The notes under the pieces are model-generated. The model was not told the DNA's origin, did no database searches, and saw nothing but the letters and a program-made list of their open reading frames with translations. Below are positions 1 through 64,000 of a DNA stretch of 64,000 nt, piece by piece. The stretch is from contig JAQULF010000001.1 in the NCBI GenBank assembly GCA_028718745.1, positions 111,078 through 175,077 on the forward strand, given 5' to 3'. Origin of the DNA: Patescibacteria group bacterium. Lineage in GTDB: Bacteria > Patescibacteriota > JACPGU01. Positions within the stretch are counted from its first letter, which is position 1. Each line of letters opens with the position of its first letter. A program made the translations under genes and the position numbers.

Positions 1-1448
1 TCAATCACTGTTTCAGCCGGATCAATTCGAACAACCTTGGCTTCAAATTTTACATCAGAACCATAAGCGTCCAGTGTGATCTCGGCTGAATTATCTATCT
101 TAATTTTGGAAATATCGGCTTCCGGTATATTAGCCTCCACGCCAAACTTCGCCTCGGTCATTACCGAGATAGCCGGCGCAGTCGCTCCTGCCATTTCTCC
201 CACTTTAATCTCTACTTTTGTTACTACGCCATTTACGGTCGAAGTAATAATTGATTTGGAATATTGAGCCGATGCTAATCCGAGCGATGCTTGCGCGCTT
301 CGGACTTGGGCTTGAGCGGAGGCAAGAGATGCTTCGGCTTGTTTGACAGCCGCTTCTTGGATTTGAACAGCTTCAGTAGTCGCGCCGGCTTTTTTGAGAT
401 TTAATTCTTGTTCAGCCAGAGAAACGGCGTTTTGCGCATTATTTATCAGGTTTTGGTTTGTTGAAGCTAAAGAATTTAGAGAACTTATTTTATTTGAAAT
501 TAAAGAAATTTGAGAATTAATCATCGATCTCTCGGTTGTAATTCCGGCTTTTTCGCTTGCAGAGAGAGACGCACTATTAAATGGAATAGCATCCAGAGTT
601 TGGCTGATTTTCATTAAAGCGCTGCTGGTATCACTAAGAGCCTTAACAACATTGGCTTCGGTTGGATTATTTTGCGCCGTGATAACCGAACCTCGGGCGC
701 CGCCTTTCATATCATTGATGTATTGAAAAATCCATCTTCCGCCATCTACCCCGCCAACCAGAGAATTTACCGCCGCCACTTTGCTTTCAGTTAAAGCATT
801 TGATTCTTGGTCATAGGCAACAAAGTGCGCATATTGAATGTCGGTGATCACATTAAGAGTATTAAGTCCCGAACTTATCGCGCTGCTGGCGCTATTGGCT
901 CCGTCAACCAAAGCTTGGGTGGTATCTGTTACTACCTTTGATTTTGTGCTTTCCAAGGCTTGTTTTGCATTATCTAGCTGCAATTGAGCCATTGCCAATT
1001 CTTCCGGTCGGGCGCCTTTTTTTAATTCTTCCAGTCGCGCTTTTTGTGATGCAACTCCCGCTTCATATTGCGCCACAGCTGATCTGGCTGAATCAACCCC
1101 TGCTGAAGCTTGAGCTACCGAAGAAGACATATCATTGTTTTTCAATAACGCCAAAGTTTGGCCGGATTTTACTTTGTCGCCAACTTTTACTTTAACGGAC
1201 GCCACTTTTCCGCCCATTTCAAAAGCGTAATCAAGCCCTTCGGCCGGTTTTACTTTTCCGGTCGCGGTTACTTCTTGTTCCACATTTCCTTTGGTAACAA
1301 TGAAGTATTCAAAATTCGGTTTTTGGTTTTTGGCGCTAACAATCTTGCCCCCGATTAAAAGGATAATAACTAACGCAAGAGTAGAGAGAACTACTAGTTT
1401 CTTTCTTTTTTTAATAAATTCTTTGAGATTTGAAAATTTGATTTTCAT
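1..1448 (-). CDS. HlyD-family membrane-fusion / efflux periplasmic adaptor protein, 3' (C-terminal) part runs off window start; ATG complement at 1446-1448
   Basis: Manual reverse-complement translation gives MKIKFSNLKEFIKKRKKLVVLSTLALVIILLIGG... (N-terminal TM helix, then long Ala/Gln-rich coiled coil and beta-barrel-like C-terminus EIKVGEMAGATAPAISVMTEAKF..VEANIPEADISKI), typical of the HlyD/MFP family. Not in the ORF track because it is truncated by the window edge. Confidence 0.6.
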   Translation of the reverse strand, partial: MKIKFSNLKEFIKKRKKLVVLSTLALVIILLIGGKIVSAKNQKPNFEYFIVTKGNVEQEVTATGKVKPAEGLDYAFEMGGKVASVKVKVGDKVKSGQTLALLKNNDMSSSVAQASAGVDSARSAVAQYEAGVASQKARLEELKKGARPEELAMAQLQLDNAKQALESTKSKVVTDTTQALVDGANSASSAISSGLNTLNVITDIQYAHFVAYDQESNALTESKVAAVNSLVGGVDGGRWIFQYINDMKGGARGSVITAQNNPTEANVVKALSDTSSALMKISQTLDAIPFNSASLSASEKAGITTERSMINSQISLISNKISSLNSLASTNQNLINNAQNAVSLAEQELNLKKAGATTEAVQIQEAAVKQAEASLASAQAQVRSAQASLGLASAQYSKSIITSTVNGVVTKVEIKVGEMAGATAPAISVMTEAKFGVEANIPEADISKIKIDNSAEITLDAYGSDVKFEAKVVRIDPAETVI

Positions 1449-1545
1449 AGTTGAATGATTTAATGATTAAATGATTATATGTTTAAATGCTTAGATGATT
1501 ATATCCCTAAATCTGTTATTTGTCAATAAGTTAGTTATTTTAGCC

Positions 1546-1590
1546 AAAAAAAGACAAAACAAAAGCCGCAGGGTTAGCCGCGGCCTTTTT
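1546..1590 (-). terminator. putative intrinsic terminator for minus-strand gene 1616..2107 (GC stem GCCGC/GCGGC, then T-rich tract on minus strand)
   Basis: aaaaGCCGCagggttagccGCGGCcttttt; on minus strand the hairpin is followed by ttttgttttgtcttttttt. Confidence 0.35.
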
Positions 1591-1615
1591 CCATTGTGTA
1601 CGAAGGAGCAAGAAA

Positions 1616-2107
1616 TCACCCCTTCATGAAATCAGGCTCTTCGGGGAGCGGGGGAAGCTTTGTGGCAACGAGAAGTAGAATGTCTCCCCTGATATGCGCC
1701 AGAAGCGGCATCAGAGAATCTAGGATGGCGGATCTTTGCTTCTTTGAAAGCCCCTTGAGGTTTCTCAGAAGATCCTCAACAAGGGCATCCGGGCTCTTCT
1801 GGATGTCGAGATGCGCTTCTCCCGAGAGCTGGCAGAGCTCGTCATAAAGCTTTTTAAGAAGCATTGAGTCGAGGGCAGCCTCTCTCAACATAACTGCTTT
1901 TTCGTACACATTGGCCATCGGTAAGAGTTCGGAAACCTGCTGGCAACCCGAGGTTTCCTTGCGAAGCTCCTCAAGACGGCGCCTGAAGTCGCCTATGGTT
2001 GCTTCAGAAAGAGACAACGCCTTTCTCTCTGCAATCTTGAGCTCCATTCTGGCAATATCTCTCGCCAGTTTCCATGCCTCTTTAATGTCAATGTCCATAT
2101 TGGACAC
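1616..2107 (-). CDS. hypothetical protein (GC-rich ORF, helical/charged composition)
   Basis: 163-aa ORF with normal amino-acid composition; the overlapping plus-strand ORF 1596..1847 is Ser/Arg-rich junk. Local GC clearly higher than flanks. Confidence 0.45.
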   Translation of the reverse strand: MSNMDIDIKEAWKLARDIARMELKIAERKALSLSEATIGDFRRRLEELRKETSGCQQVSELLPMANVYEKAVMLREAALDSMLLKKLYDELCQLSGEAHLDIQKSPDALVEDLLRNLKGLSKKQRSAILDSLMPLLAHIRGDILLLVATKLPPLPEEPDFMKG

Positions 2108-2210
2108 CTCCTTTCATAATTTACCACTATAGTATTTATAGCACAAAAAAAGAAAAGGGTCAAGAATTTTAGCTAAAATAAGCTTTTTTTATCTTTTATT
2201 CAAAAATCTC

Positions 2211-2238
2211 TTGACAGGGTTTAAAATATGAGTAAAAT
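2211..2238 (+). promoter_or_regulatory. sigma70-like promoter of the hrcA operon (TTGACA-16nt-TAAAAT)
   Basis: TTGACA at 2211-2216, TAAAAT at 2233-2238. Confidence 0.5.
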
Positions 2239-2246
2239 GGATAGTA

Positions 2247-2273
2247 TTAGCACTCGGTATAGGTGAGTGCCAG
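2247..2273 (+). promoter_or_regulatory. CIRCE operator (HrcA binding site) TTAGCACTC-N9-GAGTGCCAG
   Basis: ttagcactcggtataggtgagtgccag matches the CIRCE consensus TTAGCACTC-N9-GAGTGCTAA with 2 mismatches in the right arm; lies between the promoter and the hrcA start. Confidence 0.8.
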
Positions 2274-2338
2274 ATATATCAATAACACCCTTACGGGTGT
2301 CAATCCAAATTCGGAATGACAGCCGTGAGGCTGTCAAA

Positions 2339-3025
2339 ATGTTCACCCGCAAAAACAACATCCTACAATCCATCATTGAGGAATACATCACCACCGGTGA
2401 ACCGGTTGGTTCAAAAGGCTTGAGCGGATTTTTCGGTTTCTCCTCGGCAACGATCCGATCCGAGATGGTAAGGTTGGAAAAAGAAGGCCTGATCTACCAG
2501 CCGCACACCTCTGCCGGCCGCATCCCAACCGAAAAAGGATTGCGAGAATATGTTGATAGTTTGAAAGTTGATCTTACAAAAATTAACAAAGACGATATTA
2601 AAAGATTCGCCGAGAAGAAAGGCATGGATAAAGTTTTGAAAGTAATATCGTCCATCGCCGGCGGAAATACCGCTTTTTACATCACGCCAAAATCAATCCG
2701 CTATTATGGACTGTCTGAAACTTTAAAACAGAAAGAATTTGATGATAAAGAAAAAGTTGTGCGATTTGCCAAAGTGATTGATAACCTTCCCGATTTCGTA
2801 CAATTACTGGAATTTGATGAGGGATCGCCGCTTAAAGTATATATAGGAAAAGAAAATGTTTACAAATTCGCGCAAGATTTCGCCACCGTCGCAGTGTATT
2901 TCCCATTCGGAAAAGAACTCTGCGTCCTCGGCGTATTGGGCCCAGTAAGAATGCCTTATCGCAAGATTATTCCGTATCTACTTTCTACAGCAGAGAATTT
3001 CCGTAATAAAAAACTTATAAAATAG
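2339..3025 (+). CDS. hrcA: heat-inducible transcription repressor HrcA
   Basis: [28 protein letters not shown]...[38 protein letters not shown] is the classic HrcA N-terminal winged helix. ATG at 2339 preferred over the track start at 2267, which would overlap CIRCE. Confidence 0.85.
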
Positions 3026-3028
3026 AAT

Positions 3029-3090
3029 CCCGTAGGGGCGCAATTCATTGCGCCCGACAGGAAGGGCGCGATAAATCGACGCCCCTACAA
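3029..3090. repeat. GC-rich palindromic element (GTAGGGGCG...CGCCCCTAC termini, inner hairpin GGGCGCAA-TTCA-TTGCGCCC), intergenic hrcA-grpE
   Basis: cccGTAGGGGCGCaattcattGCGCCCgacaggaagggcgcgataaatcgaCGCCCCTACaaa; same terminal motif as the in-frame elements at 14493, 14986, 32077, 32427. Confidence 0.6.
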
Positions 3091-3106
3091 ATGCAAGGAG
3101 AAAATC

Positions 3107-3580
3107 ATGGTAAAAAAACAACCCAAAATCAATATTGAAGAAATTTTACAAGAGCGCGACGCCAACCTCGCCGGTTGGAAACGATCGTTAGCCGACTTTG
3201 AAAATTTCAAGAAACAATTTGAGAAAGAAAAAGAAACCCTTATTCATTACATGAAAGCTGACGCGATATCAAAACTTTTACCCATCATGGCAAATTGGGA
3301 AGTCGCAATGAAAAACATTCCGGAAGACCAAAAAGACAGCGAATGGATCAAAGGAATCATGGCAATCAAAAACCAATTAGACGAATTCTTTCAAAAAGAA
3401 GGTTTAGAAAAAGTAAAAACAGTCGGCGAGAAATTCAATCCCAATATCCACGAAGCGATGCTGGAAGAAGAATCCGACCAACCCGACGGCACAATCCTTG
3501 AAGAATTCGAACCTGGATATCGGATCGGAGAAAGAGTTATCAAATATCCGAAAGTGAAAGTTAGCAAAAGGAGGAATTAA
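3107..3580 (+). CDS. grpE: nucleotide exchange factor GrpE
   Basis: Coiled-coil N-terminus plus C-terminal beta domain (…HEAMLEEESDQPDGTILEEFEPGYRIGERVIKYPKVKVS); position between hrcA and dnaK. Confidence 0.9.
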   Translation: MVKKQPKINIEEILQERDANLAGWKRSLADFENFKKQFEKEKETLIHYMKADAISKLLPIMANWEVAMKNIPEDQKDSEWIKGIMAIKNQLDEFFQKEGLEKVKTVGEKFNPNIHEAMLEEESDQPDGTILEEFEPGYRIGERVIKYPKVKVSKRRN

Positions 3581-3585
3581 GAATC

Positions 3586-3879
3586 ATGAATTATGAATCA
3601 AGAAGTAACAAAATATTTGCAGATGCATTGGGAGTATATAGCGAAGGTATAAAATGGATTGTTCTGCCAGCATTCATGACCGGAACCATGTTGCTTTCAG
3701 CCGGATGCGACTCAAATCAAAAAAGTTGTTTTGCGTTACCAACAAATAATCCATTACCAATAATCCGAATAATAGATCAGCCAAGTAGTGGTTTAGCATC
3801 AGAAACACAATACCCAATATTTGTAGCAGTAAATAATTCAGCCACGACCACTTCTTCTGGTTCAATATCAATAAAATAA
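3586..3879 (+). CDS. hypothetical small lipoprotein (possible lipobox LLSAGC)
   Basis: 97-aa ORF immediately after grpE with RBS aaggagg; hydrophobic N-terminus followed by Cys. Confidence 0.3.
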   Translation: MNYESRSNKIFADALGVYSEGIKWIVLPAFMTGTMLLSAGCDSNQKSCFALPTNNPLPIIRIIDQPSSGLASETQYPIFVAVNNSATTTSSGSISIK

Positions 3880-3883
3880 AAAT

Positions 3884-4432
3884 GTGATAAAAATAATATT
3901 TGAGCCACACGGCACAACCACCGATAACGAAAAACATTTAGCTTCTGGATTGTATGATGTTGAACTGTCGGAACTTGGCGTTCAACAAGCAAAAGAGCTA
4001 GGCGAAAGACATAAGGACGAAGAATTTGACGCCATCTTCTGTTCAGACCTTCAAAGATCCTATAAGACAGCAGAAATAGCATTTGGGAACAAATATCCGA
4101 TTATTAGAGATAAAAGGCTAAACGAGTGTGATTATGGAGACCTAACACAACATCCGAGCGGCGAAGTTGATGCCGAAAAGATAAAAAGAGTTAACGAACC
4201 CTTCCCGAACGGTGAAAGCTATAAACAAGCATCAGAAAGAATGAGAAATTTTTTGGAGGATTTATTAAAAGAATACGATGAAAAAAGAATCATGATTATT
4301 GGACACCGAGCAACCCAATACGGATTAGAAAGATGGATAAATGGCGTAACAATAGAAGACAGTGTCCGCAATCACGAAAATTGGAAATGGCAACCAGGAT
4401 GGACATATGAATTGAAAGAAATTAAAAATTAA
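3884..4432 (+). CDS. histidine phosphatase family protein (phosphoglycerate-mutase-like), GTG start
   Basis: N-terminal FEPHGTT and C-terminal IIGHRATQYGLE motifs resemble the RHG/His motifs of branch-1 histidine phosphatases. The R-to-P substitution in the first motif makes the catalytic assignment uncertain. Confidence 0.5.
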   Translation: MIKIIFEPHGTTTDNEKHLASGLYDVELSELGVQQAKELGERHKDEEFDAIFCSDLQRSYKTAEIAFGNKYPIIRDKRLNECDYGDLTQHPSGEVDAEKIKRVNEPFPNGESYKQASERMRNFLEDLLKEYDEKRIMIIGHRATQYGLERWINGVTIEDSVRNHENWKWQPGWTYELKEIKN

Positions 4433-4503
4433 AACATTATTTAAAAAATTCAAAAATTATAAAATTAAGAATTTTAACCAATTATTAAGAAAGGAGAAAA
4501 AAT

Positions 4504-6408
4504 ATGAGTAAAATTATCGGAATTGACCTTGGAACCACCAACTCAGCTGTTGCTGTAATGCGTGGAGGCAAGGCGGAAATTATCACCAACGCAGAAGGAA
4601 ATCGCACCACGCCTTCTATCGTTGCGGTTACCAAAACTGGTGAAAGATTAGTGGGGCAAGTTGCAAAAAGACAGGCCGTCACCAATAGTGACAACACTGT
4701 TTTTTCTGTAAAAAGATTTATCGGTCGCGCATACGGCGACAAAGAAACCCAGAAAGATATCAAAGCGATGCCTTACCAAATCGTGAAAGGCAAAAACGAC
4801 GCAGTAGAAGTAAAAATGGGCGACAAAGCTTATAGCGCTCCGGAAATCTCGGCGATGGTTCTTGGCAAATTAAAAGCTGACGCGGAAGCGTTTCTTGGCG
4901 AAAAAGTAACCGAAGCGGTCATTACCGTTCCGGCGTATTTTAACGATGCGCAAAGACAGGCAACCAAAGATGCGGGTAAAATCGCCGGATTGGATGTGAA
5001 AAGAATTATCAACGAACCGACCGCTGCCGCCCTAGCTTATGGTTTGGATAAGAAGAAAAATGAGCAAATCGCTGTTTACGATCTAGGCGGTGGAACATTT
5101 GATATTTCAATTTTGGAAATTGGAGATGGAGTATTTGAAGTGAAGAGTACTAATGGCGATACGCATCTTGGTGGTGATGATTTTGACCAAAAGATAATTG
5201 AATGGCTAACCGCAGAATTTAAGAAAAGCGAAGGAGTGGATTTATCCAAAGATAAAATGGCTTTGCAAAGATTAAAAGTTGAAGTGGAAAAAGCAAAACA
5301 CGAATTATCTTCTTCTATGGAAACCGATGTGAATATCCCATTTGTTACCGCTGACGAATCCGGACCAAAACATCTCAATATCAAATTGACTCGCGCGAAA
5401 CTGGAAGAATTGGTTGGCGACCTGATTGAAGCGACGATCAAACCATGTGAAAAAGCTTTGAAAGATGCTGGTTTGAAAGCCTCTGACATTGATGAAGTAA
5501 TCATGGTTGGCGGTATGACCAGAATGCCAAAAGTTGTTGAAACCGTAAAGAAATTCTTCGGCAAAGATCCGCATCAAGGCGTAAACCCTGACGAAGTGGT
5601 AGCTATCGGCGCTGCGATCCAAGGCGGAGTTCTGGGTGGAGATGTTAAAGATGTATTATTACTCGATGTAACTCCTCTATCACTTGGAATTGAAACCCTT
5701 GGTGGTGTATCCACAAAATTAATTGAAAGAAATACGACTGTTCCAACTAGCAAATCTCAAGTATTTTCAACTGCCGCTGACAATCAGCCATCGGTAGAAA
5801 TAAATATCTTGCAAGGTGAAAGAGAATTTGCCGCTGATAATAAATCTTTAGGCAGATTTATTTTGGAAGGATTATTGCCGGCGCCTCGCGGAGTTCCGCA
5901 AGTTGAAGTATCTTTTGATATTGATGCAAACGGAATTCTAAATGTGAAAGCGGTTGATAAAGGAACCGGTAAAGAACAGAAGATCACCATCACCGGAAGT
6001 TCCGGTTTAAGTAAGGAAGATGTTGAAAAAATGGCAAAGGATGCCGAGCTTCACGCCGAGGAAGATAAGAAAAAGAAAGAAACTATTGAGATAAAAAATA
6101 TGGCCGAAAATATGATCTATCAAACTGAAAAAACTATCCGAGATAACGCTGATAAGATCGATGAAGCTACTAAGAAAGATGTTGAAGAAAAAATCGAAGC
6201 GCTTAAGAAATTAAAAGATTCTGAAGATATCGAAGAGATTAAGAAGAAAACAGATGAGCTAATGCAAGCTGCGCAAAAAATCGGGGAACAGGTATATAAA
6301 GCTTCTCAAGAGCAGGCAAAGCCAGAAGGCGAACCGGCTACTAAAGAAAAGACCGAAAACAAAAAACCGGATGAGCCGGTTGAGGGAGAATACCAAGAAG
6401 GAAAATAG
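4504..6408 (+). CDS. dnaK: molecular chaperone DnaK (Hsp70)
   Basis: [36 protein letters not shown] and the rest are an unmistakable Hsp70. Confidence 0.97.
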
Positions 6409-6409
6409 C

Positions 6410-6500
6410 TCTTTTAGCTTCATTAGCTTCGTTAGCTTATTAGGATGAGTTCTAAAAGCTAACGAAGCTAAAAGCTAAGGAAGCTTTCTACTTGCACCTT
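6410..6500. repeat. inverted repeat of a TAGCTT(C/T)GTTAGCTTTTAGCT-type unit downstream of dnaK (long imperfect hairpin); a related copy at 57885-57910
   Basis: tagcttcattagcttcgttagctt ... aagctaacgaagctaaaagcta are mutual reverse complements; same 20-mer after ORF 57143..57886. Confidence 0.5.
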
Positions 6501-6549
6501 TTTAACTTATGTTCTAAAATCTAAGCAAGCCTCGCTAAAGGCAGGTAAA

Positions 6550-6575
6550 CCCCGCCTTGGCGGGGTAAATATAAA
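6550..6575 (+). promoter_or_regulatory. GC hairpin CCCCGCC-ttg-GCGGGG followed by GTAAATATAA, 15 nt upstream of the start codon; variant of the leader motif at 25565/27916/51301
   Basis: ccccgccttggcggggtaaatataaataaaaacaaaaaatATG; the 13-mer GGGGTAAATATAA is shared with the 27916 copy. Confidence 0.4.
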
Positions 6576-6589
6576 TAAAAACAAAAAAT

Positions 6590-7261
6590 ATGAACAGAAG
6601 AACACTGATCATAGCGGGAGCATTGATAGTTCTTGCTATAATACTTTTGCTACTGCCTAGCCTATTAAAAAAACCGGCCGGCACTACCCCGACCAATAAT
6701 ACTGCTCAAACCCAGCCGGTCACCACCAATGTAGCCGCTTTCCCGCTGGACACTGCAAAAGTAAGTACCTTATCTGCCCAAGCGCAAAAAGAATTCGACT
6801 TTGCTTTTACGAAAGCCAAGGAATGGAGAAATGATGTTGCGCCGGCAGCCGTGATAGTAAAATATACCGGTTCCATCGATGATAAAAACGGCAAAAACAC
6901 TTATGCTTTTGTTTCGCCATCTTTGAGCCAATTTTACTTCACGCTTACTTTTGATCAAGCTGTAAATGCTAGCGGAGAAAATAATTTCCAAAGAATTCTT
7001 TATTTTAAAGAAGACTATTTCTTACCAGCCAATACCGCTGTCATGCCAATAAACTATTGGAAATTAAATTATCTGGACGCGCTTAAAAAGGCCGATGACC
7101 TAGGAGGTAAAAACATCCGAACCGACAACAAAAATTACGATGTTAATCTGGTTCTATCGGCTCAAACCGGCGCTTATCTCATGTGGGATGTAGAGTACTT
7201 GGTGAATGGGACAAAAATGTTTTCCGTATCCATCAATGCGTATGATGGAACGGTGAAGTAG
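6590..7261 (+). CDS. hypothetical membrane-anchored secreted protein
   Basis: N-terminal TM/signal anchor (LIIAGALIVLAIILLLL), Thr/Pro-rich linker, globular C-terminus. Confidence 0.5.
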   Translation: MNRRTLIIAGALIVLAIILLLLPSLLKKPAGTTPTNNTAQTQPVTTNVAAFPLDTAKVSTLSAQAQKEFDFAFTKAKEWRNDVAPAAVIVKYTGSIDDKNGKNTYAFVSPSLSQFYFTLTFDQAVNASGENNFQRILYFKEDYFLPANTAVMPINYWKLNYLDALKKADDLGGKNIRTDNKNYDVNLVLSAQTGAYLMWDVEYLVNGTKMFSVSINAYDGTVK

Positions 7262-7295
7262 ACAAGAAAACAATAAATCAAAAAAGCAAGAAAAC

Positions 7296-7321
7296 AAAAG
7301 AGTGGGCAACCACTTTTTTGG
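7296..7321 (+). terminator. intrinsic terminator (AGTGG-gcaa-CCACT + TTTTTT)
   Basis: aaaagAGTGGgcaaCCACTtttttg after the stop of ORF 6590..7261. Confidence 0.5.
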
Positions 7322-7474
7322 ATTAAGCTCTAATTGTCATTCCCGAACACTGTTGTACTCAACAGTAAGTCGGGAATCCAGTACCAAAATACGATATAGT
7401 ATTCTTATTGAATTGGATCCCCGATTTTCTGTCCGAGTACGGAGCAGAAGCTCGGGGATGACAGCCTAAAAACT

Positions 7475-8571
7475 ATGAGTAAAGACTACTACAAAACACT
7501 TGGCATCTCAAAGTCGGCTTCCGCCGATCAGATTAAGTCTGCCTACAAAAAGCTCGCGGTCAAATATCATCCCGATGTGAATAAGGATGCGGGAGCCGAA
7601 GCGAAATTTAAAGAAATCAACGAAGCCTACCAAGTACTTTCTGACCCGCAAAAAAAATCTAACTATGATCAATTCGGCTCCGCCGACATGGGCAATATGG
7701 GGGGAGCCGGCGGATTCGGTGGCGGACAAGGATTCGGCGGATTCGATTTCTCCGGATTTTCCAGCGGTGGACAGGCGGATTTGAGGACATCGATGACATT
7801 TTTGATGTTTTTTTTGGCGGAGGAAGAGGATCCGCCAGCCGGCGGAGAAAAGAAAATCGCGGCCGTGATGTTGAGATTTTAATTGAACTGGATTTTAAAG
7901 ATGCCATATTTGGAACTGAAAAAGATATTGCTTATTCGGTCATGAGTAGGTGTCCTGAATGCATGGGAGCCGGCGGAACTAATTTGAAAAAATGTTCACA
8001 GTGCGGGGGAACCGGACAAATTACCAAAGCCCAAAGAACAATTCTGGGATCTTTCGCGCAAACTGTCATTTGCCCAAATTGCAAAGGCCATGGCGAAGTA
8101 CCGGAAAACATTTGTAGAAAATGCGGAGGAACCGGAACATCTCGTCAAACCAAAGATATTAAAGTAAAAATCCCTGCCGGAGTAAATGACGGCTCCTCAA
8201 TCCGAGTTGCCGGCGGAGGCGAAGTCGGAGAAGATGGAGAAGGTGATTTATATTTGCGGATCAAAGTAAAACCTGCCAAAGAATTTAATCGGGAAGGACA
8301 AGATATTTTTAGCGAAAAAGAAATTTCTTTTTCTCAAGCCGCTCTTGGAGATAGAGTAAAAATCGAAACAGTCGATGGTTCTATTGATTTGAATATCCCA
8401 GCCGGAACTGCTAGCCATACTCAATTTCGTTTGCGCGGAAAAGGTGTTCCATATCCAAACAATCCTCGCCAACGGGGCGATCACCTCGTCACAATAAAAA
8501 TCCGTGTGCCAAAAAAATTGTCGAGGGAGGAGAGAGAGATGCTGGAGAAACTGAAAAATATAAATCCCTAA
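7475..8571 (+). CDS. dnaJ: molecular chaperone DnaJ, interrupted by an apparent 1-nt frameshift near 7774 (J-domain and G/F region in one frame 7475..~7776, Zn-finger and C-terminal domains in frame of 7942..8571)
   Basis: Frame A: [38 protein letters not shown]...[22 protein letters not shown]. Frame B from ggc at 7774: [68 protein letters not shown]...CxxCxGxG x4...KLKNINP. One missing base around 7770-7776 restores a canonical DnaJ. Confidence 0.85.
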
Positions 8572-8695
8572 TTTCTAATTGACCTAATTTCTAAACAAAT
8601 TGCAAACATCAATGATCCAATATTAGAAATTGGGATTTTGACATTGGTCATTTTTTAGAAATTAGAAATTATGATTTAGAAATTTTCTGCGACCA
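8569..8695. repeat. cluster of six copies of the 9-mer AATTTCTAA / TTAGAAATT (2 forward, 4 reverse) upstream of the cvpA promoter: candidate operator array
   Basis: taatttctaa at 8569 and 8585; ttagaaatt at ~8633, 8656, 8663 and 8686. Confidence 0.45.
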
Positions 8696-8696
8696 C

Positions 8697-8724
8697 TTGA
8701 CAGCAAATCTCAAAATAGTATGAT
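8697..8724 (+). promoter_or_regulatory. sigma70-like promoter TTGACA-16-TATGAT
   Basis: cTTGACAgcaaatctcaaaatagTATGATgag. Confidence 0.45.
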
Positions 8725-8754
8725 GAGTTTAATAAAATAAATAAAAACAAATTT

Positions 8755-9276
8755 ATGTCTCCTACTTGGGATCTGTTTATAATTATCTTTTTTATAATTG
8801 CTATTGTTTTTGGTATTGCGATGGGGCGAGAACGATCCATGGTGGGACTTATCGCGGCCTATATCGGTTTGGTGGTTTCAAATATCGGTGGTAACGCTCT
8901 TTACGCCGCGCTTGGCGGACAGGCTTCAGCGCAATTGGGAAGCACCATTTCTTTGACAGCCACTACCTCACCCTTCTTTATCAAAGCCGGCATATTTGTT
9001 TTAATTTTGGTTCTGTTAATTATAAAAGGCGACTTCTTGAAGCGCGCTGTTACTTCTCATGCCGGAGTCGGATCAATCATTGCCAGCGGACTTTACAGCT
9101 TTCTTAATGCTGGGATAATTATCACAGCTCTAGTTTCATTTCTTTCTGATTCGCAAAGAACTGATCTATTAACCCAATCAAGCTACATTAACCTTATCCA
9201 ACAATACCAAGTTTGGTGGATGGTCTTGCCGGTAATCCTTATGATTATTTTAGGATTTAAGGAAAAAGAGGAATAA
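8755..9276 (+). CDS. CvpA-family membrane protein (colicin V production protein-like)
   Basis: 173 aa, four hydrophobic helices with small Gly/Ala-rich loops, the size and topology of CvpA; recalled family, not searched. Confidence 0.45.
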   Translation: MSPTWDLFIIIFFIIAIVFGIAMGRERSMVGLIAAYIGLVVSNIGGNALYAALGGQASAQLGSTISLTATTSPFFIKAGIFVLILVLLIIKGDFLKRAVTSHAGVGSIIASGLYSFLNAGIIITALVSFLSDSQRTDLLTQSSYINLIQQYQVWWMVLPVILMIILGFKEKEE

Positions 9277-9303
9277 AGATAAAAACAAAAAGAAATCAAA
9301 AAA

Positions 9304-9330
9304 CACTCACTGAAAGGTGGGTGTTTTTAT
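9304..9330. terminator. bidirectional intrinsic terminator between convergent cvpA-like and NUDIX genes
   Basis: ACACTCAC-tgaaag-GTGGGTGT followed by TTTTTATTT; A/T tracts on both sides. Confidence 0.5.
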
Positions 9331-9746
9331 TTAAGCTGCCTCTTAATAATCTCAAGTATTGCAGGATTGATAAAATTTTCCGGAAACTTATCGTTGCCAA
9401 ACCACCTCCATTCGGAAAACTTTTTTGGTTCAACTAATTGTTCTTCCTGACTTGTCTGGCATAAAAATATCCGCACTTTATCTCCCGCCTTTGCACCTGA
9501 AACTTCACCTAAATACTCAAGAACTTCTAAATCATTGATCCCCGTTTCTTCCTCCGCTTCACGACGAAGTGTGACTTCTACCGTTTCGCCAACCTCACAT
9601 CTCCCACCCGGTATTGTCCAAACCGAAACCTCTTTCCAATCACCTGGACCATAATGTCTTAGCCCCATCAAAACTTTACCGTTTTTAACAATAACAGCTA
9701 CGGGACAGGTTGATGTGTCGCCAACTTTTGAGAGTTCTTTGTCCAT
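9327..9746 (-). CDS. NUDIX hydrolase
   Basis: Nudix box GGRCEVGETVEVTLRREAEEETG (GX5EX7REUXEEXGU). Confidence 0.8.
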   Translation of the reverse strand: MDKELSKVGDTSTCPVAVIVKNGKVLMGLRHYGPGDWKEVSVWTIPGGRCEVGETVEVTLRREAEEETGINDLEVLEYLGEVSGAKAGDKVRIFLCQTSQEEQLVEPKKFSEWRWFGNDKFPENFINPAILEIIKRQLK

Positions 9747-9761
9747 AATCTTAAATAAAAG

Positions 9762-9834
9762 TAGGCCCGGAGGGACTCGAACCCTCGACCCTCTGCTTAA
9801 AAGGCAGATGCTCTAACCAACTGAGCTACGGGCC
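9762..9834 (-). tRNA. tRNA-Lys (anticodon UUU)
   Basis: Minus strand reads AGGCCCGTAGCTCAGTTGGTTAGAGCATCTGCCTTTTAAGCAGAGGGTCGAGGGTTCGAGTCCCTCCGGGCCTA. 7-bp acceptor, D-arm GCTC/GAGC, anticodon stem TCTGC/GCAGA with loop CTTTTAA (anticodon TTT), T-arm GAGGG-TTCGAGT-CCCTC. Confidence 0.85.
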
Positions 9835-10043
9835 TTCGTCGCAGTTCGCTTCATGCTCTCCATAAAAATTTCTTTGAAATTTTTCTTACGAGTATTCCGC
9901 AACTGCTCCTCTTACGAAAAAATCCGATTACATATTTCGGTATAGATTTTTTCGTTTGCTTTTTGTTTTTTAATTTTATCACAAACCGTCTATATTTTCA
10001 AGAAAAAATAATATATAATTATTAAAATCACTAATCAAAAGTC

Positions 10044-11408
10044 ATGAAGATTAAATTCATGGGTAGCACCAATCGTGTTACCGGCTCCTGTTTTTTATTT
10101 GAAGCCGAGGGCAAAAAGATATTAATCGACTGCGGTCTTTTTCAGGGAGACGCGGCAAGTCGTGGTAAAAACCACGAGCCCTTTGCTTTTGATGCCAAAC
10201 AAATTGATGCGGTGATTGCCACCCATTCTCATATTGATCACATCGGCCGAATTCCTAAGCTTTTTCGTTTTGGATTTGCCGGCAAGGTTTATTCAACCAA
10301 CCCCACTTATGACTTGGCCGAGATATTTTTGGAAGATACTTTGAAACTGATGAAAGGAGAAGTAAGAAGAAGGCCCGAGCATAAACTTATTTGGGATGAA
10401 GTTGATTTGAATAATGCGCTCAACTCGTGGGAAAGATTTGATTATCATCAACCCTTTGAAATTGGAAATGTTAAAATAGAATTTCTGGATGCGGGACATA
10501 TCTTGGGCTCGGCCATTATTAAAATAAATGCTGAAGGAAAAATAGTGATTTTTTCCGGCGACCTCGGCAATCCGCCTGTACCGATTATTGAAGATACGGA
10601 AACCGTCGTTAAGGCTGATTTCGTAGTTATGGAATCAACTTACGGCGACCGATTTCATGGATCAACCGAAGAAAGAGAAGCGGAATTAAAACAAGCGCTG
10701 GACAATATCTATGACCGACAGGGTGTTCTTTTGATCCCCGCTTTTGCCATGGAAAGAACGCAGGAATTATTGTATGAAATCAACACTCTGGTGGAAGCTC
10801 ATAGAATAGAAAATACCAGCGTTTTTTTGGATAGTCCCTTGGCAATTAAGGCCACTCAAATTTATTACAAATATCAAAATTATTTTGATAAGCCCGCGAG
10901 AGATGTTGTCAAAAGCGGAGACGATATCTTTGACTTCCGCGGACTGACTATAACCAGAACCGGGGAACAATCCCGAGAGATTTTCCGAGCCAAAAAACCC
11001 AAAGTAATTATTGCCGGTTCGGGCATGAGTACCGGAGGCCGGATTCTGGGCCATGAATTAAACTATCTGGACGATCCCAATAATATGATCCTTTTTATCG
11101 GATATCAGGTTCGAGGAACGCTGGGACGAAAAATTAAGGACGGAGAAAAGTTGGTTAGAATAATGGGACAAGAAGTGCAAGTGAATGCTGAAGTGAGAGA
11201 AATCACCGGTTATTCCGCCCACGCCGATCAGCCCAAACTTATCAACTGGTTAAAGAGGATGTGCGATATCGAAGCCGAAAAGCCTAAAAAAGTTTTTCTA
11301 ATTCACGGGGAACCGGAAGTTGAACAAATTCTGGATGAAAAAATAAAAGCTGATTTGAAGCTCAATGTGGTGGTGCCGGAAGAGAATGAGGAATTCGTAT
11401 TAGGATAG
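10044..11408 (+). CDS. MBL-fold metallo-hydrolase of the beta-CASP family (RNase J / CPSF-like ribonuclease)
   Basis: HSHIDH (HxHxDH) motif, downstream GHILGSA and ESTYGD motifs; ~450 aa as expected for beta-CASP RNases. Confidence 0.65.
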   Translation: MKIKFMGSTNRVTGSCFLFEAEGKKILIDCGLFQGDAASRGKNHEPFAFDAKQIDAVIATHSHIDHIGRIPKLFRFGFAGKVYSTNPTYDLAEIFLEDTLKLMKGEVRRRPEHKLIWDEVDLNNALNSWERFDYHQPFEIGNVKIEFLDAGHILGSAIIKINAEGKIVIFSGDLGNPPVPIIEDTETVVKADFVVMESTYGDRFHGSTEEREAELKQALDNIYDRQGVLLIPAFAMERTQELLYEINTLVEAHRIENTSVFLDSPLAIKATQIYYKYQNYFDKPARDVVKSGDDIFDFRGLTITRTGEQSREIFRAKKPKVIIAGSGMSTGGRILGHELNYLDDPNNMILFIGYQVRGTLGRKIKDGEKLVRIMGQEVQVNAEVREITGYSAHADQPKLINWLKRMCDIEAEKPKKVFLIHGEPEVEQILDEKIKADLKLNVVVPEENEEFVLG

Positions 11409-11476
11409 GAATAAATGAATAAAGGATCAAATGAATGACCCTTCTAATCATTTATTCATATATTCATTTAATCATT
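11404..11476. repeat. AT-rich ~70-bp hairpin repeat (AATGAATAAAGGAT(T/C)AAATGA ... TCATTTAATCAT arms); near-identical copy at 59846-59920, related copies at 1449-1500, 28724-28745, 29129-29166, 29795-29880
   Basis: gaataaatgaataaaggatcaaatgaatgacccttctaatcatttattcatatattcatttaatcattattt versus gaatatatgaataaaggattaaatgaatagaaattctaatcatttaatcatataatcatttaatcatcac. Confidence 0.6.
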
Positions 11477-11487
11477 ATTTACAAACC

Positions 11488-13749
11488 ATGATTTTTAAAC
11501 TAAAAAAACTCTTTTTTATCCTCTGCTTTTTTTTACTAATCACCCCCCTCTATCCTGCCAGGGCTGCTAATCTATCCCCCAAGGAATCTTTTTTAATTAA
11601 ATCAAATAATCCGGCAGCGACTGAAAAAATGTTCGGTGAATTGGAGATTGCTGATTTTAATAAATTAGAAGCGCTCAATGTTTATGAAGTAGAAACTACG
11701 CAAGAAGAAATAAACATTTTGGCCGAACAGTCCTCTACAATTTTTATAGAAAAAAATAATAAAGTAAAAATTTCCCAATTACCCAATGATCCCTATTATC
11801 AACTGCAAACCTACTTAACTAATTCTAATATCACCAGCGCCTGGGATATTTCCACCGGCTCTCCCAGCATCATCGCTGCCGTTATTGACACCGGGGTGGA
11901 TTACAATCACGAAGATTTGAAAAACAAAATGTGGAAAAATGCTAACGGTTATTTTGGCTATGATTTTGTGAATAGCGACAATGATCCTATGGATGATAAT
12001 CAGCATGGTACCGAGATAGCCGGCATTATCGCCGCCCAAAGCAATAATGGTATCGGAATGGCGGGGATAGCTAATGTTAAAATAATGGCCGTAAAAGCTG
12101 TGCCTTATACCGGAGAAGGAGATGTCATGGATTTAGCTCGGGGCATCACTTACGCAGCGGATAATGGAGCCAGAGTGGCTAATGTCAGCTTAGGTCTGGC
12201 CGAAGACAGCCAAGCATTGGATGACGCTATCACCTATGCCCGATCAAAAAACTGCCTTATTGTCGCTGCTACCGGCAACTTGAACCGAAACTTTATTGAT
12301 AATCCGGCCAGAAACCCCAATGCCGTGGGGGTCGGAGCCATTGATGAATCCGGCAACAAAGCCAGCTATTCAAATTATGGAGAGGGGATTTCTTTGGTAG
12401 CCTTGGGAAATCACATTTATTCGACTTCTTGGAATGAAAATAATGATTTAAATGCTTACCAATATGGCAATGGCACTTCTTTTGCCACACCTCAAGTAAC
12501 CGGTACGGTCGCTTTATTAGCCTCAAAAGATCCTTCTTTAACTTCTGATCAAATTAAAAAAAGATTGGTGGGAAGCGCCAAAAAGATAGCTGCCATGGGA
12601 GGGCTGAATTATATGGTTCAACTGGGCTATGGAAAGTTGGATGCTTATACTGCCCTAACCTACGACAAGTATCCGCCGGAATTAAATCTTAATTTGTATA
12701 AAAATGGGGGCGGAATTTATACTATAAAAGGAACTGTTTCCGATGATAAAAAGACAACCGATGTCTATCCCGATACGCCCGACAGCAATATCGCGCAGGT
12801 TCGATATCAAGTGGATGGCAATGGGGCGTGGACGACCCTAAATAATAATCCAATTCAACTAGTCACTCTTAACTCCAATACTTCTGCGCTTCCCGTTGGT
12901 GATCACGACATTTTAGTGGAAGCTACAGATACTGCCGGGAATAAAGCCAATTTGAATCTTAATACTCGCAATGCCACCCTTCTTCCCGTCGCTATTTCTA
13001 ATAAAATCGCTGACTACTCATATTCTTTTGTCGACCAAAGTCCTTATGTGAATACCACCGCCGGGCAAACTGTCAGTATGAGTTTGGCCGTGAAAAATAC
13101 CGGCGGTTCCGTTTGGGATAAAAATACTGTTCATCTTGGTACGGCTAATTCAAATGATCGGACTAGCATCTTTGCCAACCAGACCTGGCTGTCATCAAAT
13201 CGCATCGCTATGCAGGAAGACTCCGTAGCCGTAGGAGATATTGCCCACTTCAATTTTTCCATAACCGTTCCCGGTGGCGTCGTCGGAGATTTTAGCGAGC
13301 ATTTCAACCTAGTCGCTGACGGCATAGGTTGGATGAATGATGCGGGAATCTTCTGGAAAGTTTCAGTAGGCACACCCTCCTATCACGCGCAATTTGTCGA
13401 TCAAAGCCCTTATCCCGTTATCAATCAAGGAAGTACAATCCCAATGTGGGTTGATTTCAAAAACAGCGGATCGATTTCTTGGGATATCTCGACTGTAAAA
13501 CTTGGCACAAGTAATCCTCTTGATCGCAGCAGCATTTTTTACAATAGCTCTTCAGGCTCCGGCTGGAAATCGGCTAATCGGATAAGTATGGCTAAAAACA
13601 CTGTGGCTCCCGGAGAAACTGTCCGATTCAACTTTACTGCTCATGCCCCAAACACACCTGGCACTTATTATGAATACTTCCGCCCGGTTGCTGATGGGGT
13701 GAAATGGTTGGAAGATATTGGACTTTTTTGGAAGATAACTGTGAACTAG
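11488..13749 (+). CDS. secreted subtilisin-like S8 serine peptidase with two C-terminal ~110-aa beta-sandwich repeat domains
   Basis: Signal peptide MIFKLKKLFFILCFFLLITPLYPARA; catalytic triad motifs AAVIDTGVD (Asp), HGTEIAGIIAA (His), GTSFATPQVTG (Ser). Two C-terminal repeats of FVDQSPY...NTGxxxW...NRIAM...PGE...F.L.ADG.GWM.D.GIFWK. Start moved to ATG 11488 because 11431-11476 is the repeat element. Confidence 0.85.
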   Translation: MIFKLKKLFFILCFFLLITPLYPARAANLSPKESFLIKSNNPAATEKMFGELEIADFNKLEALNVYEVETTQEEINILAEQSSTIFIEKNNKVKISQLPNDPYYQLQTYLTNSNITSAWDISTGSPSIIAAVIDTGVDYNHEDLKNKMWKNANGYFGYDFVNSDNDPMDDNQHGTEIAGIIAAQSNNGIGMAGIANVKIMAVKAVPYTGEGDVMDLARGITYAADNGARVANVSLGLAEDSQALDDAITYARSKNCLIVAATGNLNRNFIDNPARNPNAVGVGAIDESGNKASYSNYGEGISLVALGNHIYSTSWNENNDLNAYQYGNGTSFATPQVTGTVALLASKDPSLTSDQIKKRLVGSAKKIAAMGGLNYMVQLGYGKLDAYTALTYDKYPPELNLNLYKNGGGIYTIKGTVSDDKKTTDVYPDTPDSNIAQVRYQVDGNGAWTTLNNNPIQLVTLNSNTSALPVGDHDILVEATDTAGNKANLNLNTRNATLLPVAISNKIADYSYSFVDQSPYVNTTAGQTVSMSLAVKNTGGSVWDKNTVHLGTANSNDRTSIFANQTWLSSNRIAMQEDSVAVGDIAHFNFSITVPGGVVGDFSEHFNLVADGIGWMNDAGIFWKVSVGTPSYHAQFVDQSPYPVINQGSTIPMWVDFKNSGSISWDISTVKLGTSNPLDRSSIFYNSSSGSGWKSANRISMAKNTVAPGETVRFNFTAHAPNTPGTYYEYFRPVADGVKWLEDIGLFWKITVN

Positions 13750-13789
13750 AAAAGATTGAAATTATTTTGAATAAGTGCTACAATAAGCT

Positions 13790-14077
13790 TTGTTTTGCCA
13801 AAACCTTATCCGAAAAAAACAGGGGGTGGCTAAATTGGCAAGTAGAAAGGATTATCTGAAGAAAGAAGGCTTTTTGACAACGGGGCAACTGGCCATACTT
13901 ACAGATGTACCGAAAAAAACATTGAGAAGGTGGGCCAGAGAGGAAAGAATAACCCCCCACAAAGATGGCAGGGGATGGATGTACTGGACAACAGATACAG
14001 ATGTCGAAAAAGTCTATGAGATCAAAAAACTCCCCAGAAGAGGAAGGGGGAAAGCAAAGAGAGGTGATTTGCCTTGA
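13790..14077 (+). CDS. small helix-turn-helix DNA-binding protein, excisionase/MerR-type HTH (start uncertain, possibly TTG near 13836)
   Basis: LTTGQLAILTDVPKKTLRRWAREERITPHKDGRGWMYWTTDTDVEKVY resembles excisionase-family HTH domains; lies in a GC-rich island with no convincing coding downstream (14078-14360). Confidence 0.35.
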   Translation: MFCQNLIRKKQGVAKLASRKDYLKKEGFLTTGQLAILTDVPKKTLRRWAREERITPHKDGRGWMYWTTDTDVEKVYEIKKLPRRGRGKAKRGDLP

Positions 14078-14364
14078 AACACTATATGCTCCGAGCCGTC
14101 GCGCACTGCAAAGAAGGCTGCCATACCAAGGCCCGGCAGGGGGCCAAGAAAATAAATTCCTGCCAATCAGGAGTCGTTTCAACATAAACCTCGTGGCTAC
14201 TGAAATTGTAATTGAGCCACAGTCCAAAGGAGGTGAGACCAAGGGGACAGAAATCCCCCACAACCAGATGGCTCTCTCAAAAAAGTTATTAGAGTCACTT
14301 CCATGCAGCATTGAGAGAGTTGTCGAAACGATCCGTCTCCTTAGTCAGTCAGGGGGCGGATTTT

Positions 14365-15207
14365 TTATTTTCCTTTCGCCAGCACTATTCCCCAAACGCT
14401 TCTCGCCCCATTTAATTTTAATACTTTAGCGCACTCTTCCAAGGTTGTGCCGGTAGTAGTGATGTCGTCAACTAACAAAATATTTTTACCCCGTAGGGAA
14501 CAGCCATGGCTGTTCCTGATATTTGCATTATTCCCCACGAACACAAACACATCTTTCAAATTATTCAACCTTTGTTCTCGGTCCAATTCGGCTTGGGGAG
14601 TAGTATATTTTTTTCTAACCAAAATATGTTGGTTCAAAGCTCCTGCTTTGAACCTTAATGTACTTCTATACATTTTGATGATCTCCCTCGCCAAGATCTC
14701 CGCCTGATTAAACCCCCTCTGCCTCAATCTCTTTTTATGCAACGGCACCGAAATAACCAAATCGAATTCCGGAAAATCCGGAGGTCCGACCTGGGGGTAC
14801 TCCCACTGGTCGCACCTCGGGATTTTTGTGTTTTCTTGCTTTTTTGCTTTTTTGTTTTCTTGTCTTAACTTTCCCGCCATCATCTTCCCTAAAATATTTC
14901 CGATATCAAAAATGTAATTGTATTTAAAATGATGAATTACTTCCTTAAGAACTCCTTCTCCAAAATTAGCGCAAATGAAAATACCGTCTAGGGCGGGCGG
15001 GGAAACCCCGCCCCTACAAAAATGACAAAATTCACCGGCCTCACTCGGCCTCCGGCATTCCGGGCAAAAAGGCTGTTTAATAATGTCGATCGTCTTCAAA
15101 CATTCCCCGCAAATCCATTGCCCTTCTACCCCGCAACCCAGACAAGTACGAGGAAAGAGAAGATCAAAGACGAAGTTACGCGATAAAAAATAAAGTTTTT
15201 TCAGCAT
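14365..15207 (-). CDS. comF: ComF-family protein (N-terminal Zn-ribbon + phosphoribosyltransferase domain) carrying 2-3 in-frame palindromic element insertions
   Basis: CLGCGVEGQWICGECL...CPECRRP...CHFCRG zinc-ribbon and C-terminal ILLVDDITTTGTTLEECAKVL PRTase motif. Confidence 0.7.
   Translation of the reverse strand: MLKKLYFLSRNFVFDLLFPRTCLGCGVEGQWICGECLKTIDIIKQPFCPECRRPSEAGEFCHFCRGGVSPPALDGIFICANFGEGVLKEVIHHFKYNYIFDIGNILGKMMAGKLRQENKKAKKQENTKIPRCDQWEYPQVGPPDFPEFDLVISVPLHKKRLRQRGFNQAEILAREIIKMYRSTLRFKAGALNQHILVRKKYTTPQAELDREQRLNNLKDVFVFVGNNANIRNSHGCSLRGKNILLVDDITTTGTTLEECAKVLKLNGARSVWGIVLAKGK
14493..14516. repeat. GC-rich palindromic element GTAGGGAACAGCCATGGCTGTTCC inserted in frame in comF (encodes NSHGCS)
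   Basis: Perfect 20-bp palindrome GGAACAGCCATGGCTGTTCC preceded by ccGTAG; identical core at 32077-32104 inside the RT gene. Confidence 0.7.
14778..14822. repeat. degenerate GC-rich palindromic insertion in comF (arms CCGGAGGTCCGACC / GGTCGCACCTCGG)
   Basis: Imperfect ~20-nt inverted arms around a GGGGGTACTCCC core, encoding PRCDQWEYPQVGPPDFPE. Confidence 0.35.
14986..15017. repeat. GC-rich palindromic element GTCTAGGGCGGGCGGGGAAACCCCGCCCCTAC inserted in frame in comF (encodes RGGVSPPALDG)
   Basis: GGGCGGGG-AAA-CCCCGCCC perfect hairpin with GT(CT)AGGG / CCCCTAC-aaa termini, as in the 3029 element. Confidence 0.65.
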
Positions 15208-15230
15208 GTTTTTATTTTAGCAAATAAATG

Positions 15231-15258
15231 TTGCATCCGAAATAATTTAGTCTATAAT
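15231..15258 (+). promoter_or_regulatory. sigma70-like promoter TTGCAT-16-TATAAT
   Basis: TTGCATccgaaataatttagtcTATAAT upstream of 15285. Confidence 0.5.
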
Positions 15259-15284
15259 CATAACTATAATTAAAACAAAAACAA

Positions 15285-16199
15285 ATGGAGATAATTTCAT
15301 CGCTCCCCAGTTATGTTATCTGGATTATTGTAATTGTGGCTGCTGTTGTTTTCTATTTTATTTATAAGAAAAAAGATGAAGGTTTTAAGGGCTCGGCTCT
15401 GCTTTCTTTTGCCAGAGATCTCACGCAAGAGGCTAGCCTGAAAAAACTTGATCCGGTTATCGGCAGAAAGGATGAGATAGAGAGGGTGATCCAAATCCTT
15501 TCCCGAAGATCAAAAAATAATCCTATTTTAATTGGGAAGGCGGGAGTGGGCAAAACTGCAATAGTAGAGGGCTTGGCACAACGAATTGTTGATGGCTCCG
15601 TACCGGTAGAACTGCGCAGTAAAAAAGTTTTTGTTTTGGATATTTCAGAAATGGTATCCGGTACCAAATACAGAGGCGAATTTGAGCAAAGAATGAAAGC
15701 TTTAATGGCGGAAATTACCACAGCGAATAGAAACATTATTCTGTTTGTGGATGAAATTCATTTGCTAATCTCTGCCGGCGGAGCAGAAGGCGCCATCAAA
15801 GCCGAAGATATTTTTAAACCCGCTCTGGCCCGTGGAGATCTGCAAATGGTCGGAGCAACAACTTTAGGTGAGTTTGATAAATTTATCAAAAGCGATGTAA
15901 CGCTAGAGCGAAGATTCCAACCGGTTTATGTCGATGAGCCTAATGAAAAAGATACTAAAAAAATCTTGCTTGGTTCCAAAGCAAAATTTGAAAATTTTCA
16001 TAATGTGATAATTGAAGATAGCGCTATAGATGCAGCCATAAAACTTTCCAAATTATATATGAAAGACAGAAATTTCCCCGACAAAGCTATCGACCTTATA
16101 GACGAAGCTTGTTCCAAAGTGAAACTGGAAACGGTTGAGAAAAGGGAAGTAAAGCTAAAAAATCAAAGGTTACATCTGGGGATGTTCGGGCGATTATAA
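15285..16199 (+). CDS. membrane-anchored AAA+ ATPase corresponding to the D1 domain of ClpB/ClpC (Hsp100) only; truncated after D1
   Basis: N-terminal TM helix, then [47 protein letters not shown] (Walker A), [10 protein letters not shown] (Walker B) and [13 protein letters not shown]. Ends where the ClpB middle domain would begin. Confidence 0.6.
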
Positions 16200-16235
16200 A
16201 ATATTACAAAAGAGGCAGAAAATAGTTAAAACCTT

Positions 16236-17078
16236 ATGCTAAATGAACGGAGTAAATTAGCAATCTTTGAGGAACAAAAGATAAGGCGCTTTTGGGATGA
16301 TAAGAGAGAAAAATGGTACTTCTCTGTTGTAGATGTTGTGGCTTCCTTAACTATCCAATCCGAACACAAAAAAGCACAAAGTTATTGGACAACATTAAAA
16401 AATAGGTTAAAAGAGGAGGGAAGCGAGGTCGTCACAAAATGTGACCAACTGAGAATGCAGGCAACAGACGGAAAATTTTATCCAACTGACGCAGCTGATA
16501 CCGAAACATTATTTCGTTTGATCCAATCAATTCCTTCTCCAAAAGCCGAACCTTTCAAACTTTGGTTGGCTCGCGTTGGATATGAAAGAGTAGAAGAAGT
16601 GGAAGATCCTGAATTGGCAATTCAAAGAGCGCTCCGAACTTATCTGCAAAAAGGTTATTCAAAAGAATGGGTTGATCTTCGCCTCAAAAGCATTGAAATC
16701 AGAAAGGATCTGACCAATGAATGGCTTGAGCGAGGAATTACCAAGAATCAAGAATATGCGATATTAACCGACGATATTACTTTCGCTTGGGCGGGAATGA
16801 GAACAAAAGATTATAAAAAATATAAAGATTTAAAAAGAGACAATCTTCGTGATAATATGACCAACCTTGAATTGGTTCTTAACATGTTAGCGGAAACCGC
16901 AACAACCGAAATTTCAAAAAGTAAAAAACCAAAAACTTTTAACGAAAATAGAGAAATCGCTCATCAAGGCGGATCGGTCGCGGGAAATGCAAGGAAAGAA
17001 ATAGAAATTAAATCCGGCCAAAAAGTTATCTCGCCAAAAAACGCGAAAACATTAGGGATTAGAAAAAAATTATCTTGA
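16236..17078 (+). CDS. DinD-like protein with N-terminal Bro-N/KilA-N-type domain (DNA-damage-inducible protein D family); paralog of 45170..46003
   Basis: IRRFWDDKREKWYFSVVDVVASL (Bro-N-like) and a C-terminal region alignable to E. coli DinD (…NLRDNMTNLELVLNMLAETATTEI…AGNARKEIEIKSGQKVIS). Confidence 0.65.
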   Translation: MLNERSKLAIFEEQKIRRFWDDKREKWYFSVVDVVASLTIQSEHKKAQSYWTTLKNRLKEEGSEVVTKCDQLRMQATDGKFYPTDAADTETLFRLIQSIPSPKAEPFKLWLARVGYERVEEVEDPELAIQRALRTYLQKGYSKEWVDLRLKSIEIRKDLTNEWLERGITKNQEYAILTDDITFAWAGMRTKDYKKYKDLKRDNLRDNMTNLELVLNMLAETATTEISKSKKPKTFNENREIAHQGGSVAGNARKEIEIKSGQKVISPKNAKTLGIRKKLS

Positions 17079-17136
17079 GTCATACTTATTTTAAAAATAA
17101 TAAAATGGAACTCCGATATTACATCGGAATAAAAAA

Positions 17137-18099
17137 ATGGCAAAACATAAAAAAACATTAACAAAGCTAAAAACCAAAATCTCAACTCGCACGGCTTTGC
17201 TTATCGCGCTGGGGCTAATAATTATCGGCGGAGCAGCATTCGGAATAGTTCCGTCATTGCTCGGACCAAGAATAACTTCATTTACTCCATCTTATGGCAT
17301 CGACGGTTCTATTTATTTGTCATGGTCGACAACCGGGATGAAAGATAACTCTTGCGGGATCTTTGTTGGCAACACCACGGTAACCGGGATATTAAAAGGG
17401 GTTGGGGGAAGACAATTAATTTACAGCAAGCCGACAAGCGGCATGATTACTGTAGTTTCTCCGATAAGCACTTCATATACTCTGGGCTGTCTTAAGCCGG
17501 ACGGAGTTACCTGGGTAAAACAGACTATAAATGTGGTTCCGCCTTATACATCACCGTATTCTTCTATAATTCCTTATATTCCTCCTTACACAACTACCTC
17601 GACCAATTACAATTATTCTTATGTTCTAGCCTCCAAAAGCCAGACAACACAATCACTTAAGAGAGGTGGCGTTGCTGTTGTAACTATGAAATTGCAGAAT
17701 ACTGGTAATGCCTCATGGGAAACAGCAGCAGCTGAAAGAGTGCAATATCCGTTAATTCAAGCGGCAATTATTCCTTCCTTATCTTCTCATGCTTATATGT
17801 TTTTGTTCAATTCCCTCATTTCCCTTTCCTGGGGAGAGCCTTTTAAATCTTTTTCAGATGTTAGCGGCGGTTTTACAAGTATGAGCTTGTCTGGTTATCA
17901 AACTAGATATGCCAATCCGGGTGGTGGAGAGGTTGATTTCTCTCTAGCCATCAAAGCTCCAGACAATATTGTGCCAGGGAGCTATAATGTCTGCTTTAAT
18001 TTAAAGGGATTAAGATTCGGGGATACTTCTAGTGATCCCAACACACCAGTTACCATAAATGGTTCTCCAGTCTGTTTTGATTTTAGTATTTCTTATTAG
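17137..18099 (+). CDS. hypothetical secreted protein, Ig-like/beta-sandwich content
   Basis: Signal anchor, Ser/Thr/Pro/Tyr-rich, an NTGNASW segment reminiscent of the repeated domain in neighbouring secreted proteins. Confidence 0.4.
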   Translation: MAKHKKTLTKLKTKISTRTALLIALGLIIIGGAAFGIVPSLLGPRITSFTPSYGIDGSIYLSWSTTGMKDNSCGIFVGNTTVTGILKGVGGRQLIYSKPTSGMITVVSPISTSYTLGCLKPDGVTWVKQTINVVPPYTSPYSSIIPYIPPYTTTSTNYNYSYVLASKSQTTQSLKRGGVAVVTMKLQNTGNASWETAAAERVQYPLIQAAIIPSLSSHAYMFLFNSLISLSWGEPFKSFSDVSGGFTSMSLSGYQTRYANPGGGEVDFSLAIKAPDNIVPGSYNVCFNLKGLRFGDTSSDPNTPVTINGSPVCFDFSISY

Positions 18100-18132
18100 A
18101 CTAGAATTATAAAGTAAAGCACTGATTATAAT

Positions 18133-19902
18133 TTACTGCTCCATTTCTTGAAATAATCTTTTTGCTTCTTGCAAATTCGATTTTAGCTGAACGGCCTTTT
18201 CCAGGGCCGTTTTTGCTTGTTCTTTTTGCCCGATACCAATCAGATATTTGGCTTCTTCTAAATAAATAATCGGATTGCTGGGATCGAGTTCGATAGCTCT
18301 ATTATAAGCATCGATAGTTTTACTTTGCGCTTCTTTATCTTCCGGTTTGGTTGAATAAACTATGGCCAGAATCCGATAGCTTTCCGAATGTTTATTGCAT
18401 TCCTTAATAGTTCTTTCGGCCGAATTTAACGCCATATCATATTGGCCGGCAGACAACTGCTGCATCGCCAGCATTCCCCAATAGCGATCGATGTGAGAAT
18501 TATATTTTGTTGCGTTTTCATAATCGCCTTGAGCAGAATATACGGTTGCCAGATAAACTCTGCTCCAATAGAAATAAAAAAGGGCAACTATTAAAATCGA
18601 AAGAACAATAATAATCGTCGCTAACCATTTTTTGAAATTTAACTTGAGCTGTTTAACTTTGCCGTCTTGCAACGCTAGGATCATTCCAACCGCTAGCCAA
18701 AAATAAAGCGCCGTGGTAACCACGGAAAATCCCCCCAGATTAGCAACAAAGACGCCCAGCAATGATAACCCAACCGCAATCAAAAGCAGATCTTTCTTTT
18801 TGGAAAACAAAGTATATTTTAGCGCAAAAAATACCATTGCAAGATAAGCGAGCAAAGAGAAAATTCCGGTATTGGCGAGTATGTCGAGAAGTTCATTATG
18901 CGAGCGGTCAAAGAAGGGCGACCATTGGTCATTCATATTTATCTTAGGATCGCGATATTTAGGGAAGGAATACATAAGCGTTTCCGGACCGGTTCCCACA
19001 AGAGTATGGTCTCGGGCAATTTGTAGTGTGCCTTTCCAGGCAAAATAGCGCAGAGCAAAAGTGCCGTTGGTTTGCTCTTGTCCGTTAATAACCTCTCTAA
19101 AAAGTTGGAGATTAACCCTGCTTGATATTTGGGCGCGAAAATAAAAACCGATAATGGCTAGAAAAATCAATCCCGCTAAAAGCACTTTTTTATTTTTCCA
19201 AATAAATTTTTTGCCTAAAACAATTAAAGCAACTATGATTAAAACCACAAAAGCGAACCAAGCGGCGCGCGAAGCAGTTAAGACCAGAGCCAAGATGTTA
19301 ACCAGTAATAAGGCTGCGATCAAAATTTTATAAAAAACTTTTTTCTCTTTTATTAAAAAATAAATGTTGATGGGCAGAACAAAAACCAAATAAGCACCGA
19401 CAAAGTTTGGCTGTCCGAGCGTTGAAACCAACCTCGCGCTCCAGTTGCCCAGGTTATATATTTGGTATATTCCATAAAGAGAAACAAAGGCGCTGGAAAG
19501 CAGAATTGAATAAAGCATATCCTTAATCACTTCTTTCTCGCCGTGAAAAGTTTCTACAAAAATAAGAAGTAATAAGATATAAGAAAAAAGAGACAATACC
19601 CCACCGTTATAGCGCCACGAATTGCCAATAAGACTGGTATAAGGATGGATCGAAAAAGCCAATGAAATCAGGTTGAATAAAAAAAATAGCAAAATCAAAA
19701 CGGCCAATTTATTTTTTATCAAAGAAATCTTTTTCTCCGCCAAAACTTTCCAAACCCAAAAGATAAAAATCAAACCCGTGAAAAAATAAACCAAGGTAAT
19801 CTTGTTGGTTTCAAAGGGCTCTTCCGGCAACATCACCAAAAAAATCGGCGTCAAAAAGACCAGAAAAATGTAGAGGTTTTTGATAATATTCTTTATTCGC
19901 AT
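18133..19902 (-). CDS. O-antigen ligase (Wzy_C/WaaL-like) family membrane protein with C-terminal TPR repeats
   Basis: ~10 TM helices with LTASRAAWFAFVVLIIVAL and SHNELLDILANTGIFSLLAY motifs; C-terminal TPR-like repeats (…AIVYSTKPEDKEAQSKTIDAYNRAIELDPSNPIIYLEEAKYLI…). Confidence 0.7.
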   Translation of the reverse strand: MRIKNIIKNLYIFLVFLTPIFLVMLPEEPFETNKITLVYFFTGLIFIFWVWKVLAEKKISLIKNKLAVLILLFFLFNLISLAFSIHPYTSLIGNSWRYNGGVLSLFSYILLLLIFVETFHGEKEVIKDMLYSILLSSAFVSLYGIYQIYNLGNWSARLVSTLGQPNFVGAYLVFVLPINIYFLIKEKKVFYKILIAALLLVNILALVLTASRAAWFAFVVLIIVALIVLGKKFIWKNKKVLLAGLIFLAIIGFYFRAQISSRVNLQLFREVINGQEQTNGTFALRYFAWKGTLQIARDHTLVGTGPETLMYSFPKYRDPKINMNDQWSPFFDRSHNELLDILANTGIFSLLAYLAMVFFALKYTLFSKKKDLLLIAVGLSLLGVFVANLGGFSVVTTALYFWLAVGMILALQDGKVKQLKLNFKKWLATIIIVLSILIVALFYFYWSRVYLATVYSAQGDYENATKYNSHIDRYWGMLAMQQLSAGQYDMALNSAERTIKECNKHSESYRILAIVYSTKPEDKEAQSKTIDAYNRAIELDPSNPIIYLEEAKYLIGIGQKEQAKTALEKAVQLKSNLQEAKRLFQEMEQ

Positions 19903-19937
19903 GAGAATAGTATAGGATATTTTAGGACAAAAAAACA

Positions 19938-19975
19938 GAGGCCGCGCTTCGCGCGGCCTCGTGAGATTCGTTCAT
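19938..19975 (-). terminator. intrinsic terminator for gene 20001..21101 (GAGGCCGCGC-ttc-GCGCGGCCTC then T-run on minus strand)
   Basis: Perfect 10-bp GC stem; minus strand reads ...GAGGCCGCGCgaaGCGCGGCCTCtgttttttt. Confidence 0.7.
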
Positions 19976-20000
19976 TGAATTTGCTGAAGTTGAAACTGGA

Positions 20001-21101
20001 TCAGCGATTGCGCGCTTTGGCCTTGTTCTCCCAGTACATCTTTCCGAAGAGCTTGTCTTCGGGGATGCTCTGGAGAGAGCGACCCGCCACCCTGCCGGAA
20101 TCGGCCGGCAGAACGGTGATGGCGAGACAGAACTCCGAGCCCTCGATGTCGGTCGGATTGATGAGGTTGTAATACCACCCCGCCCAGTCACCGAGATAGC
20201 CAGAGTCGATCGCGTCCGGTTTCGTCTGGAGCTTGAAGCACTCCTGATATTCGCCCGGCGCGGCATTTTTGCCGGACAAGTAAAACATCAGGTCTCCGGA
20301 TTCTCCCGGAAGAATCGTCTCCTGATTCCACATGGTCATGTCGGAAACGACTCTTTGGTCATACCACGATGAGCCATCGTAGAAAGGCGACTGAATCTCG
20401 GCCTCATCGGAGAGAACCATGTAAATCCGGTTCTTCCGATTGTCAAAATTTGACCACGCCGTATTCCCCGTGTTTGTCACATGAATCGAGTAAAGATTGT
20501 CGGGATATATGGCATCCTCTCCTGAAGTCAGAGCGATGGTCAGACTCGACGATGCGACTTCGGCTGCATAGTTCTCTACGAAGTCGCCGGGAACAACCTC
20601 GATGATCATGTCTTTCTCGATCTGTGCGGAGCCTGCCGGCAATCCGACAACTTCGGCTTTCACCGTAAGTATCTTAGAACGGTCCGGCGTAACGGAAATG
20701 GTTGACAGATCGACTGATGTTGTCGCCACTCCGTTAATCGAGCTCACGACATGGATAATCGGTCCGATCACTGTATCGCCATCGAGCAAGCGAAAGCGAA
20801 CCGTGACTCCCGGAATTCCGCATCCATACATTCCACCCGAACAGAGCCCGGACGCGTAAACACCGACATTCTTTCTCTCGCCGGACCTTGCGATCTGGTA
20901 ATCGTAAGACTGGTAGGTGTCTTGCATTATGTCGCCCTCGCCGAATGGGTCGAGATAATCGACCATCTGGGCCGCATGAACATCAACGGGCACAATCTGT
21001 TGAGCAGCCGGACCGGCCGAACTTCCGCCTCCGCCGCAACCGGAGACGGACAGAACAACGACCAGCAAAAACGCGAAGAACACCGGGAAAGACTTTTTCA
21101 T
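20001..21101 (-). CDS. GC-rich lipoprotein with a C-terminal beta-sandwich domain related to the NTG..W / PGE repeat domain
   Basis: Lipobox LSVSGCGGGG; HVTNTGNTAWSN...PGESGDLMFYLSGKNAAPGEYQECFKL...DWAGWYYNL. GC content markedly above the window average, suggesting horizontal origin. Confidence 0.5.
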   Translation of the reverse strand: MKKSFPVFFAFLLVVVLSVSGCGGGGSSAGPAAQQIVPVDVHAAQMVDYLDPFGEGDIMQDTYQSYDYQIARSGERKNVGVYASGLCSGGMYGCGIPGVTVRFRLLDGDTVIGPIIHVVSSINGVATTSVDLSTISVTPDRSKILTVKAEVVGLPAGSAQIEKDMIIEVVPGDFVENYAAEVASSSLTIALTSGEDAIYPDNLYSIHVTNTGNTAWSNFDNRKNRIYMVLSDEAEIQSPFYDGSSWYDQRVVSDMTMWNQETILPGESGDLMFYLSGKNAAPGEYQECFKLQTKPDAIDSGYLGDWAGWYYNLINPTDIEGSEFCLAITVLPADSGRVAGRSLQSIPEDKLFGKMYWENKAKARNR

Positions 21102-21373
21102 TGTTTCTCACCTCGTTTGATTTCCCCTCTTAACTGCTTAGCCACGATAGGGGTTAGCGGCTTATATTTTACTGGTTAAAAACCAGATTTTTCTCTTACA
21201 AATTTTCAAGGTTCATAATGTTATCATTATATCACAAAAATATATCTTTGTCAACACTACTTTTTGGCTAAAATAACACAAAAAGCGGTCTTTTAAACCG
21301 CCTAAAATACCTTGCCGAAGGCATACTTAATTTTTTATACTTTATTTTTGATTTTTTATCTTATTCAATTCAA

Positions 21374-24300
21374 TTACATGTCAATTGAATAAATCCCCAC
21401 TCTCACATTCCGATTTGTGTTAATTTTACCCACATCCGTTCCGGTATAGAAGTATCTTAAAATTTCTTTATAGCTTTTACCGTCATTGGCCATGCCGCGA
21501 GCGCCTCTTCCGCTCATACCAACCCCATGGCCTAACATCGGATAACCGGCGCTCCAAGGATCGGGAACAGAAACCAGCCATGGATAATCACTTTGTTTTG
21601 AACCCCAAACTTCCGAGATCGAACGAGTTCGCCCATCAGATTGAGTGTAGTAAGGAGTTAAAACCGGATTACTATTATAAGTCACGACTTGTCCGGCCGT
21701 ATCATCGACTGCGCGAGGAATATTATTGGCGCGAGTGGCAAAATTGTAGCCTTGATAAATTTGATCGTCGCCATTGCCATTGCGTGAATTTTTAAGCGTT
21801 ATAAAATCATCCGGCCACCTTCCACCTCGGCTCAAGTGGTAATAGATATAGCTCCGTTCCGCGACCACGGCCGATTTAACATATTCGTAACCGGCACTAT
21901 CCAATGGTTCGGAAACGCCTTTCAGATAATCTTCAATATTCAAATCATTAATCACCCAGAGTTTATGGCTTTTGGTGCTATAGCGAATCTCAATCACGCC
22001 CTTGAATCTATTATCATTAATAGATGGATTCCAAGCCGGCCGATCGGTATAAGAATCTACCGTAAAAATAGTCGGTACCGCCCAAGGAACGATACTAACC
22101 CAGCCGGTCGCTTCAATGACATTGCCATTATTGATTTTGAAAAAGTGCTTGCCGCCATTGTAGTAAGCTGTAACAATATCCCCATTTTTTCCTTCGGCTA
22201 ATTTCGCTCCCGAATCATTAACCACTATAAATGGCCCGTTGGAAGAAACTTTCACAGTTTGAACACCGTTGGGAATACTAATTAGCTGGGTACTATTATT
22301 TGAATTATTTGCAGTCGCATTCACATCTTGTCCACCAGCTGGCGGGTTAACGGTTATTTGCCAATAAATCCCAATGTCTTTAAACCAAGCCACGCCATCG
22401 CGAACAAGTGTAAAGTATTCTTTGTAGACTTTCGCTTCCGATGGAGCCGTGATGTTAAATGTGAAGCGGACATTTTCACCGGGATTGACCGTGTCTTTGT
22501 CCATTGCCACACGGTTAGAAGAAATAAAAGGACTAATTCGATCTCTTGGGTTAGCGGTAGCTAGACGAACCGGAGTTGCGTCATCTTTTTTCCAAATTTT
22601 GTTGCCGGTATTTTTTACTTCCAGCCAAATTTGCTGTGTCGTACCGGCATTCATTGAAATAAAAGGGCTTTGAGAAATATAATCAAAATCGTCTTTATCG
22701 CTAGCCGAAACTACCGGGGTATTATTAACAACGCTGGCTGATGGTACAACCATAAAATTCCAGAAGATGCCAATATCATCTGTCCAACCAATACCATCGG
22801 CAACCAATCCAAACTTTTCCTTGGTTAAACCAAGGGTAGTGGGAGCGGTAATGGTAAAATCGAATCTAGCTGTCTCACCCGGCGCAACTTTATCCTGACT
22901 CATGGCGATTCTATTTTTGGAAAGCCAAGAGGAATTGGCGAAAGCGCTTTCTTTGTCATCAATGGTGGCCAGATGAAAAAAATCTTTATACCAATTGGTT
23001 ATGCCGGTATTTTTTACTTCCAAAGAAACGGCTTTTGTCTCTCCGGAATTCAGAGTTGGGTACGCGCTTTGATTCATTAAACTAAAGGTGTAGGCACTAA
23101 TTTTTTGGCTGTAGACTTTTGGTTCGCTCGGCGTCGGTGTAGTAACCAATTGTCCACCGGCAGCATTAACTGTGATATTCCACTCTACATTAAGTAAGTT
23201 TCCGCCTTCGATATTTCGGCTATCCGAGCGGATGGTAAACTTTTCATTATATTGTCCGGGATTATTTGGCGCGGTGATTACAAATGAAATTCGGCCCGTT
23301 GCTCCCGAACTGATATTGGAATTATTAAAGCTGCCTGGGCTTTTTTTGCTTTCCCAATCGCCATCGGTGTAGAAAAGACTGTCGCGATTATTGGAAGTTA
23401 CTAATTTTATAGCATCGCCACTGGTCCAGTTCTTACTCCCCACATTTTTTACATCTACCCAAAGTGTTGCTTGTTTACCGGCAGCTAAAATCTGATCGGC
23501 AGCTTTATCAACTACTTTACCCCTATATTCCGGCGTAACAACATTGAGGTTGGCGCTAAAACCACCACCGGAAACTAAATTTCCTCCCAACCTGGTTTCA
23601 AAGCTTTGAGATAATCCTTGGTTAATACTTGGAGCAGTGATGTTTAAATTAAAGTTTCCGATTTCACCCGGCTCAACACTTCTTCCGAAGCTAACTAATT
23701 CAGCGCTTAGGCTTCCTCCGACACCACTAATAGATAGTTTGTTATCGCCTCCGGAAGGCCAAGGAGTATTGCCGGTATTTTTCAAACTGGCTTTAATTTT
23801 GGTAGTATCGCCGCCATAAACTTGCGCTCCATTATCGACCGAAATAAATTGAGCGCTCACTTTTTTGGCCGGATAGGTTTTCAGTTTAGTATCTGTTTTT
23901 CCTCTTAAATCTTGGATTCTTTCGTAAATAGTATTGCCCGGACAGGAGGTGGCATTTAAGTCTTTGTGTCCGACTATGGTTGGGATAGTTTTATTCTTCA
24001 AATAAACTTGACCGGTTGGATTGATACCATATTGAAAGGATTTATAGGCGATTAAATTTATTAAGGCATCATATTGAGCCGTCTCGAGATTGCGAACATT
24101 ATAGTCGCCGATCAAAACTATGCCAATCGTCCCGCTATTATAACCGAGAGTATGGCCGGCAATTACTCCGCCGCCGCCCGATCGGCCTTCATAGATACTG
24201 CCATTAACATCAATGACATAATTGTAACCAATATCGCCCCAGCCGTAACTGACCGCATGGCCATAATAAAGATTGCGCACTACGCTCATCTGATCCGCCA

Positions 24301-24907
24301 CTTTTGCGCCTTCTTCTCCGGCTGTATGGTGAATTACGAAGGCTTTAGGTCCATCGTACTCCGGCTTCCAGGTCATCCAAGATTCATTGGCGCCCCATTC
24401 AGATCGGGAAATTATCTTTGGCCCCAGACCGGAATTGTCTAGAGAAATTTTAGTTATTCCAGTCTGGCCTGAAGTATTAAAAAAATTAAAATTTATTTTG
24501 AAATTTTTGCCGATGTCGTTGCCACTAAAATCAATTTTGTATTGAAGATATTGGTCGCTATCGCTGTTATATACTTCTCCGTAAATCCAATCATTATTAT
24601 CCTTGCCATTTTCCGGATTAAGAAGCGCCCATGCTCCCAAAGTATTTTCGGATTTACCTGTTCTTAGAAAAATAGCAACATTGCCAAAACCATTCGACCA
24701 CTTGCTGGCAATACCCGTAAAAGCGAAATCGTTTTTTTCAACAGCTGAAATATACTCTCCTTTATCAACAGAAATTGTTTTTTCAAGAGTCTTGCTTGGA
24801 ATATCGCTTGATTTTGCAGAAACAAAACCTATCCCTGAAAAAGGAATAAGACTGGAAATTAGGATTAAGAAAGATAAAAATGTGATGACTTTATTTCGTA
24901 TAATCAT
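21374..24907 (-). CDS. large secreted cell-wall hydrolase: N-acetylmuramoyl-L-alanine amidase (Amidase_2/PGRP) + ~5 repeated beta-sandwich domains + C-terminal SpoIID/LytB domain
   Basis: KAFVIHHTAGEEGAKVADQMSVVRNLYYGHAVSYGWGDIGYNYVIDVNGSIYEGRSGG (Amidase_2); repeated NTG..W...NR(I/V)AM...PGE...F.L..DG domains; C-terminal SpoIID-like region (…YTQSDGRTRSISEVWGS…GHGVGMSGRGA). Confidence 0.75.
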   Translation of the reverse strand: MIIRNKVITFLSFLILISSLIPFSGIGFVSAKSSDIPSKTLEKTISVDKGEYISAVEKNDFAFTGIASKWSNGFGNVAIFLRTGKSENTLGAWALLNPENGKDNNDWIYGEVYNSDSDQYLQYKIDFSGNDIGKNFKINFNFFNTSGQTGITKISLDNSGLGPKIISRSEWGANESWMTWKPEYDGPKAFVIHHTAGEEGAKVADQMSVVRNLYYGHAVSYGWGDIGYNYVIDVNGSIYEGRSGGGGVIAGHTLGYNSGTIGIVLIGDYNVRNLETAQYDALINLIAYKSFQYGINPTGQVYLKNKTIPTIVGHKDLNATSCPGNTIYERIQDLRGKTDTKLKTYPAKKVSAQFISVDNGAQVYGGDTTKIKASLKNTGNTPWPSGGDNKLSISGVGGSLSAELVSFGRSVEPGEIGNFNLNITAPSINQGLSQSFETRLGGNLVSGGGFSANLNVVTPEYRGKVVDKAADQILAAGKQATLWVDVKNVGSKNWTSGDAIKLVTSNNRDSLFYTDGDWESKKSPGSFNNSNISSGATGRISFVITAPNNPGQYNEKFTIRSDSRNIEGGNLLNVEWNITVNAAGGQLVTTPTPSEPKVYSQKISAYTFSLMNQSAYPTLNSGETKAVSLEVKNTGITNWYKDFFHLATIDDKESAFANSSWLSKNRIAMSQDKVAPGETARFDFTITAPTTLGLTKEKFGLVADGIGWTDDIGIFWNFMVVPSASVVNNTPVVSASDKDDFDYISQSPFISMNAGTTQQIWLEVKNTGNKIWKKDDATPVRLATANPRDRISPFISSNRVAMDKDTVNPGENVRFTFNITAPSEAKVYKEYFTLVRDGVAWFKDIGIYWQITVNPPAGGQDVNATANNSNNSTQLISIPNGVQTVKVSSNGPFIVVNDSGAKLAEGKNGDIVTAYYNGGKHFFKINNGNVIEATGWVSIVPWAVPTIFTVDSYTDRPAWNPSINDNRFKGVIEIRYSTKSHKLWVINDLNIEDYLKGVSEPLDSAGYEYVKSAVVAERSYIYYHLSRGGRWPDDFITLKNSRNGNGDDQIYQGYNFATRANNIPRAVDDTAGQVVTYNSNPVLTPYYTQSDGRTRSISEVWGSKQSDYPWLVSVPDPWSAGYPMLGHGVGMSGRGARGMANDGKSYKEILRYFYTGTDVGKINTNRNVRVGIYSIDM

Positions 24908-24988
24908 AAATCTATTATCGTATTTGTTTGGTAAAAAGTCAAATCATTTGGAAAGTAAAAAACTAATTTTCAACAAACAAGGTTGGGA

Positions 24989-25010
24989 GTTATAACAAAG
25001 TTATAACAAT
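24989..25010 (+). promoter_or_regulatory. tandem direct repeat AGTTATAACAA x2 (each containing the palindrome GTTATAAC) upstream of the hsp20 promoter: candidate operator
   Basis: gagttataacaaagttataacaat, copies spaced 11 bp, 11 bp upstream of the -35 box. Confidence 0.4.
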
Positions 25011-25021
25011 CAAAAATCTAT

Positions 25022-25049
25022 TTGCATTTTATAAACAACATACTATAAT
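25022..25049 (+). promoter_or_regulatory. sigma70-like promoter TTGCAT-16-TATAAT for hsp20
   Basis: TTGCATtttataaacaacatacTATAAT. Confidence 0.5.
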
Positions 25050-25115
25050 TAGAATTAAGAAATTAAAATATAAAAAACTAAAACAAATAAAAGTATTTGG
25101 GGAGGGAAAATACAC

Positions 25116-25559
25116 ATGCTAAAAAGTGAAATTGAAAAATTTTTTTCCGATGAGGATGATTTTTTGGGTGGAAATAACACCGAATTGGTTGCCAGCGACG
25201 ATAACGATTTGATGAGCGATGAGCTTGAGGGCCAGCTCTCAATTGACATGTACCAGACCGACGATGATCTAATTATTAAAGCTCCCGTAGCCGGCGTTGA
25301 TCCGAATGATCTTGAGGTTTCTGTCACAGAAGATTCGTTTGTGATTCGCGGAAAAAGACATGATGAACACAAACAAGAAAAGGGTAATTATTTTGTACAC
25401 GAATGTTACTGGGGATCTTTCAGCCGCAGCGAGTCTCTGCCGGTACCGGTAGTCGCTGAAAAAGCCGAAGCTTCGATCAACAAAAAAGGCGTCTTAACTA
25501 TTCGCGTACCAAAGTCTTCAAAAGGAAAAAGTAAGACTTTAAAGATAAAAACAGAGTAA
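25116..25559 (+). CDS. Hsp20/alpha-crystallin family small heat-shock protein
   Basis: Alpha-crystallin domain (…DMYQTDDDLIIKAPVAGVDPNDLEVSVTEDSFVIRGKR…GSFSRSESLP…INKKGVLTIRVPK). Confidence 0.85.
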   Translation: MLKSEIEKFFSDEDDFLGGNNTELVASDDNDLMSDELEGQLSIDMYQTDDDLIIKAPVAGVDPNDLEVSVTEDSFVIRGKRHDEHKQEKGNYFVHECYWGSFSRSESLPVPVVAEKAEASINKKGVLTIRVPKSSKGKSKTLKIKTE

Positions 25560-25564
25560 ATTCA

Positions 25565-25596
25565 CCCCGTCAAATCCGAAAGGCAATTTGACGGGG
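25565..25596 (+). promoter_or_regulatory. conserved GNRA-tetraloop hairpin CCCCGTCAAATCC-GAAA-GGCAATTTGACGGGG + GTAAAAATAA, 13 nt upstream of the ATG of 25610
   Basis: 11-bp perfect inverted arms; a 32-nt stretch is identical to the copy at 27916-27948. Confidence 0.6.
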
Positions 25597-25609
25597 TAAA
25601 AATAAAATT

Positions 25610-26971
25610 ATGAATAAAAAAATTCTCATTATCGGTGGAGCCGTAATCGCTCTAATAATAATTATTATTGGGGGTATTCTGATTTTTAGAAAACCGGCAC
25701 CAACGCCAAGTCCAACTCCGGTAGATTGCGTTAAAGATCCTACCAATAAAGCTTGTCCTCAATTACCCAATCCCAATCAAGAAGCTAACCTTACTATGTG
25801 GGGAGTTTTTGACGATGGCTCCATTTTTCAGCCGCTAATAAGCGCTTTCAATAAACAGTATCCCAACATCAAAATTACTTATGTAAAAAAATCATATAGC
25901 GATTATGAGGCTACTATGGTTGATGCTATCGCTTCGGATACGGGACCGGATATTTTTAATGTATCCAATTTCTGGCTTCCAAAGCATAAATCAAAGATGG
26001 CTTCCGCGCCTCAAGAAGTTTTTTCAGCCCAGGAATTCAACCAAGGCTTTATTCAATCAGCCTACGATGATTTTGTTTCGGATGGCAAGGTTTATGGAGT
26101 TCCTTTATATACCGACAATCTCGTTCTCTATTACAATAAAAGACTGATGGCCAAAGACAGTCTTTATGAACCGCCCCAGAATTGGAACGATGTTGTAACC
26201 TATTCAAAGATATTAACCAAAAAAGTTCCCGGCGGTTCCGACGAGTTAACTCAAGCCGGAATAGCCTTGGGAACTAGTAGTATTACCAGATCCGCCGATA
26301 TTCTGACAGCTATGATGCTGCAAACCGGCACACCTATAATATCTGATGACAAGCGATCTTTCAATTTCAATCAATTTAGAAAAAACGCGCAGGGAAGTCC
26401 GGAGTATCCCGGCACCAATGCCTTAAGCTTTTACACTTCTTTCGCCGACCCCTCCAAAGCTTCTTATTCATGGAATGACTCATTCGGAGATCCGGTTAAC
26501 GCCTTTGCTCAAGAAAAAGTGGCTATGATCGTTGGTTATTCGTATTTTGCTTCCTTGATAGAAAGAGCTAATCCAACCGTATCTTATGATATTGCTCCTC
26601 TGCCACAAATAAAGGGGGCTCCCGAAAATGTTGATTTTGTTAACTACTGGGGCTGGTCGGTTTCCAATCGATCAAAAAATCAGACGGCCGCTTGGTTGTT
26701 CTTGAAATTTCTAACCGAGAAGGAACAAATTAATAACTACCTTCAGGCAACCGGCAGAACTTCTCCTCAAAAAAATACCGTGGGAGCCAGCAATAAAGTT
26801 TTTGATGGCCAGAAATATTATGCTAAAACTATTTTTAAGGGAAATGCGGAAAACTTTGATCAGATCTTTACCGAAATGATCGATGATGTAGTAAAATACA
26901 AACAGCCCAATCAAAGCGCTATTGATACAGCTGCCCGAAAGGCTAATGAAATGTTAAGTAAATACTATTAA
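25610..26971 (+). CDS. ABC transporter extracellular solute-binding protein (family 1, sugar-type)
   Basis: Signal anchor plus Pro/Thr linker, then TMWGVFDDGSIFQPLISAFNKQYPNIKITYV…, typical of SBP_bac_1. Confidence 0.75.
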   Translation: MNKKILIIGGAVIALIIIIIGGILIFRKPAPTPSPTPVDCVKDPTNKACPQLPNPNQEANLTMWGVFDDGSIFQPLISAFNKQYPNIKITYVKKSYSDYEATMVDAIASDTGPDIFNVSNFWLPKHKSKMASAPQEVFSAQEFNQGFIQSAYDDFVSDGKVYGVPLYTDNLVLYYNKRLMAKDSLYEPPQNWNDVVTYSKILTKKVPGGSDELTQAGIALGTSSITRSADILTAMMLQTGTPIISDDKRSFNFNQFRKNAQGSPEYPGTNALSFYTSFADPSKASYSWNDSFGDPVNAFAQEKVAMIVGYSYFASLIERANPTVSYDIAPLPQIKGAPENVDFVNYWGWSVSNRSKNQTAAWLFLKFLTEKEQINNYLQATGRTSPQKNTVGASNKVFDGQKYYAKTIFKGNAENFDQIFTEMIDDVVKYKQPNQSAIDTAARKANEMLSKYY

Positions 26972-27062
26972 AACCAAAGAGGCGGGGGTTGATATTTTTT
27001 CCAACAATAGAAAGATAAAAACCATAAAAAAAATCATTGCCTTATTTTTTGGCCTGTATTTT

Positions 27063-27839
27063 GTGTCTTTATCGATTTTTTTTATATTATTGCCGCAAAA
27101 TGTTCTGGCTGCTCCCATAATAGATGATAGTTCCGGCGGCCAAATCATAACCGATCCTACATCCGGCTCACAGATACAAGCAAATGAAGCCGCAGCGAAA
27201 CAACAGATTAAAACGGCCTGTGATGTCATTGGCGGAACAGTTAACCAGACAACGGGCTATTGCGAAAAAGATGGGAGAGTTTTGGGCAGTAACGAACTGT
27301 ATGGACCAAAAATAAGCGTCATTGATTCACTAGTTGGCATCTTTCAGAACCTTATCATCTCGGCGGCTTTTTTGATATTTGTCTGGGGCATTCTTACCTA
27401 TACAACCAGTGCGGGAGGAAAAGGCGTAGAGAAGGCCAAAGAGTATATTCTTAGCGCTGTTATAGCTTTAGCGGCACTTGTTCTGGTCAGAGTGTTTTTT
27501 AAAAATACCATTGGGGAGACTCCATTGCCAACAGCAACAGGATCGCTTGATGAAATTTTAAATATAATAAGAGGTGGAGCAGGCACTACCGGACCATTGG
27601 AAATTTTTAATGTGCTAAGCCGCCTTTTGACCGGAATTACCAACTGGTTGCTTATAGGTTTTCCGGCTACAGCTCTTATTTTTATAATGTATTCCGGCCT
27701 TCTTTATATTTTTTCCGCCGGTAATCCTAAAAAAACCGAGGCGGCCGTAAAAAGCCTAAACACTTCTATTCTTGGCTTCGTTTTCTTCTTAATGTTATAT
27801 GCTCTGTGGTATTTCATTCGAAGTTTTCTGGGAGCATAG
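27063..27839 (+). CDS. hypothetical secreted multi-TM protein, possible pilin-like/TrbC-like component
   Basis: Signal peptide, soluble domain, then several C-terminal hydrophobic helices; adjacent to the VirB2-like gene. Confidence 0.3.
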   Translation: MSLSIFFILLPQNVLAAPIIDDSSGGQIITDPTSGSQIQANEAAAKQQIKTACDVIGGTVNQTTGYCEKDGRVLGSNELYGPKISVIDSLVGIFQNLIISAAFLIFVWGILTYTTSAGGKGVEKAKEYILSAVIALAALVLVRVFFKNTIGETPLPTATGSLDEILNIIRGGAGTTGPLEIFNVLSRLLTGITNWLLIGFPATALIFIMYSGLLYIFSAGNPKKTEAAVKSLNTSILGFVFFLMLYALWYFIRSFLGA

Positions 27840-27915
27840 AGGTATTGCAAAAAAATATATATCTTGTAAAATAAAATAGAAAATAACTGGTCCATGCGGA
27901 CTGTTGATAATATAT

Positions 27916-27948
27916 CCCCAGTCAAATCCGAAAGGCAATTTGACGGGG
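27916..27948 (+). promoter_or_regulatory. second copy of the conserved hairpin leader motif (CCCCAGTCAAATCCGAAAGGCAATTTGACGGGG + GTAAATATAA), 22 nt upstream of the ATG of 27971
   Basis: Identical 32-nt core to 25565-25596. Confidence 0.6.
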
Positions 27949-27970
27949 TAAATATAACTAAAATAAAAAG

Positions 27971-28366
27971 ATGATTAAAAAGGTAAAACTAATCGCAGGC
28001 ACTTTTGTCTTGTCTACCATGGTTCTTATCGCCAATAAAGTTTCGGCTGTTACCTGTATTACTCCTAATAACCCTCCGGGATGTACTTCGGGCTCTATCG
28101 ATACGAAGGAGTTAGCTGTAGGTAATCTTAATACTTATATAAGCGATGCTTTGGGCTTTGCTATCTGGGCGGCCGGATTATTGTCAGTTGTATTCATAAT
28201 TATTGGAGGCTTCCAATACATTACCGCCGGAGCCAGCAAAGATGGTGCTACCAAAGCAAAAAACACCTTGACTTATGCAATTATCGGTTTAGTTATTGTT
28301 TTGCTAGCGCTTGTTATTCGAAATTATGTTCTTACCAGCATAGGCGTATCCATCCCCGTTCTGTAA
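27971..28366 (+). CDS. TrbC/VirB2-like pilin-type protein (signal peptide + two TM helices)
   Basis: MIKKVKLIAGTFVLSTMVLIANKVSA signal; …FAIWAAGLLSVVFIIIGGFQYITAGASKDGATKAKNTLTYAIIGLVIVLLALVI two-helix hairpin typical of conjugative pilins; truncated paralog at 46198. Confidence 0.45.
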   Translation: MIKKVKLIAGTFVLSTMVLIANKVSAVTCITPNNPPGCTSGSIDTKELAVGNLNTYISDALGFAIWAAGLLSVVFIIIGGFQYITAGASKDGATKAKNTLTYAIIGLVIVLLALVIRNYVLTSIGVSIPVL

Positions 28367-28385
28367 TTTCAGGAAAATAAAAAAA

Positions 28386-28415
28386 ATATCCTCCGTTCGG
28401 GAGGATATTTTTTTA
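28386..28415. terminator. bidirectional intrinsic terminator (ATATCCTCC-gttcg-GGAGGATAT flanked by A-run and T-run)
   Basis: aaaaaaaATATCCTCCgttcgGGAGGATATttttttt between convergent genes 27971..28366 and rpsT. Confidence 0.75.
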
Positions 28416-28433
28416 TGTTTACAATTGAATGTT

Positions 28434-28703
28434 TTATTTTACTAAACCAGCAATCAACTTCGCCAACTTTGATTTTTTACGAGCAGCGTTATTCTTGTGG
28501 ATAGTTTTTTTCTTAACATTTTTATCGATCGTCTTATAGGCTTTCTGCAACAAATCATTTAATTTTTTCTTATCCGCTTTTTCCGCTACGGCATCCTTGG
28601 TTTCTTTAATAATTTTTTTCATGGCAAGCTTAAAACGAAGATTGTCCTCTCTTCTTTTTGCGGTTTTTTTAACATCTTTTATGGAAGCTTTCAGATTAGG
28701 CAT
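28434..28703 (-). CDS. rpsT: 30S ribosomal protein S20
   Basis: MPNLKASIKDVKKTAKRREDNLRFK…LIHKNNAARKKSKLAKLIAGL matches the S20 pattern. Confidence 0.85.
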   Translation of the reverse strand: MPNLKASIKDVKKTAKRREDNLRFKLAMKKIIKETKDAVAEKADKKKLNDLLQKAYKTIDKNVKKKTIHKNNAARKKSKLAKLIAGLVK

Positions 28704-28742
28704 AGGGGTAAATTATTATTATATGATTAAATGAATAAAGGA

Positions 28743-29132
28743 TTATGATAACATCTTTTTATTAGTAAATTTTATCAACGAATTAACTTCTCTTGGCAAT
28801 TGTTTTAACTGTGAAAAGATAAATAAATATTGTTCTTCCGATAGCAACCCTCTGATTTTTGCTTTTTCATTCCAGTCTAGCGATTCATAAATAGACCCAT
28901 AACTATAATTATAAAATTTAATCTTGTCTTTCTTGGTTTTTCTACCAAATCCTTCAGCGATATTAGCTGATATTGAATCAATTGCCCTAATAAACTGTTT
29001 TCCGACTGTATCTTTGGCCAAATAATCCCACTTAATCACTATATTCCAGACATAATTGGAAAGAGGGAGGGCTATTTTATAGGTATTAATATCATTTAAT
29101 TGTAAAAACTTTTTATTTGTATTTTCAATCAT
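28743..29132 (-). CDS. four-helix-bundle protein (TIGR02436-like, 23S rRNA IVS / Avd-like family), flanked by inverted AT-rich repeats
   Basis: …ISANIAEGFGRKTKKDKIKFYNYSYGSIYESL… motif of the four-helix-bundle family; 15-bp inverted repeat ATGAATAAAGGATTA overlaps both its stop (28730-28745) and start (29129-29166) codons. Confidence 0.65.
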   Translation of the reverse strand: MIENTNKKFLQLNDINTYKIALPLSNYVWNIVIKWDYLAKDTVGKQFIRAIDSISANIAEGFGRKTKKDKIKFYNYSYGSIYESLDWNEKAKIRGLLSEEQYLFIFSQLKQLPREVNSLIKFTNKKMLS

Positions 29133-29216
29133 TTATTCATTTAGTCCTTTAATCCTTTATTCATCCTACCACAAAACCCCGTTTCAATCAATCAACTCTT
29201 TCCTACGCTGCGTATT

Positions 29217-29786
29217 TTATCTTCTGTACACATACATTTTTTCAAACCCCGGATCTTTTTTTATCATCAAAGTCTCTTGAGTGAATTGCGGTTGCCAACC
29301 TGGCACAGGGAAAGTACTAACAATAATGATTGCTCCCTGCCTCAATTCTTTCTCAAGTTTGTTCTTCAGCTTTTCCATCGTTTCCGGCCAGGTATAAATA
29401 TAGACAATGTCTGCCCGACTAAGATCTACATCAAAAATATTTTTTCTGGCAAAAATTACTTTTTGTCTGACAAAAGAAGATCTGGCTCTAGAAAAATATA
29501 TTTTAAACGGACTACGATCAAAACCATAGACTTGGAAATCGGGAAAAAACTTTTTAATTCTGATAGCAAAAGCCCCGCGTCCGGAGCCAAGATCAAAGAA
29601 GGTTGCTTTTTTTAAGTCTAATTTTTCTAAAATCTCTTTAACTTTTTGAGTAGCTTTCTTACTCGAAGAAACATCAATATATTTTATATGGATATTGGTA
29701 AGGATGGAATCAAGAATAAAAACAGAATATAGAAAAGAAATAAAGATGATTAAAAGAGCGGTAAATATGACTGAATATTGGGTCAT
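29217..29786 (-). CDS. class I SAM-dependent methyltransferase with N-terminal TM helix
   Basis: FFDLGSGRGAFAI glycine-rich SAM-binding motif; exact specificity (e.g. RsmG-like) not determinable. Confidence 0.55.
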   Translation of the reverse strand: MTQYSVIFTALLIIFISFLYSVFILDSILTNIHIKYIDVSSSKKATQKVKEILEKLDLKKATFFDLGSGRGAFAIRIKKFFPDFQVYGFDRSPFKIYFSRARSSFVRQKVIFARKNIFDVDLSRADIVYIYTWPETMEKLKNKLEKELRQGAIIIVSTFPVPGWQPQFTQETLMIKKDPGFEKMYVYRR

Positions 29787-29794
29787 TGCTTATA

Positions 29795-29880
29795 AATAAT
29801 GAATTAATGATTAAAGGATTAAATGATTAAAAAGCGCCCCTATAGTCCTTTATTCATTTAATCATTTATTCATGAGAACT
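29795..29880. repeat. AT-rich palindromic repeat element (arms ATGAATTAATGATTAAAGGATTAAATGATT / AGTCCTTTATTCATTTAATCATTTATTCAT), same family as 11404 and 59846
   Basis: Inverted arms around loop aaaaagcgcccctatag. Confidence 0.55.
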
Positions 29881-29892
29881 TTTCTTAATCAA

Positions 29893-30657
29893 CTAATCTC
29901 TCTTTTCTTCTACTACTATGATTTCTTCGCCCCCTGCTTTTTTCACCCTTACCACCACTTCTTTGTTTTTTTCGCGATCAACTATCACTTGCTGGCCTAT
30001 TGAAAAAAGAGTACCAACTACCCAATAAAGGGTAAGTCCGGAAGGCAAGCTGACAGCAAAAAATAAAGTCATCAACGGCATCAGAAATATCATTTGACGA
30101 TTCATTTTTTGTTCGGTAGAAGGATTTTTGGATTTATCTATCGGGGTCGTCATTATGGCTAAAACATATTGCAAGCCGGCAGCTAGAACGGGCAAAACAA
30201 ATTTTTCCGGTTTTGATAAATCCAAAAATCCTAAAAATGTAGGACTGATTTTTTCCGGCAAGTGAATGAAAGAGTAAACTTGAGCCGGGTTTATTTTGGT
30301 CAAAACCTCTCTAAAAATCTGATAGAGCGCCAAGAGTATAGGAAGCTGAATCAAAACCGGCAAACAGCTGCTGATAGGGCTTACTCCATTGTGCTTGTAG
30401 AACTCCATCTGCGCCTTCGCAAAAGCCTGCTGATCACTCTTGTGCCGCTCTTTTAGAATGGCTAATTCTGGAGCAAGTTTCTTCATTTTTCTTTGCGCTC
30501 TAGAGGATTTTAGGCTTAACGGCAGAACAACGACCCTTATTATTATAGTTATTATAATAATGGCGATACCAAGATCGTGACCCGGCACATTGTTGTATAA
30601 AAACAAGAGCAGGTTGAGTAGCGGTTTTATAAGAAATTCGTTCCAAATATAGACCAT
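29893..30657 (-). CDS. yidC: membrane protein insertase YidC/Oxa1 family (short form)
   Basis: …IIRVVVLPLSLKSSRAQRKMKKLAPELAILKERHK… conserved YidC core; in the rpmH-rnpA-yidD-yidC cluster. Confidence 0.85.
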   Translation of the reverse strand: MVYIWNEFLIKPLLNLLLFLYNNVPGHDLGIAIIIITIIIRVVVLPLSLKSSRAQRKMKKLAPELAILKERHKSDQQAFAKAQMEFYKHNGVSPISSCLPVLIQLPILLALYQIFREVLTKINPAQVYSFIHLPEKISPTFLGFLDLSKPEKFVLPVLAAGLQYVLAIMTTPIDKSKNPSTEQKMNRQMIFLMPLMTLFFAVSLPSGLTLYWVVGTLFSIGQQVIVDREKNKEVVVRVKKAGGEEIIVVEEKRD

Positions 30658-30766
30658 AAATATAAAAAATTAAAGATAAAAGATAAAAAACAAATACTTA
30701 AATATATAAAAACAAAGATATTTTTAAGTTTTTAATTCTTGTTTTTTATTTTTTATATTTTATTTT

Positions 30767-31033
30767 TCATTTTAAAAAATCTTCTCCTCCCTTACTCCAA
30801 GGGTTACATCTTAAAACTCGCCAAATCGCTAAATAACCCCCCTTAAAAAAACCATACTTTTGAAAGGCCTGCTTACTATATTGTGAACAAGTGGGATGAT
30901 ATTTGCAATAGCCGTATGGGTATCTTGCCTTCAGCCAGCCATGATCGGGAGAGAGAGTTTTTTGATAAATCGTAATTAGAAATATAACAATTTTCCGCGG
31001 TATAAAGATGATTTTTTTAAAAGTATCGTCCAT
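30767..31033 (-). CDS. yidD: membrane protein insertion efficiency factor YidD
   Basis: IYQKTLSPDHGWLKARYPYGYCKYHPTCSQYSKQAFQKYGFFKGGYLAIWRVLRCNPWSKGG is the YidD signature. Confidence 0.85.
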   Translation of the reverse strand: MDDTFKKIIFIPRKIVIFLITIYQKTLSPDHGWLKARYPYGYCKYHPTCSQYSKQAFQKYGFFKGGYLAIWRVLRCNPWSKGGEDFLK

Positions 31034-31034
31034 T

Positions 31035-31093
31035 TGTATGCTTTCGGAATGACGGACGAAAGTCCGTCTCTCAATGTTGACGAACTATCGTTC
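31035..31093. repeat. compound GC-rich inverted repeat between yidD and rnpA (outer stem GGAATGACG/CGTCATTCC enclosing two perfect hairpins GACGGAC-gaaa-GTCCGTC and GACGAAC-tat-CGTTCGTC)
   Basis: cGGAATGACGgacgaaagtccgtctctcaatgttgacgaactatcgttCGTCATTCCaa; cloverleaf-like structure. Confidence 0.5.
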
Positions 31094-31094
31094 G

Positions 31095-31448
31095 TCATTC
31101 CAATATGTTTAATAAGCCTGTCCTTCCGCAAAGATGCAAAAACTCTTTCTCTAAATCCTGATAACTCGCTTCCAATATCTTGTCTTTCGCCGAAATGATC
31201 AGCCAATAACCCTTTCTGATTTTATCTTGGTTCAACCGAATAATTTCGCGCAATTGCCTCCTTTTTCTGTTTCGCATAACTGAACTTTTGGAGATATTCA
31301 ATCCTAAAACTATCCCGAATCTAACCGGCTCATTGCTATTTTTCGATTCCAAAAAACGCAAAGAAAAAAATATGCCGCTCACAACCTTTCCTTTTTTGTA
31401 AACCAAATCAAACTCTTTTTTTGATCTTAAGCTTTTGTTGAGAGACAT
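31095..31448 (-). CDS. rnpA: ribonuclease P protein component
   Basis: MSLNKSLRSKKEFDLVYKKGKVVSGIFFSLRFL…RNRKRRQLREIIR; ATG at 31446-31448 preferred over the track's GTG at 31466, which would overlap rpmH. Confidence 0.85.
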   Translation of the reverse strand: MSLNKSLRSKKEFDLVYKKGKVVSGIFFSLRFLESKNSNEPVRFGIVLGLNISKSSVMRNRKRRQLREIIRLNQDKIRKGYWLIISAKDKILEASYQDLEKEFLHLCGRTGLLNILE

Positions 31449-31449
31449 A

Positions 31450-31596
31450 TTATTTATCGCTAACACTTAAACGCTTTCGGCCTTTTGCCCTTCTTCTGGA
31501 TAAAATCTTTTTGCCATTGGCCGATTTCATGCGATTGCGAAATCCATGAACTTTTAGCTTGCTTCCTCGTTTGTATGCGCCGGTACCTTTTTTCAA
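31450..31596 (-). CDS. rpmH: 50S ribosomal protein L34 (TTG start; not in the ORF track, 48 aa)
   Basis: Manual translation [48 protein letters not shown] (…HGFR.RM….G…[10 protein letters not shown]) is diagnostic L34; RBS AGGAGG 5 nt upstream. Confidence 0.8.
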
Positions 31597-31753
31597 AACT
31601 TCCTCCTAAAAAATATTATATAATAAGAAGTTTTGCCCTCCGAAGTTCACACTGGAAATAACAGAATGTAATTCGTTTTTCCAGTAAGAATGAAGGATGG
31701 GCTGCTATCTTATAATATAAAGGTTAATAAATAATGCTTAACACCATCTAATT

Positions 31754-32833
31754 CTAACTGCTACGACCCTTTTTGTCAATTAAATCTGATAACTCTTTTG
31801 TTAATTTCCAGCCCTCACAGTGTTTTAAAACCCCAAAATAAGACTGTCGAATTTGCTCAAATGATTCTTGGCTAATAACTTTTTGATCTAATAGTCTCTT
31901 TTTTGCTCTCAACTTCTTAAACATTCTTTTCTTGGTCTTCGTTCGGAGAATTTTGTGATACGGAAAAACCACATATCCCAAAAAATCAATTCCTTGATTT
32001 GGTTTGCGGATAATGGTTTTGTCAGGATGTAATTGCAACTTAAGGTTGTCTTTTATAAAATCGCCGACCGCATCCTGTAGGGAACAGCCATGGCTGTTCC
32101 CTACCGAATACAATATCACAAAATCATCACAATACCGGGCATACGATTTAACCTTTAAGCGATGTTTTACAAACTGATCTAATTCGTTCAAGTAGATATT
32201 GGCAAAAAGTTGCGAGGTAAGATTGCCCAGCGGAATCCCCGTACTCTCTCTCTCTCTCTCGTTTTGTTTTGTGTTAAACGAATCGATTGTTTCTTTAACT
32301 AACCACAAAACATTCTCATCTTTGATTTTCTTTTTAATTAAATCAAACAATATCTCATGGTCAACGGACGCGAAAAATTTTTTGATGTCTAATTTAATGA
32401 TGACACGATAATATTTTACTTCCCCTGTAGAGACACGCCATGGCGTGTCTCTACGAAGAAAACTCTGCAATCGATCTACTGCCTTATGTGTTCCTTTTTC
32501 GTTTCTGCAGGAATATGAATCATGGATAAATGTTTTGTCGAAGATAGGATAGAGGATTCTATAAATAGCGTGATGAACTATGCGATCTTTCACAGTAGCT
32601 TTGTGAATGTGCCGTCTTTTTGGATCATTGATAAAAAATGAGGTATAATGGCTATGCTTATAGGTTTTAGATTTAAGCTCCTCGTGAAGATTAAAGAGAT
32701 TATCTTCAAGATGTAGCTCAAATTCTTGGACATCTTTCTTTTTTCTTTTCCCTTTTTTAAATTCATTCCAACTACAAAATAAATTATCAATACTAATAAT
32801 TTGGGAGAATAAATTATCATGGAGAATTTTCAT
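31754..32833 (-). CDS. diversity-generating retroelement (DGR) reverse transcriptase, with two in-frame palindromic element insertions; probable start at Met36 of the track ORF (32831-32833)
   Basis: RT motifs RRHIHKATVKDRIVHHAIYRIL (dom 1-2), YYRVIIKLDIKKFFASVDH (dom 3), GIPLGNLTSQLFANIYLNELD (dom 4, DGR-specific [IVL]GxxxSQ instead of QGxxxSP), YARYCDDFVIL (YxDD); adjacent avd, TR and VR. Confidence 0.85.
   Translation of the reverse strand: MKILHDNLFSQIISIDNLFCSWNEFKKGKRKKKDVQEFELHLEDNLFNLHEELKSKTYKHSHYTSFFINDPKRRHIHKATVKDRIVHHAIYRILYPIFDKTFIHDSYSCRNEKGTHKAVDRLQSFLRRDTPWRVSTGEVKYYRVIIKLDIKKFFASVDHEILFDLIKKKIKDENVLWLVKETIDSFNTKQNERERESTGIPLGNLTSQLFANIYLNELDQFVKHRLKVKSYARYCDDFVILYSVGNSHGCSLQDAVGDFIKDNLKLQLHPDKTIIRKPNQGIDFLGYVVFPYHKILRTKTKKRMFKKLRAKKRLLDQKVISQESFEQIRQSYFGVLKHCEGWKLTKELSDLIDKKGRSS
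32077..32104. repeat. GC-rich palindromic element GTAGGGAACAGCCATGGCTGTTCCCTAC inserted in frame in the RT gene (encodes …VGNSHGCSL…)
   Basis: Perfect 28-bp palindrome; core identical to the comF copy at 14493. Confidence 0.7.
32427..32454. repeat. GC-rich palindromic element GTAGAGACACGCCATGGCGTGTCTCTAC inserted in frame in the RT gene (encodes …DTPWRVSTGE…)
   Basis: Perfect 28-bp palindrome with the same GTAG / CTAC termini and central CCATGG. Confidence 0.7.
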
Positions 32834-33172
32834 AGTCCGTCTATTATTCAGAAGGTTTATGATTTCTATGCTGAACTTTATTTGGTGGTAGAAAAGATGC
32901 CCAAGAAAGACAAATATGCCCTGGGCGAGAAACTGCAAAAAATCACTTTGGATTTTCTGGAATTGCTAATCACTGCCAGCAATAAATCAAAAGATAAAAA
33001 ATATCCCTTCATGGAATTAGCTAGTACAAAGCTTGAAGTTCTGAAAATTACTATCCGACTCTCACATGAAGTTAAAGCGATACCAACGAGCAAATATCAT
33101 TCTCTGGAAGAAAGACTTCAGGAAATTGGTAGGATGCTTGGGGGATGGATAAACTCAATAAAAACACCTTGA
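32819..33172 (+). CDS. avd: DGR accessory variability determinant (Avd), four-helix-bundle protein; encoded divergently to the RT, with start codons overlapping by 15 nt
   Basis: 117 aa; C-terminus EERLQEIGRMLGGWINSIKTP parallels Bordetella phage bAvd …AEVGRILGSWIARVNRK; N-terminal IIQKVYDFYAELYLVVEKMPKKDKYALGEKL parallels bAvd helix 1-2. Confidence 0.7.
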   Translation: MENFHSPSIIQKVYDFYAELYLVVEKMPKKDKYALGEKLQKITLDFLELLITASNKSKDKKYPFMELASTKLEVLKITIRLSHEVKAIPTSKYHSLEERLQEIGRMLGGWINSIKTP

Positions 33173-33203
33173 TTGGTGTTTTTATTTTTTGCTTAGAGAC
33201 TAT

Positions 33204-33310
33204 CTCGACGGCGGCACCGATGTTGTCATTGGCATTCTCGGGATTCCAGTTGTCGTTGACATTGAGGCTGTCGTTGTTGAAGTTGACATTCAGCGGACGC
33301 TCGTCGTAAA
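33204..33310 (-). repeat. DGR template repeat (TR), 107 bp
   Basis: Aligns to VR 33663-33766; all 13 substitutions are TR T (plus strand, = A on the coding minus strand) versus VR A/G/C; one 3-nt in-frame indel. Conceptual translation of TR gives an Asn(AAY)-rich peptide YDERPLNVNFNNDSLNVNDNWNPENANDNIGAAVE versus VR YDERPLHVIFY-DSLDVYDYWHPENAHGLIGAAVE. Confidence 0.85.
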
Positions 33311-33577
33311 GTGCCTTTTTCCATCTATTATCACCACTCCTTGATAAACTCTCAGAGTTGAATTTTATTTGGCGGCACCCCAACGATATGTCGGAGATCC
33401 GCACCAGAAAAAGACACGGAGTTTCTAAGCAATTCTTTCGCGCTCTTCCGATGTCTAATAGATAGACGACCGGAACTCTGGCTACTTGATACTTAGGATT
33501 TCGGCGGCCTGGATTCGTAAACCCAAGCGCTCTACCTAATCTCAAGAACATTTTAGCAGAAATAAGGCAAAAAGAAA

Positions 33578-33604
33578 GGGGCAAACGCTTTCGCGTTTGC
33601 CCCA
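33578..33604 (-). terminator. strong hairpin GGGGCAAACGC-gaaa-GCGTTTGCCCC + T-tract immediately downstream of the VR/target gene (terminator; possibly the DGR homing-associated stem-loop)
   Basis: Minus strand: ...ttcttGGGGCAAACGCgaaaGCGTTTGCCCCtttctttttgcc. Confidence 0.7.
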
Positions 33605-33635
33605 AGAAACCAAGGATTCAAAAGAAATCCGAGAA

Positions 33636-34604
33636 TCAGGCGGCAAGTTCCAGAGGAACTCCCTCGACGGCGGCACCGATGAGGCCATGGGCATTCTCGG
33701 GATGCCAGTAGTCGTAGACATCGAGGCTGTCGTAGAAGATGACATGCAGCGGACGCTCGTCGTAAATGGTGCTGGTGCGAGCCCATGTTGATGTTCTGAA
33801 CTTCCGGTAGTTGATGGCGAGCAGGAGCATCATGAGCGCGTCGGAGGTAACCGAAGAATTTATCAGGCCGTGTTCCTTTGTAACTTTCTGTTGATTTTCC
33901 CAGCGCTTCTTTGTGGTAAAAGCGGGGAAATCAACATAACTGATGCGCCAGCGCTCCGAGTCTGTGGCCGGTACATGCGGCCAGCCCTCAATGCCCTGTT
34001 TGATGAACCAGTTGCTGTAGTCAATGCCCGGGCGTATGATTCCGGGACCGAGACCGTCATGCTGGACTCCGAACCAGTTGTAAAGATTGACCAGCGATGT
34101 CTTATGCCTCGCTACACCGAAAAGCTCCAATTGAAGTACGGGAATGCAGTTCCACTCCGGTCTTTTGCAAAGCTCCACCAGCTTTCGGAGCAGCTCGGGC
34201 GTCCATGCCTCGGGCAGAGGAACTTCGGGAACCCAGCCCTTATCGAGATTCAGCGGATTTTCGCCGTTGGGACCCGTCATCGCTTTCTCCCATTCCGCCG
34301 CGCCGACGACTAGAAGCCCGTCGATTGCTCGGTAAGGCGCGAGCGGATCGAGCAGGTCGTCGAGGTTGATTTCGTCGCGAGTTATCGCTTCGAAAAATCG
34401 GGCGAGAAGATCGGGTTCGATGTCGACGCTATCGGGAAGAAGAACAGCTCTTCCTTTCGTGGTTTTTACAACCCCTGACCTGAAAAATTCCTGGATGGCC
34501 TTTTTGTCTTTGAGGCGTTCGGCCATCTGCGCACAGGTTACCTTACCGTCACGGATTGTGGTCAACAGTTCTATGTCTTGACCGGACGTTATCGGCTTAC
34601 TCAT
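33636..34604 (-). CDS. DGR target (variable) protein; GC-rich ORF whose C-terminal ~35 residues are the variable region, presumably in a C-type-lectin/FGE-like fold
   Basis: C-terminus …TSTIYDERPLHVIFYDSLDVYDYWHPENAHGLIGAAVEGVPLELAA overlaps VR (33663-33766); VR differs from TR only at TR-adenine positions. Confidence 0.8.
   Translation of the reverse strand: MSKPITSGQDIELLTTIRDGKVTCAQMAERLKDKKAIQEFFRSGVVKTTKGRAVLLPDSVDIEPDLLARFFEAITRDEINLDDLLDPLAPYRAIDGLLVVGAAEWEKAMTGPNGENPLNLDKGWVPEVPLPEAWTPELLRKLVELCKRPEWNCIPVLQLELFGVARHKTSLVNLYNWFGVQHDGLGPGIIRPGIDYSNWFIKQGIEGWPHVPATDSERWRISYVDFPAFTTKKRWENQQKVTKEHGLINSSVTSDALMMLLLAINYRKFRTSTWARTSTIYDERPLHVIFYDSLDVYDYWHPENAHGLIGAAVEGVPLELAA
33663..33766 (-). 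repeat. DGR variable repeat (VR), 104 bp, at the 3' end of the target gene
   Basis: See TR; the GC-rich 3' boundary (coding strand …GGGAGTTCCTCTGGAACTTGCCGCC TGA) is the likely IMH. Confidence 0.85.
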
Positions 34605-34755
34605 GGCGCACCTTCCTTTCTCCCATTTAAGGGATAGTTTTGTAAGGTCCGAACCGCAACCTTTATATCAAAATAATAGCATATTCTACAAGAAAATGCA
34701 AGGGGTTGTTGTTTAATATCCCCAAGGAAACACTTTGGGGATTTAAAAAAGCAAG

Positions 34756-35145
34756 TTGACTTCTGGATTAAACAAAATATATAATGCAATCATGCTAACC
34801 AAAGAAGATATTAAACAACTTACAAAAGTTCTTGCCACCGCAGAAGATGTCAAAGAATTGAGGGGGGATGTTAAAGAGCTGAAAACAGATGTTACTGGGC
34901 TAAAGACGGATGTTAAAGAGCTGAAAGCACGATCTATCACAACCGAAGAAAGCCTAAAAGATTTAAAGGAAGATGTGCAAGGACTCCGAGAATCTATCCA
35001 AATGTTGACTGTTTCTGTTGATGGTCTGTCAAAATCAATAGAAGATCTTAAAGTGGAATATGCTGCTGTAACAGTAAAACTGCAAAGACATGAGAAGTGG
35101 ATCCAAAAAATAGCTGATAAAATCGGGGTGGGATTAGAATATTAA
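34756..35145 (+). CDS. hypothetical coiled-coil protein with (D/T)VKELK heptad-like repeats (start possibly at Met13, 34792)
   Basis: EDVKELRGDVKELKTDVTGLKTDVKELKARS…; promoter TTGACT-17-ATATAAT upstream. Confidence 0.4.
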   Translation: MTSGLNKIYNAIMLTKEDIKQLTKVLATAEDVKELRGDVKELKTDVTGLKTDVKELKARSITTEESLKDLKEDVQGLRESIQMLTVSVDGLSKSIEDLKVEYAAVTVKLQRHEKWIQKIADKIGVGLEY

Positions 35146-35178
35146 AATCAAAGATCAGAAAACTTTACTTAGACAAAA

Positions 35179-35203
35179 CCTCAAAGTTGAGGCTTATTTT
35201 TTT
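35179..35203 (+). terminator. intrinsic terminator CCTCAA-agt-TGAGG + CTTATTTTTTT
   Basis: Follows the stop of 34756..35145. Confidence 0.55.
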
Positions 35204-35299
35204 GCCCCCTTATAAACACCCTGTGAATAGTCTATTGTAAGTTGTGCATAACTTTGTTAAGATGAAACCAACTGTTAAAAAATCTAAATAAAAAGCTTT

Positions 35300-36658
35300 A
35301 TGGATGTTGAACAACTTTGGACAACCTGCCTGGGGGAACTTGAGGTTTTACTCTCTCGCGCTAACTTTACTACCTGGTTTAAAGATACTTCAGTTGTAAA
35401 AATTGATGGCGATACTGTTACTATCGGAACCCCTAATTCTTTTACTAAAGAATGGTTGGAAAAAAAATATCACAATCAAATCATAGAAACTCTGAACCGC
35501 CAGCTAAAGAATATCCAACGAGTGGAATACATTATTGGCTCCTCCAAGAGTCATCCAAATGATGTAATTATTATCAAAAAAACAAAAGAAACAACTATTT
35601 CGAGCGAGATTGGAGGAGAAGAACAGAGCGAAGAGACCGACCTAAACAAGCGCTATACTTTTGAAACTTTCGTTATTGGCGAATCAAACAGACTGGCTCA
35701 TGCCGCCGCCCAGGCCGTAACCAAAAATCCCGGCATAACCTATAATCCTCTCTTTATCTACGGAGGGGTCGGTTTGGGTAAAACTCATTTAATGCAAGCT
35801 ATCGGCAATGAGATAAGAAGAAGAGATAAGAAAAAAAATGTCGTCTACACCACCTGTGAGAAATTTACTAACGAGTTTATCTCGATGGTTCGGAAGGGTA
35901 AGGCCGAGCAGTTCAAAAATAATTACCGCAACGCTGACGCACTTTTGATTGACGACATTCAATTCCTAGCCGGCAAATCCGGGACACAGGAGGAGTTTTT
36001 CCATACTTTTAATGAGTTGCACGGCAAGTCCAAGCAAATAGTCATGACTTCCGACCGACCTCCCAAGGCCGTTTCGGCGCTGGAAGCCAGATTGGTCTCC
36101 CGATTTGAATGGGGGATGCTGGCCGATATCAATCCTCCGGATCTGGAAACTCGCATCGCTATTTTACAAACCAAAGTAAAAGAAAAAGATGTGAATATCG
36201 GCGAAGATATTGTAAATTTTATCGCTAAAAACATTCAGAATAATATCAGAGAATTAGAGGGAGCCTTAAATAGAATTGTGGCTTATTCCGAATTGAATAA
36301 CGCCGAACCATCGCTCGATGATGTAAAGAGAGTTTTGGGCGAACCATCCGGGCCGGACAGACAAAAAAATATAACCACCAAGGAGATATTAAAAAAGATT
36401 GCCGATTTTTATGATATAACGGTTGATCAAATTTTGGGTCAACGCAGAAATAAAGAGCTGGTTTATCCGCGGCAAATCTGCGCCTATATATTAAGAGAGG
36501 AGTTAAACTATTCTTTTCCTAAAATAGGCAAGGAATTGGGAGGAAAAGATCACACCACTATTATGCATGCCTGCAGTAAAATAGGTAAGGAAATGCAGAT
36601 AAATGAGGTTTTAAAGCATGAATTAAATAGTATTAAGGAGAAGCTTTATTCGTTATAG
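35300..36658 (+). CDS. dnaA: chromosomal replication initiator protein DnaA
   Basis: WTTCLGELEVLLSRANFTTWF (domain I), NPLFIYGGVGLGKTHLMQAIGNE (Walker A), LLIDDIQFLAGK, C-terminal HTH …KDHTTIMHACSKI. Confidence 0.95.
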   Translation: MDVEQLWTTCLGELEVLLSRANFTTWFKDTSVVKIDGDTVTIGTPNSFTKEWLEKKYHNQIIETLNRQLKNIQRVEYIIGSSKSHPNDVIIIKKTKETTISSEIGGEEQSEETDLNKRYTFETFVIGESNRLAHAAAQAVTKNPGITYNPLFIYGGVGLGKTHLMQAIGNEIRRRDKKKNVVYTTCEKFTNEFISMVRKGKAEQFKNNYRNADALLIDDIQFLAGKSGTQEEFFHTFNELHGKSKQIVMTSDRPPKAVSALEARLVSRFEWGMLADINPPDLETRIAILQTKVKEKDVNIGEDIVNFIAKNIQNNIRELEGALNRIVAYSELNNAEPSLDDVKRVLGEPSGPDRQKNITTKEILKKIADFYDITVDQILGQRRNKELVYPRQICAYILREELNYSFPKIGKELGGKDHTTIMHACSKIGKEMQINEVLKHELNSIKEKLYSL

Positions 36659-36964
36659 AGTTACCAACAGACCATGTGGAAAAGACCGCAGATACTGTGG
36701 AAAAGATGTTTAAAAAAGATTGGAAAGTGGGGACAAAAAACTCATTGCCAAAAATCCTGCTAAAAACATCCACAAGAAGTCGCCGATAAATCCCACACAA
36801 ACAACAACCAGAGCACAACTATTCCACAGCTAAAAACAAGAAAATAAAACCCAAAGAAGCTATTTATAAATCTTATCAACAAAACCAACAGACATTATTA
36901 ATACTACTACTATTTTTATAATTATTTATAATAAAGATAATAATATATTAGAAAGTGAGGAATT
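36659..36964. promoter_or_regulatory. candidate oriC: cluster of DnaA-box-like 9-mers (TGTGGAAAA x2, CATCCACAA, AATCCCACA, ATTCCACAG, AGTGGGGAC) followed by an AT-rich unwinding tract, in the dnaA-dnaN intergenic region
   Basis: ccatGTGGAAAagaccgcagatacTGTGGAAAag…acATCCACAag…aaTCCCACAc…atTCCACAg… then taatactactactatttttataattatttataataaagataataatatatta. Confidence 0.5.
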
Positions 36965-38101
36965 TTGAAAATCACATGCATTCAAGAAAATCTAAATAAA
37001 GCTCTAATGCACAGTTCCAGAATAATCTCCTTAAGGAGCTCCCTTCCTATTCTTGACAATATCTTGCTTTCTACCGATCAAGGAAGATTAAAGATATCGG
37101 CTACTGATCTGGAATTAGGCATCAATTATTGGATAGGCGCCAAAATAGAAAAAGACGGAGCCATTGCTGTTCCCTCAAGACTTTTGACCGAGTTTATCTC
37201 AAACATTAAAGAGGAAAAAATAAGTATTAAGGTTGAGGAAACCGAAGTTATAATTGATGGCGAAAAATATAATGCAACCATCAAGGGTGTTAGTCCGGAA
37301 GATTTTCCCACCATTCCCGATATAAGTCGTGATTTTCTTTTTTCGATTTCCTCAAAAGATCTTCTAAATGCAATCAATCAAGTTGCTTTTGCGGCGGCCG
37401 GTGACAACACTCGACCGATTTTATCCGGCATATTTTTCAAAATTGAAAAAGATGTTTTGAAAATGGCGGCAACGGATAGCTACCGATTGGCCGAGAAAAA
37501 AATTAAGGTCATTAAAAGCGATAAGAGCTCCAAGACTTTTATAATTCCTACTCGAACCATCAGTGAGGTAGGCAAGATTTTGAAAGACGCGGGGGAAAAG
37601 GTGGAGGTTTGCTTTGATGAAAATCAAATCTTGTTTAATTTTGGCTCGATTCATCTTATCTCTCGGTTAATTGACGGACAATATCCTAATTATGAACAAA
37701 TTATTCCGACCGAGTTTGAGAATGAAGTTTTGGTAGATAAACAAGAATTGTTTAATGTTTGCAAAGTGGCTTCCCTTTTTGCTCGCGAATCGGCTAATAG
37801 TATCAAGATGAGCATTAAACCGGAAAAGGTAAAAGAAGGAGAGAAGGAAAAAGAGACCGGCGGAATTCTTTCTATCGTTGGCCAGGGCGTGCAAATTGGA
37901 GAAAGCATCAGCAAAATTCCGGTGAAAACCAAAGGAAAGGAAATAGAGATTTCCTTTAACGCTAAATATATTTTGGATGTTCTGCCCAATATACCGGAGA
38001 AAAATGTCGAAATAAAATTCAGCGGCTCAATCAATCCGTGCTTGATAAAAGGGGAAGGCAAGCAGGATTATCTTTATGTGATAATGCCATTGAGAAACTA
38101 A
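36965..38101 (+). CDS. dnaN: DNA polymerase III subunit beta (sliding clamp), TTG start
   Basis: MKITCIQENLNKALMHSSRIIS…; three-domain clamp length (378 aa); position after dnaA. Confidence 0.9.
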   Translation: MKITCIQENLNKALMHSSRIISLRSSLPILDNILLSTDQGRLKISATDLELGINYWIGAKIEKDGAIAVPSRLLTEFISNIKEEKISIKVEETEVIIDGEKYNATIKGVSPEDFPTIPDISRDFLFSISSKDLLNAINQVAFAAAGDNTRPILSGIFFKIEKDVLKMAATDSYRLAEKKIKVIKSDKSSKTFIIPTRTISEVGKILKDAGEKVEVCFDENQILFNFGSIHLISRLIDGQYPNYEQIIPTEFENEVLVDKQELFNVCKVASLFARESANSIKMSIKPEKVKEGEKEKETGGILSIVGQGVQIGESISKIPVKTKGKEIEISFNAKYILDVLPNIPEKNVEIKFSGSINPCLIKGEGKQDYLYVIMPLRN

Positions 38102-38107
38102 AAAAAC

Positions 38108-38419
38108 ATGGATAAGATTTCTGGATTAACAAAAAAATCTTTCGAAAATAGAAACTTAACCGGAGCTGCTCATGCGGCTCTGGTTTGTTTCGTAGCCAAA
38201 AAATGTTTGGAGGAGATATTAAAAAAAAGTTTTTTAAAAGAGATTGAGATAGTCTCTTTTCGGGATGGTATTCTTTTTATTTCAACGCCAAACTCCACCT
38301 ATTCACAGGAAATAAAATTGAAAGAAGGAGAAATCTTAAAGAAGATCAATTTAGAGTTAAAAAAAGATTTGGTTGAAAAGATAAAATTTAAAGCTAAGAA
38401 GCTACAAGCTACAAGCTAA
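38108..38419 (+). CDS. DUF721-like (DciA-type) small protein downstream of dnaN
   Basis: ~100 aa; position and size typical of DciA/DUF721 proteins; weak motif match only. Confidence 0.35.
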   Translation: MDKISGLTKKSFENRNLTGAAHAALVCFVAKKCLEEILKKSFLKEIEIVSFRDGILFISTPNSTYSQEIKLKEGEILKKINLELKKDLVEKIKFKAKKLQATS

Positions 38420-38430
38420 TAAGCTGACTT

Positions 38431-41400
38431 CTAGTATCCTACATGCACAAAGTCTTTCATGTAATCGCTTTGGTATAAGCCTTTGACGCCTCTTATCATA
38501 CTGGCTCCACCATAGTATTTAGTAATTAAATCGTCACTTGCTCCATCCTTGCCCTCAAGAAAATCCACATCCTCCTGCCTGAAAGTACCCATGATTGTGG
38601 GGATTAGGTCGTTATCGCTCATTCTATCTCCTATTTTCAGCATATCGGTAATCAGCTTTCTGGTGTTGGCTTGAGACCATTGAATATAGAGAGAATCATC
38701 CTCCTTGCACCATGAAGTAAATGTGTAATCTCCCACGCAGGTGATTTGTATTTCCGACTTAGAAAAACCAAAAAGGATAGTATAAAGAGCTATCGCCGCA
38801 GCAACATAGAAATTAAAGCCTAAACCGGAGATATTATAAGCCGTAACAGCTCCAAGTATAGAGCTGGTGGAACCGGGCGGCAACCCCATTTGAGAATCTA
38901 ATTTCATCAATTGTTTCCCAAATACCAGATTGACTGCTATAAGGATAAGGTCTCCCTGGCCAATCTTGCCGGATTGCATTAATTTATAATTATGATAAAG
39001 CGTGTAAGATGTCCCCGATGGCAATCCAAGCTGTTTGTCCAGCAGGCTCCCGATTTGTCCTTCCAAGAAGTCTTTGCCAAAACCCGAAGTGATTTTATTG
39101 GTGTCGCCGGTGGCAAAGTAATAAATGTTTTTGGCCGTATCTTGGGGAAGGGCAATGCCTACTTTTTTGCTTAATTCTGAATCCAAAAATCCAAAGAAGT
39201 TGTTTCTTAAATTATCATTGCTGAAGGCATTTTTCAGATGATCCATGTTGCGGTCAACGGCAAACTGTGAGAGAGCCTGGGTAATACCCAAAGCATTAGC
39301 CGCGGTTTTTATATCGTCCGGCAGAAGATTGTTTATCAAAATGTAATTAACCCCATAAGCCAAAAGCATATTATTTCTCTCGTCTTCCGTTCCGCTCATC
39401 ATGGTTTTGGAAAAACCAAACGGTATGGGCGGCAACCCATTCATTCTGGCCGTAGCGGCAATCTGGGCGTCGGCATATCTGTACTGTAATTCCTTTCTGG
39501 CATTAGGCACTATTTGACTTTGCGCGCTGGCTATCGCTTGTCTCTGGCCATCAACAAAATTAATGTAGGCCGGATTAGCGGTCCCGTTGGTTAGCTGGGG
39601 AGGCGGAAGATTTTTGTTTTTCTCTACATATTGCTGTGTGTAGTTAGCGCTGGCAATTCCGGCAGCTTTTAGTTTGTCTCCTTCGCTGGCCCACATAACA
39701 TTTTTTATATCGGCATAACTTAATTGAAATTCAGGCGGCAATAATTGAAAATTATTCCCATTCTCATCCTTTTCGGCTTTTAATTTATTAACCGTAAAGG
39801 CCATACCCATTGCTTCCATTACCTTAGGATCTCCCTTATACAACAGCCCCAGATCTTCATCGGAAAGAAATATCCCATCGCCTCCGGCAATCGATTGGCC
39901 ATTCTTGTCTTTAATTACTGTTGCATCATGAATAATGCTCTTCAGGGTATTATTAATAATCAAATCGGAACAAATAGTTCTGTGTTCCTGGACAATTTTT
40001 TTGGCTTCCGCTTCGTTCATTGCCTGTCTAGCCCCGCCGCAAGAATTATTAGCATCCCCGGGATTTATAACATAATTTGGATCCATGCCGGGAATATAAT
40101 ATTGAAACAATGTTATCAGGTTATTTTTCTGACCTTCGAGGTCGCCAAAAAATACTTTTTCGCTCATAGCTCGCATGCCTTGAGCCATTAGAATCGATTT
40201 GGATTTATCCGGATGCAAAATCAAATTTTCCATTGTGCCGGCAGTAAATCCCAGTTTGTCGTCTACATCAATGTGGCCCACCTTTTTGAGAGCGCTAAGC
40301 ACAGTGATTTGTCCTTCGGATGTTCTTAAAAAGCCGGGATCTTTGAAAATACCATAGACCAATCCGCCGGTTGCGATATAGTTTTTCATTTTTTGAGTTT
40401 CAGAACTCGTTGGATCGCCGGTTATTAAATATGAAGCAAAATTATTCAAGAAATCTTGAGTATCGGTTCTGGCAAATTGGTATTTCTGAATAAGAGCCAG
40501 ATAGTCAGCGATTGAAATTCTGTTTTGCAAGAGCAATTTAGTTGGTCCCTCATTGAATTTTGTATCTTCTTCGGTAATATTGCTTATTTTCAAAATGCCG
40601 TCGATATTTTGAGCTCTTATAATATTGTTTGGATCACCCCAATAGGATGCTCCCTGTTTAGAAACATTGGCTGATACATAGCTAGCTATAACCGCATCGG
40701 TCTGACTATAGTCCAGATTCAGTCGGAAAGACGCGGAAAACTTCTTGGCCCCATTAATTCTGATAACATCGCTAATAGAAGAATTTGGCGAAAAGCTTCC
40801 TTCGGCCAGACCCAAAGTTTCTTCAACTAATTTTTGCGAGAAGTTTGCTGGAAAATCTCCTTTGATAGGAAGATTTATTCCAAATCCGGTGATAAGGGCA
40901 ATGTCTTGCGCCGGTAGAGCGGTAAAGAGAGCTTTGCTGAAAATTGATTCCGGGTTGCTAATAACATCGGCTATATCTTGGGAGGTCAGTCCATATTTAG
41001 TTAGCTTTTTTTGTACTTCCTCGGGCAGTTGTCCATAAAGAATCTCTCCGGATTTTTCTGTCGCGTAGGCTTTCTGCGCTCTTTCTTTGTAATCCTTGGT
41101 GCTAATTTCCTGCCGTAAAAATTGAGCTGTGGTTCCAATGTCAACTCCTAATTTTTGGTCTAAGGTACGGCCTAGATTATAGGGAACCGAATTTTCTATA
41201 AAGTCAGTATTTTTGATTTGGTTTAAAGAGCCATATTGTGTAAGATCAAATCCGAATTTTTGAATTAATCTCTTTTCGCCCTCATTGTTATATTGGGCAA
41301 AATTAGCCAGAACCGGAGAAATCATTTTAGCGATATTGGTAGCTATGCCAACAGTTGAATCTCCAGTAAACCACCCGTTAGGCAGAGCCGGGTTGGGATG

Positions 41401-44400
41401 CAATTGATTGAGGGCATTTTCTATCGCTTCCTGCCCTATAGACTCCGACATGTTGCTGGAAACAGAGGCTTGCCCATAAATTCCCATGAAATGAGCCAAT
41501 TGTTCTTCTCCATTTACGGCCAGAAGATTCTCAATACACGATTGAGTTCGGCCATCGTTAGCCACTTGCACTTGACAGTTTGTTCCCGGATTCTCAATCA
41601 TAGCCTTAATTGTTCCAACCGGAAGACTTAGTCCATCGTCTATATTTTTTGCGCCTATTTTCAAAGCGACACCCAAATAATTTCCATTCAAAAGATCGGT
41701 TATGTCCTGACTATTGAGAATATATCCGCCAAATTCCAGATTGAGATTCTTGGTTATATCATTTCTGGCATAGTCTTTCAGATGGCTATCCCCGACTTTC
41801 CCCGCGTATTGATCGGGCGTTATGTCTCCGGCCATAAGAGCGTAAGTAGTGTTTTCGCTCAAGCCAAACAAAGTATCGGCCGATTTAAAAATGTTTTTGA
41901 ACCAAGCTTCATTTTCTGTTCTGATTGGCAAATTATTTATCATATCCTGAATATTATATCCGGGAAAAAAGTAGCCGAATATTTTTTCATTCCCGCCGAC
42001 ACTTTGAATCAATTCAGCTGTGTCAGTTCCCTTAAAACTTTCTTTGGGCATAGATAATGTTTCTTCGATATAGGCCGAACCGATGGATCGAGAATCTATT
42101 TTTGCTTTGCCGGCTTTTATAGTTTGAGTTATTGACCCGGACGGCAGTCCCAAAGATGATTCAACGCTGGAAGCTCCCAGTTCACGACCTATCTCGTCAC
42201 TTTTAAAAATCATGCTGGTAACATCAAAATTATTAAGGCCGATATTTTTTCCGGAATTTTTATTTACCAGATTCTGCCGACTTTGCAAGTTAGCGTTTTC
42301 CATTCTGATTTCGTTGTCCCAAAGATTTAGATTTCCTTCATAAAGCCTAATTTGTCCGGCAGTCTCCGCCGAAGTATCTCCGGAATCTCTTTTTGCTTTT
42401 AATTCATTTAATTTATTTTGAGTATCTGTCAGCTGTTTGTTTAAAAAGTTTAGTTTGGCTATACTGCTTTGATCAGCTATTGCCGTATTTGCTGCGTTTT
42501 GCTCGTCTTCGGCATCGGAAACTTTATTTGCTCCAATAGTATAAAAAACATCTTCGCCATTATTTAGGCGGAAAATGTTTGAGATAGCATCTAGCAGTAA
42601 TCCATGTTCGCCATTGAGTTGATTCTCATCCAGATAAACCCAAATCGACTGATCTCCACTGCCTATTCTTATTTTTTCTTCAATCGAAGCTTTTTCTTCT
42701 TCCCAGGCTTGTTTTTGGCTTTCGCTGACATCAAGCAAACGAAGATAGCCGGCTATAGCCTGGGATCTTTGTTTTAGGCCATCCAATGTTGCTTGGTCTT
42801 GAGCGATAGTTTCGGCCCGGTTAATATCTTGAATAAGAGTAGCTCCGGATGCGGAGGGATATCGAATATATAGAGTATCTAAAACAGATGAGTAGAGATA
42901 ACCGATGTTTTCTAATGGCAAGCCTTTGAAATCAGTTAACCATTTGACAATTACAGCCCTCATATTATCATTTTTGGCCAGAACCTTGGCCAACTCATCT
43001 ATTCCTATGGCATGAAAAACACTTAAGTCATTTTGTAAAATTCTAGCCATGCTTCCTTCCGGCAAATTCCAAACCTCATCTTGTTCATTATAAATTGGCG
43101 CTCCCGCATATAGAAGCGCTCCCTGATTTGGGCCGGCCTCTTGATTGATGGAATAGTTTTCAATTGCGGCATGATTGACAAAACCGGAAGCCTTTGAATT
43201 CAGCAGCGAATCTCCCACCGCTTTTTTATAAATAGAAGGCGATAGTCCGTTTATCAGCCGACTGGAATAACCTTGTTCCGGAGGGAGATTAAGTATGGCA
43301 TCGACTTGCTCCGGGTTTTGGAAAAGCTGATTCCATTTATCTATCCCCACATTTTCTTTAATTTGATTAAGCGATTCCGGAGCAAAACTACCGCCGGCAA
43401 GATTGAGATTTTGTTCGATTAATACTTGTCCGACAAAAATTGAAAAAGAGGCGGGATCTCCATTGGGAACAAAATAGTCTAATGATCCAAGACGGATGCC
43501 AAATTCCGACTCAATCTTTCTTTTGCCTAGACTCGTCAGGATTTCATCCGAAGTTGTTCCGGAAAGCGAACCTTCGGCCAATCCCAATCTTTCGGCGACT
43601 ATCTCCCTCCCGATATTTGTTTGAATTTCATCTTCCGTATTTCCTCTCAAACCTTTGGCGGGTATTTTTAAATAATCAGATAATATATTTTTGCCGATAT
43701 TGCCGTATAATTTATCAGCGGTAGAATTATCTTCTTGAGAATTAATAATTATGCCGCCAATTTCCTCTTGCAGAGCCAGCAATCCCATCGCCTTTACTAT
43801 TTGAGGCAAACTGTCACCCTCTTTTATATTCAACTGACTAAAATCATATCCGGTACTTGCTCCCAGTAAGCTAAATAAATCAGCCAGTCCCTGGTTTTGA
43901 AAAAGTTCTCCAAAGGATGATCCTACACCGGAGGTTGGCGAGGAAAATCCCGAGCCCTTCCCGACCGCTTCGGATTGGCGAATAACCATAATATCTACCG
44001 GCGGTTTGGCGGTTATCTTGGTTCTCAAAATGCCTTTTTGATAAAGCCGTCGGTCCACCATATCAATTCCGGCAATATCCATAGCTTGTCCGGAAAAGTG
44101 AGGGCTGATAGAGCGATCTTCGTCGCTGGTAAAATCCCATTCGCGGGAAAATTGCCGGCCGGTCGAGTCATATTCGCTTTTGATTCTTCTCACTTTAATC
44201 TTGCGGAATCCGGCTCCGCCCAATTCGGTTGGTCGAACCAAGTATTTCAAGGCCTCTAAAATCCGGTTATCTACCTGATGAGTGCGGATATAATACTTGT
44301 CCTTTCCAGAGATTATCACTTTGGAAGAGAGAGTGGTAAGGAGAATATCCTCCAACTGAGAGAGAGCGGCTCGGGGGTCTTTAAGGCTACTGCTGTATTT

Positions 44401-45126
44401 GTTGCAGGGGTTGTTTTCATTTTTTTCCATATCGGCCAACTGTTTCTCGATAACATCGGAGCCGACAGTATTGGTCGGGTCATTGGTAGTTAGGGACAAA
44501 AGATTAGTTTCCAATTCCCTGACTTTTTGCAAACATAGATCATTTTGTTCTCGAACAGCCCTTTCCTCTACGGTTTTCAAAGAGGCTATCATTGTTTCGG
44601 CAGCCGTGTTAATAGCTAGGTTTCTGGCATCTGGCTCATTCGCGAGAGCTAAGACAGCTTGTTCATTGAGAGTGGTGGGCGGATGAAAGGCTGTTTTGCC
44701 GGCCGATCCGTTTCTTAAAACATAACCTGTAATAGCCAGAACGATGGCACCAACAATAACAATAACGGCTAAAATTATAAAAATAGGAACAAGATAGGGA
44801 GCCAGAGCAACCCAAGCTGATTTCAGAGCTTGTTTTTTTAATTGTGATTTTGCTGCATCGACTGCAGCGCCGGCAGTTTCATTGGTAGCAGAACCACCTC
44901 CTGGTCCCGAGGCGCTCGGTTTATCGCCGGCCGGTTTTCCGGCTGGTGTTTCTTGTTTTGCTCCCACTCTCGCGGCCTCCGCCTCTTGCCTTCTTTGATT
45001 TTCAGCGATATTTCTTTGTCTTTCAGCCTCCCGATGTTGTTCGATCGAAGCCTGTGCCCTTTCCATTTCATGCATCCATGCCAGCCTATCATCAAAGTCG
45101 GAATTTGTTTTGTTTTCCTCTGCCAT
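38431..45126 (-). CDS. giant (2231 aa) membrane-anchored extracellular protein of unknown function (charged N-terminal cytoplasmic segment, single TM helix, huge ectodomain with coiled-coil stretches)
   Basis: Uninterrupted 6.7-kb ORF; N-terminus MAEENKTNSDFDDRLAWMHEMERAQASIEQHREAERQRN…, TM WVALAPYLVPIFIILAVIVIVGAIVLAITGYVL, no recognisable catalytic motif. Confidence 0.6.
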   Translation of the reverse strand: MAEENKTNSDFDDRLAWMHEMERAQASIEQHREAERQRNIAENQRRQEAEAARVGAKQETPAGKPAGDKPSASGPGGGSATNETAGAAVDAAKSQLKKQALKSAWVALAPYLVPIFIILAVIVIVGAIVLAITGYVLRNGSAGKTAFHPPTTLNEQAVLALANEPDARNLAINTAAETMIASLKTVEERAVREQNDLCLQKVRELETNLLSLTTNDPTNTVGSDVIEKQLADMEKNENNPCNKYSSSLKDPRAALSQLEDILLTTLSSKVIISGKDKYYIRTHQVDNRILEALKYLVRPTELGGAGFRKIKVRRIKSEYDSTGRQFSREWDFTSDEDRSISPHFSGQAMDIAGIDMVDRRLYQKGILRTKITAKPPVDIMVIRQSEAVGKGSGFSSPTSGVGSSFGELFQNQGLADLFSLLGASTGYDFSQLNIKEGDSLPQIVKAMGLLALQEEIGGIIINSQEDNSTADKLYGNIGKNILSDYLKIPAKGLRGNTEDEIQTNIGREIVAERLGLAEGSLSGTTSDEILTSLGKRKIESEFGIRLGSLDYFVPNGDPASFSIFVGQVLIEQNLNLAGGSFAPESLNQIKENVGIDKWNQLFQNPEQVDAILNLPPEQGYSSRLINGLSPSIYKKAVGDSLLNSKASGFVNHAAIENYSINQEAGPNQGALLYAGAPIYNEQDEVWNLPEGSMARILQNDLSVFHAIGIDELAKVLAKNDNMRAVIVKWLTDFKGLPLENIGYLYSSVLDTLYIRYPSASGATLIQDINRAETIAQDQATLDGLKQRSQAIAGYLRLLDVSESQKQAWEEEKASIEEKIRIGSGDQSIWVYLDENQLNGEHGLLLDAISNIFRLNNGEDVFYTIGANKVSDAEDEQNAANTAIADQSSIAKLNFLNKQLTDTQNKLNELKAKRDSGDTSAETAGQIRLYEGNLNLWDNEIRMENANLQSRQNLVNKNSGKNIGLNNFDVTSMIFKSDEIGRELGASSVESSLGLPSGSITQTIKAGKAKIDSRSIGSAYIEETLSMPKESFKGTDTAELIQSVGGNEKIFGYFFPGYNIQDMINNLPIRTENEAWFKNIFKSADTLFGLSENTTYALMAGDITPDQYAGKVGDSHLKDYARNDITKNLNLEFGGYILNSQDITDLLNGNYLGVALKIGAKNIDDGLSLPVGTIKAMIENPGTNCQVQVANDGRTQSCIENLLAVNGEEQLAHFMGIYGQASVSSNMSESIGQEAIENALNQLHPNPALPNGWFTGDSTVGIATNIAKMISPVLANFAQYNNEGEKRLIQKFGFDLTQYGSLNQIKNTDFIENSVPYNLGRTLDQKLGVDIGTTAQFLRQEISTKDYKERAQKAYATEKSGEILYGQLPEEVQKKLTKYGLTSQDIADVISNPESIFSKALFTALPAQDIALITGFGINLPIKGDFPANFSQKLVEETLGLAEGSFSPNSSISDVIRINGAKKFSASFRLNLDYSQTDAVIASYVSANVSKQGASYWGDPNNIIRAQNIDGILKISNITEEDTKFNEGPTKLLLQNRISIADYLALIQKYQFARTDTQDFLNNFASYLITGDPTSSETQKMKNYIATGGLVYGIFKDPGFLRTSEGQITVLSALKKVGHIDVDDKLGFTAGTMENLILHPDKSKSILMAQGMRAMSEKVFFGDLEGQKNNLITLFQYYIPGMDPNYVINPGDANNSCGGARQAMNEAEAKKIVQEHRTICSDLIINNTLKSIIHDATVIKDKNGQSIAGGDGIFLSDEDLGLLYKGDPKVMEAMGMAFTVNKLKAEKDENGNNFQLLPPEFQLSYADIKNVMWASEGDKLKAAGIASANYTQQYVEKNKNLPPPQLTNGTANPAYINFVDGQRQAIASAQSQIVPNARKELQYRYADAQIAATARMNGLPPIPFGFSKTMMSGTEDERNNMLLAYGVNYILINNLLPDDIKTAANALGITQALSQFAVDRNMDHLKNAFSNDNLRNNFFGFLDSELSKKVGIALPQDTAKNIYYFATGDTNKITSGFGKDFLEGQIGSLLDKQLGLPSGTSYTLYHNYKLMQSGKIGQGDLILIAVNLVFGKQLMKLDSQMGLPPGSTSSILGAVTAYNISGLGFNFYVAAAIALYTILFGFSKSEIQITCVGDYTFTSWCKEDDSLYIQWSQANTRKLITDMLKIGDRMSDNDLIPTIMGTFRQEDVDFLEGKDGASDDLITKYYGGASMIRGVKGLYQSDYMKDFVHVGY

Positions 45127-45169
45127 TTTTTTGTTTTGGTTTATATTATTGCCTTTATTCTATACTAAG

Positions 45170-46003
45170 CTAAACTAATTTCTTTTTATCTTTGTTGGGT
45201 AAAAAATTATCCCTTGAAACAATTAGCCTTCCGGTTTTTCTCTCAATTTGTTTTCTTGCTGTTCCTGCAATTTGGCCACCGGCTCTGGCGTCATCTTTTA
45301 ATTTAGGGAGACCTTGAGACTCGCGAGTTCGATGTATTTCGGTTGTAGTTTTTTCTCCAAGCATGGTTAAAATAAGTTCAAGATCGTTCATATGGTCGCG
45401 AAGATTTTCTTTCTTTAATTCTTTCAATTTCTTATAATCAGATGGGATCAAACCAAAAGTAGCTTTTGATATTTCGGCTGTTAGTATCTCATAATCTTTC
45501 TGGTTTTCAGCTCCACGATTTTTCCATTCATCGGTTAGTTCTTCGCGAATCACAATTCCGCGTATTCTTTTTTCAATCCAATTTTCAGGATAGCCTTTTA
45601 GTTTGTACAGCATTCTCGTTCGCTTGGTTGCCAGTTCAGGATCTTCGATTTCTTGGATTCTTTCATAGCCAACACGAGCCAACCATCGTTTAAAGGGTTC
45701 AGCTTTTGATGAAGGAATAGATTGAACAACACGAAGAACCCCTTCGGTGTTGGCGCAATCTGTCTCACGCATTTTCCCATCTTCGGCAATCATTTTCAAC
45801 TGTTCCCAAAATGGGAACGGTTGAGACATCTCTCTATCTCTCTCCTTCATCTTCGCCCAATATGTTTTTGGTTGAGGGCTATCGGTTAAGATTTTTATAA
45901 CATCCAAAATAGAAAACCACCATTCTTGTTTGTGGATGGTTTTTCGAACTTTTTCGCCACGGAAAATGGCGATTTGGTTATTTGTGTTTAGATTGTCGAT
46001 CAT
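45170..46003 (-). CDS. DinD-like / Bro-N domain protein, paralog of 16236..17078
   Basis: …KAEPFKRWLARVGYERIQEIEDPELA…NLRDHMNDLELILTMLGEKTTTEI…AGTARKQIERKTGRLIVS, clearly alignable with 16236..17078. Confidence 0.65.
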   Translation of the reverse strand: MIDNLNTNNQIAIFRGEKVRKTIHKQEWWFSILDVIKILTDSPQPKTYWAKMKERDREMSQPFPFWEQLKMIAEDGKMRETDCANTEGVLRVVQSIPSSKAEPFKRWLARVGYERIQEIEDPELATKRTRMLYKLKGYPENWIEKRIRGIVIREELTDEWKNRGAENQKDYEILTAEISKATFGLIPSDYKKLKELKKENLRDHMNDLELILTMLGEKTTTEIHRTRESQGLPKLKDDARAGGQIAGTARKQIERKTGRLIVSRDNFLPNKDKKKLV

Positions 46004-46197
46004 AAAAACATCATATCACATTTTTTCATTTAACTCCCCGTAAGACTTAAAGATTTGTAACATTTTTCTGTTTTTATTATATATTATTTTTTTTGCAATC
46101 AAAGTACCTTTTTAATTTTTTTATGTTTTTAAATAGATGCACTTTACAAGAGGGAGATAGAGAGTAGAATAAAAACAAATAATGTTTTAAAAAAATT

Positions 46198-46401
46198 ATG
46201 GAGCCAATACAGGGATTAACCATCGATTCTATTATTAGCGCGCTCTTAAGCTTTGCCGTTTGGGCGGCTGGATTATTATCAATTGTCTTTATAATAGTTA
46301 GCGGGTTCTTTTTTATCACTTCGGGGGGAAACCCGGATGGGATAAAAAAAGGAAAAAGTGCCATTACTTATGCAATTATAGAGATTTGCGTAATATATTA
46401 A
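46198..46401 (+). CDS. truncated paralog of the VirB2/TrbC-like pilin 27971..28366 (lacks signal peptide)
   Basis: …FAVWAAGLLSIVFIIVSGFFFITSGGNPDGIKKGKSAITYAIIE vs …FAIWAAGLLSVVFIIIGGFQYITAGASKDGATKAKNTLTYAIIG. Confidence 0.35.
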   Translation: MEPIQGLTIDSIISALLSFAVWAAGLLSIVFIIVSGFFFITSGGNPDGIKKGKSAITYAIIEICVIY

Positions 46402-46832
46402 TTTTGAATATTCCTTTGAAGTTTTTTTAAGAAATCATTTATGGTTAAAATCTCTATATTTTGAAAACCTTTAATTTTTAACAAATGCTTATCTCCGGAA
46501 ATAATATATTTTGAGCCGCTTGCTAAAGCGCAATTGAGAAAAACATTATCAGTTGGATCGTCGCTTACAACATTAACCATATCTATATCTATATCCTGGT
46601 AAAGTTCAGAAAACTGCATTAAAAGAAATACCACATCATTTAAATCTATTTTCGCTTTTTCCAGCTGATTTTTTATTTTGGGATATTCCAAAACTCTTTT
46701 TATCTCATCCAAAATTTTAGGGGTTAGGCAAATCTCAATGCCTCCCTTTTCAATTAAATCAAAAAGAACTTTTGCATTACCTTTCCACAAAAGTCCTGAC
46801 ATAATTACATTTGTATCAAGAACTACTTTCAT
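46398..46832 (-). CDS. PIN-domain toxin (VapC-like) of a type II toxin-antitoxin pair
   Basis: MKVVLDTNVIMSGLL… (first acidic residue in DTNV), further conserved acidic residues (…SDDPTDNVFLNCA…); overlaps the upstream antitoxin-like ORF by a few nt. Confidence 0.7.
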   Translation of the reverse strand: MKVVLDTNVIMSGLLWKGNAKVLFDLIEKGGIEICLTPKILDEIKRVLEYPKIKNQLEKAKIDLNDVVFLLMQFSELYQDIDIDMVNVVSDDPTDNVFLNCALASGSKYIISGDKHLLKIKGFQNIEILTINDFLKKLQRNIQN

Positions 46833-46838
46833 ATATTT

Positions 46839-47054
46839 TTATTTTCTAGCGCTTTGAATGGCCAATTTAATATCTTTCGCGCTAATGTTTTTACCAACCT
46901 TTTTTAACTTCAGTTTTATAGATCTTAAATTTAACGGTTTTATCTTTTTCATTATCAAAGAATCTGAAGAAATAGAAATAAATACCCTAGCATTTTTCCA
47001 AGAATTAGGCAGTGGAAGGAAGTCTTTTTGAAGATTTATGCTCTTTGTTGTCAT
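46839..47054 (-). CDS. putative antitoxin partner of the PIN toxin (family unclear)
   Basis: 71-aa ORF immediately upstream and co-oriented with the PIN gene. Confidence 0.4.
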   Translation of the reverse strand: MTTKSINLQKDFLPLPNSWKNARVFISISSDSLIMKKIKPLNLRSIKLKLKKVGKNISAKDIKLAIQSARK

Positions 47055-47247
47055 GGTTTAACTTTAAGGTATGTGTAATATTTTGTCAATCAATTCTGAA
47101 AATAAAATTTTTTAACCCTTGCCTTTTTTAGAAAAACACTGTATAATAAGCCAAAATTAGTTTTCGAGGTGGTTTTCAAAACGCTTCTGAAAATAGTATC
47201 TTACCAAACTAAAACCCGGTCAACCCGGATGAAACAGGAGAAACGCC

Positions 47248-48120
47248 GTGAAAAAAATCATTGTGGTACTAGCTGTAATTCTGTTTGGCCTCTCGTTCTG
47301 TCTGAATGCGTCGGCCGTTGTTCCCAATAAAGACAAGGTCGTCGGGAAACCGGCCAATCCAAAGTTGATTGTCAAGATGGACAAAAGCAAGGCCGGCGGC
47401 AACATCGTTGTTTTTTCCGAAGATGGCGGCAAAACCTTTTACCCCATTTTCGACGGCGACGGGGTTTGCGACCAAAATGTTTTTGTCTGGTCGCCGGACG
47501 GCAAATATGTCTTCTGGATCAGCAGCGATATGAGCTGCGAAGCTCCCTTCCTCAAAGACGGGGTATGGCATCACTACGCTCGGCTGTATGATCCGGCCAA
47601 AAGAATACTATTTCTCTGGCCATCGTTGCCATCGGCTCCCAACTATCACCATACTCTGGGCGTGAACTGGGCAAAAGGGTCGGGGCATGACATTCTCATG
47701 AGGACAGCCGACAAGGGTCAGAATTCGGGAGAAACGATCGAGGCCACTGTTGATGAGTGGGAGAAAAATTCCTCTCGAGTGGATATGGATCCCTATCTCC
47801 AGTGGCTGGCTTCTTGGATCACCTCTGTTGTGAAAAAGAACCAGCTAGACGCTCTTTATTCCTTGACGAAAAACCTCCCCCCGAAGGAAGTTGACAGTAT
47901 CGCGATAATGAAAAAAGAATACAGCCCCAAAAACCTCAAAAGAATCTTCGTAAGAGAATTTGATTCTGATGAGGAAGGGGCAAGAGGGGTAGAAGTTCGC
48001 GTTAATACATTCTCAAACAACGCCTCCTATTTTTTTGAAATAGGCGTTGTTGTCAAAAATAAATTTCCGCTTCCGCCCGAAATAATTTCTTTCCGAATCG
48101 GGATGGAGGGAGGCGATTAG
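47248..48120 (+). CDS. hypothetical secreted protein (GC-richer than surroundings), GTG start
   Basis: Signal peptide MKKIIVVLAVILFGLSFCLNASA; promoter TTGCCT-17-TATAAT and RBS AGGAG upstream. Confidence 0.45.
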   Translation: MKKIIVVLAVILFGLSFCLNASAVVPNKDKVVGKPANPKLIVKMDKSKAGGNIVVFSEDGGKTFYPIFDGDGVCDQNVFVWSPDGKYVFWISSDMSCEAPFLKDGVWHHYARLYDPAKRILFLWPSLPSAPNYHHTLGVNWAKGSGHDILMRTADKGQNSGETIEATVDEWEKNSSRVDMDPYLQWLASWITSVVKKNQLDALYSLTKNLPPKEVDSIAIMKKEYSPKNLKRIFVREFDSDEEGARGVEVRVNTFSNNASYFFEIGVVVKNKFPLPPEIISFRIGMEGGD

Positions 48121-48176
48121 ACACAATCTCTGCAAATGGCAAATCAAGAAAAACGGGCTTCCCAGAAGCCCGTTTT

Positions 48177-49472
48177 TTAGCGCCCATTATTAGAAAAATG
48201 AACACAGTCAGAGCCGGTATAAAAATCACCGCTCGGGGTATTGCAGCCGTTGAAATGTATAAGTGCGTAGTTAAACAGAAAGCCCACTAGTTTTTTACTG
48301 CAATGAGCCATGTTGCATTCATAATCTCCGGAGCCGTAAATATCCACTCCTTGACCGCCATTATGGTTTGATTCTCCCGGTTTTGCGGCAATTGTTCCGC
48401 CATTCAAATAATCTTGATAAAGATTTTTTTGGTGTTCACAATTTCGGTAGGCTGACTGTATGCTGAAACATTTACCACAAGCTTGAGAAGCCTTTTTTAA
48501 AGCTTCAGCCATATTGTAGGTTATATATCTTGGTGGATCGGTTACATTTATTAGACTGGTATCAATCGGAACTAATAATAATTTATCAACCACCGCTTGG
48601 CATATTTTATAGTTATTACCATAAGTACCTACTTCTTTACAATTCTCTTCTAAATAACAACTATTATTTGGTCCGACAGATGGTATCACGGCTTTTTCAC
48701 ACTTTACATTTTCCATTCTGGTCGCTTGATTTTCAGCTCGGCTGGTAGTTTGGTCGTAGAGCCTAGAATCTCTTATCTGGTTGGCAGCTTCCGGGAAGTT
48801 CGGAGGAGATGCTTGCAGTGCCGCAATCATATCTTTAAATTTCCTAAGTCCAGCCTCTCCCAATTGAAAGCGCATTTCTACTAGAATTTGCTTAGCTGAA
48901 CCGGGAAGGGAATCATAAGTGTCTTGCCCGACTATGCTCGCAGCGCTTGCTTGAAGAGAGCTAAGATCGCTACTAAAAATAGCATCGGCTTGATCTTGAG
49001 TTATAGTGGGAGCTCCGGAACATTGAGCTTTTGCATCAGGACAGCATTTACTAATAAAGTCTGCCGGATCCATATTTGTAGCACTTGTAAAACTACTGTT
49101 GCTTCCGCCTTCCAGATTGTGTCCATAACCAATAGTACATTTTTTGTTAGTATCTTTATAGGGGTAAAGCCTCAATCCCTCATCGCTTTGCAACTGTTGT
49201 TTTAACGCGCTTGTATCTAGACTTGATCCAGCGCAGCCATAAGATCCTCCCGCTCCGCCTCCGCCAGTGTCCCCGCCCTGTCCCAACTTGCAGGCCAGAT
49301 CAAAAGCCTCCTGCGTTTTGCCAGTTAGAACTACATCTAAGGCTACACGCCAATTGCAGACTCGCTCAAAATGGCTTTTGACGACTCCCAGCATTATGAC
49401 AAACAGAAGAATAGGAATAAAAATTCCCACAATAACTATGGCAATAGCTGCAGCTTTTTGAACACTGTACAT
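48177..49472 (-). CDS. membrane-anchored bifunctional peptidoglycan hydrolase: GH24 phage-type lysozyme domain + M15 (VanY-like) D-Ala-D-Ala carboxypeptidase domain
   Basis: N-terminal TM; EGLRLYPYKDTNKKCTIGYGHNL (T4-lysozyme-like catalytic Glu + TIGYGH); Gly-rich linker; C-terminal …AAKPGESNHNGGQGVDIYG (M15 H/D zinc-ligand motif). Confidence 0.65.
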   Translation of the reverse strand: MYSVQKAAAIAIVIVGIFIPILLFVIMLGVVKSHFERVCNWRVALDVVLTGKTQEAFDLACKLGQGGDTGGGGAGGSYGCAGSSLDTSALKQQLQSDEGLRLYPYKDTNKKCTIGYGHNLEGGSNSSFTSATNMDPADFISKCCPDAKAQCSGAPTITQDQADAIFSSDLSSLQASAASIVGQDTYDSLPGSAKQILVEMRFQLGEAGLRKFKDMIAALQASPPNFPEAANQIRDSRLYDQTTSRAENQATRMENVKCEKAVIPSVGPNNSCYLEENCKEVGTYGNNYKICQAVVDKLLLVPIDTSLINVTDPPRYITYNMAEALKKASQACGKCFSIQSAYRNCEHQKNLYQDYLNGGTIAAKPGESNHNGGQGVDIYGSGDYECNMAHCSKKLVGFLFNYALIHFNGCNTPSGDFYTGSDCVHFSNNGR

Positions 49473-49482
49473 TTTGGTTTTT

Positions 49483-51084
49483 TTAGATTCCTTTTTCTAG
49501 CGCTAACTGATATACCCCATCGTTATTTAAAATATAGATTCTTCCATTTCCGGAAAGAATGGATTTGATATTTCCCGGCAGGGTATCTTTTTGGTAATTA
49601 ACCGTCTCTTTAACGCCGGAAATTTTAATTAGCATCAAACTATTATCAGAAGATGACAAAGCAACAAAGCTTTGATTATCTATCCAAGAACAATTCGCTA
49701 GATTTCCTTGCAATTTCAAATCAAGTGTTGTCGAACCTTCAGCGGCGCTAAAATCATAAAGCATAATATTGTTTCCGGATTGATAAATCAGCTTGCTGCC
49801 ATCAGGAGAGAACTGTGCGCCGGTAGATATGCCATCCTCGGTTATTTTGAGAATTGTGCGGGTTTCAAAACTATAAGCATAAACATTGACCTCCTTTGCA
49901 TTGCTGTTAGCTCCGTTTTCCATATTGGCAAAAATAGCCACTCTTTTTCCGTCTGGAGACCAGACCACATCCGGTTCAAATTCAACTGTTTTTATAGCCG
50001 GAATAATAACTTCATAATTGGATCCATCCGGATTGGCGATAGCAAAATCTTTGACCAAATCATTTTGGAAAAGATAGACAATCTTGTCTCCTTGCGGACT
50101 GAAAGAAACATTTTTGATAGGAGGCTGAAGATCTTTTGTGGTGATATTAAGCAGATCGGTTCGATCCAGATTTACCAGCCAATTGAGCTTGGTTCCATCC
50201 CCATATTTTTCAAGGTAAGGTATTTGGGCTACTTTGGACTTGGCCGAATTGGTTACCTTTACGACAAGCTGTCGAGAAGTGGGCGACCAGGCAACTTTGC
50301 TTACTTGTTCAATTGCTTCTATCATAGTCGTTTCTTTCTGATTGGCAAAATTGTATTCCTTGAGATTGTATCCCGCATCAGTTTTGTCAAAATAGGAGAG
50401 TGAATCAATCTCTTTATTATAATTCGCAAAAAATACTTCTTTATCAATAACCTTTTCTATCTTTTGATAAGCTGAAAATTGAAATGACAGGGTATAATTA
50501 TTATTGCCCGGAGAAACACTGATGGTTTTTTGCAGATCGGCAAAACCTTCTTTTCGAGCTGTAACAATATGATCTCCTTTGGAGAGGATCAGCTGGTAGG
50601 GAGAAGTAATGTTTTTATATTCCATGCCGTCGACAAGAAGACTGAATCCCGCTTGATTGGCGGAAACAGTAACGGCGATTTTTTTATTGATAGAATAAAA
50701 ATAATAAGCAGTGCCGCCGACCAGAACCAATAGAAATACAGCTACGGCTGCTGCGATTAGGTTTCTCTTAAGTTTAGGGTTAGCGGCTTTTCTAATCATA
50801 ACCGCCTTGGCTTTTTCTTCCTTCTGAAAAGCCTCTTTGATAGGGGAACTGGTTACCGACTCTTTCGGCAACTCAACCTTATTGTTGCCAAAATAGAAAT
50901 CTTCTTTTTTTGCTTCTTGAGACGGAATAGTGTCTTGGTTCACCTTTGGGAAACCTGTCGAAAGACTATCCTTGCCCCCTGTGGATAAGTCTGGATCTGG
51001 TAATTTGATTTCTGGTGAAATGGGTATATTTCGACTGGATTCTTCTTCGCTTGACCCTTGCGGGCTTGTATTTGTGTCTTCCAC
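49483..51084 (-). CDS. membrane-anchored PEGA-domain + TolB-like beta-propeller protein
   Basis: TM helix; PEGA-like LLVDGMEYKNITSPYQLILSKGDHIVTARKEGF; repeated WSPDGK / FSPDGS / FSPQGD blades. Confidence 0.55.
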   Translation of the reverse strand: MEDTNTSPQGSSEEESSRNIPISPEIKLPDPDLSTGGKDSLSTGFPKVNQDTIPSQEAKKEDFYFGNNKVELPKESVTSSPIKEAFQKEEKAKAVMIRKAANPKLKRNLIAAAVAVFLLVLVGGTAYYFYSINKKIAVTVSANQAGFSLLVDGMEYKNITSPYQLILSKGDHIVTARKEGFADLQKTISVSPGNNNYTLSFQFSAYQKIEKVIDKEVFFANYNKEIDSLSYFDKTDAGYNLKEYNFANQKETTMIEAIEQVSKVAWSPTSRQLVVKVTNSAKSKVAQIPYLEKYGDGTKLNWLVNLDRTDLLNITTKDLQPPIKNVSFSPQGDKIVYLFQNDLVKDFAIANPDGSNYEVIIPAIKTVEFEPDVVWSPDGKRVAIFANMENGANSNAKEVNVYAYSFETRTILKITEDGISTGAQFSPDGSKLIYQSGNNIMLYDFSAAEGSTTLDLKLQGNLANCSWIDNQSFVALSSSDNSLMLIKISGVKETVNYQKDTLPGNIKSILSGNGRIYILNNDGVYQLALEKGI

Positions 51085-51228
51085 TTTTCGCCTCCTTTTT
51101 TGTTTTAGAATATGAAAAAACCGCTAATCAAAGCTATTTTTTCAGATTATATTTAATTTTTATTTTTTAATCTCGTTCTTTGGGTGATTATAACACATTT
51201 TTTATAAATCAAGTATCATTTGAAATTC

Positions 51229-51257
51229 TTGACAAAGTCGCTTTTCTGTGATACAAT
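51229..51257 (+). promoter_or_regulatory. sigma70-like promoter TTGACA-17-TACAAT for the GGDEF gene
   Basis: cTTGACAaagtcgcttttctgtgaTACAATg. Confidence 0.5.
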
Positions 51258-51300
51258 GTCCTAATTTCAAAAAATCAAAAAAGATTTCTTGAAAGAAAAT

Positions 51301-51332
51301 CCCAGTCAAATCTTGCTTCGCAATTTGACGGG
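51301..51332 (+). promoter_or_regulatory. variant copy of the conserved hairpin leader motif (CCCAGTCAAAT…ATTTGACGGG + ATAAAACAAAA), within the 5' UTR 12 nt upstream of the ATG at 51344
   Basis: Same arms (GTCAAAT/ATTTGAC) as copies at 25565 and 27916; lies ~45 nt downstream of the predicted -10, so it is transcribed. Confidence 0.5.
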
Positions 51333-51343
51333 ATAAAACAAAA

Positions 51344-52210
51344 ATGAAAAACACAACACTAAACAATTTAATCTCCGATACCGTAGCCAGTAAAAGGGTT
51401 CAGGAATTTGTTGGTAAAACCGCACTATCTTTGAACGGTAAAAGAAGTCTAACCAGACTATCGGATATGGCGGTTTTGAAACCCGAAGACATCTTGTCAT
51501 TATTTCACCAAAAGAAATTGAATGAAAAAGATACCATGTTCTGGCTAGGTGTGCTGGCCGTTAATGCCGAGGAAAAAGCCAAAAAGCACGAACAGTTGGC
51601 GACTATGGATGAATTAACCCAGGTCTATAATCGCAGGGCTTTTATCGATAATCTTTCCAAAGAACTTTCTCGCTTGAGATCAAAACATCTGCAGATTCAA
51701 AAACTGCTTGAGGAACCGATGACTTTGACTTTGATGATTGTGGATATCGACTTCTTCAAAAAAGTTAACGACAAATACGGCCATCTTGCCGGCGACCAAG
51801 CTTTAAGAGGCGTAGCTGATGTTTTGAAGAAACAAGTTAGAGATACTGATTCAGTGTTTAGATATGGCGGTGAGGAATTTACTATTGTTATGCCGGACAC
51901 TCCTCGTGAAGAAGCGCTGGATGCGGCCAAAAGAATTAATCGAGCAATTGCAAAAGCCAACATCTTAATTAATCAAAGAAAGAAGAAATATATTAAAGCA
52001 ACTGTCAGTGTCGGTGTTACTTCAATCGATGGTCACCAACTAGCTGATATGAAGGTAACCGATATGATGATTCCAAAAATGATTGCACAAGCCGACGAAG
52101 CGCTCTATTTTGCCAAAGGCAACGGCAGAAATCAAGTAACGATGTGGACAAAGAAAATTAGAAACGCTTTGAAGAACGGAAAAATAGTTAAAAAGTCACG
52201 CTACGCGTGA
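51344..52210 (+). CDS. GGDEF-domain diguanylate cyclase
   Basis: LTQVYNRRAF…MIVDIDFFKKVNDKYGHLAGDQALR…FRYGGEEFTIVMPDT (GGEEF active site). Confidence 0.85.
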   Translation: MKNTTLNNLISDTVASKRVQEFVGKTALSLNGKRSLTRLSDMAVLKPEDILSLFHQKKLNEKDTMFWLGVLAVNAEEKAKKHEQLATMDELTQVYNRRAFIDNLSKELSRLRSKHLQIQKLLEEPMTLTLMIVDIDFFKKVNDKYGHLAGDQALRGVADVLKKQVRDTDSVFRYGGEEFTIVMPDTPREEALDAAKRINRAIAKANILINQRKKKYIKATVSVGVTSIDGHQLADMKVTDMMIPKMIAQADEALYFAKGNGRNQVTMWTKKIRNALKNGKIVKKSRYA

Positions 52211-52246
52211 TCAGGCGAAGCCCGAAAATCATGTAAGTTGTAATAG

Positions 52247-52276
52247 AAAACTCCCCGAGAAATCGGAGAGTTTTTT
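52247..52276 (+). terminator. intrinsic terminator ACTCCCCGA-gaaa-TCGGAGAGT + TTTTTT
   Basis: aaaACTCCCCGAgaaaTCGGAGAGTtttttaatg after the GGDEF stop. Confidence 0.6.
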
Positions 52277-52374
52277 AATGGCTTGCCCCGCGTTTAGGCG
52301 GGGAAAAATCCTCTATTCTTTTATTTTGGAATTGTTATAATGAAACCACAAGGCGAAAGGGCCAGGTTTTTGCT

Positions 52375-52707
52375 TTGAAAGGGATAAATAAATTTATGAG
52401 GAACAGCGGAAAAAACATTATTGGTAAAAAGATAAATATCCCAAGATTTTGCCAAAAAAATGGCATTAAATATCTTGGTCTTTTTGGTTCCTATGCCAGA
52501 GGTGATTATAGTAAAGATAGTGATATAGATTTGCTTTATGAATTTGAAAAAGGGAAAATAAAAAGTCTATTTGGGTTAGCTGATATACAGATTTCTCTAG
52601 AAAAAAAACTTGGCAAAAAGGTGGATTTAGTTGGAAGAAACTATATTAAGGAAAGACTGAAACCATATATCTATGAAGATTTATTGACCATCTATGAAAA
52701 GAGATAG
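52375..52707 (+). CDS. nucleotidyltransferase antitoxin (MNT/MntA-like) of a HepT-MNT toxin-antitoxin pair
   Basis: GSYARGD…DSDIDLL minimal nucleotidyltransferase motif. Confidence 0.75.
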   Translation: MKGINKFMRNSGKNIIGKKINIPRFCQKNGIKYLGLFGSYARGDYSKDSDIDLLYEFEKGKIKSLFGLADIQISLEKKLGKKVDLVGRNYIKERLKPYIYEDLLTIYEKR

Positions 52708-53032
52708 AAGCTTATATTGTGAAGATATTTTAAATGCCATAGAGACAATTGGCCTATATATTAAAGGTATCAATTTTGTTGAGTTTTCCAAAAATATCTT
52801 AATTCAAGACGGGGTCATAAGAAGATTTATAGTTATCGGAGAAGCTCTGGCAAAATTAAAATATAATACTGCCGAAGATGACCCGGACTTACCGTTAATT
52901 CAAGCAATTTCGATGAGAAATTTTTTAGTTCATGAATATTATTCCGTTGATTTAGATATAGTTTGGAAAACCGCTAAAGAGGATCTGGAAGAACTTGAAG
53001 AAAAAATTAAAAAACTTTTAGAAACATATTAA
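52694..53032 (+). CDS. HepT-like (DUF86, HEPN) toxin
   Basis: …RNFLVHEY… R-x4-HxY HEPN motif; overlaps the MNT gene by 14 nt. Confidence 0.75.
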   Translation: MKRDRSLYCEDILNAIETIGLYIKGINFVEFSKNILIQDGVIRRFIVIGEALAKLKYNTAEDDPDLPLIQAISMRNFLVHEYYSVDLDIVWKTAKEDLEELEEKIKKLLETY

Positions 53033-53045
53033 CATTAATGAAAGA

Positions 53046-53375
53046 TTGCTAGATAAATCTAATGAAATAAAAACAAAAACATTGACAAAGTATATACTTT
53101 GTCATAAAATGAATATGAAGGAAATTAGATGGAATGAAGAAAAAAACAAGTGGCTAAAAGAAGAAAGAAATGTTTGTTTTGAAGATTTTGTAGATGATAT
53201 AAAAAACAAAAGATATGTTGCCGAAGTTGATAACAAAAACTATTTAAACCAAAGAAAATTTTTTATTGAGAAAAATGCTTATATCTATGTGATTCCTTAT
53301 GTGGAAAATGACCATGAATTTTTTTTAAAAACAATAATGCCTAGCCGAAAGGCTACTAAACAATACTTAAAATAG
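53046..53375 (+). CDS. BrnT-family (DUF497) ribonuclease toxin (true start possibly the internal Met at ~53109)
   Basis: …EIRWNEEKNKWLKEERNVCFEDF…YIYVIPYVENDHEFFLKTIMPSRKATKQY matches the BrnT pattern (WDeeKn..n..kHgvsFe…RiISaRkAtk.E). Confidence 0.65.
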   Translation: MLDKSNEIKTKTLTKYILCHKMNMKEIRWNEEKNKWLKEERNVCFEDFVDDIKNKRYVAEVDNKNYLNQRKFFIEKNAYIYVIPYVENDHEFFLKTIMPSRKATKQYLK

Positions 53376-53387
53376 GAAGGAAAATTT

Positions 53388-53723
53388 ATGCAAAAAAAAA
53401 TAAAGTTTGGTGTAAAAGATTTAGAATTTGACATGGATGCGCTGGATGAAGAGGAAAAACAAATTGTTCGCGATATGAAAGCTGGAAATTATAATATAGT
53501 ACCAATTTCTAATGCAAGAAGAAGAGAGCTGGAACAAGCTGCTAAAAATACTTTGAAAAGATTGGAAAAAGAAAAGAAAGAAAAAAACATAAATATTCGC
53601 TTGGCAGAACGAGATCTTAACAGCTTGAAATCCAAAGCGCTTAAAAGCGGATTGCCGTACCAAACCTTGATTGGCGTTTTGATCCGACAATATAATGATA
53701 ATAAGATAGAAATAAAGGTTTAA
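53388..53723 (+). CDS. BrnA-type antitoxin
   Basis: …INIRLAERDLNSLKSKALKSGLPYQTLIGVLIRQY… characteristic BrnA C-terminus; directly downstream of the BrnT-like gene. Confidence 0.65.
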   Translation: MQKKIKFGVKDLEFDMDALDEEEKQIVRDMKAGNYNIVPISNARRRELEQAAKNTLKRLEKEKKEKNINIRLAERDLNSLKSKALKSGLPYQTLIGVLIRQYNDNKIEIKV

Positions 53724-53839
53724 ATAAAAAGGACTCCCCGTCCAAAAGTGTAGTGTATAAACTACGGCGGAAAGCCTTTATGAGAACATAAAGGCATACA
53801 AATCAAAACAAGTCAACAATTTTTTAGAGTGAGGGCATA

Positions 53840-56800
53840 ATGTTTATCAAACACAAATACAAAACAAAAAAATTCATCTTCATCTTTTTGGCAACCATCT
53901 TAGCCGTCCAAATCGGAGGGTCTTTTTTTGGAACTTTTTTAAATAAAGCTTTAGCAACCGGTACCACTGGAAGCTGGGTAAATCTATCAATTCCTTCAGG
54001 AGCAACTGAATGGGATGTAAGTAGTGATCTTCAATTAGCATGTTCGAATATATCCGGACTCGATACTAATATATATCCTGATCAAGACTCTGCAAACGGA
54101 TATTATCAACAGGGTACTAGCCACGCGACCTATAGTGTTCGCTGTTCCTGGGATTGGGCTACTAACCATGAGTATGCTGGCAAAAATATTGTTTTATATA
54201 AATTAAGGAATAAAGCTACTGACAAAGATATGATTGATGTACAGCCAATTGCCGGTGCGCTTACAGGAGAATGTACCCTTAGCAATCTTAACACTAAAAT
54301 AGAATGTCGTTTTGAAGATAGCTCAAGATGGGTAGTTGATGTTAAAGCAGACAAACCATTTAAAGCAAGCGACTATCAATTGATGGCAGAATTTGGTGCG
54401 ACAGGCGGAGCTCCTTTGAGTCAAATAGACGATGCTAAATTAATAGAATCACAGCAATATTTTAATGCTATACAAACGATTACAAATAGAGTTTTGGACA
54501 ATGGATACGCAGAAAAAGTAAATGATTATGATATTGCTAACCTCCACAGAACTAATTTTATAAATGCTTTGAAAGATTCTAAAACATGTAAGGATGCTGC
54601 AAAATATGTTTCAACCTCACCTCCAACAGAGGGAGATTGGCTAGCCTATCTTACTAATCCTAAGGTTCTTTTTCAAAACATAGCTGATTTTTTTACGAAT
54701 GCGCAGGATATTAACGCTGCTTGTACTCAATACATATCTCAAGTAAATGGGAATGTTTATATAGTTAATGCCGCATGGGCCGCAACTTCGAACTGCGCTG
54801 CAGGAGGAGCTACAACAGCTGATGCTCTTAAGACATGTGTAGCACAAGATGCTACCTATCAAAAAGCTATCGAATTAAATACAGCAAGGCAAAAAGGGGC
54901 GGAACAGGCAGTTATTGATCAGTCAAAAACAGGTCCTAAATTATCCGATGCGGGTGGTTGTGGCGCAGCATTAGATGATCCTAATGCTAGTGTTGATATC
55001 AGTCAGCTGATTGAGCCTTTTCCGGCTGCTATCATGTGTTTTGTTGAGAAGTATGTATTAAATGGAATACAATATGTTTCCAAGAACTGGGTCGATCAGA
55101 ATTTTAGCAGTTTATTAACGGTGGGGATTATTGATAATCCCGTGGCCCAATCTGTGGCTAGAGTCTTTATTAATTTTATAAACAGTCTCTTTCTTTTACT
55201 GGCTCTAATCTCAATTTTTATTACCACTTTAAAAATTGATATACCCTCAATGGATCTCAAGTCCTGGCAGTTAAAAAGAATGATCCCAACTATAATCGCT
55301 ACTATAATTTTGGTTAATTATAGTTTGAGTATTGCCAATCTAGTAATAGCGATCATGGATAGTTTGGTTGGATATTTTGGAGCGGGAGGGGGAAATTTCT
55401 TTAGCTTTGGAACCGATCCCAATTCTCTTATGTGGTCAGTAGGAGGCATTCCTTGGGGGTTGCTGGCATTTAGAATTTTATTTTTAGTTGCTTTCTTGCT
55501 GGTAATCATTTATTTAATGCTTGTTTTATGGGTTAGGAAATTAGCGCTGGTACTTTTAGCTATGTTCGCTCCAGTTCCTTATTTGGCTAATGCTATACCA
55601 ATAAGCTCGATAAAAGAATTAACAGGATCTTGGTGGAAAAACTTTATGAATTGGGCTTTTATGGGGCCATTGGTCGCTGCTCTTTTATATGCTGCTTCAA
55701 TTGCCATAACCAGTGCGACCGAAACCAAACTCGGGATTGGAAATCTTCCTATTAATTTTGGTGCTGGCGAAATTATACCGGTATCGCCTAGTGGATTTTG
55801 GGCCGGAATTAGTCTGACCAACATGGTTTTGGTTGGCATAATTTTATATCTGGCAGCGACCATGCCTTTGAAATTGGGCGGAGCGGTGATGAGTGCGGTT
55901 CAAAAAGCGACGACCGGCAGAGCGGGGAAATTGGCGGGCACAATAGCAAAAGGAACGGCCGGATTTTATGCCAGCAAGGCGGCCAGAGGATTGGGCATAC
56001 CTTCTATCGAAGAGATTAAAAAGGGATTTGCGGAAAACAGAAGAGTGCAATTGGCCAAAGCTTCCGAAAAAGGAGCTAAGAAAAGAGAAAAAGCATTCGG
56101 AGGCGTTAGTGCCATGACAGATATTTTTGAAAACTATTGGAATATGAAGGGAATTGGTAAGCTGCCTTTTTCAACAGCCAGACAAAAGAAAGCCGAAGCC
56201 GATTTATTAGCAAAGAACAGAAAAGTCAGGGAACTTAAAGATAGTGGCGCAAATGCAGATGAAATAGTGGGAGCAACAAAAGAAGCTGATGCCGCGAGAA
56301 TGAGGCTTATGAATATAAGACCGACAAACTACAATACCAGAGTAGAGAGATTGGGGAGAGAGTCGGAAGAGTTGAAAAAGATAGCAAGCATAAATAGATC
56401 GGAAGAATTGAATTCGCTTCTTGATAAAGCAATTATGGAAAAAAATCAAACAAGAGCCTCGGCCATCATGCGACAGATGGCGAGTAATGCCGATGAGAAT
56501 GAATACTTGAATCGCCATAATTTTAGTAGCGGTAGAGAGGGCATGCAGGCGTTTACTAGAGAAGTATTAATAGGAAAACTGGGTATGAACAGACAGCAGG
56601 CTTTGGAATTGGAAATGGATATTTCTAATACTGCTGAAAAGAATGGACATATGCAAGCTTCCAAGACCGTATACATGGAGGATGGGATATTGGATCATGC
56701 TACAGCTACACAACACCAAGATGCTATCAGAGCAGAGACTATAAAGATGGATTCTCAAAAGCAAGCGATCAATTTCAATCGTCTAGCCTATGGTTATGAG

Positions 56801-57127
56801 ACGCCGGACAGAGTGTTCCACTTGACAGGGGAAGGCAAAGAGTTGTTAAGAGCAATAGGACCTGGATTGAGAGAACAGCTTAACAGAATGAATGTGAATG
56901 CGGTTGAAAACCTTACTGCTAACGGCATAATACAAGAATTGGAAGTCGATCCACAGATAGACAAACAATTTTTACAAGTGCTGGTAGCCAAAAGGCTGGG
57001 GTATACTAAGGACGATAAAGAGCAACTCAAGGCAATAAAAGTAGATAAGTATGTAGAACATTTGAATGGGGGTGGAGACTGGCAGTCTTACAAGGCTACT
57101 ATAGAAGCATCACTACCTGCTGCGTAA
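53840..57127 (+). CDS. large polytopic membrane protein, VirB6/TrbL-like (N-terminal ~450-aa Cys-rich ectodomain, central ~6-8 TM helices, C-terminal cytoplasmic coiled-coil)
   Basis: Signal anchor; TM block LLTVGIIDN…LLLALISIFITTL…IIATIILVNYSLSIANLVIAIM…LFLVAFLLVIIYLMLVLWV…LLAMFAPVPYLANAIP…GPLVAALLYAASIAI…MVLVGIILYLAATMPL; architecture typical of Gram-positive/CPR VirB6 homologues; upstream of PrgI-like and VirB4 genes. Confidence 0.5.
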   Translation: MFIKHKYKTKKFIFIFLATILAVQIGGSFFGTFLNKALATGTTGSWVNLSIPSGATEWDVSSDLQLACSNISGLDTNIYPDQDSANGYYQQGTSHATYSVRCSWDWATNHEYAGKNIVLYKLRNKATDKDMIDVQPIAGALTGECTLSNLNTKIECRFEDSSRWVVDVKADKPFKASDYQLMAEFGATGGAPLSQIDDAKLIESQQYFNAIQTITNRVLDNGYAEKVNDYDIANLHRTNFINALKDSKTCKDAAKYVSTSPPTEGDWLAYLTNPKVLFQNIADFFTNAQDINAACTQYISQVNGNVYIVNAAWAATSNCAAGGATTADALKTCVAQDATYQKAIELNTARQKGAEQAVIDQSKTGPKLSDAGGCGAALDDPNASVDISQLIEPFPAAIMCFVEKYVLNGIQYVSKNWVDQNFSSLLTVGIIDNPVAQSVARVFINFINSLFLLLALISIFITTLKIDIPSMDLKSWQLKRMIPTIIATIILVNYSLSIANLVIAIMDSLVGYFGAGGGNFFSFGTDPNSLMWSVGGIPWGLLAFRILFLVAFLLVIIYLMLVLWVRKLALVLLAMFAPVPYLANAIPISSIKELTGSWWKNFMNWAFMGPLVAALLYAASIAITSATETKLGIGNLPINFGAGEIIPVSPSGFWAGISLTNMVLVGIILYLAATMPLKLGGAVMSAVQKATTGRAGKLAGTIAKGTAGFYASKAARGLGIPSIEEIKKGFAENRRVQLAKASEKGAKKREKAFGGVSAMTDIFENYWNMKGIGKLPFSTARQKKAEADLLAKNRKVRELKDSGANADEIVGATKEADAARMRLMNIRPTNYNTRVERLGRESEELKKIASINRSEELNSLLDKAIMEKNQTRASAIMRQMASNADENEYLNRHNFSSGREGMQAFTREVLIGKLGMNRQQALELEMDISNTAEKNGHMQASKTVYMEDGILDHATATQHQDAIRAETIKMDSQKQAINFNRLAYGYETPDRVFHLTGEGKELLRAIGPGLREQLNRMNVNAVENLTANGIIQELEVDPQIDKQFLQVLVAKRLGYTKDDKEQLKAIKVDKYVEHLNGGGDWQSYKATIEASLPAA

Positions 57128-57142
57128 ATTAAAGAAAAAGCC

Positions 57143-57886
57143 ATGGACAATAAAATTACAATTGAACAATTGAAAAAACCGGAGTTTTTGGAATCAGCCA
57201 AAAAAAGGTTGGACGATATTTTGAATTATGATTCCGGTAAGGAAGCTCGGGACTTTGCTTATGATTTAGAAAAAGTATTAAAGGAAAATCCTGATTTTGA
57301 GAAAGCATCTCCCGACCTTTATAATCAATATCAAGATCTTATTGTCAAATTAAAATTAGTGGGCTTGCAGTTTTTGAAGGATGAAGAAATAGTTCCGGTT
57401 TTGAAAGATCATTTTTCCATTATGCTTTTATCTTTCCCGCCGGTTACCAATGACATTGTCGATAAATTAAGAGCCCACCTAGTCGGCATTCCTGTTTACG
57501 AAGAAAGAGATACTCTAAAAGGAGAGATTATGAAAATTTTAGTGGAAAGTCAAGAAACTATAACTACCAATAACTTGCGAGATGAAAATGGGATTGGGCA
57601 GCCCCCCACTATTGCTAATTGGATAAAGGATTATTTGCGAGAGACACAAGGACCGGAAGATGAATCTTTGAAATTGATTATGTATTTGACCAATGCTCGC
57701 GGTAAAATGAATTTATCCGATAAAGAAGCCGACGCATTAAAATCTTTTTTGTCGCTTTATGAATTTTTGAGGCATTCTTCTCTGACGCCGGAAGGATTGG
57801 AAGAAAGCGTACTTTTCAGCGAAGACGGCCTCTTGAAGATTTTGAGGCAAGGACAGGTGGAGGTAATAGGACCAGCAGGAGGATAG
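57143..57886 (+). CDS. hypothetical cytoplasmic protein
   Basis: 247-aa ORF with RBS; no recognisable motif. Confidence 0.4.
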   Translation: MDNKITIEQLKKPEFLESAKKRLDDILNYDSGKEARDFAYDLEKVLKENPDFEKASPDLYNQYQDLIVKLKLVGLQFLKDEEIVPVLKDHFSIMLLSFPPVTNDIVDKLRAHLVGIPVYEERDTLKGEIMKILVESQETITTNNLRDENGIGQPPTIANWIKDYLRETQGPEDESLKLIMYLTNARGKMNLSDKEADALKSFLSLYEFLRHSSLTPEGLEESVLFSEDGLLKILRQGQVEVIGPAGG

Positions 57887-57938
57887 CTTCGTTAGCTTTT
57901 AGCTCCATTCAAGGGTAAATCAAAGATTAAAAATCAAA

Positions 57939-58313
57939 ATGGAAAATGACAAAGAAAAATTTAAAAAGGAATTCAAAAAAAGATTATATAACTTCGTACT
58001 TCGTTTAATAAATTATATCAATAAACTTACAAGGTCGCAGTCGAATGATGTTATAGGAAAACAACTATTAAGAAGCGGCACAAGTATATTAGCAAACTTT
58101 ATAGAAGCAAATTCAGCCAGCAGTAAAAAGGATTTTATAAATTTTTTTAATCACAGTTTAAAGTCTGCAAATGAATCTAAGGTTTGGCTAACATTATTTA
58201 GGGATACAAATAACTCAGGAAAAGAAGAAAATGAGTTTCTAATCAATGAACTTTGTGAAATAGCTAATATTTTAGCTTCAAGCATATTAACCTTAAAGGG
58301 GAAAAAGAAGTAA
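57939..58313 (+). CDS. four-helix-bundle protein (TIGR02436-like / Avd-like family), third member in this window
   Basis: …LLRSGTSILANFIEANSASSKKDFINFFNHSLKSANESKVWLTL… matches the four-helix-bundle family signature. Confidence 0.6.
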   Translation: MENDKEKFKKEFKKRLYNFVLRLINYINKLTRSQSNDVIGKQLLRSGTSILANFIEANSASSKKDFINFFNHSLKSANESKVWLTLFRDTNNSGKEENEFLINELCEIANILASSILTLKGKKK

Positions 58314-58371
58314 TTTTAGATTTTATATATTTCATTTTGATTTTTGATATTTACATTTTAATTTAACTCAT

Positions 58372-59013
58372 ATGCCAGATCAATATAAGATCCCACAAAA
58401 CATCGATGTTGAAGATAAAATTCTTGGCCCCTTTACCTTGAAGCAGTTTTTATATATTATGGGGGGAGGGATAATTATTTATGTTCTTTTTAACATTTTT
58501 GCCAAGACTAACCTCATTCTTTTTCTGGTAATTTCTATTCCGATTGCGATTGCCGTACTAATGCTGGTTTTTGTAAAAGTAAACGAAAGACCTTTTCTGG
58601 ATTTTTTCTTTTACTTCATCGCTTATCTGCAAGATCCGAAAGAAAAAAAGTGGATCAAGTCTACTAAAGTTAAAGAGTTCAAAATTACTGCCAAAATTTC
58701 CGAAGCGGAAGAAGCCAAGCAAAAAGAAATAGCTGATCTTTCCCGAAGAGGAATAGTTCGATCACAATTGCAGCAAATGGCTATAGTTTTGGATTCGCGT
58801 GGCTGGAGTAGAGAATCGCTCGATCAGGAATTAAAGGGAAGAGTGGCCTCTTCGGTAGAAGAAAAATCTGTTGTCAGGCAAAAGTTTGCCGAAGAAGAAA
58901 ATCTGGCCGATATGTTTAGCGATATCGAAGGCGCGGTAACTACATTAAAATCAGGGGTTCAAGAAGAAAGCGCCAGCAATTTAGCGGAGAGATTGAAGAT
59001 ACTTTTGGAATAA
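58372..59013 (+). CDS. PrgI/VirB3-like small membrane protein of the T4SS-like module
   Basis: DVEDKILGPFTLKQFLYIMGGGIIIYVLF followed by a second TM helix: the PrgI-family pattern; located just upstream of virB4. Confidence 0.5.
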   Translation: MPDQYKIPQNIDVEDKILGPFTLKQFLYIMGGGIIIYVLFNIFAKTNLILFLVISIPIAIAVLMLVFVKVNERPFLDFFFYFIAYLQDPKEKKWIKSTKVKEFKITAKISEAEEAKQKEIADLSRRGIVRSQLQQMAIVLDSRGWSRESLDQELKGRVASSVEEKSVVRQKFAEEENLADMFSDIEGAVTTLKSGVQEESASNLAERLKILLE

Positions 59014-59119
59014 AAAATAAAAAATTAAAACATTAAGGTAAATCCCACGCTCGTGTACTCGCTCTGGATGAAATGCTCGTTATATTTTTTACATTAATGT
59101 TCGCATTTCAAAAACAAAA

Positions 59120-59845
59120 ATGGCAGACAAAGACACAAAAAAACCAACCGGTTCCACCGTCGAATCCGCTCCTGCGAAAAGAAACTCAACGCAGTCTTAT
59201 CTTGATATTGACCATTTTGAGAGCGGCATTCTGATTATGAAAGATGGAAGCATGAGAATGATTCTGTCCACTTCCGCGATCAATTTCGAATTAAAAGCCG
59301 AGATAGAAAGAAATTCAATTATTTATGCCTATCAAAACTTTTTGAATTCTTTGGAATTTCCCATCCAAATTATTGTTCAGTCCAGGAAACTGGATTTGGA
59401 TGAATATCTGGAAACTTTGAAAAAGAAAATTACCGAAACGACCAACGAACTTCTCAAAGTTCAGATCTCCGACTATGTTGATTTTGTGCAGGGTGTGATT
59501 AATGTTGCCAATATTATGCAAAAGAGATTTTATGTTGTAGTCCCGCATTACCCAAGTAATTTCAAAAAAATCGGAGGTTTAGCCCAGATTTTTTCAGGTA
59601 GCCAGGCGGGCGTAGAAATATCAGATATGGAAGTAGAGACAAAATATCTGATGCAAAAAACCGAAACGGTAGCGTCGGGATTGCAAAGCATCGGAATTCG
59701 CGCCTTGCAGCTAGACACCCAGGAGTTAATTGAGCTTTTCTATGGAGCTTATAATCCCGATCAATCCACTCGTCAGAAATTAATTGATATTTCACAATTA
59801 GAATCGGAAATAATTGAGGCAGCACCGGAAGAAATGGGGATATAG
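59120..59845 (+). CDS. hypothetical T4SS-associated protein resembling the non-ATPase N-terminal domain of VirB4/TraC
   Basis: …LDIDHFESGILIMKDGSMRMILSTSAINFELKAEIERNSIIYAYQNFLNSLEFPIQIIVQSR…FYVVVPHY… parallels the N-terminal domain of the downstream VirB4. Confidence 0.35.
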   Translation: MADKDTKKPTGSTVESAPAKRNSTQSYLDIDHFESGILIMKDGSMRMILSTSAINFELKAEIERNSIIYAYQNFLNSLEFPIQIIVQSRKLDLDEYLETLKKKITETTNELLKVQISDYVDFVQGVINVANIMQKRFYVVVPHYPSNFKKIGGLAQIFSGSQAGVEISDMEVETKYLMQKTETVASGLQSIGIRALQLDTQELIELFYGAYNPDQSTRQKLIDISQLESEIIEAAPEEMGI

Positions 59846-59920
59846 AACAGGAATATATGAATAAAGGATTAAATGAATAGAAATTCTAATCATTTAATCA
59901 TATAATCATTTAATCATCAC
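59846..59920. repeat. AT-rich ~70-bp hairpin repeat, near-identical to 11404-11476
   Basis: gaatatatgaataaaggattaaatgaatagaaattctaatcatttaatcatataatcatttaatcatcac. Confidence 0.6.
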
Positions 59921-59958
59921 ACCCTTAGTATTTTAGAAACAAAAAAATAAACATAAAA

Positions 59959-62034
59959 ATGCCAGATCCACAAGACAAAAAACTAGATAATATCCAGCCC
60001 CCCAAAGGTTCCTACTTTGATTTGACTAACAAAGATGCGGTTCTTCAGCCGGATAAGGCTAAGGATTTGGGCGCTATTACTTCCGGTTTTGGTGTTAAGA
60101 AGGAAATAGGATCAACACCACTAAAAGTAGAGACGAATGGCCATTCGTCTCTACAGGAGAAACCAAAAGAGACTAAATCATCCGGAGGTTTCTTTTCCTT
60201 CGGACCAAAGATGACTAAAGAAGAATTGGAAAAACAAAAAGCCGAGGAAAGAAAAAAATCAGAAGCCATTAAAAGAGAAGAAGAGGCTAAAAAAACTTAT
60301 GAAATGGGGTTGGCTTCTATTCGCGACCTGATCGCCCCTTCTTCAGTACAAATTACGCCAAATTATCTAGTTTTAAACGATCGCTTTGTTCGCACTCTTT
60401 TTATTTTCAATTACCCCCGCTTTATTTTTCCAAACTGGTTATCGCCGCTGATTAATATGGATATGACTCTCGATATCGGCATGTTTATTTATCCCAAGGA
60501 AAATAAAGGCGTTCTCGACACTTTAAGAAAAAGATCGGGGCAAGTGGAGTCGGCTCTCAATATAGAAGCGCAAAAAGGACTGGTTCGAAATCCGGAATTG
60601 GAAACCGCTTTGCAAGACATTGAGGAATTAAGAGAAAGATTGGCCAGAGGAGAAGAGAGATTATTTCAGTTGTCTCTATATATAACTCTTCAAGCTAAGG
60701 ATCTGGACGAGCTGGATCTAGCTACTAAAAAAGTAGAATCAACCCTTGGAGGTTCTTTGATTTATACCAAAAGAGCCGGATTTCAGATGGATCAAGGCTT
60801 TCGCTCCACTCTTCCTTTGGGATCTGACTTTTTGGATATTAGAAGAAATATGAACACAGGTTCGCTTTCCACTACTTTCCCATTTACCTCAATGGATTTA
60901 ACTTCCAATCAGGGAATTATGTACGGTATCAATCGCCATAATAATGGCTTGATTATTTTTGATCGATTTGAATTGGAAAACTATAATTCAGTTGTTTTTG
61001 CTAAGGCCGGTGCCGGCAAGTCATACGCGGTAAAATTAGAAATTTTACGCTATATGATGTTTGGTACAGATATTATAGTGATTGATCCGGAAAATGAATA
61101 TAAAAATCTTTGCAAAGTGGTTGGCGGGTCATATCTATCCATGAGCTTATCTTCAGATGATAGAATCAATCCTTTTGACTTACCGCCGCTTCCCGACGAT
61201 GCTACGCTCGATATGGGTGAAGATAATTTAAGAAGCACTATTATTACTCAAAAGGGTTTAATGAATTTACTTTTGGGGAAACTTGATCCGGAAGAAGATT
61301 CTTTGATTGAAAAGGCATTGCTTAAAGCTTATGAATTGAAAGGGATTACCAACGATCCAGCTACCCAAAAGGCCAACTTTCCCTTGATGGCCGATGTTTA
61401 CAATGCATTATCGGGAATGCCGAACAGCAATTCATTGATGAAAAGAATGGAAAAATATGTAACCGGAACTTTTTCCAGCATATTTAATAAGCCAACTAAC
61501 ATTGATTTAGATAAGGGCTTTGTTGTTTTTAACATTCGCGATCTGGAAACCTCTTTTCGTCCAATTGCCATGTATATGGTGCTGGATTTTATTTGGTCAA
61601 AGATAAGAAAAGAGTTGCGAAAAAGAATGCTTATCGTCGATGAGGCGTGGCTTATGATGGAATATGAAGATGCGGCCAAATTCATCTATTCAATTGCCAA
61701 AAGAGCTAGAAAGTATTATCTAGGACTAACTACTATAACGCAGGATGTGGAAGACTTTTTATCCTCAAAATACGGCCGCGCTATCGTAACCAACTCTTCA
61801 TTGCAATTGCTTCTCAAACAATCTCCGGCCTCAATTGAATCAGTGGGTAAAACTTTTAATCTAACTCAAGGAGAGCGAGCCTTGCTTCTGGAATCCGGTG
61901 TGGGTGAGGGACTTTTCTTTGCCGGTGTCAATCATGTAGCTATCAAAGTTATCGCTTCTTATACGGAGGATCAGATCGTGACTACCTCTCCAAAGCAGAT
62001 TCAGGAGCTTGAAAAAGCGCAGGGAGAGGTATAG
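59959..62034 (+). CDS. virB4: VirB4/TraC/PrgJ-family type IV secretion ATPase with a ~120-aa low-complexity N-terminal extension
   Basis: Walker A FAKAGAGKSYAVKL, Walker B MLIVDEAWLMM, conserved VIDPENEY and N-terminal VirB4 domain (…IAPSSVQITPNYLVLNDRFVRTLFIFNYPRFIFPNWLSPLINMDMTLDI…). Confidence 0.85.
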   Translation: MPDPQDKKLDNIQPPKGSYFDLTNKDAVLQPDKAKDLGAITSGFGVKKEIGSTPLKVETNGHSSLQEKPKETKSSGGFFSFGPKMTKEELEKQKAEERKKSEAIKREEEAKKTYEMGLASIRDLIAPSSVQITPNYLVLNDRFVRTLFIFNYPRFIFPNWLSPLINMDMTLDIGMFIYPKENKGVLDTLRKRSGQVESALNIEAQKGLVRNPELETALQDIEELRERLARGEERLFQLSLYITLQAKDLDELDLATKKVESTLGGSLIYTKRAGFQMDQGFRSTLPLGSDFLDIRRNMNTGSLSTTFPFTSMDLTSNQGIMYGINRHNNGLIIFDRFELENYNSVVFAKAGAGKSYAVKLEILRYMMFGTDIIVIDPENEYKNLCKVVGGSYLSMSLSSDDRINPFDLPPLPDDATLDMGEDNLRSTIITQKGLMNLLLGKLDPEEDSLIEKALLKAYELKGITNDPATQKANFPLMADVYNALSGMPNSNSLMKRMEKYVTGTFSSIFNKPTNIDLDKGFVVFNIRDLETSFRPIAMYMVLDFIWSKIRKELRKRMLIVDEAWLMMEYEDAAKFIYSIAKRARKYYLGLTTITQDVEDFLSSKYGRAIVTNSSLQLLLKQSPASIESVGKTFNLTQGERALLLESGVGEGLFFAGVNHVAIKVIASYTEDQIVTTSPKQIQELEKAQGEV

Positions 62035-62071
62035 AAAAGTATTTTTTGCTCTCATTTTATTTATATGGTAA

Positions 62072-62145
62072 AATAAGTGGTAAGTGGTAAGCATGTAAGT
62101 AGTAAGTAATCCCAAAACTTACAACCTACAACTTACAACTTAATT
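62072..62145 (+). repeat. long imperfect hairpin of (GTAAGT)n versus (ACTTAC)n downstream of virB4
   Basis: ggtaagtggtaagcatgtaagtagtaagtaatcccaaaacttacaacctacaacttacaacttaa. Confidence 0.45.
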
Positions 62146-62164
62146 CTTACTACTAATTTTTTAT

Positions 62165-62971
62165 ATGGCAGATCAAGATCTTGTAGATTATATAAAAGAG
62201 AATAAGGCTAAGTATGGTGTTGATACTTTGCGTAAAGGGCTTTTGGCCCAGGGGATTAGCTATAAAGAATTCAAGGAAGCAATGGAGATGGTTGAACAGG
62301 AAGAAGACGAAAAGATAGCCGGATTTCTCACCGATGCACCGGAAGTAAGAGAAGAAACCATTATTGTGAAAGAATATATTGGTAGAGGAGCTCGAGGAGC
62401 CAAGGAATATCAAAAAAAAGCGGGGGAAGTTATCGGCAATGTTTCTACGGCACTCGGAGTTGGTGAAAAAGATAAGACTCTCTATTTGGATATTATAAAA
62501 TATGGAGCTATTGCTTTTGTGTTTTTTAATATCATTACTACAGTTTTTAAGTATTTCGGGGGTCGTATAGTTTATCCTAAAGTAGCCGCTTCACTGGGTG
62601 TTTTTGGACATCTGGCTCTTCCTGATGTTTTGATGATAAAAATCGAGCTTTGGCCGCTTACTTTATCGGTGTTGTGGAGTGCTGTTTTGGGGGGAGTTCT
62701 TACATTCTTATTTGTGAAATATATAGCTCGTTTTTGGCCATTCTCTATTTGGTTGAAATTTCAGCAAAAGCTTTTTTATTTCTATATTATTTTTGAATTT
62801 ATTTTTGGTATTTTTATAAACGGCCTGATCTCGGCGATCTCGGGCATTTATCTTTTGGGCTATCTGATAGTTTTGGTTGGAATAGTAATAGCCGCTTATC
62901 TATCCAGTAATTATTTAGCGAATGTTTTGGAAACCAAACACGAGGACGCTATCAAAAGATTAGTTAGATAA
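62165..62971 (+). CDS. hypothetical membrane protein (cytoplasmic N-terminal domain + 4-5 TM helices)
   Basis: 268-aa ORF; hydrophobic C-terminal half. Confidence 0.4.
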   Translation: MADQDLVDYIKENKAKYGVDTLRKGLLAQGISYKEFKEAMEMVEQEEDEKIAGFLTDAPEVREETIIVKEYIGRGARGAKEYQKKAGEVIGNVSTALGVGEKDKTLYLDIIKYGAIAFVFFNIITTVFKYFGGRIVYPKVAASLGVFGHLALPDVLMIKIELWPLTLSVLWSAVLGGVLTFLFVKYIARFWPFSIWLKFQQKLFYFYIIFEFIFGIFINGLISAISGIYLLGYLIVLVGIVIAAYLSSNYLANVLETKHEDAIKRLVR

Positions 62972-63035
62972 AAACAAAAACAAAAAGACCTTTTCTAATA
63001 GTTTAATTTCAGATATTAGGATATAATTTTATTTA

Positions 63036-64000
63036 ATGAAAAAAATAAAAGAACTAATTAGAAAATTTACTCCCAAGTTTGTTTTCTCCCTGTATTATTT
63101 TCTCTGGTCTTTTGTCGGTGTTCAACTTTACCGAAATCCAAGTGAAGAGATTTTGGTAATTGGAGTTACCGGCACAAATGGCAAAACCACTACGGTCAAT
63201 GCTATCCAGCATATGCTGCAGATGAATGGTTTAAGAGCCGGACTGCTTTCCACAGCCAATTTTAAAATTGGCAATAAAGAATGGGTCAATAAGACCAAAA
63301 ATACCATGTTGGGCAGAATGAAACTGCATAAGATGTTGCGCCGAATGGTTAAAGAAGAATGCAAAGTTGCTATAGTTGAGGTTTCTTCGGAGGGCATTGT
63401 TTCCTATCGAACTTATGGAATCAATTTTGATATTTTAGTTTTTACTAATTTAACGCCGGAGCATATTGAAGCTCATGGCAATTTTGAAAAATATAAAAAA
63501 GCCAAACAGAAGATATTTGCTAATCTCTCAAAAAATAAAAGAAAGAAATTGCCCGGATTTTCTCCGCAAGATTTGAAGAAAACCATTATCGCTAACATAG
63601 ATGATAAATATGCGGATGAATTTTTGAAGTTTGACGCAGAAGCCAAAATAGGATTTGGAGTTGAGAAAGAAAAATCTCTTTTTGCCGATAGAGTGGTTTT
63701 GGCTTCCAATGTCAAAGAAAGTAAAGACGGGTTGGGATTTAATTTAATTATCGAGGATGAAAAAGAAAAAATAGAATCCCCGCTTTTGGGCTCGGTAAAT
63801 GTTTACAATCTTTTGGTGGCCGCATCCGTAGGTTGGTTCTTTGGTTTTTCTCTCGAACAAATCAAGAAAGCATCGGAAAGTTTTATCGGAGTAGCCGGAA
63901 GAATGGAAAAAATTAAAAGTCGCAAGGGATATGATGTCGTAATTGATTACGCGCTCGTTCCCGAATCACTTCAGAAACTTTATTCAACCTTAAGAAGCCT
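63036..64000 (+). CDS. murE: UDP-N-acetylmuramoyl-L-alanyl-D-glutamate--2,6-diaminopimelate ligase MurE, N-terminal part (runs off window end)
   Basis: Mur-ligase P-loop VIGVTGTNGKTTT, EVSSEGI, FTNLTPEHIEAHGNFEKYKKAK parallel E. coli MurE (VTGTNGKTTT / EVSSHGL / FTNLSRDHLDYHG). Confidence 0.7.
   Translation, partial: MKKIKELIRKFTPKFVFSLYYFLWSFVGVQLYRNPSEEILVIGVTGTNGKTTTVNAIQHMLQMNGLRAGLLSTANFKIGNKEWVNKTKNTMLGRMKLHKMLRRMVKEECKVAIVEVSSEGIVSYRTYGINFDILVFTNLTPEHIEAHGNFEKYKKAKQKIFANLSKNKRKKLPGFSPQDLKKTIIANIDDKYADEFLKFDAEAKIGFGVEKEKSLFADRVVLASNVKESKDGLGFNLIIEDEKEKIESPLLGSVNVYNLLVAASVGWFFGFSLEQIKKASESFIGVAGRMEKIKSRKGYDVVIDYALVPESLQKLYSTLRS

Follow-up and report, generated by a model that had tools for sequence, protein, structure and literature searches.

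GTAG-tagged GC-rich palindromes read in frame within protein-coding genes of a Patescibacteria group bacterium: probable members of the REP class

The stretch of DNA analyzed here (64,000 nucleotides from a Patescibacteria group bacterium; henceforth the window) carries a dispersed family of short GC-rich palindromes, each hairpin bearing the tetranucleotide GTAG at its foot, and mostly read in frame inside protein-coding genes as short loop peptides. We consider these palindromes to be probable members of the GTAG-tagged REP class of miniature nonautonomous DNA elements. The first-pass annotation had likened their behavior to that of the Rickettsia palindromic elements (RPEs). The in-frame persistence in loops on which that comparison drew is real, but the tag, the body, and the dimers make the GTAG-tagged REP superfamily the better assignment.

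A scan of the window recovered six loci at which GTAG is joined to a hairpin whose stem spans 7 bp or more (0.47 expected), five of them intragenic and in frame and the remaining one intergenic. The pattern GTAGRG-N10-40-CYCTAC matched three times against an expectation of 0.06, a number reached in 0 of 100 shuffles; these controls, and a core shared between genes, bear out the view that the palindromes are a dispersed family of short repeats. Perfect 28-bp palindromes (GTAGRG-N16-CYCTAC) likewise number three, two in the DGR reverse transcriptase (RT) gene and one in a VirB4-like gene. Three perfect copies had been claimed earlier; both RT copies are indeed perfect over 28 bp, the one placed at 14986-15017 is imperfect, and the copy in the VirB4-like gene had been missed. 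The offset from GTAG to the stem is zero at all six loci, stems are 8 to 10 bp long (14 bp counting paired tags), loops comprise 0 to 4 nt, and the z-scores of the single-stranded DNA (ssDNA) folds range from -2.4 to -7.3. Single units measure 24 to 28 bp and dimers 57 to 73 bp, and the GC content of the units is 50 to 78% versus 39.5% for the window, a measured value that replaces the mid-30s background initially assumed. The units at 3032, 14493, and 14995 bear a single tag at one end; the three 28-mers have GTAG and CTAC on opposite ends, paired with each other, and have no loop. All stem pairs are Watson-Crick, with G-U pairs absent, and such stems without a loop point to constraint at the DNA level.

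The host open reading frames remain intact and run through the palindromes, adding or replacing short loop peptides, as the first-pass annotation had proposed, and the frames used are only the two per strand left open by the TAG of GTAG. Its accompanying statement that the element length is a multiple of 3 fails for the 28-bp form but holds for the 24-nt combination of the 20-bp body with either GTAG or CTAC. Structure models agree with its placement of the peptides in loops, in that AlphaFold assigns coil and lowered confidence to the palindrome-encoded peptides. Around the 28-mers, neither a target-site duplication nor flanking direct repeats were found in the window and its relatives, and no target consensus emerged in the same material. 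Searched in full against Rfam at gathering thresholds, the window matched only a tRNA (9762-9835), and the palindromes were assigned to no family.

Table 1. Host genes, GTAG-tagged palindromes, and other hairpins in the window
Feature	Position	Strand	Remarks
Intergenic head-head dimer, REPIN-like	3032..3088	.	hrcA-grpE spacer
Dimer unit 1, GTAG-GGGCGCAATTCATTGCGCCC	3032-3055	+	Followed by 8-nt spacer
Dimer unit 2, GGGCGCGATAAATCGACGCCC-CTAC	3064-3088	-	Second inverted unit
ComF-family protein, host gene	14365..15207	-	Double zinc ribbon plus phosphoribosyltransferase domain
Single-tagged 24-nt unit, GTAG + GGAACAGCCATGGCTGTTCC	14493..14516	+	In frame in minus-strand ComF
Spacer plus degenerate tag CCCCAC (GTGGGG on gene strand)	14517..14538	+	Codon-level comparison with L002, L210, L208, and L209
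Hairpin GGTTCAAAGC-TCCT-GCTTTGAACC	14631..14654	.	In frame in ComF, GTAG tag absent
Decayed doublet of second palindrome family (AGGTYCRACC..GGGG..CCCC..GGTYGRACCT)	14778..14822	.	In frame in ComF
Single-tagged unit, GTAG + GGGCGGGG-TTT-CCCCGCCC	14995..15017	-	In frame, ComF zinc-ribbon turn
DGR reverse transcriptase, host gene	31754..32833	-	359 aa
Perfect 28-bp palindrome GTAGGGAACAGCCATGGCTGTTCCCTAC = GTAG-GGAACAGCCATGGCTGTTCC-CTAC	32077..32104	.	Two-ended tags, in frame in RT
Perfect 28-bp palindrome GTAGAGACACGCCATGGCGTGTCTCTAC	32427..32454	.	In frame in DGR RT
VirB4/TraC-like ATPase, host gene	59959..62034	+	691 aa
Perfect 28-bp palindrome GTAGAGACGAATGGCCATTCGTCTCTAC	60127..60154	.	In frame, variable N-terminal region of VirB4-like ATPase

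The RT belongs to a DGR whose TR and VR were both confirmed. Its palindrome at 32077 is read as VGNSHGCSL (aa 244 to 252), folds as ssDNA with a z-score of -6.3, and contains a 20-bp core identical to positions 14497 to 14516 in ComF. In the AlphaFold model, this peptide (block pLDDT of 63) spans the end of a strand (237 to 244), a short coil (245 to 248), and the start of a helix (249 to 264). The palindrome at 32427 (z-score of -7.3) is read as RRDTPWRVST (aa 127 to 136) and lies at a coil (129 to 141, with a pLDDT below 50 at 132 to 140) situated between helix 114 to 128 and the strand that runs to the catalytic Asp. Both peptides are missing from RT homologues at 55 to 62% identity, in keeping with lineage specificity; compared with such homologues, the protein shows a net gain of about 1 aa where the 32077 palindrome lies and of 6 to 8 aa at 32427. 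In the closest RT orthologue (74% nucleotide identity), perfect palindromes of another sequence occupy these two codon positions without a change of frame; the palindrome interiors differ between the two genes, with every base pair kept. Both RT palindromes also occur on Logan contig L127, which stems from SRR22315506, the apparent source run of this genome, and hence represents a reassembly and not independent data.

The ComF gene displays a range of site states among orthologues. At its pre-PRTase site, which is filled in most relatives, L003 and L208 have a 28-mer, L002 and L210 have dimers (head-head heterodimers, in frame), L209 is empty, L211 retains a decayed relic, and the window has half a dimer, namely, the 14493 unit, which corresponds to the right-hand half of the dimer intact in L002. 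The adjoining spacer and degenerate tag would be, judging from the codon-level comparison, either the remnant of the left-hand dimer unit or an unfilled target. The unit is read as RNSHGCSL (aa 231 to 238), and the coil modeled here by AlphaFold with a pLDDT below 50 (227 to 234) overlaps only the N-terminal half of this peptide. The unit in the zinc ribbon, with an 8-bp stem and a 3-nt loop after GTAG, is read as RGGVSPPA (aa 65 to 72); its GTAG overlaps conserved Cys-Arg codons, and the net length gain is +3 aa. This site is empty in L002, L003, L209, and L210, and in L211 it holds a related unit tagged on the opposite side. The empty and decayed sites indicate lineage specificity, but the palindromes are not clean insertions, the net gain being mostly below the element length. 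That shortfall and the overlap with conserved codons are not explained by simple cut-and-paste insertion.

The copy in the VirB4-like ATPase is read as VETNGHSSL and has a fold z-score of -7.0; an empty site for it was not found, the N-terminal region being unalignable even with a 75%-identical relative. The element reported in the hrcA-grpE spacer is likewise genuine but consists of two inverted units, not one, which fold as two separate ssDNA hairpins (z-score of -4.4).

Beyond the window, the 20-bp core common to RT and ComF recurs adjoining GTAG or CTAC on seven other AT-rich metagenome contigs, one of which (414 kb) holds three copies, so that the identical core first noticed in two copies is confirmed and has a wider distribution. 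The pattern GTAGGGGCG-N10-CGCCCCTAC was found in 111 IMG/VR stretches, compared with an estimated 1 or so by chance, and 89 of 157 matches are perfect palindromes. Single-tagged units in IMG/VR have a modal length of 24 nt, and NTAC frequently stands opposite the tag. Assemblies made separately from other samples (JGI, ENA, and Logan) also contain related elements.

Published work (Di Nocera, De Gregorio & Rocco 2013, PMC3733652) already covers GTAG REPs and the dimers that they form, in-frame copies inside genes, and the link to RAYTs. The in-frame copies are reported there from Opitutus terrae, Thauera, and other bacteria, many of them in genes for DNA handling, and the behavior itself is therefore not new. 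A tetranucleotide guide 5' of the hairpin has also been described (PMC6006769), as have the REP/REPIN-RAYT systems of Escherichia and Pseudomonas (Nunvar 2010, PMC2817692; Bertels & Rainey 2011, PMC3116915). The window elements share with GTAG-tagged REPs the GTAG at the foot of a short GC-rich stem-loop, a stem within the range of 6 to 13 bp, a very short loop, a unit size of 20 to 40 bp, inverted head-head dimers, and coexisting sequence variants. They depart from that superfamily, which is mostly extragenic and in which intragenic copies are a minority (PMC3733652), in that five of the six window loci are intragenic. Whereas the tag of classical REPs is single ended and unpaired, the three 28-mers are tagged at both ends, paired, and loopless, and the Patescibacteria host, the AT-rich, ~89% coding window (coding fraction of 0.885), and the low element density also set them apart from known REPs. 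Literature searches for such palindromes, REPs, or RAYTs in CPR/Patescibacteria returned nothing relevant, in accord with the original impression that the phenomenon was undescribed for AT-rich small genomes of this kind, and GTAG REPs are apparently undescribed in Patescibacteria.

RPEs were reportedly described by Ogata et al. in 2000 as lying in frame in protein genes, where they encode surface-exposed segments. They are not known outside Rickettsia and are either ~100 to 150 bp long or CGTC tagged. The window elements are like them in being selfish palindromes of a small AT-rich genome that sit in frame inside protein genes at tolerant positions; they differ in their length of 24 to 28 bp and their GTAG tag, a separation that is based on the published size of RPEs rather than on sequence comparison. 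Mobile GC clusters of yeast mitochondria are also short GC-rich palindromes of an AT-rich compact genome, sometimes within translated coding sequence, but they are organellar, have other end motifs, and are not known to involve a Y1 transposase. MITEs have terminal inverted repeats and a target-site duplication, unlike the 28-mers, which have no direct repeat beside them. A mechanistic model is offered by IS200/IS605 elements, whose TnpA (a Y1 HUH transposase) acts on ssDNA hairpin ends and inserts beside a specific tetranucleotide; the hairpin, the adjacent tetranucleotide signal, and the absence of a target-site duplication are shared, but the window elements encode nothing, are far smaller, and are only putatively transposed. 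RPE-4 and RPE-6 have themselves been equated with CGTC-tagged REPs (PMC3733652).

Y1 transposases bearing the HUH motif and the catalytic Tyr are encoded in this lineage, as in the hosts of REPIN-RAYT systems. RAYT-like genes were found at no fewer than 575 loci in the genome_contigs collection; the best-scoring 80 of these at least 575 loci lie mostly in Patescibacteria/CPR MAGs, and the HUH and Tyr motifs (NHYHL and YIHLNP) are conserved. The L002 protein scores 33.8 bits against Pfam Y1_Tnp (gathering threshold of 23) and matches NF047646 with an E value of 9e-14, below the curated cutoff. Two RAYT-like genes occur in the same sequencing run as this genome, and a spot between HSP20 and amidase genes that is empty in the window holds such a gene in L002 and L211. 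A tblastn search of the 64-kb window with 26 CPR RAYT-like queries found no Y1 transposase. The RAYT-like genes of L002, L211, L212, and L227, a sample drawn from close relatives and the same sequencing run, have on their flanks GAGGTTCAACCTC-type hairpins (xxGAGGTTCAACCTCxx and similar), which lack the GTAG tag and form a different family. Across 1.1 Mb of other CPR sequence, surrounding 80 RAYT-like genes, GTAG units were not found beside the genes, and GTAGGG-type units were all but missing (~14 matches, mostly AT rich, are attributable to chance). Unlike in REPIN-RAYT systems, then, a cognate RAYT flanked by GTAG units was not found in the window, its relatives, or the same run, and the different hairpin family at the flanks of the relatives' genes argues against pairing the GTAG family with these RAYTs.

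The basic unit is a 24-nt module in which GTAG adjoins the foot of a GC-rich, self-complementary body of 20 bp. Two inverted units form head-head dimers resembling REPINs, and the perfect palindromy of the body would allow a dimer to collapse to the 28-bp GTAG-body-CTAC form; alternatively, this form, which reads the same on either strand, might arise when a unit is copied beside an existing tag. As single-strand hairpins, copies may spread or pass from one site to another. The likeliest agent would be a RAYT/IS200-type HUH/Y1 transposase working at the tags, although recombination or template switching between copies might serve as well. With ~89% of the genome coding, most landing sites would be genes, and a copy would be expected to survive only if its net length is a multiple of 3, which the 24-nt unit fits, if it enters a tolerant loop, and if the one frame per strand closed by the TAG of GTAG is avoided. 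A surviving copy would be translated as a short loop peptide. A tagged site, once present, is apparently reused, with bodies replaced or homogenized, and this could account for orthologues with different perfect palindromes in the same loops. In an unlikely variant, GTAG/CTAC sites in genes would be fixed docking sites at which bodies are swapped, or arms symmetrized, by a Y1 transposase or hairpin-templated repair, the reading frame being kept because the unit is 24 nt long. Were this so, cassette exchange would be rewriting particular loops of CPR proteins, those of DGR RTs included.

The conserved positions in the RT orthologues might instead be taken to mean that the hairpins evolved in place as immobile, selected cis structures, serving mRNA processing or stability or as the site of a dimeric DNA-binding protein, with orthologues keeping the structure while the sequence covaries. 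The 74%-identity RT pair, with palindromes at the same codon positions and frame and all pairs kept, is what such selection would produce, as is the occupation of the pre-PRTase ComF site in most relatives. We regard this explanation as improbable, given the same tag and identical 20-bp core in unrelated genes, an intergenic spacer, and unrelated contigs; the empty, decayed, monomer, and dimer site states; and the other RT homologues without palindromes. The absence of G-U pairs and of a loop would be odd for an RNA element, and no Rfam match was obtained. No T-run follows the hairpins in either orientation, by which a reading as intrinsic terminators was rejected.

Template-switch (quasi-palindrome) mutation, in which sequence is replaced by a reverse-complement copy of the adjoining stretch during replication, with no element family or transposase involved, would account for the perfection of the palindromes and for the apparent overwriting of native sequence implied by the small net gains, which are ~1 aa at 32077 and, in the zinc ribbon of ComF, 3 aa. 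Independent switches would not, however, give shared GTAGRG/CYCTAC ends or head-head dimers, nor would they be expected to place one and the same 20-bp core in RT, ComF, and foreign contigs, and in the few available cases neither arm resembles the native orthologue sequence; this origin is thus highly improbable. We give almost no credence to chance similarity, an assembly artifact, or ancestral coding sequence. The mere handful of copies in 64 kb might favor such an explanation, but chance is contradicted by the shuffle controls, artifact by the related elements in separate assemblies of other samples, and the host reading frames are intact.

If the assignment to GTAG-tagged REPs is correct, these REPs, along with RAYT-like transposases that have hairpin flanks of their own, are extended to Patescibacteria, where in a genome with almost no intergenic space the home of REP-like elements would be protein loops. 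Insert peptides in CPR proteins (VG...SL, R....PT, and similar) should accordingly be recognized as repeat derived, which matters for alignment, modeling, trees, and the reading of DGR RT and ComF variants. The differing perfect palindromes in shared loops of orthologues further offer a small tractable system for the study of REP copying and exchange.

Two other hairpin-forming stretches of ComF fall outside the GTAG family. The stretch at 14778-14822, initially suspected to be a degenerate GTAG copy, aligns instead with L001 (3165-3205) and with a palindrome inside the L002 RAYT-like gene (5089-5132), which rules out that derivation and places it in the second palindrome family, the one that flanks the RAYT-like genes of relatives. 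It is an insertion relative to all of the ComF homologues compared and is read as CDQWEYPQVGPPDF (aa 132 to 145), with a pLDDT below 50 at 134 to 143 in the AlphaFold model. The tagless hairpin at 14631-14654 is read as LRFKAGALNQ (aa 184 to 193) in a modeled coil (block pLDDT of 57) and is identical in orthologue L208 at 1680-1703.

A window-wide scan for hairpins (stem of 7 bp or more) immediately preceded by GTAG recovered six genuine loci, against 0.47 expected, and a pattern search for GTAGRG-N10-40-CYCTAC gave three matches, against 0.06 expected. Five of the six loci lie inside ORFs, in a window with a coding fraction of about 89%, and as single-stranded DNA the elements fold much more strongly than shuffled controls (z down to -7.3). 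These counts bear out the GC-rich palindromes reported in the first-pass annotation, including the two perfect 28-mers in the gene for the reverse transcriptase (RT) of a DGR, where the reading frame of the minus-strand ORF (31754-32833) indeed passes through both. Its list of copies in the RT and ComF genes and the hrcA-grpE spacer stands, but it had missed the third 28-mer, in the VirB4-like gene. The supposed perfect palindrome at 14986-15017 is actually a single-tagged hairpin, the sequence it took for a degenerate copy in ComF belongs to a different palindrome family, and the background is 39.5% GC rather than in the mid-30s. Nor is the length of the palindrome a multiple of three, as had been stated: 28 bp is not, and the frame-compatible unit is GTAG plus the 20-bp body, or 24 nt. 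One GTAG frame holds the stop codon TAG, and the copies occupy only the remaining two, read as GTA-GGN (V-G) and xGT-AGR (x-R).

Palindromic elements and associated features (window positions unless a locus or protein is named)
Feature	Position	Context
Perfect 28-bp palindrome GTAGGGAACAGCCATGGCTGTTCCCTAC	32077-32104	In RT ORF, read through
Perfect 28-bp palindrome GTAGAGACACGCCATGGCGTGTCTCTAC	32427-32454	In RT ORF, read through
28-mer GTAGAGACGAATGGCCATTCGTCTCTAC	60127-60154	In frame in 691-aa VirB4-like ORF; from GTAGRG-N10-40-CYCTAC search
GTAG hairpin with inverted partner	3032-3055, 3064-3088	Intergenic spacer hrcA/grpE
GTAG hairpin	14493-14516	In ComF
GTAG hairpin, single-tagged	14995-15017 (minus)	In ComF
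Second family, decayed doublet	14778-14822	In ComF, in frame
Second family, intact doublet	L001 3165-3205	In RT, in frame
Second family, other copies	L002 4877-4899, 5089-5132, 5582-5604; L128-L207	
Hairpin GGTTCAAAGC-TCCT-GCTTTGAACC, no GTAG tag	14631-14654	In ComF, in frame; peptide LRFKAGALNQ
Inward-facing tags, CCCTAC-GGGTGATCACCC-GCAGGG	L208 about 1340-1375	ComF zinc-ribbon site; peptide HPTGDHPQGD
Modeled peptides	ComF 65-72, 132-145, 184-193, 231-238	Coil; pLDDT <50 at 134-143 and 227-234
Modeled peptide	RT 127-136	Coil; pLDDT <50 at 132-140
Modeled peptide	RT 244-252	Strand-helix turn; block pLDDT 63
(CT)8.5 tract	32244-32260	Inside RT ORF; codes for ERERES
DGR accessory gene	32819-33172 (plus)	Overlaps RT start by about 15 bp
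DGR TR	33199-33274	
DGR VR	33658-33733	
GC-rich hairpin GGGGCAAACGC-TTTC-GCGTTTGCCCC	33578-33603	Between VR and TR, just 3' of target gene's stop codon and VR
Bro-N domain proteins	16236-17078, 45170-46003	
Four-helix-bundle proteins outside DGR	28743-29132, 57939-58313	23S-rRNA-IVP/Avd type, by eye from sequence

The GTAG-tagged REP superfamily is defined by a GTAG tetranucleotide placed at the base of a short GC-rich hairpin and by commonly occurring inverted dimers (Di Nocera et al. 2013, PMC3733652), and REPs have elsewhere been described as carrying a tetranucleotide guide 5' of the hairpin foot (PMC6006769). The window elements share the tag, its position at a GC-rich hairpin, and the inverted dimers, but differ in host phylum, in being predominantly intragenic, and in taking a loop-less, symmetric form with a tag at each end. 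REPs lying in genes and translated in frame have been published from Opitutus terrae, Thauera, and Rickettsia conorii (RPE-4 and RPE-6) (PMC3733652), so the in-frame intragenic habit that had struck the first-pass annotation is present here but already known. The window elements are GTAG-tagged REPs, intragenic habit included; the original observation is confirmed and its interpretation partly supported. REPs of this kind have apparently not yet been described in Patescibacteria. Many published intragenic REPs lie in DNA-handling genes, often of replication and repair (PMC3733652), and all three intragenic hosts here (ComF, the reverse transcriptase, and the VirB4-like ATPase) likewise have nucleic acid or DNA transfer roles, an echo of that remark from three genes.

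The RT and ComF proteins of the window are 100% identical to proteins from a Patescibacteria (CPR) MAG, encoded there on a 209-kb contig. Alignment of 30 RT homologues revealed that those at 55 to 62% identity lack both palindrome-encoded peptides; relative to them, the net length change is small, about +1 aa for the palindrome at 32077 and +6 to +8 aa for that at 32427. P0002, from locus L001, is the closest orthologue (68% amino acid and 74% nucleotide identity). It too has two perfect 28-bp palindromes, bounded by the same GTAGGG...CCCTAC ends and matching the window pair precisely in codon position and frame, but their interiors differ (GTAGGGGCGTTCAATTGAACGCCCCTAC and GTAGGGGACGCACATGTGCGTCCCCTAC). 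Compared by half-site, the orthologous palindromes agree at 8/14 and 10/14 positions, which does not exceed the gene-wide identity, and all 14 pairs are intact in each of the four palindromes; by our estimate, arms mutating independently at that divergence would have acquired several mismatches per element. Intact pairing despite this divergence indicates that the arms are kept symmetrical or are replaced by fresh copies.

The ComF site just before the PRTase motif is empty in locus L209, holds a decayed relic (GTGGGGGCATATTGCGATGTGCCAATA) in L211, and is filled by perfect 28-mers in L003 and L208; L002 and L210 have head-head dimers there (GTAG-body-spacer-body-CTAC), read in frame. The window itself retains the right-hand unit and a GTGGGG remnant, and this unit is identical to that of L002 over 32 nt, though the proteins are only 63% identical. 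Together these cover every state to be expected at a repeat element hot spot. At the zinc-ribbon site, the GTAG tag overlaps conserved Cys-Arg codons, and 24 nt stand in place of the relatives' 15 nt. Comparison of RT and ComF with their homologues and orthologues thus shows the encoded peptides to be lineage specific and repeat derived; rather than being plain insertions, as had been proposed, the elements partly overwrite native sequence. For the VirB4 copy, the surrounding N-terminal region failed to align with a relative as close as 75% identity. In all, ComF of the window lineage carries four separate palindromic inserts. The untagged hairpin at 14631 is identical in the orthologue of L208 (1680-1703), and the inward-tagged insert of L208 reverses the GTAG...CTAC arrangement.

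In AlphaFold2 models (mean pLDDT of 82 for ComF and 81 for RT; secondary structure by DSSP), every modeled palindrome-encoded peptide falls in a stretch of lowered confidence predicted to be coil or, in one case, a turn, in agreement with the loop placement noted earlier.

The best-supported explanation is that these are REP-type miniature hairpin elements, with copying or exchange taking place among sites that bear the tag. Where a genome has almost no intergenic DNA, the surviving copies would be those that have a net length divisible by three, lie outside the TAG frame, and fall in tolerant loops. A 28-mer may be viewed as a head-head homodimer whose two units have collapsed into a single body, since that body is a perfect palindrome in its own right; this view fits the occurrence of both dimers and 28-mers at the one ComF site. 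We also considered functional hairpins evolved in place, which would fit the conserved positions; the finding of one core in genes and contigs that are unrelated, the range of site states (empty, relic, and dimer), and the strictly Watson-Crick, loop-less pairing all argue against them. The perfect symmetry and the overwritten native sequence would follow from template-switch mutation, which leaves the common tags and cores unaccounted for. The shuffle controls, together with related elements assembled separately from other samples, exclude chance and assembly artifact. Worth pursuing are the enzyme acting on the GTAG family and the way in which different perfect palindromes have repeatedly come to occupy the same loops of a protein.

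REP mobilization is attributed to RAYTs, transposases of the Y1 HUH type. None is encoded within the 64-kb window. The syntenic relative L002 has a 213-aa RAYT-like protein between its HSP20 and amidase genes, matching NCBIfam REP_Tyr_transpos under the model cutoff (E = 9e-14) and Pfam Y1_Tnp above threshold. Patescibacteria have many such proteins (2052 protein matches), in which the HUH and Tyr motifs are conserved. Among one-genome-per-species contigs their genes are found at 575 or more loci, the best-scoring 80 being mostly from Patescibacteria/CPR MAGs, and two lie in the same sequencing run as the window genome. Across Patescibacteria these genes typically have lineage-specific xxGAGGTTCAACCTCxx-type hairpins on both sides and are often interrupted in frame by one at a single conserved variable spot. 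These hairpins form the second palindrome family, found as monomers and as 40- to 54-bp doublets. The arrangement resembles the REPtron layout, with hairpins that lack the GTAG tag. The lineage thus has an enzyme of the appropriate kind, together with two palindrome families, and the hairpins flanking those genes are not of the GTAG type.

The 20-bp body GGAACAGCCATGGCTGTTCC, common to RT and ComF copies, matched 14 stretches in a scan of JGI metagenome contigs; in 7 of the 14 the surroundings are AT rich (33-39% GC) and the core is adjoined by GTAG or CTAC (GTAC in stretch L218), and three copies lie on a single 414-kb contig. GTAGGGGCG-N10-CGCCCCTAC occurs in 111 IMG/VR contig stretches of 36-73% GC, where we estimate about 1 by chance. 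Among the IMG/VR stretches plus loci L001-L004, GTAGRG-N16-CYCTAC has 157 matches (89 perfect palindromes and 54 with one mismatched pair), and single-tagged units are most often 24 nt long, frequently with NTAC opposite the tag. These IMG/VR and metagenome occurrences indicate that the GTAG-palindrome architecture is widespread well beyond CPR. Essentially no GTAGGG-type units were found at 80 other loci (mostly CPR, 1.1 Mb in all), and within CPR this type seems confined to the window lineage.

The DGR is genuine, with TR and VR 87% identical over a gapless 76-nt match and differing only at T on the plus strand, that is, A on the coding strand, the expected adenine-specific pattern. DGRs are usually ordered avd-TR-RT and co-directional; here the accessory gene is divergent from RT, a layout shared by L001 (accessory gene, 2249-2611, matching Pfam bAvd; RT, 2597-3727). 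Other DGRs have been reported to carry hairpin/cruciform elements downstream of VR, and the hairpin at 33578 may be such an element or a terminator. Two Bro-N domain proteins and two further four-helix-bundle proteins are encoded elsewhere in the window. The (CT)8.5 tract in RT has a counterpart of similar length, (GA)n, in the closest orthologue (L001, about 3143-3160), and the other RT homologues lack it. Dinucleotide tracts are classic slipped-strand switches, and this one could act as an on/off switch of RT.

What the first reader, a model, noticed from the sequence alone, without database searches (positions are those of the whole stretch)
38431..45126. 2231-aa single-pass membrane-anchored giant protein of unknown function
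One uninterrupted 6.7-kb ORF with a charged Glu/Arg/Gln-rich cytoplasmic N-terminus (~110 aa) and one TM helix. The >2000-aa extracellular region has coiled-coil stretches but no recognisable enzymatic motif, no obvious tandem Ig/cadherin repeats, and a Cys-containing C-terminus. Giant envelope proteins in small-genome symbionts are candidates for host attachment. Several plus-strand ORFs inside it are clearly non-coding shadows.
Basis: seen in the sequence. Interest (0 to 1): 0.5.

Follow-up and report, generated by a model that had tools for sequence, protein, structure and literature searches.

The report
Giant envelope protein linked to T4SS
The 2231-residue ORF is real and belongs to an undescribed family of giant membrane proteins in ultra-small Patescibacteria, whose genes sit almost always beside cell-wall-cutting enzymes and the type IV secretion system, a machine shown essential for epibiotic growth in the one member tested; this suggests a wall-remodelling or bridging part of that machine rather than a simple adhesin.

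Summary
The ORF (38431-45126, minus strand, 2231 aa) is real. It is identical to an NCBI Patescibacteria MAG protein and colinear with homologues from independent assemblies, so it is not a chimera. A conserved hydrophobic segment lies about 130 aa from the C-terminus, so it is probably not single-pass. Residues 265-390, the most conserved region, carry an SxHxxGxAxD signature like LAS/M15 (Hedgehog/DD-peptidase) enzymes. A ~30-aa 'LGLPxGS' unit recurs about 10-14 times. Pfam, NCBIfam, PHROGs, PDB sequence searches and fold searches give no significant match, and LAS membership remains unproven because the second His ligand is missing. An exhaustive HMM search finds only about 246 representatives (mostly 1400-3100 aa). 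The titled loci are Microgenomates, Berkelbacteria, Saccharibacteria and Nealsonbacteria. Gene context is the strongest evidence. In 19 of 20 metagenomic loci with at least 7 kb upstream (15 of 16 non-redundant), the order is PrgI-TrsD-VirB4-muramidase-PEGA/beta-propeller-membrane peptidase-GIANT on one strand. The window holds the same genes rearranged. Best reading: an accessory envelope scaffold of the T4SS-linked wall-lytic module. This rests on context, not experiment.

The parts
38431..45126 (-). Giant ORF, 2231 aa plus stop codon
   Evidence: Identical to NCBI PHU42_00865.
44821..45126 (-). N-terminal tail, aa 1-102: charged E/R/Q-rich part, then a Pro/Gly/Ala-rich part. Inferred cytoplasmic.
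   Evidence: Composition. Four Lys lie just before the TM segment, which fits the positive-inside rule (inference). A long tail occurs only in the window's subfamily; most relatives have the hydrophobic segment at residues 5-17.
44722..44820 (-). Membrane anchor TM1, aa 103-135
   Evidence: Kyte-Doolittle peak of 3.36.
44335..44721 (-). Helical stalk, aa 136-264, containing Cys198 and Cys241
   Evidence: AF2 helices at model residues 17-129, pLDDT about 57-81, mostly 66-81.
43957..44334 (-). LAS-like conserved core, aa 265-390. Most of the family-wide invariant columns fall here: D286, R288, G304, H343, D350, Q384.
   Evidence: Weak Pfam hits, all to the Hedgehog/DD-peptidase clan. hhalign against the neighbouring gene's VanY domain gives probability 44%. 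Fold not confirmed.
44077..44106 (-). Motif SPHFSGQAMD (SxHxxGxAxD, i.e. H-x6-D)
   Evidence: Translation check. H is conserved in 96/98 and D in 93/98 family members.
38977..43956 (-). Long alpha-helical region, aa 391-2050, with about 10-14 dispersed ~30-aa units of the form G-x3-h-[ED]-x2-LGLPxGS. Contains the conserved Cys pairs 1184/1197 and 1696/1719.
   Evidence: AF2 secondary structure was modelled only up to aa 1200; helicity beyond that is inferred.
38755..38964 (-). C-terminal amphipathic and hydrophobic region, aa 2055-2124: a candidate second membrane segment or helical hairpin
   Evidence: KD 1.72 here and up to 3.27 in relatives. Conserved at 130-200 aa from the C-terminus.
38434..38754 (-). 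Conserved C-terminal domain, aa 2125-2231, with Cys2130 and Cys2140. Ends in H-V-G-Y-COOH.
   Evidence: Alignments.
48177..49472 (-). Peptidoglycan hydrolase (phage-lysozyme domain plus VanY/M15 domain). A conserved neighbour, on the same strand as the giant gene.
   Evidence: Pfam. Orthologues lie next to giant genes in other loci.
49483..51084 (-). PEGA plus beta-propeller (PD40/DPPIV_N-like) exported protein. A conserved neighbour.
   Evidence: Pfam. Synteny.
47248..48120 (+). Conserved 290-aa ORF of unknown function between the hydrolase and the giant gene
   Evidence: Orthologue in L001 at E 4.6e-85. No family hit.
53840..57127 (+). 1095-aa VirB6-like protein. Its orthologue in L001 carries Pfam TrbL_3.
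   Evidence: No direct Pfam hit in this window.
58372..59013 (+). PrgI / VirB3-like protein
   Evidence: Pfam PrgI, E 8.8e-11.
59120..59845 (+). TrsD-like protein, resembling the VirB4 N-terminal region
   Evidence: Weak TraC_F_IV hit. Position matches the TrsD seed hits in other loci. TrsD is described in PMC12102498.
59959..62034 (+). VirB4 ATPase
   Evidence: Pfam P-loop_TraG at E 9e-29, plus CagE_TrbE_VirB.
27063..28366 (+). Two T4SS (VirB2-like) pilin genes: 27063-27839 and 27971-28366
   Evidence: phmmer matches to Pfam-annotated T4SS_pilin genes of L001, L003 and L005, E down to 1e-46.

Best explanation
The ORF encodes a member of an undescribed family of giant envelope proteins; every titled locus is from Patescibacteria. 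The family is an accessory part of the cell-wall-remodelling module attached to the Patescibacteria type IV secretion system (T4SS).

Inferred anatomy:
- The N-terminal tail is cytoplasmic and one strong transmembrane helix anchors the protein in the cell's own membrane.
- Just outside the membrane sits a conserved LAS-like core (DxR ... SxHxxGQAxDI ... Q). I infer that it binds or cleaves peptidoglycan stem peptides. In this subfamily it has lost two residues that most relatives keep (His307 to Phe, Glu353 to Gly), so it may bind or regulate rather than hydrolyse. The degenerate LytM domain of the pCF10 T4SS hydrolase PrgK behaves this way.
- About 1,700 mostly helical residues follow, built partly from repeated LGLPxGS helix-loop-helix units. 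They would form an elongated extracytoplasmic scaffold.
- The protein ends in a hydrophobic segment or hairpin and a small Cys-containing domain.

Proposed mechanism: the protein works with the neighbouring muramidase/VanY hydrolase, the PEGA/beta-propeller protein and, in most relatives, a membrane-anchored M23, NlpC/P60 or C39-like peptidase encoded immediately upstream (two further loci give only sub-threshold Peptidase_M15_3 hits). Together they would open and shape a passage through the wall for the T4SS or its pilus.

Shown: the ORF, the family, the motifs, the hydrophobic segments and the gene linkage. Inferred: topology, catalytic status, the scaffold role and physical association with the T4SS.
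For: Family and conservation:
- Seven close homologues at 35-60% identity, 2134-2768 aa.
- 246 representatives at E <= 1e-3 among 1.84 billion cluster representatives, mostly 1400-3100 aa.
- Titled genome loci are Microgenomates, Berkelbacteria, Saccharibacteria and Nealsonbacteria.

Gene linkage:
- The window's subfamily keeps the order dnaA-dnaN-DciA | GIANT | lysozyme/SLT hydrolase | PEGA-propeller | GGDEF | VirB6-like | PrgI | VirB4.
- Berkelbacteria locus L008, which has ATP synthase genes upstream instead, reads PrgI-265aa-VirB4-glucosaminidase/VanY-347aa-GIANT, all on one strand.
- Of 20 metagenomic loci with at least 7 kb upstream, 19 have VirB4 upstream on the same strand, 1.3-6.1 kb from the giant gene. 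These collapse to 15 non-redundant VirB4 clusters at 51-89% identity.
- Linkage survives three different gene orders: VirB4-Hyd-PEGA-X-Giant, VirB4-X-Giant-Hyd, and the divergent layout in the window.

Wall-enzyme context:
- The gene immediately upstream in other loci encodes a membrane-anchored M23, NlpC/P60-CHAP or C39-like peptidase. L023 and L011 give only sub-threshold Peptidase_M15_3 hits (E 0.014-0.017), and L036 and L056 give no peptidase hit.
- Even L043, which lacks a nearby VirB4, has an M23 peptidase and a YkuD L,D-transpeptidase upstream.

LAS-like core:
- It holds most family-wide invariant columns.
- The recurrent sub-threshold Pfam hits are VanY, Peptidase_M15_4, Extensin-like_C, DUF5715 and HH_signal.
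- hhalign puts RIKSEY and SPHFSGQAMDI in register with the SAYR and SNHNGGQGVDI motifs of the neighbour's bona fide VanY domain.

Literature:
- The Patescibacteria T4SS is chromosomal, near dnaA, lacks a relaxase and has no detected adhesin (PMC12102498).
- It is essential for epibiotic growth in Southlakia, where a 1113-aa hypothetical protein with a Hedgehog/DD-peptidase domain (SEML1_0007) lies between VirB4 and the lysozyme and is essential (PMC10633639).
- The degenerate LytM domain of PrgK regulates its muramidase (PMC11323569).
Against: - All functional evidence is guilt by association. There are no expression, localisation or interaction data.
- LAS homology is not statistically established. 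The best single-member Pfam E-value is 0.0075. PDB profile searches are empty. hhalign gives only 44% probability.
- The canonical second His ligand is absent.
- In the window the giant gene is 14.8 kb from virB4, on the opposite strand, with TA modules, a GGDEF gene and a phage-like gene in between.
- The whole region also lies next to oriC genes, so some of the synteny could be inherited gene order.
- L043 shows that the gene can occur without a VirB4 within 9 kb.
- The family (about 246 representatives) seems much smaller than the reported spread of VirB4 (2,474 genes in PMC12102498). It is therefore either not universal or too divergent to detect.
Confidence: 0.45

Rival explanations
1. 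Host-attachment adhesin. The giant extracellular part would reach the host bacterium's surface and bind it, filling the role of the PrgB-type adhesin that has not been found in Patescibacteria T4SS clusters.
For: - It is a very large protein with an N-terminal anchor and conserved Cys pairs suited to an extracytoplasmic location.
- No adhesin was detected in Patescibacteria T4SS loci (PMC12102498).
- Its gene is linked to the T4SS.
Against: - No Ig, cadherin, lectin or beta-helix domain and no LPXTG motif. The modelled half is all-alpha.
- The strongest conservation lies in the membrane-proximal enzyme-like core and at the C-terminus. Adhesins usually vary most at their exposed ends.
- The conserved C-terminal hydrophobic segment is not expected in a simple adhesin.
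- Its closest gene partners are wall hydrolases.
Confidence: 0.15
2. A housekeeping cell-wall or cell-division scaffold of the bacterium's own envelope. It would organise peptidoglycan hydrolases and transpeptidases, and lie next to the T4SS only because both sit in the conserved oriC-proximal region.
For: - It is flanked by dnaN/dnaA in many loci.
- L043 has a YkuD L,D-transpeptidase and an M23 peptidase but no VirB4 within 9.3 kb.
- All close partners act on peptidoglycan.
Against: - Linkage to VirB4 is more constant than linkage to dnaN. L048, L053 and L061 have VirB4 upstream and no detectable dnaN in the 0.9-3.7 kb available downstream of the giant gene. L008 has ATP synthase genes rather than oriC genes upstream of its T4SS genes; its downstream side is cut by the contig end.
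- Linkage survives several gene orders.
- The family is small and patchy for a housekeeping function.
Confidence: 0.2
3. An envelope-penetrating 'tape-measure/translocon' element. The N-terminus stays anchored in the epibiont, the long helical body is extended, and the C-terminal hydrophobic hairpin inserts into the host membrane while the LAS-like core and partner hydrolases breach the walls. This would resemble the tape-measure protein pb2 of phage T5.
For: - The feature combination matches pb2: a long helical protein, a hydrophobic stretch near the C-terminus and a metallopeptidase-like motif (pb2 as described in bioRxiv 10.1101/2022.09.20.507954).
- Cryo-ET of a Patescibacterium shows an unexplained lance or tube joining parasite and host (PMC11880426).
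Against: - No sequence similarity to any PHROG tape-measure family.
- Nothing here shows extension, secretion or host-membrane insertion.
- The peptidase-like motif is N-terminal here rather than C-terminal as in pb2.
- The hydrophobic segment in this protein is only moderately hydrophobic (KD 1.72).
Confidence: 0.1
4. Artefact: a chimeric misassembly or a non-coding long ORF.
For: None found. The idea was raised only because the source is a metagenome-assembled genome.
Against: - Full-length colinear homologues exist in independent assemblies and sources (NCBI, JGI, ENA, Logan).
- G+C content of 0.40-0.43 resembles the rest of the window.
- Conservation runs end to end.
Confidence: 0.01

Closest known systems
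PrgK of Enterococcus plasmid pCF10 (VirB1-type T4SS cell-wall hydrolase of monoderms)
   Same: - Encoded in a Gram-positive-type T4SS cluster.
- N-terminal membrane anchor.
- An LAS-family (LytM) domain that is degenerate, lacks metal, and regulates a muramidase rather than cutting peptidoglycan (PMC11323569).
- Here, likewise, a possibly degenerate LAS-like core sits beside a muramidase gene.
   Different: - PrgK is 871 aa (length from my own knowledge, not checked here) and also carries SLT and CHAP domains. The giant protein has neither and is 2.5 times larger.
- Its remainder is helical with a repeated LGLPxGS unit, and it has a C-terminal hydrophobic segment.
- No detectable sequence similarity. 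Here the muramidase is a separate protein.
SEML1_0007 of Southlakia epibionticum (essential 1113-aa hypothetical protein in the Saccharibacteria T4SS cluster)
   Same: - A large unannotated protein between VirB4 and a lysozyme gene, near dnaA.
- It contains a Hedgehog/DD-peptidase-type domain.
- It is essential in Tn-seq (PMC10633639 supplementary tables).
   Different: - Its peptidase domain is C-terminal (951-1105), not membrane-proximal and N-terminal.
- It is half the length.
- By architecture it resembles the variable upstream 'X' peptidases (N-terminal TM, stalk, C-terminal peptidase) more than it resembles the giant protein.
LAS metallopeptidases: M15 (VanY, VanX, phage L-Ala-D-Glu peptidases), the Hedgehog N-terminal domain, and M23/LytM
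   Same: - The SxHxxGxAxD[IV] signature with H-x6-D.
- An upstream I-x-S-x-Y motif in register with SxYR.
- Weak Pfam hits only to this clan.
   Different: - No downstream His ligand. The corresponding strand has an invariant Gln.
- Extra invariant D286 and R288.
- A variable insertion of up to about 100 aa in many relatives.
- No significant profile or fold match.
Phage T5 tape-measure protein pb2
   Same: [quoted passage not shown]
   Different: - pb2 is a phage tail component with no N-terminal membrane anchor.
- Its motif order is reversed.
- No PHROG similarity.
Extended VirB6 / TraG_N-type T4SS membrane proteins
   Same: Large T4SS-cluster membrane proteins with big hydrophilic domains (PMC12857230).
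   Different: - Those proteins are polytopic, with five or more helices. The giant protein has one strong N-terminal helix and one or two weak C-terminal helices.
- A separate VirB6-like gene already exists at 53840-57127.

Membership tests
LAS / Peptidase MD clan (M15 VanY-type, Hedgehog/DD-peptidase fold) | First metal-ligand motif H-x6-D within SxHxxGxAxD | tested here: met
   The motif SPHFSGQAMD lies at aa 341-350. H343 is conserved in 96/98 and D350 in 93/98 family members.
LAS / Peptidase MD clan (M15 VanY-type, Hedgehog/DD-peptidase fold) | Second His ligand (ExxH, HxH or a lone His) C-terminal to the H-x6-D motif | tested here: not met
   No conserved His occurs downstream. The following conserved strand carries an invariant Q384 (98/98). 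An upstream GGAGH His is present in 63/98 relatives but is Phe307 in this protein.
LAS / Peptidase MD clan (M15 VanY-type, Hedgehog/DD-peptidase fold) | Significant profile match to a clan member | tested here: inconclusive
   - Only sub-threshold hits: VanY in 4/29 members (best E 0.0075), Peptidase_M15_4 in 4/29, Extensin-like_C in 4/29, DUF5715 in 3/29, HH_signal in 2/29.
- hhalign against the neighbour's VanY domain gives probability 43.7% and E 2.4e-4 for a single comparison.
- PDB profile searches are empty.
- Assignment of these Pfam families to one clan is from my own knowledge.
LAS / Peptidase MD clan (M15 VanY-type, Hedgehog/DD-peptidase fold) | Hedgehog/DD-peptidase fold | tested here: inconclusive
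   - The region has pLDDT < 50 in the 1065-aa model.
- The 171-aa model built from 29 sequences has pLDDT 68.8.
LAS / Peptidase MD clan (M15 VanY-type, Hedgehog/DD-peptidase fold) | Zinc binding and peptidoglycan peptidase activity | not testable with these tools
   Needs purified protein.
VirB1/PrgK-type T4SS cell-wall hydrolases | Encoded within or next to a T4SS (virB4) gene cluster | tested here: met
   - 19 of 20 loci with at least 7 kb upstream have VirB4 upstream on the same strand.
- In L008 the gene lies directly downstream.
- In the window it is 14.8 kb from virB4 in a divergent arrangement.
VirB1/PrgK-type T4SS cell-wall hydrolases | Lytic transglycosylase/muramidase (SLT, lysozyme) or CHAP catalytic domain | tested here: not met
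   No Pfam or NCBIfam domain at E <= 1, and none in five diverse relatives. These domains are carried by separate neighbouring genes.
Gram-positive T4SS surface adhesins (PrgB-type) | LPXTG sorting signal and Ig-like or adhesin domains | tested here: not met
   No LPx[TSA]G motif. The modelled half is all-alpha. No Pfam adhesin domains.
VirB6 / TrbL / extended VirB6 | Polytopic core of five or more transmembrane helices | tested here: not met
   Only the segments at 103-135 and ~2090-2123 exceed the hydropathy thresholds used (>1.4; >=1.6). The family-wide pattern is one N-terminal and one or two C-terminal segments.
Phage tape-measure proteins | Sequence membership in a tape-measure family and location in a tail gene module | tested here: not met
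   The only PHROG hit is an unknown-function family at E 0.099. The neighbours are T4SS and wall genes, not tail genes.

The most novel reading that the evidence does not exclude
The giant protein could be the missing structural link of the Patescibacteria T4SS to the host. In this reading it is an N-terminally anchored, extended helical 'ruler/translocon' whose C-terminal hydrophobic hairpin inserts into the host envelope. With its partner hydrolases it would build the lance- or tube-like conduit seen by cryo-ET between epibiont and host. That would be a T4SS-associated analogue of a phage tape-measure protein.
Probability: 0.1. Interest if true: 0.85.

Novelty: new variant of a known kind. 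Interest (0 to 1): 0.55.

Why it matters
Where it has been tested (Southlakia), the Patescibacteria T4SS is essential for growth on the host. It lacks a relaxase, a recognisable adhesin and, in most lineages, a recognisable VirB8. What it transports and how it crosses two cell walls are unknown.

A conserved 1,400-3,100-aa protein sits in the same gene cluster, next to the wall hydrolases. The published surveys I read describe no such family; the surveys state that genes without homology are drawn grey. It is therefore an obvious untested candidate for the part that organises wall breaching or contact with the host.

This analysis defines the family, its invariant residues (D286, R288, H343, D350, Q384) and its fixed gene partners. 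That gives concrete targets for mutagenesis in cultivable Saccharibacteria and for cryo-ET labelling. If the LAS-like core proves real but non-canonical, it would also add a divergent branch to the Hedgehog/DD-peptidase superfamily.

Tried and rejected
Family and structure searches that gave nothing significant:
- Whole-protein scans against Pfam (E <= 1), NCBIfam and PHROGs.
- PDB sequence searches with the single protein, the 8-sequence full-length profile and two LAS-region profiles. The GerM, GCN4/tropomyosin and ribosomal-protein hits are chance or compositional.
- AF2 model of aa 136-1200 against the PDB with Foldseek: best E 0.34, generic helical proteins only.
- The afdb50 library was not available.

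Searches limited by the tools:
- The search for homologous proteins with the domain alignment A2 returned nothing. My guess is that the candidate stage excludes giant proteins when the query is short.
- With the 41-sequence alignment it returned only the known seven. A deeper alignment from that tool was therefore not possible.
A 5-sequence subset worked.

Ideas checked and dropped:
- L012 (Bryobacterales) is a chance pattern match in a non-coding frame.
- No internal duplications by BLASTP self-comparison.
- No paralogue of the giant protein elsewhere in the window.
- N-terminus derived from the upstream 'X' peptidases: only compositional or weak similarity, E >= 1.
- The single perfect DnaA box at 50980 as an alternative origin between the divergent operons: box counts are barely above chance (3 of 100 shuffles reach the observed count), and three one-mismatch boxes lie in the dnaA-dnaN spacer instead.
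- A VirB8-like (NTF2) domain in the small beta-sheet at model residues 607-640: no PDB match supports it.
- A helix-hairpin-helix reading of the LGLPxGS unit: considered from memory only, with no Pfam support.

The 2026 preprint on Actinobacteria defence (PMC13622651) concerns Esx/T7SS and was not relevant.

Full report
**1. The observation**

The window has one uninterrupted ORF at 38431-45126 on the minus strand, with an ATG start and 2231 codons. Its product is identical to an NCBI protein annotated only as 'hypothetical protein PHU42_00865' from a Patescibacteria MAG.

The N-terminal 102 residues are rich in Ala, Glu, Lys, Arg and Gln. A very hydrophobic stretch follows at 103-135 (Kyte-Doolittle 3.36). 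G+C content (0.40-0.43) is like the rest of the window.

Six plus-strand ORFs of 91-98 aa lie inside the gene. Shuffling the codon order gives 3.5 +/- 1.6 such ORFs, 10% of shuffles reach six, and the longest observed is shorter than the shuffle mean.

Misassembly is excluded. Homologues from independent assemblies align along the whole length, with invariant columns from residue 97 to 2230.

**2. Corrections to the description**

- *Membrane segments.* A second uncharged hydrophobic stretch (about 2090-2123, KD 1.72) precedes a conserved 107-aa C-terminal domain. Across the family a hydrophobic segment always lies 130-200 residues from the C-terminus. It is often double, and in some members it is strongly hydrophobic (KD up to 3.27). 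'Single-pass' is therefore doubtful.
- *Enzyme-like motif.* Residues 341-350 read SPHFSGQAMD (window 44077-44106). This is the SxHxxGxAxD signature of LAS metallopeptidases (M15 VanY/VanX, Hedgehog N-terminal domain), as I know it from those families.
- *Repeats.* A ~30-residue unit (G-x3-h-[E/D]-x2-L-G-L-P-x-G-S) recurs from residue 506 to 2099. A regex for its core matches 8 times against 0.07 expected, although the regex was derived post hoc. An iterated profile finds 12-16 copies in each of the eight close homologues. In the AF2 model the motif lies at helix-loop-helix junctions.
- *Cysteines.* Three Cys pairs (1184/1197, 1696/1719, 2130/2140) are invariant in the close family.

**3. The family**

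The word-indexed search gave seven homologues at 35-60% identity, 2134-2768 aa, none with a Pfam domain. An exhaustive HMMER search of 1.84 billion cluster representatives, using the profile of residues 136-1200, found 246 proteins at E <= 1e-3 and 120 at E <= 1e-30. Most are 1400-3100 aa long. The stretch matched most often is profile positions ~145-600, which is real residues ~280-735.

Titled genome loci come from Microgenomates, Berkelbacteria, Saccharibacteria and Nealsonbacteria.

In a 41-sequence full-length alignment the only invariant columns are D286, R288, G304, Q384, G389 and G478. The near-invariant ones include E329, S341, H343, A348, D350, I351 and D355. Across 98 aligned LAS-region sequences the counts are D286 98/98, R288 94, H343 96, D350 93 and Q384 98. 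The enzyme-like core is thus the most constrained part of the protein.

Most relatives have GGAGH, DISE and a Cys at the position of R359. The window's subfamily has GGAGF, DI[A/S]G and Arg instead. Many relatives carry an insertion of up to ~100 aa between the S-x-E and S-x-H motifs.

**4. Is the core a LAS domain?**

*For:*
- The H-x6-D signature.
- Scanning 29 family members one by one against Pfam gives only sub-threshold hits. The five most recurrent are VanY (4 members, best E 0.0075), Peptidase_M15_4 (4), Extensin-like_C (4), DUF5715 (3) and HH_signal (2). To my knowledge these belong to one clan.
- hhalign against the bona fide VanY domain of the neighbouring hydrolase puts RIKSEY opposite SAYR and SPHFSGQAMDI opposite SNHNGGQGVDI. 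Probability is only 44%.

*Against or inconclusive:*
- There is no conserved second His.
- Profile searches of PDB sequences are empty.
- AF2 does not fold the region confidently, either within the 1065-aa model (pLDDT < 50) or alone with 29 sequences (pLDDT 68.8).

I therefore call it LAS-like, not a member of the family.

The rest of the modelled half is helical and matches no solved structure (best Foldseek E 0.34). NCBIfam and PHROGs are also negative, as are five diverse relatives in Pfam.

**5. Gene context (the strongest evidence)**

*In the window.* The minus-strand run is PEGA/beta-propeller (49483-51084), lysozyme+VanY hydrolase (48177-49472), PIN, a 95-aa ORF, a Bro-N phage-like gene, then the giant gene. 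The run converges on DciA-dnaN-dnaA. Diverging from it on the plus strand are GGDEF, two toxin-antitoxin pairs, a 1095-aa VirB6-like protein, PrgI, a TrsD-like protein and VirB4. Two T4SS pilin genes lie at 27-28 kb.

*In close homologues and Microgenomates.* The same layout recurs, and there the 1080-aa protein carries Pfam TrbL_3.

*In Berkelbacteria (L008).* The region upstream holds ATP synthase genes, yet the order is PrgI-265aa-VirB4-glucosaminidase/VanY-347aa-giant, all on one strand.

*In Nealsonbacteria (L011).* The order is glucosaminidase/CHAP, two propellers, a 361-aa membrane protein, then a split giant homologue, followed by recF-dnaN-dnaA.

*In metagenomes.* A scan with the GGAGH/DISE-type motif gave 51 loci. 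Seeded phmmer annotation shows the canonical order PrgI-TrsD-VirB4-hydrolase-PEGA/propeller-X-GIANT, with dnaN and dnaA on the opposite strand.
- Of 20 loci with at least 7 kb upstream, 19 have VirB4 upstream on the same strand, 1.3-6.1 kb away.
- These 19 collapse to 15 clusters whose VirB4 proteins are 51-89% identical.
- A shorter class (~1500 aa) has the order VirB4-X-giant-hydrolase.

*Gene X.* This gene, immediately upstream of the giant gene, encodes a protein with a charged N-terminus, one TM helix and a C-terminal wall peptidase of variable type: M23, NlpC/P60-CHAP or C39-like. Two further loci give only weak M15_3 hits, and two give no peptidase hit.

*The exception.* L043 lacks VirB4 within 9.3 kb. 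It still has an M23 peptidase and a YkuD L,D-transpeptidase next to the giant gene.

**6. Literature**

- Quinonero-Coronel et al. 2025 (PMC12102498) describe the Patescibacteria T4SS as MPF-FATA-like and chromosomal. It is often near dnaA/dnaN, lacks a relaxase, has VirB2-like pilin arrays, shows few VirB1 or VirB8 hits and has no PrgB-type adhesin. Genes without homology are drawn grey.
- Wang et al. 2023 (PMC10633639) show that the Southlakia T4SS cluster SEML1_0006-0019 is essential for epibiotic growth. Their tables list SEML1_0007 as a 1113-aa hypothetical, essential protein between VirB4 and a lysozyme, with a C-terminal Hedgehog/DD-peptidase domain. SEML1_0005 is a PEGA protein.
- I found no paper describing the giant family itself.
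- Sun et al. 2024 (PMC11323569) show that the membrane-anchored T4SS hydrolase PrgK has a degenerate, metal-free LytM domain that down-regulates its muramidase.
- The tape-measure protein pb2 of phage T5 combines a long helical body, a hydrophobic stretch and a muralytic metallopeptidase motif.
- Cryo-ET of Mycosynbacter shows an unassigned lance or tube between parasite and host (PMC11880426).

**7. Interpretation**

*Shown:* a real, conserved giant protein family whose titled members are all Patescibacteria. It has an N-terminal anchor, a highly constrained LAS-like core, a long helical body with a dispersed repeat, and a conserved C-terminal hydrophobic segment plus small domain. Its gene is persistently linked to peptidoglycan hydrolases and to virB4 through at least three gene orders.

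*Inferred:* the protein is an accessory scaffold or regulator of the wall-lytic module that lets the T4SS or its pilus cross the wall. The core would bind or cut stem peptides. In this subfamily it is perhaps only a binding or regulatory module, given the His307-to-Phe and Glu353-to-Gly changes.

*Rivals:* an adhesin, a T4SS-independent wall or division scaffold, and a tape-measure-like translocon reaching the host. None is excluded. The context argues most strongly against the simple adhesin reading and against an artefact.

**8. Novelty and score**

The T4SS cluster and its position near oriC are already published. The giant family, its motifs and its fixed place in the cluster are not, as far as the held literature shows. 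I rate it a new variant of a known kind: a T4SS-associated, membrane-anchored wall-remodelling protein. Function rests on context only. Interest is 0.55.

Noticed in passing
window 45170-46003 (-), 46077-46364 (-), 46398-46832 (-): A 277-aa Bro-N protein with a very strong match to phage family phrog_15286 (E 3.7e-86) is wedged between the giant gene and the hydrolase genes. Beside it are a PIN_3 toxin and a 95-aa ORF that is probably its antitoxin. These genes are absent at this position in related loci, so this looks like a small mobile insertion.
   Followed up: partly
window 52375-53723 (+): Two toxin-antitoxin pairs lie between the GGDEF gene and the VirB6-like gene: a nucleotidyltransferase/HepT pair and a BrnT-like/CopG-like pair. 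They interrupt the T4SS cluster compared with L001-L007.
   Followed up: no
window 57939-58313 (+): A gene of the '23S rRNA intervening-sequence protein' family (four-helix bundle) is inserted between the 247-aa ORF and PrgI inside the T4SS cluster.
   Followed up: no
window 47248-48120 (+); L001 8823-9584 (-): A 290-aa ORF with no family match is conserved (E 4.6e-85) between the hydrolase and the giant gene, on the opposite strand, in the window's subfamily. Its function is unknown.
   Followed up: partly
L051 7857-9230, L048 3908-5182 and 5331-6740, L040 8343-9674, L043 7785-9353, L023 8679-9641, L011 3746-4831: In most other family loci, the gene immediately upstream of the giant gene encodes a membrane-anchored peptidase whose catalytic domain type varies between lineages: M23, NlpC/P60-CHAP, C39-like or weak M15_3. 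The architecture stays the same (charged N-terminus, TM helix, stalk, peptidase). This gene is missing in the window's subfamily, where the giant protein itself has a long charged N-terminal tail.
   Followed up: partly
L043 1-16403: This is the one locus with more than 7 kb upstream and no VirB4. There the giant homologue is preceded by an M23 peptidase, a YkuD L,D-transpeptidase with PG_binding_4, and an Ig/fn3 surface protein. It may represent a T4SS-independent deployment of the module.
   Followed up: partly
window 38434-38445 (-), and the C-termini of P0001-P0044: The family ends in a conserved H-[IV]-[GSNQ]-[FY]-COOH. The terminal aromatic residue recalls the C-terminal signal of outer-membrane proteins, which is odd for organisms regarded as monoderm. 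This is unexplained.
   Followed up: no
window 36675-36881: Three one-mismatch DnaA boxes cluster in the dnaA-dnaN spacer, which is probably oriC. The only perfect box (50980) lies inside the beta-propeller gene. The cumulative GC-skew minimum is near 48-50 kb rather than at dnaA.
   Followed up: partly
window 27063-28366 (+): Two VirB2-like T4SS pilin genes sit beside a solute-binding-protein gene, about 30 kb from virB4 on the other side of the oriC genes. The T4SS genes are thus split around the origin.
   Followed up: partly
L011 4831-5811 and 5724-9767: The Nealsonbacteria homologue appears as two overlapping ORFs (326 and 1347 aa). This is either a frameshift or assembly error, or a genuinely split and much shorter version of the protein.
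   Followed up: no
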